The translations under genes and the position numbers were made by a program. Positions 1 through 64,000 of a DNA stretch of 64,000 nt are shown one piece after another. Position 1 is the first letter of the stretch. Each line of letters starts with the position of its first letter. Source of the stretch: Ascidiella aspersa (lineage: Eukaryota); contig OZ004613.1 in NCBI GenBank assembly GCA_963924565.1, positions 21,576,001-21,640,000 of the forward strand. Reading direction: 5' to 3'. A model generated the notes under the pieces. It saw nothing but the letters and a program-made list of their open reading frames with translations, did no database searches and was not told the DNA's origin.

Positions 1-299
1 GCCTTATTTGACTACCTCACAAAGGTGATTCGGAAACTACGTTGCAATCGATTTAAGACTTTTGATTTGCATGTTGTAACTACAAACCTAACGTAACTGC
101 AATATTTAAAAAGGTGTTTAAGCAAAACATTTATCATGTTCATTCGGTCAAATGGGGGAGTTTTCATGATATTATTTTCGCCTTACCGAATTTATTAAAA
201 TGAAGAAAAAGTTTCATTTTTTTTGCATGCAAATATTATAACCTATTTTGTGTAAATAAGCATGGACGTTGGTGAAAGCGACGTATTGTGTTTTAACAG

Positions 300-454
300 G
301 GAGTTTTCATCGCTTTATCCAGCCACTTATGTGGCGCGACTCGCTTACTTATATGGTTAAACCTCGCACAGCAGAGATCTGGTTTTCCAAACCTCCCACC
401 CGAATCGTCGAAGACAACTTAAAATATTGCCGTCGCGTTTTCGCATTTGCTTGA
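300..454 (+). CDS. Possible alternative terminal exon of the same upstream gene (GSFHRFIQPLMWRD...RRVFAFA*)
   Basis: Acceptor tgtgttttaacag at 299. Open in phase 1, the same entry phase as exon 2024-2157, to TGA at 452-454. No homology recognised. Confidence 0.3.
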
Positions 455-2023
455 AATCGAAGAAAAAGCTCTCAAATCCACTCCCGAAATCCGAAACGTG
501 TTATCCGAGCTTTCTTTGCGACCCGCGAGCGAATCAAAAGATCGGCGAGATCTGCTTGAGGAATGGCAAATTGCAGTTGCGCGTCATATACTTTAAACTT
601 TCGAGCGACATTCCATGCTCGATAATTGGCCCCGCGATATCGCCAGGCGATACTTTAACGACCATGCTGCGGCCCTTTTTAGGGTTCGGCGGGACACGAG
701 ATAGCAAATCTTCCGACGAGTGTTTTGTCGGATGTCTGCGAAACGCGTCGAACTTGCGACACAGATGTACAACACGTACGTAAATGTCGCCTTTGTGAGA
801 TTGCGATCGAAAGGCGGCAGTGGGTCGGGGTAGTTGTCATTGCACGAAAACGCATAACAAAAGTTTGTTTGTTTTGATCTATCGTTGCTCAAACTAGAAT
901 ATCAGAAAAAAGTGCATTAAACACTTACGAACTTTGACCATTGCGCGCCTTCAGTATTTATTAAGGTAGTTTTTTTTGTGAAAAAATACGATACCAGTGG
1001 CCTTTCTGAAGTACACACATGAACTCAATTAGGGCGAAATAAAATTCTGTCATTTTTCACACACAAACATTAGTTGCTTACGAATACCCTCGCAAGTCGT
1101 GAGCTTATCGTAGAAATTCAAATCGAGTCTTCTGCGCGTCCATTTTGGTTGTTGGTCGTGGCCCTAATGAAAAAAAAACAGGGGAGAAACACCCTTCGTT
1201 TCGTATCGTCCACCGCCGTCCTCCGGCCTGTTTATCGGAAGAAGACCAGAAAGCTCTTATCTCGAACGAGATGATGCTCTCTCCTGATACCGGTGGCGAT
1301 TCATATCCTTATCGTTCACGCGCTGCGCCCTTTGATCTTTCTCATCTAACGCCGTCGCCCGTTATTGCTGAAGCTTGTTGCTTCTTCGACTGTTTACAGC
1401 TCGGTTGACAAGCGGCCTCGTTTTGCTAAAGCGCCCCTTAAAAGCGAATGACGTCTATCGCACCTGCATCTTTGCGATGAAGCCGGAGTGAGATCTGCTA
1501 CTCACGTATCCCATCTAATTTTTTAACTAAATCACGGCATACAACCCTCTATTGTGTGCCAGCGCATAACACCAGTTTAATAGGTTTGATATTTTGCACG
1601 CCAAAAGCAAACTCTTTTATAAGTAGCTCGCATGTACGGAGGTGATGGCTTTTACTACTAGCTTGCTTTTATAACTGCTTTACAACAACTTACTTTCAAC
1701 GCAGCTGTGATGTTTTCATGTATGTGGCAAATCGGCAATTTAATATATACCATCTATAAAATTTATTAATACCAGTAAATACAAATTGATTAGCATATCC
1801 ACCGCTTTACTGTGAAAACAAACTTTTCCTGAAAAAATAATTAGAATCAACGCCAAATGGGGGCATAGTGTTCAAATCCTTTTTTAAACTTCGTTTTTCG
1901 GTTAAAGTCTTTTCCTAAACAGTTCGTAAGCTATTAATTCCAGTATATAGGCTTTCTTTATCTCACCCTAGCTTTTTGATTAATACGACCCCAAGCTTTA
2001 ACGATTATCTTCTTCCCCCCCAG

Positions 2024-2157
2024 AGTACCCGCACATGACAAACATGAACAACCACCACCAGGAAAAGAAGGTGCAGATAAATGACGAGGAGCGCGACAGC
2101 GACCATAACGAGAAGGAGAATATGTCCGAAACCGCCTCTGTAAAAAGCTACGTCTAA
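2024..2157 (+). CDS. Terminal coding exon of an upstream gene that starts outside the window; C-terminus ...YPHMTNMNNHHQEKKVQINDEERDSDHNEKENMSETASVKSYV*
   Basis: Pyrimidine-tract acceptor tcttcttccccccag at 2023 with phase-1 entry. Hydrophilic, protein-like reading frame to TAA 2155-2157, ending in a PDZ-ligand-like SYV. Followed by a U-rich 3' UTR and AATAAA at 3779-3784. Confidence 0.65.
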
Positions 2158-3800
2158 ACATATTCCCCCTTGAATTTCGAAACAACTCTCTCAAGCCAAC
2201 ACTACGAAACCCACTTTTTCATGTTTTTTTTCGACCGGCATCATTGTGTTGCCCTGCTCTCTATTGCTTGTCTGGTGCAATTTTTTTAAATCTCGGTAAT
2301 ACTTGCTGCTGCATTCCCCAATTTACACCCCACCCCACCCCACATGAGTTACCACCATTAGGCACCAAATTTGATGTTTTCTGTTTTTTTCTGTCTTTTG
2401 AAACCTTATTCTGCCTTTCTAAAACCTTAGCGTGCCCGCTGCAAGTTATACCCCCCCGGTCCTCGCGAACCACCCCTCTGTTGACTCTACGAGGCAATTG
2501 GGCTTTAAACCACATTTTGCCTTAATTATTCCAAATATTTGTCAATGCGCCATATAAACTAAAAGTGCCTGTAGTTTTGTAGCACATCACAGTTTACTGC
2601 TTCCCTGCACCAGCCTTTTTTAAGATTTATTATCTTTTGTGATTATTTTATTAGTGTGTTTTAGTTGGTTGTTGATCGTTCTTAGTTTTCGATGACTACC
2701 AGCATTTTGAAATTTTACCCTTCCTACAGCATTTAAGTGGTTTAAATTATGGCTGCTTAATCATAAGCACAGTATTATGTATTGACTTGCTGGGTAATGT
2801 TCTGCAATTTGAAAAGTATTTCGTCGTACTATGTATGCCACACACTGACTACTAATCAACGTACTGGGTTGGTTAGGCAGATAGTGTACCGCTGCTCTGG
2901 GAAATTTTGACTGCAATTAACCCCGTTTTGTGCTTTTTAATCGTAGGTAATTCGTGCTAATGTAACAATTTAAATACTTCTTTTAATAATTGAATAACGT
3001 TTTAATACTTAGTACGTCAAAAGCCGCTACATTTTCAGATGTTGGACTGTCGCCTTATTTGAATGTCTCACGGGTTGAATCAAGTTAATTTCAGTGTTTT
3101 TTCACTTTTCATTGTTGAAAGCTGCTACAAAGCACATTGAATCATACTTTTCACGACTTAAACCTATTCATTCCATTCAGTCTAGCGCCACTGTTAAAAC
3201 GGCAGAACTGTGATACGCGGGCTCTGTAAGAGCCATAACCTGTAAATAACCCAATGCTTTTAGCATATAATCACTCGAATAGTGGTGCGCAAGACTGCCT
3301 AGGCGCAATGCAGTTAAGACAAGATAAAAAGGCCCCGTTTAAATTCTACGTATTTTTGTTACTGCTGCATTTTGGTTACTGGATTAATTCGTTGATCTCA
3401 GCCTTTCACCATTTTTCCTGATTGGTTTGCTATATATTTTTTTTCAGCTGCTTAAAAAGATGCCATCGCGTTGTGTCCCAGTTGCTTTTGTTGTGTTCTG
3501 CTTGTTGCAAGCTTTACTTTGTACCAATATACGTTATTTGTGATTAAGTGCCCCCTTTCGGTGCATTTGCTATACCTGATGAACTTAACATGGCCTTTTT
3601 CGTGTATACGTTATTATTCCAATTCCATGACACGTTTCTCCCCTGCTTTGTGTTTGCGTTAATGAATTTACTTTAACGTGTGCTAGAAATTTTCTTAAGC
3701 AAGTAATTGCATCGGTTTTCATCAAGATTTTTTTCAGTTCGCGGCCTCGCAATTTGTTCTTGTTTTGCGTAACCTGTAAATAAAGTGCTTCCGTTTCTAA
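2158..3800 (+). other. 3' UTR of the upstream gene with polyadenylation signal
   Basis: U-rich non-coding stretch after the stop codon; AATAAA at 3779-3784. Confidence 0.45.
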
Positions 3801-5308
3801 TCGTTTTCACTAAAGTACAAATGAGAATCGCAATTACCCCGGTACCAAACGACCATTATGTTTATTAAAAGCAAAAAACTATCGGCTGATGTACGAAAAA
3901 GTTATATGAAAAACATTAAGTATCTTTCCTCCTACTCAAACAAGGGTAGGTTTAAGATTCGTTTTAGCGATGAACGCTTGCTGCTTGTCAAACTATGTTC
4001 TTTAATTTCGTGCTTTTTTATTTTACCGGAACCTAAAATACAGCGTTTTCAGCAAGCCTTTAAAATATTTTTGGGGAGTTCTAGCATTACCTATATTAGC
4101 TAATTTGTTTCTAGGTTATTCACTTCATTTATAACAAAACATTCTAGAAACCACAAAGAAGGGAAAAATAATATCCAAATCACTAAAGTATAGTCACCAC
4201 CAATTGCTATTGACGGGTCATTCAGGAATGTTTAATACTTTTTCATTTATTATCTGGTAACTTGCACGATAATAACCGATGTGCGATCCGATACCAAGTG
4301 AAGTGCTATGGTCAATTGAGCACTATTGGTAAAAGTGACTTGACTCAAAGCTGGCTTTGCACTTAAGAAGACTTAGCTTTGGCAGTTGATGAATTAGAGT
4401 AAGACTAGACTTGGTATTTTTGCAAATGACTTGGGATTTTAGTAATTTCAAAATGGTCTGTTTGCAACACTGAAAAATTACAGTGTGAAGGTAATGATTT
4501 TAAGGTTATAAAGAACCCACTCTGAGGTGTCATTTTTAAAGCCCAAGGGTGCCGAGAGATATTTGAGGATCTTCAGGAATCTCATTTTTGCTCAACTCTT
4601 ATAACTTTTTGTGTGGGATTAGAATGGAACTAATTCTACCTTCGTACGTAGAGTTGATGTGTGTTGTTCCAGTTCCTTTTATTTTTTAGTCAATTACCTA
4701 CAGAAAATCATTGCAGAGGTTCCGCAATCTATTTATTATTCCTGGGGAGGGGTGCCGCTAGCCATAAAAGGCTGAGAAACACTGGTTCAGGGACTCAGGA
4801 CAGGACGGACACGACGTTTAAAGCAGTTTTACAAAACACAAGTCGACATTGCGCAATTTTACAGGTTTGATTCGTGACTGCCCCCTGGTGACTGTTTTAT
4901 TTTAACACAATGGTTGCTCAAAAAGTAATCTTTCATAAATTTATTTGTTGACCAATAAATAGAATCTTGAAAGGTGTAGACCTAGTGTTTATTTTATCTT
5001 CATTTACAAATAGAAGTTTCGTTTTGTATGCTATTTCAAAGCTCAGACTGTATTGTCCATAATTTGTTTGTCGTCATCAATTGAGCACCTACAAAAACAG
5101 TAAACATGTAGGTTTTTGACATAACAAGCGCTTGAAAAGGGTATGGGCATTTAAAAAGCTCTGATTTTTGGTATTTTGCAGAAATCGCTGCCCAATCGTG
5201 CAAGTCGTGTCGAATTAGAATCTTTTTAAATCGTTAAACTCGTGGAAGATAATAAAGTAAAAGGTATTTTTTAATGTTTGATCTCTGCCTGTCCAGATTA
5301 CAAAAGAA

Positions 5309-8300
5309 CTAAATGCCGGCAATTTTGCCTAATAATATATCCGATCTACAATTTGTCAGTGACAGCATAGTTCTCCAGGGATTCGCAAAGGCTTAGAAAT
5401 GGCCAAAAGCAATCGTGATAAGCCATTTACCTCAGTCGATTTCCAAAGAACATCCTACACAACCAGGTCTTAGTCACGTGACGCCTGAGTTGCAGTTCAG
5501 CTTCGTCGAAGGAGGTCGTCAGTTTCCTCTTACTGGTTTCCGGGAATGACGTCACAACTAATGCGATCAGGAACATCGACACCCCGAAAACGGTCTGCGA
5601 TAAAAATGCGATTTTAAAATGTTGAAAAACAGACGAGGCACGTTGGCATTGAGCGATGAAACTTCCTAACTTCAGTTAGGAAAATTATGCGATATTTTTC
5701 CGCAATTAGATTGTTTAAAATACCCTATTTATGGGTTGCTGTTTAAAAGGTCCTACTTATGCATCGTCTGTCTCCAATTCAAGCCCATAGATATTTATTT
5801 CCATTTGTCGCGTTTTAATATGTCAAAAATATAATTTGGGTCTCGTGCCCGTCCTGGATCCACCCCTTATAATACTGTAACATCGTGGTGCATTATTATT
5901 CAAATAGGGTGATAAACAAATGCACACGGAGATACTAAATGGATAAAGTTATTGCTTTTCTTCCTGTTGTACTTGCTTGATATTTTTACGAGCATTTTTG
6001 CACTTGCTGTTAATATCACTGGAGTTTAATGCGCCACTACAGATCCGTCGGTTTTATGGAAATATACGGCAAGACGAGAAAAATGTGTTCTGTTCGCTCA
6101 CTAACTTATTTACACCAATACCACTGCTCGTTCGACTGCGATTAGCAGGGTAAGCTGTTGTATAGAATCAGTAGGCTACGATGTTATAATGGCTGTAGAT
6201 AACAGCTATACTGGAGTGTTTAAATAATGCTAGCTTAGCTGTGATTTTCGAACCACGCCGATTTTTCTTACATACCTGAGTTAGCCAAGGGACGCTGTAC
6301 TGCAATTGCAATGTAAACGGAGTCGCTATGCTTCCGATCCTAGCAGCCAGTGACGCAGCACCCAATGCGGAAGACCTGTTTCAAATTGTTTGTTGTTAAT
6401 AGCAAGTTTCACGGTATTTATAGCAAAATAGTATTGTTGACACCCTAATGTCGGTATATCCTCGACAAATTTATGAGGTATAACAGACCTTTTTGCACCA
6501 CCCTGTACATTGAGACAATCTCGAGTTTAAATGAGCATTTTGATATTATTTTGGTGATTTGAAGTTCGTTGCACGTAATTAACTAACGAGCATAAACACG
6601 TGTCGTACATAAGTTGAAGTTTGGGCCTTAGTGTCCTAAAAAATATTTATATATAGCTATCAAAATATGAGTGTCAATGTTGCCAGCTCTAAACTGGTCG
6701 TTGCACTATCTGTGTCAACTCCAAATTAAAAAAAACAGTCTCGACTTGATCAAATTTATAATATCAGGAATTTCCTCATATTTTGCGTTTGGCGAAAATT
6801 TATAAAGGAAGTATGCGGTAAATCCATTATATCTTGGGTAGTTGTTGTTGTTTTTTCGTGTGAGCCAAGATTTTCCAATATTCCGGACTGGATTTTGGAG
6901 CAGATGTTGGCCAGCCAGTTTATTGTTTGGCCATTCAAAGTCTTCAGACCATGCGCCCCAAGCGGTGTTTCATCGTTGGGCAATCCCCAATGATCTGATT
7001 TACGATTTGTTCTATTCCCATATCTTGGGTAACACCTATTCAAATCTGGCAACAATATAATGCGATGTATGTTTTTATGGGCTGCGTGCAAACTTTCTAG
7101 GTGAGTTTGGTTTAGCCATTTAGCTGGGGAGTCAATGGCCTTTATAGAAAGTGAGCAATGTGCTTATCTTTTTTATGTGTCTTTTTGCACAATTGCACAT
7201 CAGTTTGTCCAAAAACAGCCCGATTCTTATGGTTACTTGAATTGTGTCGTCACGTGATGGTGTAACTTGTACCGTCTTATATAAAAACTATTTTATGGAC
7301 ACCCAAAATCCTAGATCCAGCCTGATAATGACAGTTGTTATTTCGAACAATGCTCTTTTTTAACATAAAACCTACGATTTAACTTTAAAGCAAGTTGACA
7401 ACATTGTGAACAACAAAAAATATTTTACCTTCCTTTTGTTGGAAACATTTCGGTCGTGTGAAGGAACATAATTCCCCAACCGGCCGAGAGTCCAAATCTG
7501 CCGATTACTGCAAGCACAACTCCAATAGTCCCGAAAGCTAAAACGACACAATTTCTCCGATTTGGAATAGGTTAGGAAATAATAGGCCACTCAAACAAAT
7601 ATTGCTCAAGGTAACATATTTGTCTGACATTGCTGGTCTTTGAATCATACCAATTAAAGCACATTTCTAGGTTCAAGCTGCATTTGACTTTTTTTAACAA
7701 ATATTTTGCAGTACCCTTTTTTTTGCGTATTGTTGCAAATACTCAGGTTAAATTATTAAGGTCTAAATTTTATATATAGCAATACCGGTAGTGCAACACT
7801 CCGGGCGATTAATTGCCGTCAGTTAGCGAAACATAAGTGTTATTTTTAGCTGTTCATTGTTTTCAGTATACGTATAAATTTGATTTTCATAGCAAATATA
7901 TCTTACAACACTTAAAAACAGGCTGCTTTTTACTTTCGAAACCGGTCGGGGTGACGGGCGCCCCCACGGGGGCAAGGGGCGGGGGAAACTTACCCCCTCT
8001 GGAATTTTATAGTGCGATTATCATTATTGTTTATAAGTGTAATAAGATTAGCTTACTTAGGAAAGCTAAATATATTGCTTCATATTTAGTAACTCAGTTT
8101 CACTGGCTTGGTTTCACCGAGTTACTAATCGAAAAATATTGATTTGTATATAAACTTCTACTAAAATAAAATCGTACGTGCATTATTAATATCATAGGTA
8201 CTGAAGTTAACTTATGTGTATTCATACCCCCCTGGAAAATTTTCTGCGGGCGCCTCTGGTCGGGGTTTGTATATTTCTTTTGCAGGTTTACCTATAAAAT

Positions 8301-11300
8301 ACTCAAATACGACTGTCTCAGAAAGGGCATCCCTCACATTCAGGAAAGCACCTGAATGTCATTTTTTAGCTTAACAGCGCAGTAATTCCTTCCACTAACT
8401 TACCGGGAACGGTGGGGGCCAGCTGACCGGTGACTATGGAGCCGAAGCACGCCAAGCTTGCCAGCAACAACGTGGCGACGATGCAGTTGCGGCAGCCGAA
8501 CTTGGCGATTGCCGGCAGACAGAGCACGGTTCCCAAAACCTCCACCAAGCCTCCGCACATGTTGTTTACGTAGATGTCGCCCGCCAAGCGACCGATGTTG
8601 AGCGTCAGGCCGTAGTACACCAAGCTAGTAAACAACACAGGATAACCGGGAACACTCTAGTGCGGATAACCGCTGACTGGTATAGACTCTAATCCGTTGT
8701 TCATTGTCAATTTTCGTAAACAACTTTGTTATTCGATAGATCTTGAGGCTTACTCTCAACAACTTTGTTATTATTATTAAACCGAAAAGTTCCAGCGGCC
8801 GAGTCGAAAGTTGATTTTAATTACACATGTAACACAATCGAGTGTTGATTTTTTCTCTTGAAATTTTCTAAGCAACTCGTTTTATCGAAATGCCTTTTTA
8901 CTTTGATTGATAACCTATTTGTTAAACAAGACACAGCGAAAGCACAAGCATAAATATACCTCATTATCATCCAGAGAAGCATGTTTGAAATTAGAATGTA
9001 TCTGCAGAAAGGCCTCATTAGCATCTCTTTGATTGTGTTACCACCCTGTAAGTAAAACGTCATTTTTCGAATAGTCATTTTTTTAAATGCCCTGAAACAA
9101 CAGGTGCTGCAAACCAGCGTTGATCAAAAATAGGACGAATTATACTTAATGGCGTTAATTCTGTTGCTATCGCACATGCTGTTAGCTTTACTAACAAAGC
9201 GAACACATTTGTTACTCAAGCAATCTAAAAACCTATAGTATAGTAAAGATAAACTTTTGGTTTTACAGTTTTAATGAATGTATTGCAATTTGTCGTTCCC
9301 AATGTTGCCGGAAAATTGAAGACGAAAAATACGTGCATTAATTCGAAGTCACATCCTTCTGTTCATATCTTCTTCCCCGGCGGCTGGGCTTGTTATCTGC
9401 AACCACGCAATCTTCAACTTTTTACAAGCACATCTTCCAAATACCTCTACTTCGGCCTTGTCGTTTCCTTTTTCTCCGCGGTTAGTGACGAACTCTTCCC
9501 AAACATCGTCGACGAGACTACGTCCGTTTCGTCTTGCAATCTTCCTGCAAATCTTCAAGGACTCCCCTTTTCGGCCGTGTACATAGGCCCACCTTGAATA
9601 AAAAATGTATAACTCCATAACTAACACGGAAATATAGGGATTAACGAGAGCGCCTTGACTGGCTTATAGAAGTCACCTTTTGGTTTACAGGGCCCAAGCA
9701 AACGTGTTCTTAGTGTTCTCCAAGTATAAGAGAAACAGTTAGTTGTATCTTGCGAAACATTGCAACTTAAACTGCAACTTGTAAAATTTGGGCCGCTTGG
9801 TTAGACAACCGTTTTGTCTATCAGCGTTCTGGCGTTAAACAATTGTATCAAACAAATCGCTAAATGAATTGTATATGTTTTATTACATACAACAAATAAC
9901 AATTTTATGAAATTCAATAAACTAACAGTTTTAACTGCCTAAAATTACCGCAGCAATTCTGAACTACATCCCTATTCTAACGTTTTGGAGGGGTTGCTTT
10001 CAGACTTACACAAATTAAGCACATATCTTTGTTGAATTACCTTGGCGATTTGTCAATGAACAGACTACATACGAAGCAAACCGCGTAGTTTACAGAGAGC
10101 GCGATTTGCAGGTGTCTCCAGTTTCGCAAGAGAAACGCGTAGGCGCCCAGCAAGAGGCAGCCCACGCCGAAGGCCAGGGAGTAAGCGATTCCAGCAAAGT
10201 TGCGACCGTACTTGGTTGAAATCTCCACCACTGTCAAACAAATGTTACTGGCTTATATAACGCTACAGTAACTTCGTTTACTTTTAAGTTGTTTCACAGA
10301 AAACATGTCAAGATGTTTGTTTTTTTAGATCTCAGGTCCACCTGTAAAATTATTTTCAAAATAAAGTCATGCCCTGCAAAAATAATATTCAATCTCCCAA
10401 CATCGCACTGAACATTTGATAGATCATTGCAAGATAAATGTCGAACTTAATTCCTGATCAGTAATAGCAGAATACTAGCTAAGTAATATATATATTTCGC
10501 CAGCAAAGGCATCGTCAGTATATCTTAATTCGAATGAATGCATTCATGCTAGTTATATATATCTTTTAACATCTATAAAAAGTGTCTGACCTAAACTATT
10601 AGCTTTGCTAGTGTATTTTGCATTACCAACATGTTTGCGCGGGGGTTTTGTGGACAGTCGTTCACCACTCACGTTTAACTTACCGTAAACCACTATAGCG
10701 GTGACGGCAGCAACTGAGAAAGTGGATATGAGAAGCCTAAACAGTGCGAACACGTACACGTTGGGAGCAAAGGCGGTAGCCACGCCGAAGAGCGCCGCGA
10801 AAAAAGTTCCCACCCGAAAGATGAGACGTCTCCCGTACCTGCTCTCATAAAGTAACATTATTTGTAGCGAAAACTAAACCAGCAACCATACCATTTCACA
10901 CTTGCGGTACGCAAAACAAAAAACAGTTATCACTTGCCGTACACATATTGTTAAAAAAATCGGCGGCACATATACAAGAATAGAAAAAATTGTTTACAGT
11001 TCAAACTGTCAATTGGAATAGAAGTTGGTTTGCTAGCGTATACCTAACAGGTGTGAAATTAAAATATTTTTCTTCCGGGAAGATAAAAATTTTCTTACAG
11101 GGACGCATAAGGATGTTCAGAATGACGTCACAAAATTACGTCATATAGTGGGGCATCGAAATAACAGGTAACCCAAGAAAACCTATCGTTCGATGTAGCG
11201 CAACTATGCAACTTAAAACCTAATTTAAATAAATTCAAGGTAATGGTGGACTGGCCTGGGAAAAAAGAACATTTTCCTACCAATTCCATATTTACTTCAA

Positions 11301-13958
11301 AATATTCGTTTATCGGAAGGCCGTTCCGTATCGTTTGGCCTGACTTTCCCACGGTTAGCTACATTTATAATAAGATTAGATTGGTCCGCGTTCGTTGGTT
11401 GGCTCTGACCTTGACAAAATATTAACACGCACCTATCTGATAGTATCCCGCCAAATGCAGATCCAAACAGCATTCCAACGTAATAGAGCGAAGTTGAAAA
11501 GGAGCGCAATGTCAGGCGGTCGCACACCAAACCCCACTTAAGAAATCAAAAAAAGAAGGTTATGAAAACCTGTGGATTGAAAACATTACCTCTTTGTTAG
11601 TGTTTACCGCTGGAAGCCCGCATCGTTCTGCTCGTATTTTCGCGTAAACTTGGGTGAAATTCACGAAACTTTTTAAATATTATTGGGAGAAAAAATAGCC
11701 ATATTGAGATTTTATGTTTTCTAACGCCACCAGGATAAATAATAATTACAATTAGGCCTATTTATTTACACCTTACGTTACCATAAACACAGGAAGTTGT
11801 TTATTATTTAAGATTTTAAGTGATTATTTTTGTAACCTTCAAATCAATTTGCCTTAATTGTGATTGCTAATAAAACGTGGGATTCGAAAACATTAGTATT
11901 TTTTGAAATAATTTAGCTTGTAACATATAACTTTTAGACTAAGTGACGCCTCTTGCATTACATAGGCAGTTAGGTTAAAACAATTTATTAATCAGTTCTT
12001 ATAGGTGGTTTGTGTGGAAATATTACCGATTATGCAATATTGCTAAAACACAGTAAAAATAAATTAACTGACTTTAACGCCTGAATAAACGAGTTTCTGT
12101 CTCAAACCTCCGTAACAACAGTGGACTGGAACACAGAGGTGTCATAAACGTAGCCATGCTTGCAGTCGGCGGCGTATCGATCTTCAACAGAAAGTGTCGT
12201 AAAGTTGAACAAGCACGAAGATAAATTGACACTTGGACAGTTGTACGTATAAAGATGGCACTGATCGTAACGCTGGAAAAAGCAAGGCATAAAGTCAACA
12301 ACGATTGTGGACAGTTTGTTGTATATAGAACGGGGTAATATAATGAAAGCTTGATAGTTGTATCTAAAATCGGCGATAAAAAAGGTTTAATATTTGATTT
12401 AAATGTTGATCTGGTGAGCAAAAGCACTAACACCGGAAATTGGCCAATAAGACCTACAAAGAAACAATATCAAAATCTAAACAATCGATTATATTATAGT
12501 ATTAAAACCATGGAACGATTGCTGTAGTAGCGGGTAGCAGTTGTAGTTCATAATTTTAAGTGATCAGTTCATCAAAATTCGATGGTTGACGGAAGCAAAA
12601 ATTGAAAATAATTCTAAGCGATTGTGAACTATCAACAAAACAAATTTGCAAAAATGTCTTGCGGATGCTGTGTACGGAAAGGGTACAAGTTGTTTGAAAG
12701 TTAAGCGGACTATACTGGGATTAATGTCACATCTACTGAGATTCAAGTCTCTCAATAGTTCTTTTCGAATTGTGTTTTATTTCGACATTGATGTTGCTCT
12801 ATGGAGCATCATGGTTGGAGGTTGTAGTAAGACGTAATAAGAATATCAATGCCATGATGTTGCTCTAACATATGATGTTGCTCTAAATTCGGTCTTAAGG
12901 CTTGTGCCCTTTTAAGATATACACCTAACTATAAAGCTTACGTAATACATAATTGCAAGCAATTTGGGAGAAATATGCCACTAATTTGTTGCGCTCTTTT
13001 TGCTTGCCAGGTGCGCCGCTACGTTTTTATATGTCTCTAAGTGCGCCAGGAAGTAAAAAAGGTTATAAAGTTACACTGCTATAAAGTTACAGTTAGGGCG
13101 ATATTCATGACCAATTGTTGGCGGTAGGCTATTGTTATACCTATTCCTATACTGATCAAAAACGCACGTCGCAAGAGCAATCTTCTACTTCAACTAACCT
13201 GTATTTTCTAATCGAATTATTTTACAACCTCATAACTACAAATGCTGAAATCTATTATTGCTAACCTGCGATTTCTCGTCCCACGGTATAAATAACTTTT
13301 GTTTGGCACTCTTGTTCAACACCAGGGGCCCAGCGTCTAAGGCGTTTACTTTGCATCGGTGAGGTGGTATAGCCGCTGTAAAAAACATACATTTAAGAAC
13401 AATATTGCCTTGCCAATTAGGCACTAGGCACTATATACAGCGAAGAAAGGCCAGAAGTCAGCGGTTATGTTTTGTCAGGTCTAGTAAATACGATTAAAAA
13501 ATTTATATAGTGCAATTGCAAAATACCTCAAAAGTAGTCTATAAGGCAAACTACTGCTAGACAACCTATGGAAGAATTTGACTTTCTGACAGTTTTCAGA
13601 AGTTTTACTTAATTTTACCCTAAATTATTTACCTATTTAGTAAAATTTGAACGAGTTTTTCAATTTTAATAGTTTATCGTTTCATCACTGACTTTGATTT
13701 GCTCTAATAATAATGATTTAAAAGGGGCTTGACCTGTTATTTTTAAAGAGACTTGACTTGGACTTAAGTTATTTTACAAATGACCTTACTGGGACATTTA
13801 CAAAAGACTTGTTTACTATACTACCACTTACCAAGATATACCGCCCCAGTGTTCATGAATGCTGCGGGAATTCCGATGTACATCACCAAAACAGTAATGC
13901 CAATCTGATATCTTCCCTTACCCGATATTTCGTTGACTACATGATCAAAATTCGCCAT
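5309..13958 (-). CDS. SLC22-family organic ion transporter (MFS; OCTN/OAT-like), 13 exons, about 571 aa
   Basis: Exons: 13832-13958, 13266-13375, 12108-12272, 11433-11536, 10684-10838, 10041-10230, 9445-9592, 8960-9045, 8404-8624, 7429-7537, 6276-6375, 5431-5594, 5309-5345. All GT-AG and phase-compatible. Motifs: MANFDHVVNEISGKGRYQ, PHRC, STVVTEWGLVCD, GILSDRYGRR, RNWRHLQ, KSPRW, YYGLTLN, EMFPTKGR, AARIGSIATPF, FPETS. The last tiny exon is less certain; retaining the intron gives a stop at 5427-5429. Confidence 0.93.
6841..7019 (-). mobile_element. 5'-truncated non-LTR retrotransposon 3' end (Vingi/Ingi-like), in SLC22 intron 10
   Basis: 12-bp direct repeat ATATCTTGGGTA at 6829-6840 and 7020-7031. 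The minus strand ends in a (CAA)n tail. It encodes frameshifted GIEQIVNQIIGDCPT / PLGAHGLKTLNGQTINWLANIC, resembling the C-terminal zinc-knuckle region of I-group LINE ORF2. Confidence 0.7.
7953..8258. mobile_element. hAT-like MITE
   Basis: 8-bp TSD GTCGGGGT at 7945-7952 and 8259-8266. Ends gacgggcgccc / gcgggcgcctctg. The same 3' end (cccctggaaaattttctgcgggcgcctctg) recurs at about 52301-52330. Confidence 0.75.
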
Positions 13959-15129
13959 TTACAAAACAATCTAATGCACCTAATTTACAAATAAAACAGA
14001 ACCTTATTGACAATTTCGTTTGTAAATAGGCCCAAGTTTAAGCCATTATTTTAGGAGTGATTATCTCAACACTAAACTCTAAATGCTTTCGAATAGCCTT
14101 ATGCGTTTGGAACGTCAGTTCACTGCGATGTGACAAACACAAAAAAAATGAATGCATATATTTTATTTCGGAAGCATATATCAAATTGAAACAATTAATG
14201 GTCTCGCGCGAATTATCTTTCTACGTCCGGTTTGTTTACGTTTTGAAGCTGTCTTTTTAACTAGATCAGCACTTCTTTACCTTTGCGCCGTGGACGGCTG
14301 CCAAGTGCGTCGCGGACAAACGGAAAACGTATTTCAAAAATATTGGACTTGTCTCATATTAACTTTTATTTTCTATTTCTTATTTTCGGCAATGTAATAA
14401 AAACTTGCAAGAAATTGGAAAGAACTACTGCCGGTATACCAAAAAAAATCGCGCTCGCTTCGCTTGCCTTCACTTAATACGTTTACAAATGTTACACTAA
14501 TGTCTCAGGATATCTACACAACGGCCTGTCGTATGCCAAGCGCTATACGTGTCGTAAACTGTATTAATATAAGTCAAAGTAACTAAAACAACAAACACAC
14601 ATAAAACAGTAAAAGCGGCCAACGTCTGAAATAGTGGAAACGTTAGTTATCAAGCTTTTCTAAATGTTTTTTCGCAAGCTCCCCAAAACCCCGACTGCCG
14701 ACATTGGTTTTTGGGTACGCCAACAACAACAAGAGGAAGAAAAGGTGTGTGTGTCAAAGTAACTAATTATTAGGTGCCAACGGAAAACGTGATAAGATAA
14801 GAAATGCGTGAAAGGTGATGTGCAAAAGTGGAAAAGCGATATAAAGTGAGTGAAGAGAGAGGAAAACGAAAACACGCATACAACGATAAAACTGAGAAAC
14901 ACACTCACAAACGATAAATAATCAGTACAACACAAACACTGAGCTAGATTAACTTTAAATGTTATCGCGTTACCTCAAAGTAGTTTTATTACATTTTTTT
15001 TTGGTAGTATGGATGACGACGTGTGAACTCGAATTTTAAACTAAACAAACGCTTTTGTTCGCGCTTTGCGCCAACATTTTACTGCCTCCTTAAATTTTAG
15101 TTAACATGTTTTTCATTGCATAAACGATC

Positions 15130-15256
15130 CGAGGCCCGCCTGATTCACAGTTGCTCTAACATGTTTACAATACAATTCTTATCATTTTGTGCGGCCCGCA
15201 GAGACCTTTCTAAGTTCGATTTTGGCCCGCGACTAGAAAAAGGTTGCCGACCCCTG
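15130..15256. mobile_element. hAT MITE fragment
   Basis: Repeated ggcccgc subterminal motifs and terminal aaaaggttgccgacccctg. Confidence 0.5.
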
Positions 15257-17336
15257 TACTAAACCATCTTTATAGCGTGTGCACTCCTAACATCCCGCTT
15301 TTTTTAGAGCGAAGTACCACGCCACTTCCTGTTGAATTCTGTGTACCACCTCTCCGCGTCGCAGAAAAACATGCCCCTGCGTTCAATTTAATGTCTCACG
15401 CTTTTCAGACCTTAATAAAATAGCTTATCAATTGTCAAAATAAAATCTGTTTTCTGAAACATTGACTAACCATTCGCCCACAACAGATTTGACTTACATT
15501 AACCCAAGTAGGCTGTAAGTACGTGCAAAAAACATAAATTTACTACAAAGCACAAAAACAGAGCGTTAAAATCTAAAGCGGACATACAGTAAGTCCCGCG
15601 ACCGGGACGTTCTTGAACAGTCAGCACCCTGTTAGTAATTACAAAAACAGGCTGCATGTTGTCAATCGCTCAGCAGTTTAGTTACTTCCACAAATACATG
15701 TGGGCAGGACCACGGAAACTCCTTGCACGGTTAGACTTTCCGCTTGCATGAGACACGATGTAAAGGTTTTATTTTTTTTATTAAGAGCACCGCAGCTATA
15801 GTTCAAACGAAAGAGTAAGAACAGAAACACATTTTTTAAATTACTTGCTATTGTGCGTTATTTGTTGTATGGTGTATTTCAAAGCATTAAAACCATCATC
15901 CATGTAGACAACTATATAAGTCAATTTTGCACATATGCGAATATTGTTCATCTGACTTTTCCAATCCTGCCAATGATACGAGACGCCTTTCAGTAGTAAA
16001 TCGTGTGCCTTTAGGGAGTTTTAACTAGCCTTTTTTGACTGGAAGGGAAATCCTGGAAGGTCAGTTCATTCGAGTATGCTTTCCTGGATTTAACCCTGGC
16101 TGCAAGCTTTGTGGTGTATAGTAGTGACAAGCCGTTAGAACGGTTAGAATCGTTAGATGCACAACGTACGTACACCCTACAAACGCTTGCTCAATGCTCA
16201 ATTAGCCTACCAAGAGTTGTGACTTGCCAGTATAGTTTTAGTTTAGCACAGTGTTGTGTACTGTGTACTTAATTAATGTTTTCAAATGACTTGAAAATGA
16301 TTTGACTATATACTTTTTTGATAAAACTTTGACACTTAATGTCGTTAGGCAAGTGGCATGACTCAATAAAAGTGTTTTACTGAAAACTTTTTTGTTAAAA
16401 AATTGGTTGTTCACCTCAATTGTTTGACTTAAAAAGAAATTCGTTCCACTTTTGTTTCGTTTTTACTGTTTGCAATGTAACATATTGCTTGAATTAGCAT
16501 AGGCTTGTTTACACATTTTTATGGAATAGCAATAATTTTTGATATCAGTGACTTAATTTTGATACTAGGGATTTTTTACCTAAAAGCCACCAATACTGTC
16601 ATCGTTCCAAAAGCGAGGAGCATCAGGTTTTGCATTCTTGTTTTAAATCACGACAAGCACAAACTTGAAAATGCAAGTCGATGCAATTTCACTAGATACA
16701 TAAAGCTTTAAGCACAGGTTCACCCCGTCAAAATTAACCGGTCAAGCGCTTACTTTCGAAGTTTTACTAAATGCCAACGACAGTCATTCGGATTAAGTAC
16801 ATTTGAAATGCAATTAGTTTATTTCACTATAGTTTAAAATACATGGTTCCATAAATTCAGATTGAATAGTTTCTCGCAAAAGGTTGTTTGAAGTCTGTAA
16901 TAGGTGCAGGACAATGCGGTTTCGATTTACTGCAATTTTATGTAATATAATGAAACATACATCAAGCTATTGACTAATACCATTTTTTCGGCAATCTGTT
17001 TTACTATTTTCGATGTAATCCTTGTAAACATCGCTTCCAAATGATTTTTGTTAAATGATGCTGCCGTATTTCTTTTAACGCGAACTATCTGGAAAATTAA
17101 GAGTTATTTTTCACAAAACTTCACATGAAAAACGTGTAAGCTTTCTTTTTCTGGCCAGACTCTAGTTTCAAGAAGATCAAAATAACCTGTCCTAAACCTA
17201 ACTGTGTATAGTTTTACAGGCAGCATTCGCCGCCAGGCATTTACGCATATGTTTTAAAAAAACAACGAACCACAATTATTTGTTGCGGGTGTGCTATACG
17301 CGCTACGATATGAAAGTCTAAACGATTTGCGTAAGC

Positions 17337-17877
17337 CAGTGGTTCTCAAACTTTTTTGAGCGCGACCCAAATCTGAGTTTTATGAGCATCTCACGACCCA
17401 AGCCTCAAACATAAAAAAATGTACTTTTTCTGACATGCATGAAATAGAAAAAGACACAGACAACCAGTTGCAGTACACAGTTCTATTAAACAATGATTGA
17501 TTACAAACAAATGATTGATTTATTTTAGTGTGATTGGTGAAACTGAACTTTTTTTCTTTATAATATCAGCGTGGCTTGTTTGGTTACTAAAAGCTTACAT
17601 CAGTTTTAGCAGCTACTGTAGTTGGCTATGGCTATACTGTAGCTGGTTGCCATCAAAACGTCCATAAAACCACTTATGATGCAATAATCCAGGTTACAGA
17701 TTTACAGACACGTGAAAAGCTTATGATGCTATGCTACAGTTATGATTGAATTGAAAATATTTGAAAAATGAAATAAAAAAAGATCGTTTGCGCAGGATTG
17801 AATCACCATAGAGCGACCCATTTTTTGACCCCGCGCGATCCATGTTTGGGTCGCCACCCATACTTTGAGAACCACTG
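17337..17877. mobile_element. hAT (Charlie-like) MITE
   Basis: TIRs cagtggttctcaaa / tttgagaaccactg; perfect 8-bp TSD GCGTAAGC. Confidence 0.9.
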
Positions 17878-18580
17878 GCGTAAGCGGAAACGGTTTGTCG
17901 AAGTTAATAACTAAGTTTTCATTTACATAGAAATGACATCTGTTATGATGCAGATGACTACTAAAGCGACAGGCTAACGAGATACAAAAAGTATGGTGTT
18001 TTACAAACATTTTATCGCTTTGTTAAAAAAACAATACAGGAAACTATATTTTAAACATTAATCGAGGGATCTAAGCACACACAATGATTAATGATTAGTA
18101 TTCAAAATGCAAATGGTATTGCTTTTACAGGCTCGTGCTTGGAGTCTGAGGAGTATTCAGGATTTTAGTTTGGGATCATGAAAACTTTAGAAATGACTTC
18201 ACACGTTTGGTAAGATCAAAGAACAACAAGCTTTAAGACGAGTTGTGCAAAAATGTATAATTGCGTCATAAAGATTATAGCCTATGCTCGTTGATTTTCT
18301 TTGATAGTATATGCATTTTTAGTACTCCATACTTTTCTCACTTAAATACCATTAAACATTTACAGTGCACCATTTAAGCACCAACGTTTTGATTTACAGC
18401 TCTTTAAGCTATATTATTGCAATACTCTTTGTACTTTTTTGTCGTTATTGATGGCCTATGCAGATTGCAAATTATCACTTTGCTTAACACCCAAATTGCG
18501 CTGCTGATAGTAGACCAGCGCAAGGGATTCAGAACAGTAGCTATAGTCAGGAGCTTCGGAGCTAAGGATTTTCTTTATAA

Positions 18581-18969
18581 CAGCCTTTCTTAACCTGGGA
18601 TAAATTTACCCCAGGGGGTCTCGTTTTAGGGGGTAAATCCAAGCATATGTATTCAAGCTCTGAATATTGTGGTTTTATTTTCTTTAACTAACTTTTGCGA
18701 ACTTCTCTGCATTGCTAACTATCAAATATAAAGCACAAAACCGACTTCATGCTAAATCTGATATTCGTTGTGCATTATCACTAATTTCCCAGCCATTGCA
18801 ATTTAACTCGTTGCCAAAAAGCAAGGGCAGCCGTCACACTGACTATAACTCATGTAATTTGTTACTTTCGTTTTTTAATAAATGAGCACCACTCTATATA
18901 TTTTGGGTTAAATTTGATATTCATTTTTGTTCAGAGGGTAAAACATACTAAAAAGGTTAAGAACCCCTA
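18581..18969. mobile_element. Degenerate hAT MITE
   Basis: Ends cagcctttcttaacc / ggttaagaaccccta with internal ggggtaaa motifs; TSD not clear. Confidence 0.55.
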
Positions 18970-19670
18970 AAGACGAAGTCAGCCCCGTAGTCATCATATT
19001 AATTTTTGTGTACCCGAGGTCATTTCAAATTTTGCAGAGCTAAACATATGAAATGATATCCGCTCCAGCTACAGTTTTCGGTAGCACTTACCACATTTCT
19101 TTTTTCTTGCCTTGGAAAAATTCTGGACAGCATTGTTTTAATAGAAAATAATATTATTGAGACAAATAGCAAACATCTCTAATGATATTTAACAGCAAAG
19201 ACCCAATCACGTCTACATATTCTATTCTTATTTTAGTGGTTCTTGTTTAAGCAATTTTTTTACATTCTCGATTGTATTGGTGCAGGTATGACGCATGATG
19301 TTTGTTTGGTATTGTACGTTGTCAGATTGTAAATAACAAAAAGTTGATAATATGACTTTCCTTGTTTTTCTATCGGCCTAATGCAAAAAGAAAGAATGTT
19401 AAAGTCATGAAAACTAAACTGTATATTTGTTGCAAATATAACTTAAACGAGTCTTGGTTGAAGAAACTTAAAACAACTACAGCTACGGAGCCGGAGTTTA
19501 GAGCCATGGTAGGCCTATGTGTATGATGGCGCATTAACTGGAGCCTGGCCAATGCTATTTTACAGTGCCTATCTAGCCAGCCCCACGCAGTATTTCAAAA
19601 TTCGAATTCGCTAATCTAAGTTGTATTTACAATCGCAATCCGTAAGAAAAGCAAGCGATGTTTGATATTG

Positions 19671-22600
19671 TCAAAATTCCTTTCGCCTGGTGAAACTCAT
19701 CATTCTACCAATTCTAGGTGCTGCTGGGTCCGGGCTGGGAGACGTTGTTGGGGCTGGGCCTTCGCTTTTATCGAACGTCGGAGTCTCGTAGACGTTTTCC
19801 GGGTCGTCCACATCACTGCCGCTGTCGGCAGCTACCTTTTGAGGTTGCGACTTTTCGTTGCTCGCGTCTTGAAATTCGGCTGGTGCTGGAGTAGTGCGAT
19901 TTGCGTCCTCGTCGAAAGATTCGTCTATAACAAATGCGTTTTTTCATGAACGTATCACTTTGATTGGTTTGGTGCGCGCAAGAATCAGTATATAGCGACA
20001 CTTACGGAAGTACGGCGGGTTGGACTGATGGGAGCATATTTTATCATCTACTAATATAATTACCGAACTTAAATGCAAGTATGGTTACTAGTTCAGAAAT
20101 AAATTGCCTAATTTTAGGTATAGCGCGGCAAAAATGTTTATTTCCGTGTTAGGGTTTATTGAGTCTCTCGCCTCATATTGCTATGTTGCAAAACAAATAC
20201 TTTATCAAATAATTCGAATGAGCAGGTTATAAAAACTACGATACACTCTATATGTAACTATTTTGTACAGCGTATTAATTCATTTAATCTACTTATACTT
20301 TGCTCAGCCGAATTTTCAGGATCTTTTTTGTCAGAGCCAGATGAACTGTCTTCGTTAAAATCTGCACAATAAAATATGATGTACAAGTCAGTTGTTATAA
20401 ACGACCTACAAATAGTCAACTTCAGTAATTTAACAAACAAAAGTGAAAATACAACAATTCTGAAAAAAAACTTTGCACCTACCATCGTTTTCACGTTGCA
20501 GGTCTGCTTCGTTGTGTGCTTTTTCCGAAATGGATTTCGAAATATTATTGTAAGCGTTTTTCCACCAGCCGAACTCTTCTTGGGGTTCGGTATTTTCATT
20601 TGCTACAAACAATTAACTGTGCTATTAAACCAACGGCATAACAGAGATAATGTGCTATAAAAACATTATACATCTAAATTAGTTTTTGTAGGAAATCGGG
20701 ACACATTTTAAGATCTCGATAAACTTTTAGACAATGAAGTTTATTTTTCTAGCGAACATTAAACAACTGATTAAGTATAGTTTATCACGACAAACAAGAA
20801 ACCAGACAACCAGTGCAAAGTGACATAAACCTAAAGTTTCTTCAAGGTTCTCCAAGTGAGTAAGGTTTAAATTAAACGCGGAAAACCTAGCTTACGGTAA
20901 GATTCAAACCATGTTCTAAAGCAGTGGTTTTCAACCTTTTTTATACCGCGACCCATTTTAACAACCCAATGTAACTAACGACCCGCTTCCCAAAATTTTG
21001 ACATAGGCTTGTATAATACACTTGTGTATGTACAATAGAACAAAAAATAAAATTAAAAATAACATAAATTACGATACCACTCTGTAGAAAAAAATACTCA
21101 ATCATGCACACGGCTGCATTAGTGAAGTGACAGGTGTTGCATATTGGCGACAAGCCTGTCAATGCGCGGCGCTGTTGTTGCCAGAGCACATCATACCCAA
21201 ATAGTTTTCGTAACAATAACCGTTATTGTGATGTAATAACTAGTCTCGCAACTTTTTTCCTGGCTGCTGTTTGAACATTCAACTTTTATTCAACTTTTAA
21301 GCATTCGCTAATATCATTACAGACGTTTTTTTTTTAATTGTCGTCTTTGCGACCCCCCAGAGAAAAGGCAAACGACCCACCCGGGGGTCGCGATCCCCAG
21401 GTTGAAAACCACTGTTCGAAAGACTTTAACAAAACCAACTACTTTATAACTGTAGCAAAGCAAGAGACATCGCTGATGCTTTTTGTATACCCAAATGTGG
21501 TTTCGTTTTACCTATAGGGTGTCCCAAGTGTTTCTTTTGTTGCATTGTTTCTTCGTCGATGTGTTCAAGAGTTTTGTTAATTCGTTCCATTCTGTGAAAG
21601 TAAAGTAAGTAAATCCAAGAGTAAAACGTTTTGCAGGAAAATTGATTTAATCAAGTAGAAAATTCCCCGAAAACACATGTCTGTGATTTCTTCGACGAAA
21701 TTTGTTACTTTTATATTGCCTTAACAGTTGTAATGAGTTTCCCAGCAAGTGATTCGACTTGGGGGAACATGTAATTTTGCCTAAACATAGTGGCTTCACG
21801 TTTTTAGGTGTACTTTATCATTTGAATTAATGGCTGGACAGCAACTCTATCTATAAATTCTGTGTGTCAGTTAATTAGTTTGATGATGCAAAAATTTGAT
21901 TTATTATATTGCAGACGTTACGCATTGCATTTTAATTATTTTATGAAGTCATCTGTCAAGTATTTTTGAAAACAGACGATAAACCTGGGTTTTGGTTATT
22001 CGTATGTTTTTTATCTTGATTCGTTAAAGAATGAAGGAGAACCCAGTGATTCACAAATTGTGTCCGGTGGTCCACTATTGTTTCTCGAGAGATTTTCAAG
22101 TGTGCCGCGAAACTTTTTGTAATTTCGGAAAGAGAGTATTTATATTACATATGGCATATACACAAGCATTTTAGACTTAAATACGCATTATTCAATACAA
22201 ATTAATAACTTCGAGACATTTAAATATAGTTTGTCGTGTGTTACGGACGATTGTAAAATTACTCTATTGTTGCGCTGTTAAAAGTGTGCCGCGAAATAGT
22301 TTAGAGTTTTTTAGTGTGCCGCGAGTCAAAAAAGTATGGGAACCACTGATCTAACCTTTTGACCCAGTAATCGTATCCTCCTTCCCATTCTTCGATCTGC
22401 TGATCCAACTCCCTCTTTTCCTGATCTCTTCTCCTCCTCATTTCAGTGATGGGATCATCTTTGTTCTCCTTCTTGTCCTTCTTGTTTCGGAAGTACTGTA
22501 TCCTTCTCCTCTTTGACCAAGCTACCTGTTGGAATAAAAAGTATGAAATAAGGTACGGGCTTAATGCTTTCCTTGCATGTGATTTGTGTGTGTTTTTAGT

Positions 22601-25600
22601 TGCACCTTATGCCAGAAAGTTGAAGACCTATATGTTCATCAGATTTAATTGTTTGCAATATATCTGTTTGACGTTTAGTCAGCATTGGAACTATGTCCAG
22701 CAAAGTGGAAGCAAAAATTCAACACAGTTGTTTTTTTCCTTGACTATATCGCAAAAGCAATGTATGCCGTAATATATGCACACTAAAGACGTTTGTGCCG
22801 CTTTCTGAGTTATATTTATTGACAGTGCAGGTATGCTAAATATTTCAAGTATCGACACAGTTTGTGTTCATTTTCTAATGTGCGAAGAGATGCACAACGG
22901 TTTTGGCTAAAAGGATTTACAAAATTGGCTGAAAACTAGCAGAAAAATAAATCAGATGCGAAAAACGTTTGCGTTTTTGCAGTTAAAATACAGTTCACTG
23001 GTATGACCACGCATGGAAGTCAAAACCTTTTTCTTTTCGACTAATAGAAGTATCGTAAATCGTATTTTGAGCTAAAACACTGGATAATATAGAAACGTTA
23101 ATATATTTTTGAGAGAGAAAAGTAAAACCCGTTACCTCGCCAAAATGAAGCACAAGGGCTAGAATGGATCCGATTAGCAACGTGATGAACATTCCACCCA
23201 GGTTTCCGATGCCCAATCTGTTCGATTCAATATCAAATGTTGCTTCAGTGCACTCGGTTCTAAAAACCAACAGAATATATTTAATTGAAGTTGTGTTGTT
23301 TTTACATCACTTTCCTTTGACAATGTTTCAGTACTAGGCTTGAATATCCTTGAAAAAAAAAAGAAAAAAGAAAGATTTCATTATGATGTTAATAAAACTT
23401 TAACCAATCCGCCCCGCTTAGTGGTTGTCAACCTTTGTTAGCATCAGTTCTAAAGGGGGTCGCAAAATGATTATAGGTCTTAAAATAGAATATTCGAAAT
23501 CAATCACATCAAAGAAGGAAATGTGTCGTTTTATCTGTTTCAATTTGGCAATGTTTCTCTTTCCATTTACTCTGAAATGTATTTTTTTCTTGCTGATGAA
23601 TGCGAGCTCTCTTGTATTTTGATAGTGATGTAGGCTATGTTATGCGCTCCTGTACACTGTACAGTGGTTTGATCTAACTTGATAGATGAGCGTTTTAAGC
23701 GGTTCTTTAGAATTAATTCGGTATAATGCTATGCACGGTTACTGGTTAGTGTTACTTGCTGAAACATTTCGTTATCAACTGTGTCAGAGGCCTATTTATG
23801 CGAAGTGTGTTTAGAATATTAACTGTTTTACGAAAGGCAATGATTTAATTTTTGAATCCCAAATTGAGCTGCTAAAAAGATGGCTTAGGTTGAGAACCAC
23901 CGGTCCAGCTTTTTGATTGTTTACCTGAAGTTAAAATACTTTGCCTCCAATTCTTGCAACGTCCCGTCGTCTCTCAGTGAGGCGATTGCATCGCTGAACA
24001 CTGCAGTATATCTGGAGTTTAATTGAAACGGAATCGCGTACTGGTACTCCCAGAAACCTGAAGAACAATGGTGTTACTGACGTTCTGTTCTACAAGTAAG
24101 CATTTTAAAGATGTGGGCATTATCATTATATTTGTCAGGAGTTTTTTTCTAAATGAAGGAAGCTTTTAGTTAAAGTTTTTGAAACGCATTCATACCCTGG
24201 AACTCTTAAAATGAATATAATTTTATTGAATAATTGTTTCTCGGCTTTTCAAACCCATGGAAAAAAGGCTTTTATAATTATTTGAATAAGTTGTGGAAAT
24301 TGTCTTTTATAGAGAACTGCAGTTATTTCTATGTATCAGGATAAAAATCTGCAGCCTTAAGTCGACAATGTTTAATTGTTACCTGCTCCAGCTCTTGCGT
24401 ACTGACAGCTAAGCTGTTCTGCTTTGGCAACGTCGCGAAAGGGAGCCAGAAAGTAAAAACTCCCCTCGGAAATTCGGTCAAAAATTGCCTCCGTGCTGTT
24501 GAAGATATTCTCGGGATGTTCTTCCAGATACTTCCAAATGGTGCTGAATGGAGGAGAGTCGGCATAGGGTAGAAAATACTTTAGCATGTGGGCATCTTCG
24601 GTGGTCCCGTAGTCAAAATGTTCCTGTGGAAAAATAGTTTTAATCAATGGAAAATATACATAGTTTTAAAAAATATATAGTTTTAAACGGAAAATAGTTA
24701 AAATATAGTTTTAATCAGAAAATAGTTTTAATCAATTGCGATGCTAACAAAAAATTTGAATAGTAACTCATAAGGCATTTTAAAACCAAAAGAGATGAAA
24801 TCCGTTTTCATTACATACAAATTAGGCCTTAAAAAAGAGAAAAACTCACTAATAAGTTTTCACACTAATGGGATGTTTGCCATGCGAAATATTGCTTAGA
24901 ATGAAACGCGTTCACCTATTTTTGAAACTACTGAGTTCAAACAGTATTTCGGATGGCAAAGATATAAGTTCAATTAAACTAGTAGTTGTTATTGCAATGA
25001 TTTGGACAAGGACTTTACTTGCAATTTGTTTAAAATCACTTGAGTTGTTTTAAAGTTTGTTAACAGGGGACTGGAGTCATTTCAAATGACTTGTTTGTCA
25101 AGTCTTTTAAATTGAATTGTTTACACGCCTGCTTTGAAACGTTGAAATATATACTTCTGCTTATTTGAAGAAATGATTTGTGCTTTACACATGTTTTTTT
25201 TATAAAACTTTTTAATTGATGCTACAAAATTAAATTGTTGCGAAGCAAGAATCTCTCTTTTATATTTAGTGTCTGCAGCATATTTTTCACCAAGAAAGTT
25301 AACTGAAATGGCCTGAACGCAGTTAACTAACTGCTGTTGAAACCTGGCTTAATGTTTGCAAGATATATATAGTAAAATGGGGATTGCGTACTGGTTTAAT
25401 TCAACAGTGTCACGTATTAGGAAGTAAAAACGTAAAATTACAAAACGTATAGTCCTACATGGTAGAAAGCTAGATTTACATTAACGTGTTCGGTTATAAA
25501 TTTATAAAAATAATTAAAAGCTTTACATCAGTGCTCTTCAACCATTTTTGGTTTGGTGAACCCTTAAAGTTGTTGTGACGAACTCATGCACCCTGTTTAC

Positions 25601-28600
25601 TTAAAAGGTAAACTGAGGTAAGAAGCGATATGAAAAATCATTATGCATATCAATATCATAATGCCAATTAAACCGAGTGGAGCTGCCGAAGTTTTCGCAC
25701 TGTCGGTGAGAGTTTGATTTTGGCTGCAGGCTGCTTGCGAGTACTATTGCATGTCATACAACAGCATTCAACGTCAAATATTAATGATTCATTAAAAGTT
25801 TGTGATGCACCCTTGTATACCTTTTAGTAATGGTGCACCCCAAGCATATTTTGGTGCACACTAGGGTGCTAGGTGCACACCGTTAATTGAAGAGCACTGC
25901 TTTACATTACTGACCAAAAAAATTGGGAGTTGAAGTCTATACTAATTGTGAAGTACGAAGCAACGCTTCGAAGAAATCCCAATTGTTTTACACTTAATTA
26001 ATGTGTTTCTAGCCTCTTTGCACCTGTAATAGTAGTTCGTCCAAATCGGCAACCTCTTCAGAAAATTCTTGCGTGAGAAACGCAGTGAGGTTGGCGGTGT
26101 AAGCAGCTATCACCAGCATGGTAAAGTACCACCAAGTGCCGGTGATCATTCGTCCCGCGTACGACTTAGGTTCAATATCAACACCCTGGTGCACAAGGCC
26201 ACCGTAGGTCATCCATATGCTGTTGCCAAAACCTGCAACGCATATAGATGCCGGAACTTAATCCTGGCCAAACAAATAAAGGCCTTAAAAAAAACAAAAA
26301 AACATTTAAATTACTTACATTGTTTCATTTTCTAAACCTGCCATTCATTAGTATTTAGTTTTATACTGTTGTTTCCATTTATTTCTGTTCCCCATTCTTT
26401 AATATAAACCAATTATACTGGAGTTCCTGATTGTATAATTTTAACTTGCAGCTAGAAGAGCATTTTGGAACAAGATCTGGTTTTACCCAAGTTTCAATGA
26501 GTTGGTACCAGGGATGTCCGTTAATATTGGTTCTGGGATGATACCGGTCCTAAGGGGTATAGTATGGTTATTAGTCCAAGTTACAGTTTTACCAATTTTG
26601 CTGGACACAGCTAAAATGTAGCTTTTGTAAAAGTTATACATCTCCAAGACCTGAAACTTTAACAAAATAAAATAGATTTATGTTGTGTTTTTTCGTTACT
26701 TCTTTACGTCAACATTGTATGCAGCTTTGTGACGTCATAACATGAAAAATAATCATGGACAATACCACAAGATCCACGCCTACCTAATAATATCGTCATT
26801 TGGTATCGGGCCGGAAAAGCGGTAGTTTTGCCCACAATTTTGTATCGGACGGAAATATGTATTGGACATAGTGTTACGCCTAACCAGGTTCACAACTTGG
26901 GTCGTACCCAGAAGCAGTATTTTTTTAGGCAAGTCTAGCTATACTGTTTAATTTCAACTAAGTTGCAGTAATAACGTGTGAAACAAGTCCCAGTCAAGTC
27001 ATTACAACACTGCGTATGCGAAGGCTTTTCTGACTCGTGTTGTTAAAATAAGTACACAGAAAGCCACACTCGTTTTGTACGCCTTCAAAATACCAACGAG
27101 CGCCATTATAATTTATTTCTTTAACCAATGACTTATTTTATGTAAAAATGCGTCAACGTGAAAGTTTACCGAGTCTGTCGAAGTTTTCCACTTCCACGTC
27201 ATCATTCGTGTCATCAAGGGCCAACTTTCGCCACTCGAACGGATTAAAGTGATTGACCAAGGCTAACATGAGACTCACCACCACTAGAGAGGAGCAGAGA
27301 GCGAACCACGAGTCGAAAGTGAACGGGGCAAGAAACTGAAAAAACACCGTAAAGAGCTTTTCACTAATTTGTCTAATGACCAATAATGTTCATTTAGATC
27401 TAGCGCTGTGAGAAAAATGTCTTCTTTTGGCCAATGTGTTGTTATCCAGGTTAATCCAAGTAGCATAGCATTGCCAGGATCAAAATACGTTCACACAACA
27501 CACGTGTTTTGTTTAAATGTTGGAACAATGTGTTTTTTTTCGGGCATTACATTGGCAATAAGTAAACATCTTTTGTAATTAACATGGACTATTAATTCAA
27601 TATATGTACAGGATTTCAATTTATGTGACCAGTGGATTTTAGATGAAGCCACTTGGCTCACTATAAAAGAATTCTTTTATCTGAGGAGTGAAATTTCGTT
27701 ATTCGAGTTTGGTTTTAAACGCAAAAGCGAGACATTTCAGTTAACTGGCAGGTACACTGGGACAAAGCCTTAATCAGCTAACATTGTTGTACGTTATTCC
27801 AATTTAACATGTTATGTTTGATCTATTGTGGTGAACTCACAAGAGTAATTCCTGATTTATTTTGTTATTTTATTGTGCTATAGGTGGAAGTAATTGTTAC
27901 ATCACTATATCGCAGTGGTTTCCGAACGGGGGTACTACGACTAGCAATGGATCACTAAAAATGTTGCAGAGGTCCGCGAGTGCATTGGAAATTGAAAGAA
28001 TTTCTATTTTAATAAAATAATATACATATTCTGGATTCGGTGACTGTCTGGGGGTTGTATTTAGTTGGTCTTAATTAATGAAGGTCGCCAAACTACGGCC
28101 TGCTGGTAAAATGCGGCCCGGCGATTGAATTCTTTCGGTAAACATATTTTCTAAAAACAATAAAAATGTCTAGAAACCAGTTGAGTCGCGATTGAAGGTC
28201 CGATCTCGAATTAGCAGTCCTGTATTTCACCCATTCATGTAACAATTAAGGTTGTTATACTGCAAATTTACTTCTTATCCACCCACAATGTTTTTAACCC
28301 TGATGGACTCAACTTTAAGATTTACAGTTAACAACTGTACATTATGTTTGGTTACGCACTAGCCACTGCGCAAGAAAACAAAATACTAAAGTCTCAAAAC
28401 CGACTCATGCCGAAAAAATGACTTCGTCTAGTGACAGTCGATTCCGCTTACTGCATGCTACAAAGTTTACAGTTTCGCCTACCTGCCAAATGTTGACTGG
28501 CTGCTCGTTGCCCGAAGCTAGAGTGACCATAAAGTAGGAGACCTGCTGAAAAGCTATTGACCATTCTTCGTCTCCAAGGTAACCCCCGAGAATCGAGCGA

Positions 28601-31600
28601 GTGTAGAGCACAAATTCGACCTTAAAATAACAGAAAAATAAAAAATACAAACTTCATGCCATCTTAGTTGACCTAAGTAAGCCCAAGGACGCTGGTTAAA
28701 TCCATTGTCATTTTCTGGGTGCGGTCTTGTCTTCCGTTTGATTATAAATACAAGCAAATTAGCCTAACAAATCTTATTAACGACTACAAAGGCAAATTTG
28801 AAAAGTCTCTGAGCAAACACTTTTATTTCTAATAATTAGATTATTTTTTTACTTCCTACACCGTCCGGCAGTAAATAAATTCATATAGCTGTGTATCTCT
28901 GGTTTGGACAAATGAATTTGCTGTTTTTTTGTTTTTTGCAATTATCCAATTTCCTATTTTAATAATATGCTTGGTCTTGTTTATTTTGTGCAATCTTTTT
29001 TAACCTATATTTTAACTAAAAAGTCTATTCTTTAAAACAATTTAAAACAACCAGCATATTGTTTTTCTTTGGCATTTTTATAGTCGTTTGTGATATTCTT
29101 TGTGATATACCATAAATACCAACTATTAGCATTTTTGAGTGTTTTTCATAAACCTGAAAAAACAACTGTAATTTGTTTTTCACTGGTCGTCAGTAAAATA
29201 TGAAAAACAAGTCCTGATGCCACCCAGACAATAATGCAGTACTTCATACAATCATGCAATGTATAAAAAAATGATTTTGTGAAAAGTAAAAATTTATCAT
29301 GCTTCAGGTCGAAAAAAATGTTTTCCTACTAATGATTTGTTCATTTTTATAACAGTTGCATGAACACAAAACAATGTTTCTTTGTTTCGTCACCAAGTCC
29401 ATTGTAAGATACATTTCAGTTCCCAAATTTTCCAACAAATGTTAGTTCGTTTTAGCAAACGTTAAGAAGGCCAAGGACGGTTTCGTCTTAAAAAAGGGCT
29501 TTTTCGCGACTTGGGTCAATTGTGAAAATTATACCGGGTTACCATGAACTATCAAGTGGAAAGTATCCTTTTGCCGAAGGAGAGAAACGTATGCTTGGCG
29601 AAGGGATACAAAGTAAGCGACCAGTTTTTGGGAGGCGGCGCTGTCGGCCGAGTATTTTTGGCCGAGGCAACCAAACAACTGATTGAGACCAACGACACGC
29701 TAAAGTTGTTGGCTGGGCAAGCTGGTCAGCTAAAGGTAAGTTTATGGAACTTGGTTGTGGGTTTCATCTTTTTTATAAAATATCATATAAACCTAAAAAC
29801 AGACAGATTTGTTAAATAAAATGGACAATTGGTAGCAATAGCCAATCAAATTAAAAAACTAGGCATTCGTATTTCTTGCATTTGTTGGCCGACCAGTTTC
29901 ACACAATAGTTAATCATACAACAATTTTTTTATTTAAGTAAATTGTTTATTTTCCATTTTGTTTAATTCAAGTTGTTGTCATGGTAATAATCACACTTTG
30001 TCAAATTGTTAAGCAGTTTAGTATCAGTTTCGCATTCCTGCCAATTGTGACGTAATTTTGCTTGCAGGTCAACTTGTTTATGTTATCTTGTACTTATGTG
30101 GTATTCTTAAAAACAATACATAAATTCGAAATAATTTAAAATAAATAGTTTCTAAAATTTATTTCTTTCATTATGTGTTTATACCAACACGAAAGCTTAA
30201 CAGGAAGTACATCGTTAGTGACGTTATATTTTAGTAATTATAGGAAACATTAATTATTATAATTATTTGTTGTTTTTTGCAAAGTTTATTTATTGCAAAA
30301 TGTAAACAAGTCAACAAACTCACAAACATTTCAAATTTTACCAGGTCGCGATGAAGATAGTGTATGCCGATTTGGGAACTGTCGGTGTAGCAAATCTTGC
30401 GAAGTACTTACCCACCGAAATATCAAACTTAAACAAGACTTTTGGACATCCAAACATTGTAAGCATATTAGTGGGGCGATTATTTTTTGACTTGTCAAAA
30501 AACGTCAAAATTTTGAGAAATTTTCACGTTAGGTCAAAATTTGTCAAAATTATGTCGAGTCAAAATCGATTAAAAATGCCAATAAATTGTTTCCAAATTA
30601 AATAATAAAAACTATAGTCATCTTGTTGAATTTGTCTTTCAGTTAAAATTTTATCAAAAAAATTGGTTTAAGTTATAGTTAACAACATTTTAAATGTTTT
30701 ATTTCTTCCATAGAGCAATATACGGTATCGATAAATGTATTAAACCGTATTGCTATCGTTTTGCGCTTTTGATTTGTCATTAGCCCATTTCTTATTTCGA
30801 TATTTCGATAAGTAGACCAGCTAACCTACAGGTTAAGTCATAAAGTTGCGTCCAAACATGAAGTAATTTTTTGTTATCCTAAAAAGACGAAAACACTAGC
30901 ACGCATCGTGAAAAATGTCTTTGTACAGTTTTAGTTGCCCAAACTTTAACTTTAGACTTTCGGGCTAAGGTGGTTTGACCAAATGGTTGAGGTCTTTAGG
31001 ACACAAGAGAGATTAGTTAAATTTCGCGTTGTTAACTCGAAAAAATTGTTGCTCGTAAGCATTTTTGTAGTTAAAATTGAAAAAAAAAACAGTTCGAAAG
31101 GCATGGCCACGTACTCTCTGGAGCCCCCTCTGACTATTATTTGCTTTTATACTCAGTATTGTACAGCATGGGCGACGGTTTTAATCGTGAAAGCAAGGTA
31201 ATTAGAAAAAATAATATAGCGGGTTATAAATCGATTTTATGTTCTCGGGTATAAATGTGATACCTCCAAATGGTTTGTAATATACTTTAGTGTCGCCTTC
31301 AACAAAATGCTACAATGGAAAGATATGCATTGCTTGTACATAGAAGATAATTGTGTTTCTGTTGCTGTAAAAGTTTGTACGTGCCTTTTGTGTAGAATAA
31401 TCCTATATTAAACTGCGCCTGCAACTGTTTTCCCCAGATCAAACTGTTGGACGTTTTCGTCTCCTGCAAACGCATCTTTATGGCGATGGAATACGCTGCC
31501 AAGGGCGACCTGAAAGCCTTGTATCGAAGGCACGTAACCAATAATCCCGAAAAGACATTTTTCGAAGAAAATTTGGCACGACAATACTTCATGAAAATTC

Positions 31601-34600
31601 TTAGAGGCGTACAGCATTTACACAAAAACAACATTGCCCATCGGTAAGTGTTCTGCTTTTGCTCAGCTATCACTGTCGAAAGTCCCATCCTTATTCCTAA
31701 AAGAGTAGTTCTCAAACCTTATACCTGACAGGCCTCTTTTGCTTATAGGCCTACTCAGTGTTGTAATGACTTAAGTCAATGACTTGACTTAAGTCACTGT
31801 TTTCAAACGACTTGACTTGACTTAAGTCATTTGGGAAAAATGACTTGGGTTAAAATAAAGCGTTTTTTTCAAATATTTTTTTATAAAATTGAGCTATTTA
31901 TCCAAATTTTAGCACATAAAACAAATTGCTTGCTATATGTTGCGTTTTTTCTTATTTTTTAGTTCAGTTATTTCTCATAATCATACAAATTAAAAAAATT
32001 TAATAGTTTAAAATTTTATTTTTTAACAAGGACATGACTTAAAGTTGACTTGCTCTAATTATGACTTGACTGGGACTTGACTTGCGCAACTGATGACTTG
32101 GACTGGGACTTGACTTGTCATTTATTTAAAAACACTTGACTTGGACATAAGTTGTTTTACAAATGACTTGACTGGTACTTAAGTCAATTTAAAATGACTT
32201 GTTTACAACACTGGGCCTACTTGAAGTTATGGCGAACCAATTAAATCTTAAAACAATTACTTTGATAGTCAAATCACTATACCCCTACATACTAGTTGCT
32301 GTACACAAGTGTGAAATATTTATTTAAAATATGTTTTGCTGACACCGAGAACTGCCCCAATCTTGCAACAAATCTGAAGTTTGCGTAGCTTAGTTATTGT
32401 TGGCAAAAACTCATACTATTATACAGGGATCTTAAGTTGGAAAACATCTTGGTGACGGAAGACGGGGAAGTAAAGCTTGGCGACCTGGGATTTTCTGTCG
32501 GACCCACCACGAATCAAGAGCATAATGATGGAAGGGTTTTTGGGAAGTTCCCGTGCCGCGTAAGCGTTTCGCAATGCGGAACCCCAGGCTTTATGGCCCC
32601 CGAGGTGCTTCGAAGCACCAAGGGGAGCCGCATGAGTTCAGGCTACAACGCAGTCCAGGCCGACTTGTGGAGCTTGTAAGTTAATTGCTGTTTTTCTTTG
32701 TATTACAGCATTCCGTTTTCTGAGGAAAACTATTTGATATTTTTGTATTGACTCGTATAGTTTTTTTGTTGCACGATTGTATTTGTGTTTTAACTAATGT
32801 AGCAATGTTTTGATACGCTCGAGGCCAAATTCTATGGATCATATTTTGGCAAACCTATTAAGTTTTGAAGCTGACAATAATTAGCGACAATTAATTGACA
32901 TGATCTGACCCCAATGTATTCAAATCATGCCTTTTTACTACGTGAGCTGCTACCTTTTCAAAGCTAACTGCAAAACACGCTTTCCAGGGGTGTTGTGCTC
33001 TTTGTGCTTGTCAATGGCCAGTATCCATTTCCGGGAAAGACGCCCAAGGAGGTTTTAAAACAGTACGAAAAAGTCAAGTCCGCGTCGTTGCCCTTCCGCA
33101 GAGGTCTTTCAATTGGTGGGTGGGTGTATTTGAGAAAGTTTGTAAGTGAATCTAAATGGGTATTTCACGCAGAATAATTTTTGTGTATATAGAATGCCAA
33201 GACTTGATCAATCGCCTGATCAGTTACAACCCTAGAAGCAGACCTAAAGTGTTTGAGATCATGCGCGACCCCTGGATAACACAGGACCCCAAAAAACACC
33301 AAGGCATTCCGTATCGTGAAATTATGGTGGGCTGAAAAAGCAGCATAAACTGTGTAAAGACGTTCTTGATTTTAACAACTGTATTTTTTAGAATCCTTTG
33401 TTGCCGTCTATGGAGGCATGCCGGATCAGCAATCACCAAAGTATGTATTATTTTCTATAAATCCTAATGTTGTGTGATTTATCAAAAAATCCTAATGTTG
33501 TGTGATCTATTTAGTTATGTTAACAAGAAAGCCGATCGCAATTATCGTGTAATTTAATATGTTATTCAAAATATACATCGCAGAGCTGCCTTAACATTAG
33601 TCAACTGTACTGCCACATATGTATAGTAGGCTAGTTTACTTATTTATTTTGTCAGAAATTTCCTTCCAAGCCACTTACGTGTGCAACTACCTGATTCAGC
33701 GAAAAGAGTTTTTGAAAGAAGCTCGAAAATGTATTTCAAAGTCTGGCAAAACGAAACCCGAAGACTTGCAAAACGCGGGAATCCGCATCAGACTGCCGCG
33801 TCGAGACACCCAAGGCAAAAGCGTAGACGAGGTCTGGCGATTTGAGGCATACCAGGATCGCAGTGCAAGCAAGGTTCCGAATCCATTCGTAGCAAACACC
33901 TCAGAAAATCCCAAAGACCCGTGGGTTTTGCCTCCTGAATCTATGGAGCCGACTCTTGGTATTTTTTCAGTAAGACGAGAACTTGCTCGAGCACCGCCGC
34001 TCCTGAAAAAATGGCGCGAAATTCGCAGGTGCAACAAAACGCCTGAAACCTACATGGAAAAATGCGTCCAGCTTTGCAACACCGTTGACCTTGACCGGAC
34101 GTGGCCCCCGGCTGAACCCCCACCAAAGCCCCCCACACAGCAGTGGGTCGAGGTGTTAGACGTCGAGAGCAGGTACCCGGGAAACCACAGTCGAATAAGC
34201 GAGCGCGGGAACCTGATGATTTTGAAGCGCGTGCCCGAGCAGAAGTTTTCGGCGCGAGACGTCCTCGTTACCTATACACCTAAGGCATCCGAGAGCTCAG
34301 CCTACAGACGGCGGTACTTTAAAACCGCTGGCGAAATCTTCAAAAGCCAAACTTCGTCAACGCATTTCACGTTTTACCTCTCGCCCAAGTCCGTTGTAGA
34401 AACTGATGGGCGCATCAAAAGCAAAATTCCGACCCACAGCAGCAGGAAAAAGTTGAACAAACTCCGGAAGCTTAAGAGAAGGAAAGGAATGCGAGGTTCC
34501 AATCGTTCCGCCTGCGATTTTCACTCGCCCAGAGGTGATTCACAATATTATTTGTTGTTTTTCTGCCAGTGTTTTGTTTACTTTAGGCTTGCAAAAACTT

Positions 34601-37600
34601 CAGTGAAAATAATTTTGTCGCCAAAGCTTCTCTGTTATGCCTAAGCTTAGCATTGGATCGGACACATACAAAAATATTGAGATACACTGTTCTAGCATAA
34701 TTACTTTTCTACATCTTTTCGTCGATCGTTGCCGGAGTTATACTAAAACCAAAGTAATCATCAGTAAAAAAAGAGTGGCCCAAATAAATGACAAAAGATT
34801 CATTCAAGATTCAAACGTCCGAGCGTCTATATAATTATTCATGTTTATCTCAACCTCATTTTACCGCACTGAAGATGTCATAAGCACTTGCCGAAACGTA
34901 TGCAAATAAAAGAATGAATATTTCATCATTTATTTGGGCCACACTTTTTCTACCGAAGATTTTTATGAACAGATCCGTGCTTAGTATTCGAAACCAATCA
35001 TATTTTCCCTTTTGTAAAGTCAAGCGTAACTTTTCACCGCGACTTAATTTATCCACTTTTACGAATCACTTACAGAGGTCAAACCAAATCCGCGAGAAAT
35101 CGTGCCGATAGACCTTGCGAGGGTGCTGCACAGAGATGACAGAGGGTTCACCAGGATTCCTGCCCCGAAACAAACCCCGTTGCACAAATTGTACCCACCA
35201 AGATCTCCATCAACAAGTAGGCGTTCGTGTTTAATCCGTATACCGTTATCTTAGCACTCAGGTGACAGTGTTAACCATAACTATGTGTAAACAATCTAGA
35301 GTGGTTAATTTGGCGAACAGTTTTAATTTATTTTGGTCTCTATTTATCCTGCTCTGCCTTGGGAGTTTATTATGTCACCTCTTTTAACTCTCATTTTAGT
35401 TCTTGCCCATGTTTTAGCTGTGCTTGTTTAATTTTAGAATAGCTTATCTACTATTGTGAGTAACACAAAAAATAACGATAAACAACCATGTTAGGCAAAT
35501 CAGAGTCGCTTCAAAACTTAGCAAATGCACAAGCTGCCACGAGGAAGTCAATTATTGCTGAGCACAGCAGTCGCAAAGTAGCGAACGACATGGGAAGAAG
35601 AACGCTTCCGAGCTATGCATTTTCCAAATTTACAGGTAAGAAAACCTACTCAAATATTGAATGGAACAGATGGAAAAGTTATTCATATTATTAGAAACTT
35701 CAAAGTTATTCATAATATATCTTTTCTATTGTTTATCCAGTATTTTTTGTTAGGTGTGGATCCAAAAGAACCACCCCAAAAGTCAGTACTGAAACTATTA
35801 GACGTGAGACAGTTTTTGCAAAGAAACCGTGACAGCAGAACCAAAATTCCGATGCCGAATTTTGTTGAGAAAACGCGGCAAAAAATAAGGGACCTATATC
35901 TGTCGAAAAAACTTCAAAAAGGTAAGTTAATGCATTTTTTAAATTTGATATTTGCATCAGCGATGCAAGTCACAAATGTAAACACCGTTCGTTTTATAGG
36001 TGCGTATTTTTTTCATTTTCATTTTACAACATTTACCTATTGTAGACGAGGCCACACAAAATCCCGGGCGCCTGAAAAGAGTTTCAACGAAAATATTGAA
36101 GAAGAAAGATATGGTTAATTGGTGCAAAGCACAGATTTTTCCGACCTTGTTCTCGTACAAGTCGGAAGTCGAACGCACAAAGCCTGCTAAACCTGATAAA
36201 ACGACAATTAACACGAAACCCGTTCAATTTATCCTGAACTGGAAACGCTGTCCGAACCCAGAGGACCGAGAAAAACGTGAACAAGTAGGTTTAAATTAGC
36301 ATTTTTTCCTGTCATCATTGTAAATTTGAGCGTTAACGCAATTGGTCAGGTCACGATATATTCTGTTAAAAAGTGTTGTGTTTTACGGGTTTTTTCATAA
36401 TAGCCCACAACTCTTTTTATCACATTCAACAATCTTTAGGTTGACGCCACGCTTATTTATTAACTCTGGACTTTGCGTGTTTTTAGGACCAGGAACCATT
36501 GTTACCGGTACTCCAACATCGCAATCAGCAGGTTTAACTGCCTCATATATAATAAAATTCTTATTCTAGCATATTTTAATGTAATAAAATAGAGTTAGAT
36601 TAGCTATCTTCAAAATTACCCCTGGTATTTTTTCTTTCACAGGTATCTGGTGGTAATCAGTCACAAAACCTTCAGAACATTCGGTACAAGCCTCATATTC
36701 GCCGAGGAAAAGGTGTTGCACTTACACATTATTTGCTGTAGCGGATTTCCGTGTTTGCTAACCGTTGTAACCTACTTTTTATAACAGGAACAAAGGCAAC
36801 GTATCGACCACAGCTGCACTCTAGCCAAAGGAAAAATCAGCCGTTTCACGATATTACACGTTCGTCAGGTGCGTCGCTTTTCTTTCGGTATTTTGCCTTT
36901 TAACGGTTTTATGTGTTATCTTGCTAGTTTTTCTCCCCTTATGAAACGGTGGATTTGTTTTATAGATCGTACTTCGCTCATCACTGAAAAGCAAAGCCGT
37001 TCCGGCCACCGAGACAAAAATAGCCACGGTAGAAATTACAGAGCAATTCCGGTACGAACTTCAAAGGAAATAACCGTATCCAGCGATGTAGCAAAAAGAG
37101 AAAACATGGCGCATGCGACGAAAAAGGTTTCACTTGCGGAGGGAGTATTAACAAACGACAAATTGTCAACAAACAGGGGCACATCGAGAAAAAAGGTCAA
37201 TAAAACAGCCAACTCCAATGTATTGTGTCAGACATCATCTCGATCTGTCAATTCAGTAGGAGTGAGTGAAATGGGTAAACAACAGGCCGGACAAAACTTT
37301 TTGTTGGTTGAAAAAAACGAAAAACAGTCATATAGCATAAGCGAAAAAGTGGCAAGGCTGGAGAAAATGTCATGGAAGAGTTTGTTAGATTCGGATATTT
37401 TTGAAACCGATTTAGGCGCGAGTTGGTCAGGCCCAGATGCAGATAAACTCCAGGTCGTAAAAGAATGGATGGGAGAAGACGATTTTATGTTCTTTCGCAG
37501 AAGCGCTTTTGAAAATTATGTTGATAATTTGTCAGAGTTATCGGATGACGAAAGTGACTCCAGTGTATGCAGTAACGAGACGGTGATTTCTGTAAAAGTT

Positions 37601-40600
37601 GCAACAAAGGATAGCGAGAGTTTTGTGCAGAGTTCCTGTTTTAATCAAACTCCTGCAACAACTGTCACATCACACGTCGACAGAATTGTAAACGAAATGC
37701 TTGAAGAAGAAAGCCCACTGCTGATTTTGAACAAGCTTCCCGAGTTAAACATTCAAGATACTCGGTCTGCCAAAAATTGTTTAGACTCAAGGTATTCAGA
37801 ACATTCGGAACATTTTATATCACCTCCAGATCAGAAGCAAGTTAAAATCGAAAATTCAGAGATTGGAAACTATTTGACCGGTGCCTCCGGTGAGACAACA
37901 CCGCTCCTATGTGATTCTGAAGTTTTGCAGTTCCCGGACGGTAATTTCGAGGAAGTTAAAGAAATGTTTGGGTACCACAGTATTTCTGATGAATATCTAG
38001 TTCGCACAGAACTCCCAAAAGTTACAACCAAAGATACAGAACTTGATTCGAATGCATCTGACAACCTAGTTGAACTGATTCCCTATGTTCAACTTTCATC
38101 AACAGCATCCGCTAGCCATCCATCTTTTTCTCCGATGCTTTGCGATGCCCCAGTCGATGTGCAAGCAACCACAACTGTAAATAATGCGATAGATATAAAC
38201 GACAAACCTATTTCACAATCACTAGTTATTGAAGAATACCTGCCACCTATAAAATCCTGGGATTCTAAACAAGGCATTTCTCTATCACCATCACTGACAA
38301 ATAATAACGACATGTCGATTTCGGAGTTGGCTGTTACAGGGCCGAATGCATCAAATACACAGCTGGGTCAAATAGTTTTGCCTGTATCAGATAAACGGTT
38401 ACGTAACAGCAGCATGTCTGCAACAGATGCACAAATGACTAGCGTAACTGCATTCGATGCACAACTTAGTAAAATAAGCGTGTCTGCATCAGATAGACAA
38501 CTGGGTGAACTAAACTCGCACAAATCAGATGCACAACTGAGTTGCAAAATCGTATCACATGCGAACTCTGGTAGCAGCAGTATGTCGTCATCAGATGTAC
38601 AATTAAGCGAAATTGTGTTGCGTGTATCAGATTCACAACTGAGTAAAACAAGCACTTCTGTTTCAGAAGCTCGACTACATGTAGATATAAGGGGCACGCC
38701 AGTACCAGATGAACTCGTTAATGAAAGGGTGTTGCCTTTATCAGATGTACAACTGAGTGAACGAAGCATGCCTAATACAGACTCACTGTGTGATGAAAAA
38801 AGGTTTGCAGTATCAGAGGCACAACTAAGTGAAAGAGTTTTGCCTGGATGGAATGCACAACTCAGTGGAAGAGGCGTGCCTAGGGCAGAACAAAGCAGAA
38901 TTTCTGCATCAGAAGCTCAACTGAGTATAAGGGCCACGCCAGAACCAAATAAACTATTTAGTGAAAGGGTGTTGCCAGTATCAAAGGCACAACTAAGTGA
39001 AATAATTGCGCCCGTATTAGATGCGAAACGGAGGGAAATAAGGGATTGTGTGTCTGACGCACCGCTTAGTGAAAGAGTTTTTCCTGTATTAGATGCACAA
39101 CCAAGTGAAATACACTTGCCTATATCAAATATAAAACGAAGTCAAAGAGTCATTTCTGAATCAGATATGGAACTTAGCGATGAAAGGATACCTGCATGGG
39201 ATGAACAATTAAGTGAAAGCAATGTGTCTCTTCCACATTCACAACTTAGTGATTTAAGCATTCATATATCAGGTGCAAAGCTAAGTAAAAAAAGCATGCC
39301 TAAATCAGATGTTAAACAGAGTGAAAAAACTCTCGTATCAGATTCTTTTGAGCTTAAAGGAAGCATGACAAAGTCACCAAAATATTTACCTAAAACGAAT
39401 GTACCAATATCAAACTCACATGTGTCACAAAAACCGACTTCGTCAATAAAACTGTCAAATTCCACAAGCCTGGTACCTAGTACAGCAAAATATCCTTCTT
39501 GCAACCAGGCTGAATCTGTTGGTTCAAAAGAACAAGTGCAGACTTCGAAGTTGTCGACGTTTACACATTTAAAATGTGCGTTAGAAGAGGCGGTGATGCC
39601 TGTTGTACTACCAGAACCACTTTACGAATCACCAAGTCTACCGATGACCCCGAAGGCCGCGAAAGTGGCCAAAGTGGTTGATCTTCACCAAAAAGACACA
39701 ATCAAGCAGAAGGTTAAAACAGTACGCGTGAAAAACCGTTTACCTAAAAAGGACGAAAGTCTTTCCATTATTTATACAAATAAAAAGTCAAACGACCGCG
39801 AAAAAGTTGAAAAGCCTGACAGGAAGACAAATGTGCCAGCAACTAGCGTTCAAGATCAGCAAAGACGATGTGCCACCTTTTCATCGAGCAATAGCGACAA
39901 TGATATGGAAATACAGTTTGCGGACAGCCAGTCATCACATTCTAGTCGCCAATTTGCTGAATTAGGAGTCACAGGTGAATTTCCGAAAACGGAGTTTCTC
40001 AACGTAACGCCAGACGACACAGTTTCTACTCCAGGCGAAAAGTCAAGCGCGAAAGGAAAGTATGTCTCCATAAGGATCAAGGTGCCATTCAACGCCGATA
40101 ACAAATCACGTTTAAGAGAAATATGCGACCACCTGACTGATCAACTATCAAAACAAAACGACGCTCACGGCAAAAAAGAAAAACTAAACGAAAAGAGGAA
40201 AGAAACGGTCGACATAAAGCGCAGACAATGTGAATCAGCTCCAAGTCACCATTGCCGCGACGTAGCGTCACAATTTTGCGCCAGCGAAGGCATGCAAAGC
40301 CAAACACGTTTCACTGACGGCAAGTCCACTCAAACAGTTTCCCGTGAAAGCAAATCGATCCAAAAAGATGGCGGCGAAACCAGGTCCACTCAAGTACTTG
40401 AATTCAAAAGCAAGGCGACGCAAAAGTGTCTCAGCGTTAGCAAGTCGACACAAGCCGTCGAAACCCGGTCAATGTCAACACAAACCGATTCGATTACAGA
40501 GTTTTGCGTTCGCGCTTCGAAACGATCTAGGCGTAGAAACGTTTGCAGGAAAACTGGGAACGAGGTTCCGTTGTCCTGCTACGCGACACCAACAAAACAA

Positions 40601-43600
40601 AACGCTGCACCGCTTCATGGATCCAATTCTATTTGTTCAGACGATTGCAATTCGCTTTTTAGCTTCGATCCGTCTCCCTTGTGTAACGTCGAAACACCTT
40701 GCACAATTTCAAATCGGCAAAACACTGTGCAAATAATTCAAAATAGCTTCTCTGTTCAAATTCCCACAACGACGCAAACGCCCATGACCAACATTGCTTC
40801 GCGGCCTAATAGATCCCATCCGTATGCAAACAGACTGACGCGGCCGCAAAGAGACTCTTTGCCTACCAGCCTTGTCGCTGCATCTCACCTTCAACATCAC
40901 AACGCAGATCATAGCCATAGGCGGACACCTAGTGAGTCCGATTCCAATGTTTTTGTTCCGCTTGGTGGCGTTGACGCGCAACGTCCGTCTGATTTAGAAG
41001 GCGAACTAAATGAATTGAACCAAAACAAAGGCGACATGTGCACACCGCCGCAAAGCACGTCGCCGCCGAGAGAAAGCTTTGCGGAGACGAGGGCCTTTGT
41101 TAGCCGCATGCAGAGAATGCAGCGACACGTCGCACAAAACTACATCAATGGATCGACGTCAAGAAACCGCTCTCCAAGCCACGGCTATAGCTCGTATCGG
41201 GAAAGGATGCAACGTTTGGATCCGAACAACAGCATGGGTTCATCCCTGTTTCCGTGGGAAGAATCCGATAAAAAAAACGACGTCGAACGGGGATTGACGA
41301 GTTTCTCTTCAAATCAGGGCAATTTGCGATAAGGCCTGATGTTTTCGATTCTGTTGTGCAATTGTTATTGTCGTACCAATATGCTCGTCATAATCTGATT
41401 GTGAAGGCTTTAAAACTGCACTTGAGTCGCTGGTGTGTGTGTGTAGTTTTAAATTTTTTTTTATTACTAGTGTAGTGTGACCATATAAATGAATGAATAT
41501 GCCGCACAAGATGTATAAAACGAGCTATTATTTATTTTGGTATATTAAACATAATTATGCTAATTACTGCCAATTAGGGCTGTCATAAAACTCCCAAAAG
41601 GAGATAGATTGCAGATTGACAGTGCATGTGGTGTATAAAATATTAACAGACAATACCTTTGATTTTAAAACAAAATGCTTCTTTTCTTAAATTATAAACG
41701 TGTTATCTTTTTTGATAAAAAAGCGTCAATGAAATGATAAAATCATGATTTCATAATATTGACTTAAAATAACATGTTGACGGAAAACAATTTAGCGACG
41801 GCGATACGAGTTTGCTTACAACAAGCATTTTCGAGATAACCGTTTGGACAAAAGTCTTAACTCTTAAGATTTTTGCTCAATATACACAAAAATAAAAAGT
41901 AGTAAAATTGACCATAAGTCTAATTCCTTACAAGCTGCTAAATCTAGAGGTCGATTATCTTTTCTTATGGTAGCTTTGCACAAACTCAGTTCCAAACCAT
42001 TTAATAGAAATATGCAAGGAAGTTTTTAAACATTCCATTAAGATTCTGCGGTATGTTCGTTCACTAAGTATATCTATGCCCAGTGATGGTATGAAAGCTA
42101 TATTTTTTATCACGCACCAGAGTCGGTAACATTTTGCAAAGTTGTGGGGAGTTAATCAACGTTTTACAATAATAGTCATCTATGACCAATCAAATCTGAT
42201 CTTTCGACCGTAATTTAGATACTGAAAAAAGTAAATCAACGAAAACTGCGTTAAGGCTTATGTTGCTTAAGCAAAACAAGCCAAAAAGGTTCAACAAGTA
42301 AAAGGTTTAACAAGTTCCAAGTGTATCCCACCTCTTTATTATCCAGCATCCGATTAACCTCGTCTTCTGCTTGGTCGTCGTTCAAACGGTTCGGGCCTGT
42401 CTTCTCGTTCCATACCAGTTCGTATTTAAAGTTGAGTCGCCGGGAGAGTGTCTCAACCAAGTCGACGAGAAACCCTTCGTAAGTGGTTTCCGAAGTCACT
42501 TCGTTTACGTGCCATTTAACCCAAGGGCGCTCCTTTAAAAAACGCACTTTGTTTTTGCCCTGTGTTTGCCCTGCCCTTCTATCACGTGACAATAGAGCGG
42601 TTTGGGCCGTTAAAAAGCGGTTTCAAATAAGAAGATTGTCATTAGTTGATAATAAAGTGTATATAGGTTTCCAGTTCAGGCAATTATAGTTTATTTTTAT
42701 TCGCTTATCTGTATAACGGTTTATAATACAAAATGATCATAAACATTTTTCTTATGTTCCTAGGTTCCAATTTGCTAGTGAGATTTTGGTGAATCACTTT
42801 ATCGGGTAAAAATTCCAGACTGCATTGTGGTTACAAAACACTTACAGAAATCGTCATTTTTTATATTTGTTTTTACAACAAATTGCTTCCATTACTATAA
42901 ATATACACATGTTATGTGCACTGTAGGCTAAACCGCCTTTCACGGAATGTATAGCCCATTGTATACTTTAAAGTTTGGCCTCTATAAACTTACATAGACA
43001 AGGCCTACTTTGAGAGGTTCCTCTGGGAAAACAACAGCAGCTTGGACGAAAGGAATATATCCAGGAGTGAACGAGTTGTCCACCCAATAACCTTGCTAAA
43101 CACAAGTGACGTCACAAAAGTTTAATGAAAAGTATATGCTTGGTCATCAACCGCACACAGATATGTTAAGGTTAAGCTCATTATTATTAGACCCACTGAA
43201 GGCCAGTGGTTCTCAACCTTTTTTTCACTGCGTACCACCTCGAGCTTCTATGATCTTGTTGCGTTGGCCTACCAAATTGTCGAAAAACTCAACTTTACTC
43301 AAAATCAATATAGGATTATTAACTAAACAAATGCTGCCCACTACTCCCAAAAAAGTTTCCCTTTTTTAACTTGCAAAATACTGGTCAAGTTTTGCGATTC
43401 TTTGTTCTTTTGCTATGATGTCATAGAATAAATTTGCATAGATGTTCCGGAAAGATAATAGTTCCTATCGTTAAAGAAGCATAAAATATTTCACTATACA
43501 ATCATTACGATGAATGTATAGTTTATTACAATAAAAAAATGCTTAACCTTGAAACTGTAATTTTACTTAAAAACATACTGCGTACAGCGTACCACCCAAA

Positions 43601-46600
43601 ATGATTTCGCGTGCCACTAGTGATTTCGCGTACCACTACCACAGGTTGAGCTTGAGAACCACTGCTGTAGGCTAATCGATTTTGTTTTATGGAGAATCGA
43701 ACTTATGCTCATACAGCGCAGGCTTATTACTGTTAGATACCAGTTTGCTTGTAGCAGAGTCAGTAACCGTTATCATTGCTAAACTAAAAATACTTACACC
43801 CAGAATCGACTGAATTTTGTCTTCAACTATTTAACCAACACCTATGACTTGATGACGTTTAACTTACCATTGTCATGACGCCCTTCTCGTTTCCCAAGTG
43901 ATGTTCCAGATACTCTAGTTTGGTCGGTCCGATTAGCTTCAGTCGACTGATGTAGCGCTCTGTGCAGGTTCCCACGGAGTAGTACTGGAAGTGGTTTTGT
44001 GTCTGTTATTTTTTGTTTAGTCGGATAATTGGCGTATAATGATGGCTAAAGTTCAAAGTTTTGATTTTTTTAGGAACTATAGCAGTGTTCGGGAACCTTT
44101 TTAGCTAAGGGAGCCATAAAGCCAATTATTCTTGGTTGTATTTCCATGAGAGCCATATAATATTTTTTTAACATCTATAGTTATAGGTAGAGAAAGACCG
44201 ATATATTGGTTTGCCGATAATATCGTCCAACATTTGGCTTCTACCAGTATATAGGTATCGGTAAATGTAGGTCGATATGATCTAATTTTTCCTGTACAAC
44301 AAACTACTTACCCATTTTTTTATCAAAAAAATTTAGGTTTCAGCATCACGCCAAGTTAATAAGCAAAATAATAGTTTGATAATAATTTATAATTAATAAA
44401 GGTATTAAAACGTTATTTATATTATATTTTTTAATTATTTCAAGTTTTGATTTCTCTGATATATAAAAAAATCGGTATCGGGTATCGGTTGACAAAATTG
44501 TAAATAATCGGGTAACGGTATCGGTCCGAAAAAGTGATAGCGGTCAATCTCTAGTTATAGGTTTGCAAAAATAGTAAATTGAGCAGGGTCGTTTTATTTT
44601 GTTCTCATTGAAAAGACAGAACACGCTATGCACCAAAAATGAGTTAGCTAAGTTTAGACAACTTTAATTACTGAGTTCCATTTTAAGAATGGGGCCTTTT
44701 GGATATTAAGAGATTCCCTCAAACAGAATAACAGTCTCGAAAAACAAATAGAAATCGCGCGAAGCGCCTAAAATTTGCTACTATATGTGTAATAATACTG
44801 AGAAATAATAGCTTAGATTTTTCTGCCATCAAGATTCGTTCATCAAAAGAGCCATATAGCGTCACAAAAATGGCCCTATATGGCTCGCGATCCATAAGTT
44901 CCCGACCCCTGAACTATAACAATAAAAGTGCGTACAACATAGGCCTATATTAAAAAAACACTTTGACTAACTGAAACCTGTAATATTGTTTCTATGTATT
45001 ATTGTGTTGTATAGGATTCTTATGTACGGCTCTTTTAACGTATCCCGTGCCTGTACATTACCACTTGTCTCGCAGGAGTGCGTCATTTATTAGCCTACTA
45101 TAGTGTTATAACATGTTAGAAATGTATTACGTTCTACGTCGCCCTAGTTGTAAATATTACGAAACCAACAAACCGATCCAGCCGTGAAGCTTTTTGCTCC
45201 TTGATCGATTCCACATAGACTGTCGTCGGACAGTGGAACGTCGAAGCAGCCGATTCGAATCGCTTCCTCGCAAGATTGACCAATGCGCGTTAAAGCGTCT
45301 GCTGTCAGAGCTTTAAAAGCAAACATAAGCTGAAACCTGCGACATTATGGTGTCTTTAAAACAACTTGGGTATGGCATGGTAAGTTTGATATCTACATAG
45401 CCAAACTAAGGCAGCTTATCCGAATGCACTTCCAATGAAGCGAAGTATGCAAAGCTGGGCCGAATATAGCTGAATACAGCGAGCTTCTCTGCGATATTCC
45501 ATAGTTTTTTACAAAGAGTAAATTTGCATATAGCTAAAGCAGACTTTCAGCTAAACCCATACCAGCTTAAATTTCGTAAAAGCTTTTTGTTTATGAACTT
45601 TTTAATATATTTAACGTTAGGTGACATAATGAATTTTATCGGAATGCATCACTATCACAAAACAGAAGATACATCTCAATTGGGCAGATTATTTTTAATA
45701 TCTTAATAACAGTTTGACAAAGATGCCGAAAGTTCCATTCCATACCCGTGATGATGTCGTCCCGTGCCTCTCTCTCTGACACTCCCGCTATGTAGGCTGT
45801 CTCCAATACTTCGCGGACAACTCTTGCGCCTATTACCGTCAGTCTCACGCTGGACTCGAGAAAATCTTGTAACAGCAACGGATGGGTTTCCTAAACAAAC
45901 CAACCCTTACTCGCCACAAACGAAAAAATTATCTGGAAGTCTATGAAACAAATTGATTATTTCCTATCATTCTCTTTTTTACTTATCGAGTTGTGCGGGT
46001 TATTGCCTGCACCCTATATTTTAATCAAAAAAATATCTTCCGCAGAAAAAAAAAATATATATATCTTCCATTGTCACGTTTTTTCTAGGGATGTCAATGC
46101 TGGGATTATTATCGGTCAGTTAATCTAGGTCTTTATACTTCTTTTTTCTGGCAGCCCTGATTTATTACATTTCATGAGACATAATTTTTAATTTCTCTTT
46201 CATAATCAGATGTCTGTAAGGATTTGCAGACTAAATTAAATATCTATATACTTACAAGGTTTGGAAGAAACCAGTGGTTAACCTCACTGACCATGGATAA
46301 GAACACAGCTTTGGTTAGAACAGAAGTGGCAATCTTGTGGTCGCATATCAGAATGTAAGTTCGGTAACCAAGCAAGCGCACCGACTGCGTAACAAAACAG
46401 CGGGAATTGGAAAAGCTGGCTACTGGTAAAATGTTTTTTTGTACCGGTAAAGGTAGAGCAATGCATGTTCAATGTACAACCTCACAGCTCTTGCCCTGTA
46501 GGTCCGTTCCTGAAAGCCATGATAACCTAATATTAGTCGTTGAAAGAAAGATACGTAAACCAGCATTTAGGGCGATGTGGCAATACCAGTAAAAGTATAC

Positions 46601-49600
46601 ACTGGTTCTAAGTTGGACAACTATTTTCCTTTGTCACACGGTTTTACGCTTTGTTGCTAACAAGGCAAACGTCACATATTGACGTGCTGGTGGCGCGACG
46701 GTAGACATGGCGATTAAACAAAAGTCGGTGAACAGAACGGCGTTAGTTGCTGATAATATGAATCAGAAATTACACCCAAGTTGATAGGTATATTTAGATT
46801 AATTTACTTTACTATAATAATCCTATTATTGAGGAAGTAGCATTTATGTGATTTTAGGCTTTCACTAACATAAAAGTTAAAAAAGAGTAAATTTAAATAA
46901 CTATTGTATTAAATATACTTATATACTAGACCAAATATATCCATCGCAAAAAAATTGTAAAAAGCATTCAAACCGATATGGAATATCTCCTATACGCTAA
47001 AAACAGTGGTTCTCATCCTTTTGTCATACAGTGGACCCGTTTAACCGATATTCAGACTCAATTCCCCAAATGAAAAACATCACCTGCAAATGTACCTATA
47101 AATAACTCAACATTTTTAGAAAAAAAATATATGTTGCCGTAGTAAATAGCAAAAAATTACTTTTTTAGCGCACTGTGACGTAACAATAAGGAGCGGTACA
47201 TTTTGTTCATAGGTTTTATCTCGCTTTCGAAAAAGACCTGTACTAAGTACTGTTTATATTTTAAAGTGGGCTCTGCTCATAACTTGCTCCGATATGCAGA
47301 TGTACGCGAATTTCAGCCCCATCTAAAATGTGCTTTATTTCGTTTAAAAGGTATTATTGCATTTGAATATAACCTAGTGATGCCTATGCCTTTTTTTTAC
47401 CATTAGTTATACTACCTTTGAAGAGCGCAAGCCAAAACAAATTTCCAGTTAAATCATATATGGTTCGCCACATTTTCGGTTACTGAATTAGTACGCTACA
47501 TGGCCTATTGGGCAAAAGGTTATCCCTTTTTTTTAAAAAAACTTATGATTTAGCTTGAAACCAAATATTATTTCGGTAAATAGCCTACCTTTAGTATGGA
47601 CCACATCAGTTCCTGATCCTCCGGTATGACCCAAACCTTAAGGTTTATGCCTCTTTGTCTGGCAAGATCCAGATCTTGGTATCCAAATGCCATTTCTAAG
47701 CATTAAAAACAAAACAAAGGTGGTCGCACGCGGTGGTATATATTGCATATTAACAAGAAATAAACCTTAATTTTGTAAATTTTTGCCAGTGATTTCTTAA
47801 CAATATGAGATTTTTAACAGTATTTACAAGTTTGCATACGACCAAATTGACTAAAAGGAGGGGTTGGAAAACGTTTTAGCAACGCAAACTGCGTTCTAAA
47901 ATTAAAGAGTTTAAAAGCCAGATATAATGGATTTATGTTTATACCTTTATATGATATTTTTGGTATGGTTTGGTTCATTTAAGAAGACACTGGAAAGTTA
48001 TCGCTGGGTAAGCTGATTTAATGCCGGTAAACTATAGTTTCACCACAATAAAATACAATAATAAACGAAACATAGTTGAACTGTGACGGACTTATCTCTT
48101 TATCATTTTTTTGGATATTACTCTTCGATAGAAAAGTCAAATAAAACATATCAAACAACCACGTGATTTTATTCGGAATTTGATTGGTTTAAGTCGATAT
48201 CATTAGGTTGCCGTAAAGTTTTCCATACGAAATCACATTTTCGTGCGACATGAAGTGAAAAAATTGCTTCAACTTGCAAAAAGCCAAGCTTCGTTACTAC
48301 AATTTTCAAAGAAGGATTTAGAGAAAATACAAAGTATTGACTCACCGTCACTTTCCTGGTAAAATACGGCCGCCGTTTTCCACTCGTACTTTTCCATTGC
48401 GTCATACATGGCAAGCATGACGTCAGAATGCGCCGGGTTCATGTACATCATAAACTTGTCGCCGGTCTCACAATGCTGCGCGCAGGTCACGGATTTAAAG
48501 CCAAGTTAATTACAGTTAGGTAAGTGAAAGCGGCATATCAACGTTAAGGTTATATAAAAGCAAACCCTTGTCAACTCAAAAGTTCGAAGATTATTGTGTT
48601 CGGATTTTATAATTGGTATATTCTTCTTAACTTTTGTACACAAAACAATTTGCTTGCTATATGTGGTGCTTTGCAATATTTTTTAGTTAAATTACTGTTC
48701 ATAATCCGACTAGTTTACCAATTTTAAAACTTAAACGTTTAATTTTTATGACAAGGACTTGACTTGAAATTGACTTGCTCTATTCATGACTTGACTGGGA
48801 GTTGACTTGTTATTTATTCAAAATGACTTGACTTGGACTTAAGGTCTTTAAAAAATGACTTGACTTGGACTTAAGTTTATACAAATGACTTGAGTCTTTT
48901 CAAAATGACTTGTTTACAACACTGGGTATAACTAAGGTAAATATAGGCTAACCTCTCGGACCATTCCCACAAAGAACACGGTTACGGCTTGCTTCAGTTC
49001 GATCATCGCCGTGCAGTTGATGTTCTTGGCCAGTATGAAAAGGCTTGAAACTTTTGCAGCGGTGACAGTTTCTATGCAATTTCCGGTTAAACATAACGAA
49101 ATCGTAACTACGAAGTTGTCGATTGGGTTACGGAGAAAATTGTTGTGTTTTGCAAAGAAATCTTTATACATTTCAATATACCATTTCGTATAAGCTAATT
49201 AAAAGAGTAACCACATGAACTAAGTGGTTTTATTTGCACGAAATGAGTGCAGTAAAATTATATCAGATTTTTAATGGTTATACATTCCTTGGGTAAACAA
49301 CATCAGCTTTGGAGCGCGTAGACTACATCATTTACAAAATTACGTTACTCAAAATACCTTGTAAATTTACATATTTATTAGAATAACTACAAAACGCACG
49401 TTCGCAGCAATTTGTGCAGTAATTTATCTTACCAACGATGTTTGTCATGTTATCTTGAAAAAAGACCTTTAGGACGATGTGCAGTGAAGATTCCAGTATT
49501 GCTTTGTAGAAACTGGGTAAGGATGGTTCGTAATACGTGTCGTAGATTACTGCTGTTTCTATGATTACAGTTCCTCCAGCGGAACCACCGACCGACGTTG

Positions 49601-49643
49601 TCAGTGTGGCAATTAACGCCGCAACAAACAACCATTTTAGCAT
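19671..49643 (-). CDS. Ionotropic glutamate receptor-family subunit (AMPA/kainate/delta-like architecture, highly divergent ligand-binding domain), about 22 exons, about 1,050 aa
   Basis: Exons: 49433-49643, 48953-49107, 48346-48475, 47589-47695, 46256-46384, 45746-45890, 45174-45310, 43868-43984, 42994-43095, 42332-42532, 28483-28620, 27170-27335, 26024-26232, 24383-24623, 23925-24057, 23136-23259, 22356-22525, 21512-21591, 20483-20602, about 20299-20361, 20006-20047 (optional), 19671-19924. Phases are compatible throughout. Signal peptide MLKWLFVAALIATL; ATD (YEWKTAAVFY, HWFLPNL); S1 (ERPWVK, YEGFLVDLVETLSRRLNFKYEL); M1 (FLAPFTFDSW, FNPFEW); M2 (NSIWMTYGGLVHQG); M3 (WWYFTMLVIAAYTANLTAFLT); S2 (YGT, YAIPF, LRDDGTLQEL); M4 (LGIGNLGGMFITL). 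Confidence 0.92.
20922..21414. mobile_element. hAT (Charlie-like) MITE
   Basis: TIRs cagtggttttcaacc / ggttgaaaaccactg; TSD TTCTAAAG / TTCGAAAG. Confidence 0.88.
22044..22348. mobile_element. hAT MITE
   Basis: Ends cagtgattcacaaa / tatgggaaccactg; internal repeats agtgtgccgcga; TSD degenerate. Confidence 0.7.
23420..23902. mobile_element. Degenerate hAT MITE
   Basis: Ends agtggttgtcaacc / ggttgagaaccac with an internal gggggtcgc motif. Confidence 0.5.
25529..25899. mobile_element. hAT MITE
   Basis: TIRs cagtgctcttcaa / ttgaagagcactg; perfect 8-bp TSD CTTTACAT; internal tgcacc repeats. Confidence 0.9.
29544..41332 (+). CDS. Testis-specific serine/threonine kinase (TSSK)-like CAMK-group kinase with a ~2,050-aa C-terminal extension, 16 exons, about 2,400 aa, nested antisense in an iGluR intron
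   Basis: Exons: 29544-29735, 30345-30458, 31438-31643, 32427-32675, 32988-33115, 33193-33326, 33392-33440, 33656-34534, 35076-35216, 35495-35635, 35754-35921, 36046-36284, 36487-36531, 36643-36712, 36788-36868, 36966-41332. All GT-AG; they sum to 7,203 nt in one frame. Motifs: LGGGAVGRV, VAMK, KYLPTE (TSSK KFLPRE-like), HPNI, MEYAAKGDL, HRDLKLEN, DLG, CGTPGFMAPE, DLWSLGVVLF, ECQDLI..RP..DPW. The kinase domain is secure; joining of the downstream exons is inferred from splice phase. Confidence 0.85.
31756..32213. mobile_element. MITE with internal (GACTT)-rich repeats
   Basis: TIRs cagtgttgtaa / ttacaacactg; perfect 8-bp TSD GGCCTACT. Related fragments at about 4330-4472, 13730-13815, 25000-25105 and 48645-48923. 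Confidence 0.9.
34755..34962. repeat. Imperfect inverted repeat (arms about 40-55 bp) in kinase intron 8
   Basis: aaaaaagagtggcccaaataaatgacaaaagattcattc versus the reverse complement of gaatgaatatttcatcatttatttgggccacactttttc. Confidence 0.7.
38350..39340 (+). repeat. Coding tandem repeat, 36 nt / 12 aa (consensus SDAQLSERVLPV), about 27 degenerate copies
   Basis: Recurrent tcagatgcacaact(a/g)agtgaaag; translation SDVQLSERSMPN, SEAQLSERVLPG, SDAPLSERVFPV and similar. Confidence 0.85.
43204..43664. mobile_element. hAT (Charlie-like) MITE
   Basis: TIRs cagtggttctcaa / ttgagaaccactg; TSD CTGAAGGC / CTGTAGGC; internal gcgtaccac motifs. Confidence 0.85.
44083..44911. mobile_element. hAT MITE carrying a nested MITE
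   Basis: Ends cagtgttcgggaac / gttcccgacccctg; TSD AACTATAG / AACTATAA. Confidence 0.85.
44188..44553. mobile_element. Nested MITE (TAGAGA... termini, tatcgg-rich)
   Basis: Ends tagagaaagaccg / cggtcaatctcta; perfect 8-bp TSD GTTATAGG at 44180-44187 and 44554-44561. Confidence 0.85.
48645..48923. mobile_element. Partial copy of the GACTT-rich MITE
   Basis: Colinear with about 31920-32213; ends gacttgtttacaacactg. Confidence 0.75.
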
Positions 49644-50882
49644 TTCGTTAAACTTATTTTTACTTAATCAAAACAACTTATCTTGGCGTCTACAATCCTA
49701 CCACAGAATTGCAACAACTATTAAATCAACGCACAATATTTGAGTTAGGGTGTCGATTAGTGTTTGCGTAAGGGTAAGTCAAATATTACTATATTTATTA
49801 TTTACTAATATTACTTAACATACCCAAACTAAAACGCTAGCATGTTTCTCCAATAAAGTTCGTTGTGGTATTCTAGTGTGCTTGTTCAAACAACGTAAAT
49901 CATAGTTAATACAATTCATATATTTATTTTTCATTTGCAGGGCGCCCATTCTAGTAAAGTCCCGCAAAAATACTAGAATGGGCGCAGATAAATCGATTGT
50001 TATGTCTAACAGAAAACACGCTCGTCACTCGTGCTAAAACATTACATTATGCTAAAAGTCTGAACAACAATGGCACAACATAAATTATTTTGTTATACAA
50101 AAAGCACCGTATGTCTGTAGCTTGAACATCTCACTGTTTGATCGCTTATGTAAAACTGATAGAGCTAAAAGGCACCACAACCCATGTCCATTGATACCGT
50201 TTGCGCAGGTGCCAATCTATACGATCGCTATGTGACTTCGTAGCAACCAATCTATTGATAGGCGATCCTGAACAACCAATTAGGTGAGCTTACATGTGTA
50301 AGGTTAATAGAGCGTTTAAAAACAAAATAACCTGACCGTGGTCAGTGCGGACAAAAGTATTTAAAAATGTAGTATGATTACGTCAATAATTAGTTTGCCG
50401 TCTTGTAGTTGGCATCTAAAAATCACTTGAGAGCTTGTTCTGTTCGTGCTTTTATCAGCACAAGAGTTAAGAGTTTAAACAACAATAAAATTTATCTGAT
50501 AGATATTCAGCAATTAAACAAATAAAATATCTCTTCATTGAATAAACTGTTTTAGAACCCAGCGTTAGTATTGAAAATGGACGATAGATAGAAACACTAT
50601 GTGACACCCTTGGAAGTAAGCACCCCTGCCGTCGTGTCTAATAGGAAACAAATCCATTGAAGGTGAAGCAACAGGCGTGCGTTTTGTCATTCAGATTTAA
50701 ATATATATAATTTTACGTGGCAAATAAGATAAACCTGAATTAAATTTGGTTCAAAAGTTTAAAATAATGCATTAAAATAACCAACACAATCACAAGGTAG
50801 CGTTAGGAAGGTATTTTCTTCCTCGCTGTTCGGTCTCTGCGTTAATATCCGATGTTGGTGTAACATCGACATTTGTTTAACT

Positions 50883-51211
50883 CAGGGGTTCTTAAACTGG
50901 GGTCCATGGACCCCTTGGGGGTGCGTGAACTAGTTTTAGGGGGTCCACGAAGGCCTAATTAAAGAACTAGTGTATACTTAAGAAGTTATTAATTTTTCAA
51001 AGAAAACACTTTAATTAAAAATTAAACGGTTTTGCACTGAATATATAGTTAGACTCCATTTAGCTTTCACATTTTTCGGACCGAAATAAACAGAGTTATT
51101 AAATCTATTTGTATTGTAACGTCATTTTGGAGCATTTCTTGCCTACCGGGGTCCATGCAAAGCCAAAAAAAATTTTAGGGGTCCGCAGTAAAAAAAGTTT
51201 AAGAACCCCTG
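50883..51211. mobile_element. hAT MITE
   Basis: TIRs caggggttcttaaact / agtttaagaacccctg; flanking GTTTAACT duplication; internal ggggtcc repeats. Confidence 0.85.
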
Positions 51212-52180
51212 TTTAACTGAAGCAGATTCTTAAAAGGAGGTGTTGTAGCGCACGACTATAATTTACCGACTAAGAGATTGTGTTTACAGTAACTTTTGTG
51301 ATGTATTTGCTTATGCCACAGATGTATTGCCGACTCGCTCCAAAGTGCAAAGTAGTTACTGGCTTGCATTATCTCTGTGCTGTCAGCTCAGGAATTTGTG
51401 TACTTAAGACCGCCTTCCGCTTGCAAAAGAAAGACTTCTTCTCAGTTATAGTCTTGCTGTTGGCAACTTTGATATTGCAAGTAGCATCTGCTATATGCTA
51501 ACTTGTCCGCCTTCTATAGTTTCAACTGGTTGTTTGCTTATCAGATAATACAATTCTATTAACCTATACGTCTTTTGGTTGGCTAACGAGTTATACGCAC
51601 GCAACCTTCAAGCAACCTTAAAACGAGAGTCAGAAGCTTCAACTAAACAGTTAAACTCGTGCCCCACAGTGTAATGGTGACTGTCGTGCGCGTTTCAAAG
51701 TCTCCATTTTTAAGTAATGATGGTTAACGCAAAATTATGCTCTTTAGGCATACTCTAAGACCACGTGCTAAGTGTGCAATGGACACAACTTATTTCCCCT
51801 CAACCGCAGCTTGTAATTTAGCTGACTTGGCACACAGCTCGGCGCAGATGTTGCGCTAATCTTGTCATAATAACACCCGGGAAAAACGTTCTTCGTTTAG
51901 TATTGCAGGTGGTGAAAGGCGTGCTTGTATTTTAGCGCTCGTTCCGTTCATGGAACTTGAAACCTGCGTTACTGATAGTCGAATTATGTGTGATTCTACC
52001 ACAATTAATCACACATATTGCACGGTCTTGGTTGTTTTTTTGCCTGAAGTTAACGATTGCATACCGTGATTTCGCAGCTGGCGCCTGACAGGATTGTCGA
52101 CGACGCACGTGGTCGCTTTTGCTGGACGTATTTGGCTGTTTCTGATTAGTTTTTTTATCACGTCTTGCAATCACCATTCT

Positions 52181-52214
52181 ATGACGTCATACTGTCACTG
52201 TTTTATGACGTCAT
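52181..52214. promoter_or_regulatory. Two palindromic CRE/ATF sites (ATGACGTCAT)
   Basis: Perfect 10-bp palindromes at 52181-52190 and 52205-52214, between the iGluR 5' end and the putative + strand unit. Confidence 0.3.
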
Positions 52215-52475
52215 TAACGTCAGACGAAAAATAAGGGAATTCTCTAAGTTGAAAATTCAGGAACCCCCTTTTTGATTTTCTGGTTACGCCCCTGGTTGAC
52301 CCCCTGGAAAATTTTCTGCGGGCGCCTCTGCACTGGTTTATAGTTTTTTTGCTAGGAAAAATAACTTTCAAATATCATTGAAAAGCTAACAACACATTGT
52401 CTAAATTATCTCTTGTTTGAATTTGAAGTCAAGTCACATAAAACCAAATAAGGCTGAAACAATCGATCCCATAGT

Positions 52476-52948
52476 CAGACTTGGACAACTAGATAATTCT
52501 AGTTTTCTAATTCATTGAATTAGAGCAAAATGCGACTAATTCTAATTCTAATCTATTTTGTGCTTTGCTTGTTTTCTCTAATTCTAGTTCCAATCTAATT
52601 CGGATTTTACCAAATATGCTACTTTGTCCAACGACATTTTCTCAGTTAAAACACAGAATTTGAATTATAACCCTTTTGTTTGAACGACTTATACCGTATG
52701 TAATTTTAAATTTTTTTTTAAATTATCACACGCATATTTACGATTCACGTTCTTATAAGACAAATTACGATTAAATCAAATTGATTGTAAAAAATGAAAT
52801 GTATTTCTAGTTCAAATTGTGGTTGAAATTTGATTTTTAAGTGTTCGGTAATTCTAATTCTAATCTAATTTAAGAAAAGTCAAAACCAACTAATTCTAAT
52901 TCTAATCTAGTTTTAAAAAGTTGAAATAAATCTAGTTGTCCAAGTCTA
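52476..52948. mobile_element. MITE with (TTCTAA)-rich interior
   Basis: TIRs agacttggacaactaga / tctagttgtccaagtct; TSD CCCATAGT / CCCATAGC. Confidence 0.85.
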
Positions 52949-52989
52949 CCCATAGCATAATGGTTGCATATTCTATGTTCCATCTGTTT

Positions 52990-55900
52990 TAGCGCCCAAC
53001 ACAACCAGGGCTTCGCTCTAGCGAGTTCGGTTTGTTGTGACGCGCACTCACATCAAGGGTTGCCAAAGGGAGGAAAGGGCGATTAGGGCTTGACGCAGCG
53101 GTCCGAAGTGATAAGCGAAATATTTCGAAATGTCTGCCTAATCGCTTTTACTGGGCTTCGTTTTCCGGCTAATAAAGGACTTAAGAAAGCTGAAATTTCG
53201 TTGTTAAAATGTTTGCTTTTTTGTCCTCAGTGTGACCAAAGATTACGTAACTTTTTCTACTTTTTGCTGACAACTATACAGCAGGACGAAATGTACGGCT
53301 TTTAGAATTGACTAGTCTTTTGCAGAACAGTGGCCTAATTAGACACAATGTGACTGTTAATTCATTTACAGTGGTCATATAGTCACAAGAAACACGATCC
53401 CACCTCCCAAGTTACTTTTACTGCCAAAAAGATAAAATGGAAATCTGGTATCTCTGAGCTACTCAACTTATGCTATATACGCGTCTTTTTTGTATTGTTC
53501 CGAGTGCAAGTGTAATGATGTTTTTTGTCCAACATCTGATGTAAAAAATAGATGTAGTTATTATGTTTTATGAAGTTAGTATGCTGTTAGGCTTCATTTT
53601 TGTTAATATCAGGTGCTGAATGACTTAGAATAAACATTTAAACATTTTTGTAGTATTTTAAATAGTGCTATAGATGGTTAAATTTAATAAATTATTGATT
53701 TGTATTTAAAATGTGCATGTTGTAAACCTGACACCAATTGCTCTAACCATTTACTAACGTCTTTTGGATTTATGTATATTCTTATTCCTAAGCCCAACAG
53801 TAGTTTTATGGAATAATCTTTTGTAAAACAAAATACCTAACCAATCGAACAAGATAGATTTTTACCCAAATTAAAGCTTGTATGGCTACGGTGAACTGGA
53901 AGGTTACCTAGGTTTAAAACTTAAAACGGCCACTATGGAAACTATAAGTGCACTTGCGAGTGTTTTTCCAACAAACCCAACCTTCACCAAAAAAAAATTA
54001 AATATGCTCAATGATTTTGCATGGATGTAATTAGAAGACAGCCCAGGTGCATTTAGTTGTGCTAAGGTTGAAATATTATATATACACTTTTTTGTATGTT
54101 CCCCAAACCTATTTTAATGCATAAAGTGTCCTGTGACTCAAAATGGTTAAAATACACTGTCTTAAACTTCCTATTATAACCTAAAATTTGAAAGACTAGT
54201 TAAAAACAAGATTTTTGTAATATAGTGCTTTTATGTTGTAATAACTTTTTTTTATTCTACCAACCCTGAAATGTATCCCAAAATCAGTATGTTTATATAT
54301 ATAGTTTCATTAGTGACTGGTTAAATGACAAAAAGCAGTATACTGGCCTAAATGACTGCTGGTTTAAATTCTTGTAATTTTTACACTAATTAAAAACACC
54401 TTTAATTTTCTAAATTTATCCAATTGTTTACATTGTAATAAAACAATTATTACAGTATTTATTCTGAAAGTAATAAACCCAACTTAATTCACAAATGCTT
54501 AACAAATTAACATGCATTCTAAGAAACATTTTAATGTTTTTATAAATATTTGCTTGTATGCTTATTTTAAAGGCAGTGTTCTTTGTATATTGGTTTTGAC
54601 AATGGCTCTCCAGACAAAGTTCTCTCACGATCACTGCGCAATAGTTTGTTGCTTCTGGATAGGAAACGTGACTTTCCTCTTTTCGCACATACACTCGTGT
54701 CCCTGCGCTGGTGCAGCCGCTCTCTATGACACATGTACGACCGGACGAGCGTTGCTTTGCACATACACTCACGTAAACCTGCTGTTCCAGCGCATGTGCT
54801 TATTGGGAGAACAATGATTTATTTATGCAAATTGTCAAACCCAAACCTGAATTTTTAGTTTAACCCCAGCAGTTTTTACACTTTGGTTGTACAGTTTTTA
54901 ACAACCAACAACTGGTACATGGGAAGAGGTTAACATTTGTATTTTGTTGTAAGTTTTGTGTACCACTGTAAAATCACATCCTGTCCTAGTAAGCATATTC
55001 TCTTACAACTGGTTAAATGTTCTTGTAGTTTTGTCTGACTCACTGACATAGTTTTTTTATGTTACATGTTTAATAATCATAAACATATCAATCATTTGTT
55101 ACTGCATGTAAATTTAAAGACAGATGTTAGAAGGACATTCTCATTGATTTATAATTTACATTAATGTAATTACATGCTTTAAACTGACTTTAAAGGATTA
55201 ATACATGTAAAATAACAGCTTATTGGGCATTTTAGTGTAGGTATTGCATTGTGTTGCCTGTATAAACAATTCATTGGTTAAATGTCTAACATGGATGTTT
55301 ATTTTGGTACTGTTGTTAACCTGTTATAGCCAAGGTGGCAACTAAATTTTGGTTGATGTTCTTTTTAGTATTCAAAAATACAAGGTTGTTTATATAAAAC
55401 ACATTAATTTCAATCCAAAATTATTTGGTAAGCAGATAACTTTATAGTTTAAAATTTTTAAGCATTGTTTTAAAGAAGGACTGAAATGATTGCATTTTCA
55501 ATGTTATTTGTTTGCTTATGGCATAGCATTTATAATTACATTCAGCACTATTGTTTATTAGGTCATTGGCTTGACTTATTGCTGGACGTCTGATAAATGC
55601 AAACTATAAGGAAGCAGGCAGTAGTGTGCATGAGCAATCTGTATGACGTCGAATCAACTATTTCACATGCTTCCTTGTGTGTGGGGGCTCCGCAGTGGAT
55701 TGAAACTGTTGACTTAATTACTCATACTGAACTTTTGTACAATAGGTATAAATTTTGGTATACAAAAATTATGTAACTCAACATGGTACAGATGAGTTTA
55801 GAAAAGTAACATGGTCGCAATTTTAGTAGTGTTCATAAGTTTGATTATTTTGAAGTTAAGATGTATATATTTACAGACTTTAACGACCTTGTCAAGATAT

Positions 55901-58350
55901 GTTAGTAAAGTGGAAGTTTTGTTAAATGAAAAAAATAAGACATCAAAAGAAATAGATATATAATTGTTAACTTAATTTAGTTGATTTTACTTTATTGATT
56001 TAACTTGAATTATATACAGAATTTGCTGATGTATTCACACAACCTTGTGCCTAGTTTAGCAGATAACAATCATGATTTAACAATATTAAAACTATCAAAT
56101 TTTACAGGTTAAGTTTATTACACATCCTACTTGTTTATTACTGTTGGCACTTCAATAACTTATTAACTGGGATTGCTGACATACAGCTCAACTAAAATTT
56201 GTAATAAAGCCCCAGCCATACTATAAAATATACAATGGAAATTTTTTTTATCAATTTGCCAAGTATCCCCTTTCTAATTAATGAGGTTCAACTTAAGGGT
56301 GAATTTTGTTGCTTTTGTTCAGAGTAGTTTTTTTAAGTGATAAGAAATTTAAATTTCACAATGTCTGGATGTGTTTTTTGATTATCTTATGCAAACAATT
56401 CTGTTGTGTGTTGTGCAATTTTTTCTTGGACAGCATACAAACACTCTGCAAAAATTGCCCCAAGCCATCTACTTGGCATTTGGTGCAGACTTTATCATAT
56501 ATAATTCTAAAGTAATTATGGCTATGACTCAGTTAACCTTTCATTTCAAATGTTGAGTTTGGCTCGCTTGTCAAGGTGTACCCTTGTTTCAAGTTGGTGT
56601 GCCCTTGTTTTTACACAATACTGTATTGGAAAGGCATTTATTATTGCATAGTGGCCATGTAGATGGATAGCTATATTGATATTTACAATGGACTAATATT
56701 ATCTTGGTTTTAAACTGTTGTTTAAAGTAACCAGTGTAATCAACTGCTGCATAATTTAGGTCGTACATATTTACAAACACACACAGATGAATTTTTGATA
56801 TTGAAATTATCAATGTCGGTAACAGCAAGTTTTTAAACATATATTTAAAAAACATTTATGTTTTAGATTTGCAGCCTGACCCAAGCTTACTGTAAATAGG
56901 AACTAAAATAAAACTTAACTGCAACTGGTTTCGCAACAAAAATGATGTGCACATGCTTAAGGCAAGCCGTACCAGGATGATGAAATGGTTGTCCAGTAGG
57001 AATCGCAAGACAAATACCTGGGAAATATTTCAGTTCTGAAATGTCTCTTGTGAGCTTGGATAAAGAGCTGCTCTTTGCTCTCCGAACACCTGGGGAAAAG
57101 CGCTCGGATAGGGTTAGTTTTTTGTTTGCTTGATGTCTAAATTTTTTTTTTAAATTGTTAACAGTAATGCAGCGTTTATTATCGTGTAGGAATTTTAGAC
57201 AAATTAGAGTACATACTATACTGATGCCAATTTTTACCGGGGAATCGAACTGTTTAAAATTCTGTTTGTTTTTCTTAAGTTAACTCTTCAAGTTAATTTT
57301 GTTGATTTTATTTTTAATTTTTTTTTTTCATCTTTTATCCAGAATAGCTTGATATTTACATCTTCTATTGAATTTAGAGAACATTACAAACAGTTTATGA
57401 TATCAACATTATCATACTTATATAAGCCAGCTACTCTTAAAAAAGTCCACCAAATAGTTTATTGTAAAATATGTTTTCCTTAATTACCATTTTTTCTAGT
57501 TTACCTTGACATTCTGATATTTTCAGGAGCTGAACATAATATATTCCTCACTATGTCGATTGGAATCGCTATCCAGCATGAGAGAGAAGAGCATTCGCTC
57601 GCTTTGTTCTTTGGCAAGATACGAAATGCACAACGCCAATGAAATACTTTTTAGGTTAGCATTACTTAAAAAGTTTTTTTTTTTTGTTTTACAGCAAGCA
57701 AAGATAAACTAATCTACTGTTGTTAAACAATTTGTTTTTTGATTGGTTCTGGGTATTCAAATATCGTTGCATTTATCCATTTTGTAATTAACCGTACTAA
57801 GGAGCTAAAGTTGATTTGTATATTACTGAGCAATCTTCACATTGTTGTGTAATGTTAAAACCCCGGAGAAAAATTTCTTAGACAAAATTCTAATTTTGAG
57901 TATGAAAATGTCACAGGAAAGACGACCCTTGCCGATGTTGGTACATACTCATGTGTGGATCTGTATTTATTCAAGGATCCATGTTCCTGCCCTATGCATG
58001 GTAAGTGACAAGCATTTGTTTAGTGTATGTTGACACAGAAGCTTAAGTAGCTGCTGTTGTGGGCTGCAGTTTAGTGCTCTATAAAGCATGTGTGTTGCAG
58101 TTGCAGTCCCCCAATCAGTAAGGCTTTTAACAGTGAAGTGAAGAATACCAAATCAAACAAAAGTGTTCTGAACAGGCCTTACAGTTTTAAAGCAAACTAC
58201 AGTGACCATTCATAAAGTACCCTGTCTAATATATACAGCACAGATTTCTTATTTGCCTAGCGACATAAAAAATTCTACTGTGCCTAAATTGTTGAAACAC
58301 TTTAGTAAGTAAGGAATCTCCCACCGACAATAAAATGTAAAAGAAAGATT
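52990..58350 (+). ncRNA. Putative spliced, highly structured long non-coding RNA
   Basis: CpG-rich head at about 53.0-53.2 kb, then a CpG-depleted body. Exon-like islands with AG/GT borders at 54573-54928, 55562-55745, 56867-57112, 57527-57654, 57917-58000 and 58101 to AATAAA 58329-58334. No recognisable protein. Many 9-14 bp stems whose non-Watson-Crick positions are mostly G-U on the + strand. Confidence 0.5.
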
Positions 58351-61300
58351 CTTGCTTTCGTATCAGATAATCTTAAGAATGTTTGTAAAAACAGGTATAA
58401 AACTTGAAATCAGTTCTTAAAATTTAACAGAATATAATTTATAAATTTTATAGTTTACTTTTTACTTCTATTATTGGCATTTTATACATGCTTGCTTTTA
58501 ACACAGAAACTGATGATGCCTATTTATAAGGCGAAATATTTATTTCTCTAAAGTTTTAAATAATGATTATGTTTTATACCTGTTTTTGTAAACAGTCTTA
58601 AGATCCGGTACCTTAATTGTTTTCTTAAATCGTTTTAAGATGTCTTGCTATAAGGAATTCGGCCATAAAGAGTCGTCCGTTTTGTCGCCTATTAAACCGT
58701 CAATACGTTTAATTGACAGCAATAACGCGCGAACATTGACAGGCTGAAAACCCTGAACCTTCCCAATAATGATTGGTACTTACGATCTGAGGTCAAAATT
58801 ATGGCAATTAACAGAGCAGCGGTTGTAGTATATAGCTTTGACTGGAGTGGATGTAGCTCAATGGGCCTTGAGAGGCCCGCAGGGGCTACTGGCCAAAGTG
58901 ATAAGTGTGTGGTGACTAGTGTTATGACGCAGTGGCCGCAGAACAAACCGGATCCCAAACTGCCTAACCACGCAAATCCGTCACTGCGCCTGCTTGTGAG
59001 TAAGATTGGCCTATGCACAGAAAAAAAGTGCATTATATTGTTTGCGTTTTTCCAACGCAATTAACCTTTTTTTAAATTCCCATATAATTTAGGGTTATTT
59101 GCATATAATTGTCAACACGGGCAAATAACTGTTTCAAACAGAATTATTTTTGTCAAAAAACGGCGGATTTCAGTTGGCAAAATGGCCTGGAATTTTCATT
59201 TTGAGTTGAAAACGCTAATCTAAGGTATATCGCTGGCAACCATGTGTTGTTACTTACCTAGGGCGCTTTTTGCGTCTTTCTTTGCTGATTGCACCGATGT
59301 GTATGTTATGAGTCAAGCTCGCGTTGGTACAGCGAACAAGGAAGCCTGATTCTAGTTAGGCGCCGATCAAATGTTGTTGTTTCGAACGGAGTTCGGGCAA
59401 ATCAAGCGTTTTGTCGGAAGGATGATCGCACGGGAAAATTCTTCGAACTCTTCCCCGAATGGCACTTATCAAACCGCCTCGATTTTCTTTTTGGTGGTTT
59501 AAACTTCAAGTTTAAAGAAACGTAATTTGCCCGGAGGTTATCTTGCGAATATGCGCTTAGTTTTTTTCGCTGTAACCCATACAAAGCACAAGTATACTCG
59601 ATGTGTGGACACGAAAACATTTGACATCGGTGAGGCGACCGGTGTGCGGCGTCGTTTGCGAAATTTAACAGGTATATCGGGTGACTTTGCATTTTTTTCG
59701 TGTTTGCTTTGTGTCATTTACACTCACATCGTCAGTGCACTCCTTTGCATCAGCTCCCAGCAACGCACGTCCCCCCGCCAGTAATGCACACGTTTGTCGT
59801 CGCAATTGCCAGAATAGAGCGGCGTCCTCTGTTCGAGCGACCGAAGAAACAAAAGCCGCTGCTGCAACTGTATTTAAAAGCAAATTAACCAGCGTTCGAG
59901 GTCCGATGCAATATAAAACCCACAAAGCAAGGCCGCCACAATATCCTCGTGCACGTATTCCCTTCTTAGCAGCGACCGGCGCCAATCGATAATTTGCTAA
60001 TGATCGGTCGTTGACGTCGGGCCAACTTCGCGAAAAATTGCTTTTGCCTTCCCCCAATTTGCTAATGCGTTATGACGCGTTTGCCGATCGGTTTGTTCCT
60101 AATCGTCTCACGCCCTCCCGCTCCAAATCTTTTGACAGGCGACGACGTGCCTGTCAGCTGAACCGTTCACATATTCTCAGCTTTCATTACGTCCACCACA
60201 CATGCGCAGCCGACCCTAGTCCTGTGTGTCCTTATGTGGCTATTTTGGCGGCCCGGTCCCTCGCCATTCTCTCACTATACGTTTTCCCATTGCGCACGAC
60301 ATTCGCTATTTGACGAAGTACTTTTCGTGCGATTCTTCCAACTCGGCGTCACGACTTCGTGTGGCAGATTTCTGTGTCGGGCAACTCGTGAATTTTCTGC
60401 CCCGTTTTGTCGCGTTACGTTGTAAATTTATACGTGATTATATGGGAGTGGGCGTATCATCTCGTCTTGGTAAGTGCAAAATGGAAAGCAATGCAAACAC
60501 ACAAAAAAATCGCGGCAAAGCTTTTTCAAAATTCTATTGGAACTGGAATAACCAAGTTCGAATCATACCCAAAGCGAAACTCTCGTTATAATTCCGATAT
60601 CAATTCCATTTAGTTAATAATTTATGGTTTCCGTTTTTTAGATGTTGTTTCCAAGCGTTAAAAACGTGGATATATTAGCATTGCCTCAGTAGGTGCTAAT
60701 AAGCGGCATTCTTTCTGATCTAATACCCTTAAGTCAACTTTTGTCGTGTGACTACAAAGCCATTTTTGTGGGAAAATAATGGAGCTTGGTCAATATGGGC
60801 AAACTAATAAAAAGTGGGTGTCACCCACACGTATTATTTAGGACCGTCAGCCATTGCAACAATGCTTTAACAATAGCAGCCAACGTGTTCGCAACTGTTC
60901 GACCCTCAAACAATACTCACTTCAAATCACCAAGGCCCCAAATCCGATTCCACGCCGCGCCAAGGCGATCTTTCTCTAGTTTGCGGCAAAGGGCTTTGTG
61001 TACATTTGAGCGGACGCTAGACGTGTTATCAGCCCTGGCGCAAGCCTAACATCCGCAGCTGGCGTTACTCATTGATGAGACGAACTCTGGCCCAGAGCAT
61101 TGGCACGGCCTTAGCCGCTCAGCGATACAGATAAGACGAGTCGCCTGATAGCCCAGCAGTGACATGTGACCTATGGTGTAGGCTTGAAAAGGCCGCTTTC
61201 CAATCTTAATCTGTGGCATGGAAGGGCGTATTTTGCGACGTGCTCTTCTACTGTATTTTCCAATCGACTTCAAAGAAGTGATTTCTCGTGCTACCTAAAG

Positions 61301-63782
61301 ACGACTTAGGCCACGTTTAATTGGATTCTTCTAGGCGGCACTGGTCTTTGTAATTATGTATGTATATATACACAGTTTTACACACATATATATATTAAAT
61401 CCTCTTTGTACAACATTTGTTTTTTGTTTTTTCCGATATATTTACATGCTTTTGCAAAACTAGTTAAGGCCCTGTTGGGAAGAGTATTTGCATTGGTGTC
61501 ACTCTTTTTTCATCGTTGGTTTCAACAGCTTTGTAGAACGAAAACTTTCTGTACTACTCAATGTTATCGTATTCCACCAACTAAGCGTTCGATAAAAATT
61601 AAGAGAAAAATATTCCAGTTTAAAACACGGATGTCAACAATCCGAAGTAATTTATGTATTACTAAACCCCCCAAACGCGCAACAAATACCTAATGCCAAA
61701 CGGTGTGCTGTGCTTCATTCTGCTCATTGGCCATTATCACTGGCTCCACCGGCAAACGTACACAAGTGTGTGCGTGTTTGCATAGGCGTCTTTTGTTTGG
61801 ATTTTTACCTCCGCTCACGTGCTTTCAAGGCTTTGTCGCCATCTTGACTCTTTTCGGTCAGTCGCGCATTAAAAAAAACGCTGCTGTCTCGCCCTTCCAC
61901 AGATTACCGCCCTGGCCGGCTAGTTTACATATGTCTACTTTATAAGCAGCCGGCTCCTTAATAACTGCCAGGCCGCGTAAACTAGCCAGAGGGTGCAAAT
62001 GTCACAAAGAATATCTTAAGAAAAGGGATCCTTACGCTTTAAGTGTCCATGAGAACTGGCCATATCTATTCCTAACCCACCTGAATGGACCCTCGAAATG
62101 CCGGGCACGCCTGTTTACTCTTAACCGGCGGCCTAACGCATCGTCATTACATTTCGCTTCTAGTGTGTATGTGTATGGCGTTAACAATGTGAACAATTCT
62201 TTCCATTGCAGCTTCTCGTGATACGTCGCCTAATACCAAACGCTGCAACCTTTCTTTTCAATAACCTAGTGTACTGACGATGATTGTTGTGTATTGCTTT
62301 TAGACAAATTGCCAGTTATTAATGCTTTTGTGATCATGTTCAAGCAATAATGTTTGGGTCGTGTTCGCAGTACGTTCTATTCATGGCTAAACAAAGCCTT
62401 CAAATTTGTTAGGAAAAATTTAACTGGCAGAAATCGTCTTTCCTAAATGGAACGATCGTCCACAATTGAGCAGCGTCGTAACCCGACGCCAAAGCTCTGC
62501 GGGCCGCGTTTCAAAAGCTCCTTCCTTCAGGGAGCGTCTCGTGCAGAACTGAGAGTTACTGCTGCTGCGTCCAATTACAGCGTAAACGTCGTCATGTGCG
62601 TACGGTTTTAATATATGCCTTTACTCAACTTTTAGTCGCGTTTCCGCGAAACTCTGTTAAACAAAGTCGATTCTCCAATCCATCAGGTGACTACGACTTT
62701 TTGCGAAGAAATTGTTCGCAGGCCAAGTTATTAGACGCAAAAGTAATATTTTTTACGTACGCTGCGTTTTTTTAACTTACTTTTTAACCTGAAAAAGGGT
62801 AAATAATATTTAATCGCGTGGACTTTAATTGTTAAAATTTTACCTATGTAATGTTAAGTTTTTGTTCTCTGTAATAAAGCGTTGCCGTTTGTGTAGATTG
62901 GACATTGTGGCAGATCACACCGCTTTTAATCCATTGGGCTGTCAAACGTCGGTAATCCCAGGGCGATATTCCCAAACCTAAACTTTGTCTGCATTGGGAA
63001 TGACATGATTTTAAAGATATCTTAAAGCCAGCCTGTAGTGCTGCAGCATAAAGTGTGTGCCTTCCAAAAGCGCCATGTAAAATGCATGAATCCCCGGTTT
63101 CTTATTTAATCACGCGGCAGCGTTGGCCACAAAAAGCGGCTGATTCTTATGGCCACCATTGTTTTTGTGTCACCTTGAAACTTATAGCAAAGTTGGCTAA
63201 AAAATATGGAGCCGGCCGATTTTTTAAGCGGCCAGGTAAAATCAGCCAACTGTTGAATTCAACGAGCTAGTACGTTCTCTCTTTCGATATACATTATTGA
63301 TTACATCTGACTTCTAAGTACAGCAGCGCCGAGCGGCCGGCCACTGCGCCCCAGAGCTGGCAGTTCCTGGAAGCGTCTCGACGCACCCGACCAATTTGGT
63401 GCGTCATAAATACACGTTTTCGGATCACCCACGGACGTCGCTTGATCGGCTGCTTTAAGAAATCGAAATGACATCTGTCAAACGAATTGCATGGCTCTGC
63501 TCCAGTTATTTCTCTTTTTATTTGAACATGCCTAGACTGGCTGCAAAAAGTGCCCAAACCCCGGACTGTTTTTTAACCATAACCCCAAAACATTTTGAAT
63601 TGCCTAAGAAATGCGAATTGCCTTTTCAATGCTAAGTTTTTACTGGGTTAAATTAAAGTTTAAATAAGAATTATCTGTTGTCTGTACCGCAGCTCGCAGG
63701 TTCCTCAAATTGTATAATTCTTGTTTGTACAAAATAACCTAAAAAGCTTGAACGCTTTTTTGATTTTCGTAAAGGGGAAATA

Positions 63783-64000
63783 TCAAATTGAAAAGTTGGA
63801 AGCGTATTGTGTATTTGTTCGAGACACCTGTTTTATTGTGTCAACAAGGTTTTCTTCGAAACTTTCAAAGCAATGGGGCGATTTTTTTATATTGACCACG
63901 CAGTCGGCATCCACAAAGTTAGACTGGTCCTTCTTGCTAATCCTTGATAATGTCATGAGAAACATTCTCGCTGTTTGCTTAACGTACACGTACGCCATAT
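63783..64000 (-). CDS. Possible terminal coding exon of a gene continuing beyond the window
   Basis: Frame open from the window edge to TGA at 63783 (..KKDQSNFVDADCVVNIKKSPHCFESFEENLVDTIKQVSRTNTQYASNFSI*). Minus-strand AATAAA near 63517. No homology recognised. Confidence 0.3.
   Translation of the reverse strand, partial: MAYVYVKQTARMFLMTLSRISKKDQSNFVDADCVVNIKKSPHCFESFEENLVDTIKQVSRTNTQYASNFSI

Follow-up and report, generated by a model that had tools for sequence, protein, structure and literature searches.

The window, a stretch of 64,000 nucleotides of the Ascidiella aspersa genome, carries a kinase gene whose 16 exons (29544-41332, forward strand) give 7,203 coding nucleotides and 2,400 aa without an internal stop, and whose 15 introns all run from GT to AG (Table 1). 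The whole gene sits antisense within a single intron of a gene resembling ionotropic glutamate receptors, in which Pfam recognises Lig_chan-Glu_bd (42254-42622) and Lig_chan (26027-26245); the junction of this host intron is predicted and absent from the RNA reads.

Table 1. Features of the kinase locus, in positions of the window.
Feature	Position	Strand	Basis or remark
Intron (~13.7 kb) of the glutamate-receptor-like gene	28624-42330	-	phase-0 donor and acceptor
Exon 1	29544-29735	+	depth 12-13 reads
Exon 2	30345-30458	+	
Exon 3	31438-31643	+	
Exon 4	32427-32675	+	
Exon 5	32988-33115	+	
Exon 6	33193-33326	+	
Exon 7, 49-nt linker exon	33392-33440	+	flanking RNA joints of 15 and 17 reads
Exon 8	33656-34534	+	
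Exon 9	35076-35216	+	
Exon 10	35495-35635	+	
Exon 11	35754-35921	+	
Exon 12	36046-36284	+	
Exon 13	36487-36531	+	
Exon 14	36643-36712	+	
Exon 15	36788-36868	+	
Exon 16, terminal coding exon, 4,367 nt, up to TAA	36966-41332	+	RNA and ORF
3' UTR	41333-41780	+	RNA depth reaching about 41,780
Ser/Thr kinase domain, aa 1-~327, exons 1-6	29544-33326	+	Pfam Pkinase, motifs, RNA joints
Post-kinase domain, ~200 aa (aa 359-570), start of exon 8	33658-34293	+	homologs, AF2
Basic disordered region, aa 571-1060, net +65	34294-37309	+	from the last part of exon 8 to the first part of exon 16
Acidic block, aa ~1061-1200, net -16	37310-37729	+	kept in long paralogs
Degenerate 12-aa-period repeat (x-D-A-Q-L-S type), aa ~1411-1725	38360-39304	+	
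Six LC8-type motifs	40316-40495	+	Gln at aa 2068, 2078, 2088, 2098, 2108, 2118

RNA support comes from one stranded run (X3, chosen by its species label), about 6% of which was read, with RNA on the forward strand. Joints were found for 13 of the 15 introns, counting intron 3, where 11 loose read ends carry letters of exon 3. All 12 introns predicted between 32300 and 42100 (introns 4 to 15) were seen as joints, with, in order, 8, 15, 15, 17, 5, 14, 7, 10, 11, 12, 21 and 9 reads; none was seen for introns 1 and 2 among the 15 RNA joints listed (686 more exist), which are filled by repeat joints. Mean depth is about 4-22 in mostly exonic bins, up to ~41,780, and 0.7 across intron 8; ATTAAA at 41544 may serve as poly(A) signal. 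The single pile-up of ends within exon 16, at 39208, amounts to 5 molecules against a depth of 18, and coverage goes on beyond it. This exon has a stop-free run of 1,455 codons, compared with a maximum of 188 in 300 shuffles of its sequence, and its listed variants comprise 28 non-synonymous and 10 synonymous changes. A 78-nt skip with GC..TG ends (38164-38243; 4 reads, 2 starts) was rejected as splicing and taken as an in-frame allele. A small exon occurs at the place of exon 7 in all four paralogs inspected.

Short reads yield a chain of junctions, not a single full-length molecule, and the locus could in principle be split between two genes, or yield mainly a short isoform of the kinase (~343 aa, with a stop just within intron 6), the big exon being apart. 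The ends of the gene cannot be linked by such reads, the weakest junction (5 reads) lies between exons 8 and 9, and reading through the donor of exon 6 meets a stop after two codons. Yet junctions were seen throughout, introns 1 and 2 aside, RNA depth stays similar from one end of the gene to the other, the listed end pile-ups include none at 33.3-34.6 kb, and the exon order is repeated in four paralogs, so that we regard this alternative as extremely unlikely. One spliced, expressed gene encodes the 2,400-aa protein. The earlier note, made from the letters alone, had read an unbroken exon chain from the kinase into the terminal exon, and had named transcripts ending at 33.3-34.6 kb as the observation that would speak against it; the RNA joints and the open frame bear that reading out, and no such end is listed.

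Judged by its sequence, the kinase domain belongs to the CAMK group and holds the catalytic residues: a Gly loop (GGGAVG), VAMK, the alphaC Glu, HRDLKLEN, DLG, a T-loop Ser, and APE, with an insert of ~20 aa between beta2 and beta3. Its family counts 28 paralogs in the genome, 23 with intact kinase exons and 5 broken, the window gene being the longest. All 23 intact kinases have Lys, Glu, HRD..N, D[LF]G and APE, and DFG is altered to DLG in 20 of them. A DLKCEN catalytic loop and a CGS P+1 loop are the hallmark of TSSKs, and both are present in the TSSK-named proteins inspected; the window kinase has DLKLEN and CGT in their stead, CGT being found in 22/23 family members. The T-loop residue of the intact kinases is Ser in 18 cases and Thr in the other 5, the phosphorylatable residue given for TSSKs being Thr (PMC7401350). 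The top PDB matches to exons 3-4 of a paralog are mostly MARK kinases, with greatwall first.

A number of arguments favour an origin of this kinase within the TSSKs. First, all five kinase introns agree in place and phase with those of another gene of the genome, L090, which has DLKCEN and CGS, shares the beta2-beta3 insert, and has P0035 (Clavelina) and P0036 (Styela) as its orthologs; of the other DLKCEN kinases of the genome, two are intronless across the kinase domain and two have differing introns. Second, the best BLAST matches of the window protein among the stored proteins are the Clavelina and Styela L090 orthologs (206-208 bits versus at most 150 for others). Third, a maximum-likelihood tree of 32 rows recovers the family (100/100) as sister to the L090 clade (92/86), with two outgroups kept, no vertebrate TSSK included, and 14 of 46 rows dropped (three outgroups that were gappy or distant, one long branch, six redundant TSSKs, and four paralogs nearly identical to others); a quick tree of all 46 rows gives the same sister group (SH-aLRT 85). 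The stem of the family is long (0.89), and an AU test does not reject a placement outside the canonical TSSKs (p 0.056). The kinase likely derives from an intron-rich ascidian TSSK, in line with the TSSK-like label first given to it. We call the gene TSSK-derived because its five introns and insert are those of a canonical ascidian TSSK; it is not a canonical member, its C-terminal region measuring ~2,070 aa, whereas 66 +/- 40 aa are given for 82 metazoan TSSK1-like proteins and 12-217 aa for the non-mammalian chordate ones (PMC6905558).

Behind the kinase lies a domain with 28 matches in the genome, all of them family members, and with 14 homolog clusters elsewhere; in another organism it also follows the same kinase exons. 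Two of 16 HMM matches (P0010 and P0016) were dropped as repetitive proteins aligned over short pieces. An AF2 model reaches pLDDT 73.7 and pTM 0.69 (an earlier model from 17 sequences had pLDDT 44), and the charge-hydropathy index scores 84% of the domain as unfolded. Searches for relatives returned nothing credible in Pfam (for exon 8, for exon 16, or for 17 copies of the domain), no PDB sequence match, and no Foldseek hit at E<=0.001; the best VIA fold match has Z 3.4 and rmsd 6.2 over 99 aligned residues, with model residues 151-211 barely covered. The window domain is absent from the ESM Atlas, where a homolog scores at most 0.79, and protein searches by word index, with exon 8 (against longer proteins) and with exon 16, found nothing, both weak negatives. 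The only likeness between the domain and the tail of the parent gene, a V..YL..R helix where a phase-1 exon begins, falls short of showing homology. The domain is conserved and probably folded, and its model makes it a candidate new fold, of which a missing fold match is no proof. The ~2,050-aa tail had been described as largely disordered: this stands for aa 571-2400, 69% of which are disordered by the charge-hydropathy index, but not for aa 359-570.

The 28 copies are spread over six contigs, with near-identical tandem arrays among them, and a literature search outside subscription journals found no paper on them. Terminal codons range from about 180 to ~1,455 across the family. In three paralog pairs, dN/dS is 0.06, 0.20 and 0.21 for the kinase, 0.39, 0.31 and 0.18 for exon 8, and 0.42, 0.71 and 0.75 for the terminal ORF; the tail evolves fast. 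The 12-aa repeat is absent from the long paralogs aligned and accounts for most of the extra length. The copy number, the tandem arrays and the five broken kinases speak for an expansion driven by sperm competition or segregation distortion, with the tails as diverging targeting arms; the Smok sperm kinases of mouse, described as multi-copy in the t-haplotype (10.64898/2026.10.21.760645), offer the model. We consider this very unlikely, as dN/dS is below 1 in every region tested.

Within exon 16, six LC8-type motifs follow one another at a period of exactly 10 residues, and two further Gln (aa 2048 and 2058) stand in register. Six such motifs within 100 aa occurred in 0/1,000 shuffles, and eight Gln in a row at period 10 compare with at most four in 2,000 shuffles, tandem duplication lying outside the shuffle model in both cases; such duplication could be the source of the periodicity. 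The pattern fits an LC8 consensus of the type [D/S]-K-X-[T/V/I]-Q-[T/V]-[D/E] (PMC3078936), with KSTQT, MSTQTD, RSTQV, KSTQA and two others in which Lys occupies +1, so that 2/6 motifs fit poorly. The array is limited to 5/28 family members; each of the four long paralogs has five xx[TI]QT, with Thr at +1 in 20/20 motifs. In comparison with these paralogs, 17-18 of 20 core positions of the motifs (-3..0) are conserved, as opposed to 8-10 of 30 flanking ones (Fisher p 1e-5 to 4e-4). The crude charge-hydropathy predictor puts 96% of the segment below zero, a PDB sequence search with it returned nothing, and the same genome encodes a canonical LC8. Binding of LC8 is predicted from these motifs, and the idea of a scaffold tail thereby gains a concrete basis.

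The tail might instead be for the most part an accreted, weakly constrained spacer, the working unit being the kinase plus the exon-8 domain, and the LC8 motifs at most dimerising the kinase without forming any structure. Terminal ORFs of ~180-640 codons without an array in 23/28 members, terminal dN/dS of 0.4-0.75, and the largely private repeat that makes up the window's additional ~430 aa speak for this. Against it, paralogs with strongly diverged or saturated synonymous sites still have several tail blocks and the motif cores in common, none of the 51 listed coding variants is a stop, and the lengths of the four indels or skips listed in coding sequence are all divisible by 3. We judge it unlikely, though the likeliest of the alternatives.

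On the spliced gene, its catalytic residues, its 28-member family, the conserved domain and the motif array, we build a reading whose chances are even: a likely TSSK-derived active kinase, followed by a domain of predicted fold and an LC8-stiffened tail, likely on a spermatid or flagellar structure. In this mechanism 1) the kinase would be active, with phosphorylation of its T-loop Ser as the probable switch, like in TSSKs; 2) a fixed role in docking or regulation may fall to the exon-8 domain, because no family member lacks it and its conservation in the short paralogs is close to that of the kinase; 3) LC8 dimers would stack on the arrays of two chains, as in Nup159, KANK1 and RSP3; 4) the paired tails would form a stiff stalk, likely holding the kinase on its structure; 5) the basic region and acidic block may bind microtubules or partners; and 6) the window-specific 12-mer may serve as a spacer. 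In mammalian TSSK1/2 the structural partners TSKS and ODF2 are separate proteins, whose role would here be partly built in; the kinase itself would then carry what mammals supply by separate structural partners. The male germ line is the presumed site of action. Ascidian TSSKs are reported in sperm flagella (PMC4427456) and testis (PMC4523013), and Botryllus tsk2 in oocytes (PMC4523013), which counts against a sperm role. A move of the family to motile cilia, oocytes or other somatic tissue is nevertheless quite unlikely given its TSSK ancestry; whole-body RNA may include testis because ascidians are for the most part hermaphrodites, and rapid duplication with rapidly changing tails is typical of sperm genes. 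A wider claim, that in an ascidian lineage one TSSK gave rise to a family of 28 genes, whose regulatory domain has a new fold and whose giants scaffold themselves by an LC8 rod on the sperm flagellum or basal body, is more doubtful than not. With its constant domain, for which no clear structural match was found, and its tails of graded length, the family is a natural series on the positioning of sperm kinases; the domain offers a candidate new fold, and the unusually tight predicted array would probe the spacing limit of LC8 stacking.

TSSKs are small kinases, contraceptive targets, and reach their place via partners. Canonical TSSK1-6 resemble the window kinase in CAMK-group membership, T-loop Ser/Thr, and KYLP.E for KFLPRE, and differ in their short C-terminal regions; vertebrate TSSK5 may share an insert and an intron-rich gene. 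The closest likeness is the ascidian long-tailed TSSK, i.e. L090 of this genome and its orthologs in Clavelina lepadiformis (CAK8688431.1 / XP_076815161.1, 878 aa) and Styela clava (XP_039253184, 1,041 aa), labelled in databases as uncharacterised or par-1-like. Besides introns (shown for L090), insert and sister-group position, it has ~35% kinase identity and a long basic disordered tail; it keeps DLKCEN, DFG and CGS, lacks the exon-8 domain (HMM E > 5, profile probability 0.2%) and the TQT array, and has under half the length. Long tails thus have a precedent, and with 28 paralogs besides, the architecture, which the earlier note did not recognise, is not unique. Mouse Smok are likewise lineage-specific multi-copy CAMK-group kinases, but MARK-like, so that the resemblance to a TSSK-derived family is analogy only. 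The multivalent LC8 clients Nup159, KANK1, ASCIZ and RSP3 share with the window tail tandem TQT-type motifs, disorder and short uniform linkers, and none of them is a kinase. Short uniform linkers between LC8 motifs give rise to rods (PMC12803091), and a stack of LC8 forms the stalk of the radial spoke (PMC3392930). Linkers measure 4-5 aa in Nup159, 3-4 aa in KANK1, and 1-3 residues in ASCIZ (PMC10046861); the period of 10, where binding is predicted, leaves ~2 linker residues, tighter than in Nup159 and KANK1 and near the lower limit of spacing in known arrays.

The continuous exon chain that the earlier note had traced from the kinase into a 4,367-nt terminal exon is borne out. Sixteen exons, the last of that length, can be chained through GT/AG splice sites starting with the ATG at 29,544; together they make 7,203 nt (2,400 aa) with zero internal stops. 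In one stranded RNA run (matching species label, ~6% of reads used), 12/12 introns between exons 4 and 16 are present as joints, with 5-21 reads each. Intron 3 shows 11 loose ends, and introns 1-2 are masked by repeat joints; their exons are matched in 26/27 and 27/27 paralogs, most of which have GT/AG at equivalent places. Among the ends listed for this run, none falls at 33.3-34.6 kb, where early-ending transcripts would have refuted the note's reading, and depth is even from the kinase through ~450 nt beyond the stop codon, dropping across introns. The 51 coding variants listed include no stop, and the coding indels listed are of 3, 3, 15, and 78 nt. The single gene chain stands, on junctions from short reads rather than one full-length molecule, and it is very improbable that two separate genes abut here. 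The gene lies antisense within a glutamate-receptor-like gene, in an intron predicted at ~13.7 kb; the M3 segment of this host reads YTANLTAFL (usually SYTANLAAF in ionotropic glutamate receptors). The repeat element in intron 3, made of TGACTTGAC-type units, is very abundant in DNA runs.

Coordinates of features in the window, in other contigs (G000:C2-C4) of the same genome, and in the window protein
Feature	Position	Strand	Remark
MFS transporter	~8,300-15,000	-	multi-exon; SLC22/OCT-like by eye; Pfam MFS_1 weak
Gene exons	19,674-22,606	-	ENVY tyrosine motif in low-complexity tail
Ionotropic-glutamate-receptor-like gene	~22,300-49,700	-	divergent; kinase gene lies in one predicted intron
Host exons left of intron	from 28.6 kb leftwards	-	
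Host ligand-binding exon	42.3-42.6 kb	-	bounds the intron
High-copy intronic repeats	~30,470-30,520; 31,756-32,213; ~34,600-34,900		
Tandem short members	G000:C3:12.10-12.135 Mb		five, near-identical; ~8.6-kb period; one with exon-4 stop
L064, family member	G000:C4:14.54 Mb		sole member retaining TFCGS
L100, open frame	G000:C2:~29.30 Mb	-	1,342 codons, low-complexity; directly upstream of parent TSSK gene
Post-kinase domain	aa 359-570		
Basic region	aa 571-1060		net +65
LC8-type array	aa 2063-2122		six motifs, exact 10-residue period

In a genome search, kinase exon 4 and exon 8 each turn up at no fewer than 28 places, in pairs. Of these members, 23 have intact kinase exons 1-6 and 5 have broken ones. 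Besides the window gene, four more are long, their terminal ORFs reaching 1,016-1,041 codons (one frameshifted); those of the remaining members span ~180-640 codons. The catalytic Lys, Glu, HRD..N, D[LF]G, and APE, together with a T-loop Ser or Thr, are kept in 23/23 intact kinases, and kinase dN/dS is 0.06-0.21 (three pairs), so that the family kinases are, judging by these residues and rates, likely to be catalytically active. That conflict drove this expansion, as in the comparison with Smok kinases (10.64898/2026.10.21.760645), seems to us quite improbable. In a short-tail subfamily, the terminal exons of L050-L053 and L062 carry several times a motif of the form P.PP.Q...SAARKRRI.KRQS, which resembles kinase pseudosubstrate or phosphorylation sites. 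In L064, the exon-8 frame ends after 97 codons and the terminal ORF repeats GWKSPE(F/I)F.

Canonical TSSK genes were sought by the TSSK motif DLKCEN, and 5 of its 11 matches in the genome are of this type. First, one of them, the parent-like L090, has five kinase introns in common with the window gene, in equal phases, and also the beta2-beta3 insert. Second, family monophyly is 100/100, and the family adjoins the L090 clade with an SH-aLRT of 85 in a quick 46-row tree and 92/86 in a 32-row tree. An AU test does not reject placement outside canonical TSSKs (p 0.056), and gene structure therefore weighs more than the tree. The window gene may also resemble TSSK5. Its exons 1-2 comprise 102 codons, and in human TSSK5P the first two exons are reported to span codons 1-101 (PMC7401350), a match that is suggestive only. 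The window kinase is likely TSSK-derived, outside the canonical definition.

Every paralog matches aa 359-570, the broken ones partially; this conserved stretch probably folds, within a region that the earlier note took to be largely disordered. AlphaFold with 42 sequences gives pLDDT 73.7 and pTM 0.69; with 17 sequences the model is poor (pLDDT 44), and by a charge-hydropathy index most of the stretch is unfolded, so that folding of the domain may depend on a partner. A profile built from 17 copies and searched against 1.84 billion representatives returned 16 matches, 14 of them real and all single-exon fragments; none of ten homologs looked up bears a name, and Pfam, PDB sequences, and fold searches gave no clear match. 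The domain is encoded at 20 metagenome-contig loci, and the same kinase exons lie upstream in the 7 that extend far enough; several are followed by ORFs of 280-600 codons, in some of which an xTQT motif occurs once or twice. We regard gene, family, and domain as nearly certain sequence features.

Beyond the basic region come an acidic block, a private 12-residue-period repeat, which largely makes up the extra length of the window gene, and short blocks that the long paralogs also conserve. A tail that is mostly spacer is possible, if unlikely. Six motifs fit the LC8 consensus as reported (PMC3078936) and form a predicted LC8-binding array. None of 1,000 shuffles produced it, but tandem duplication could give such periodicity. 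The better test is conservation: in comparison with each of the four long paralogs, 17-18/20 positions of the motif cores are retained and 8-10/30 of the flanks, which amounts to about one comparison since these paralogs are closely alike. QT ends all 20/20 paralog motifs, and two window motifs, with Lys at +1, may be weak for LC8. The genome holds a canonical, intronless LC8 gene.

The most likely reading, to which we give about half our confidence, is that a long tether carries an active kinase of TSSK descent together with a fixed accessory domain. Two such tethers would be paired by LC8, which would also stiffen the predicted array, and through its basic and acidic blocks the tail would attach to microtubules or partners in spermatids or flagella. 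The germ-line step draws on the TSSK ancestry and on reports that place TSSKs of ascidians in the flagella of sperm and in the testis (PMC4427456, PMC4523013, PMC12424747); a role outside the testis is rather improbable. The earlier note did not recognise the architecture. In the literature searched (subscription journals excluded) we found no report of the expansion to 28 genes, of the domain, or of the array. For the long tail, ascidian database entries offer a precedent that has gone unremarked. The L090 orthologs of Clavelina lepadiformis (P0035, 878 aa) and Styela clava (P0036, 1,041 aa), at 80% and 69% over the query exon, count as TSSKs with long tails on the evidence of motif and tree. 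Their entries are unnamed, uncharacterised, or par-1-like, and most other named matches of the search with that exon are TSSKs; both proteins lack the domain. C-terminal regions are reported to average 66 aa in metazoan TSSK1-like proteins (n=82; PMC6905558). Among LC8 arrays, the shortest reported linkers have 1-3 residues (PMC10046861, PMC12797016), and short-linker arrays are described as forming LC8 rods in KANK1 and Nup159 (PMC12803091) and the radial-spoke stalk on RSP3 (PMC3392930).
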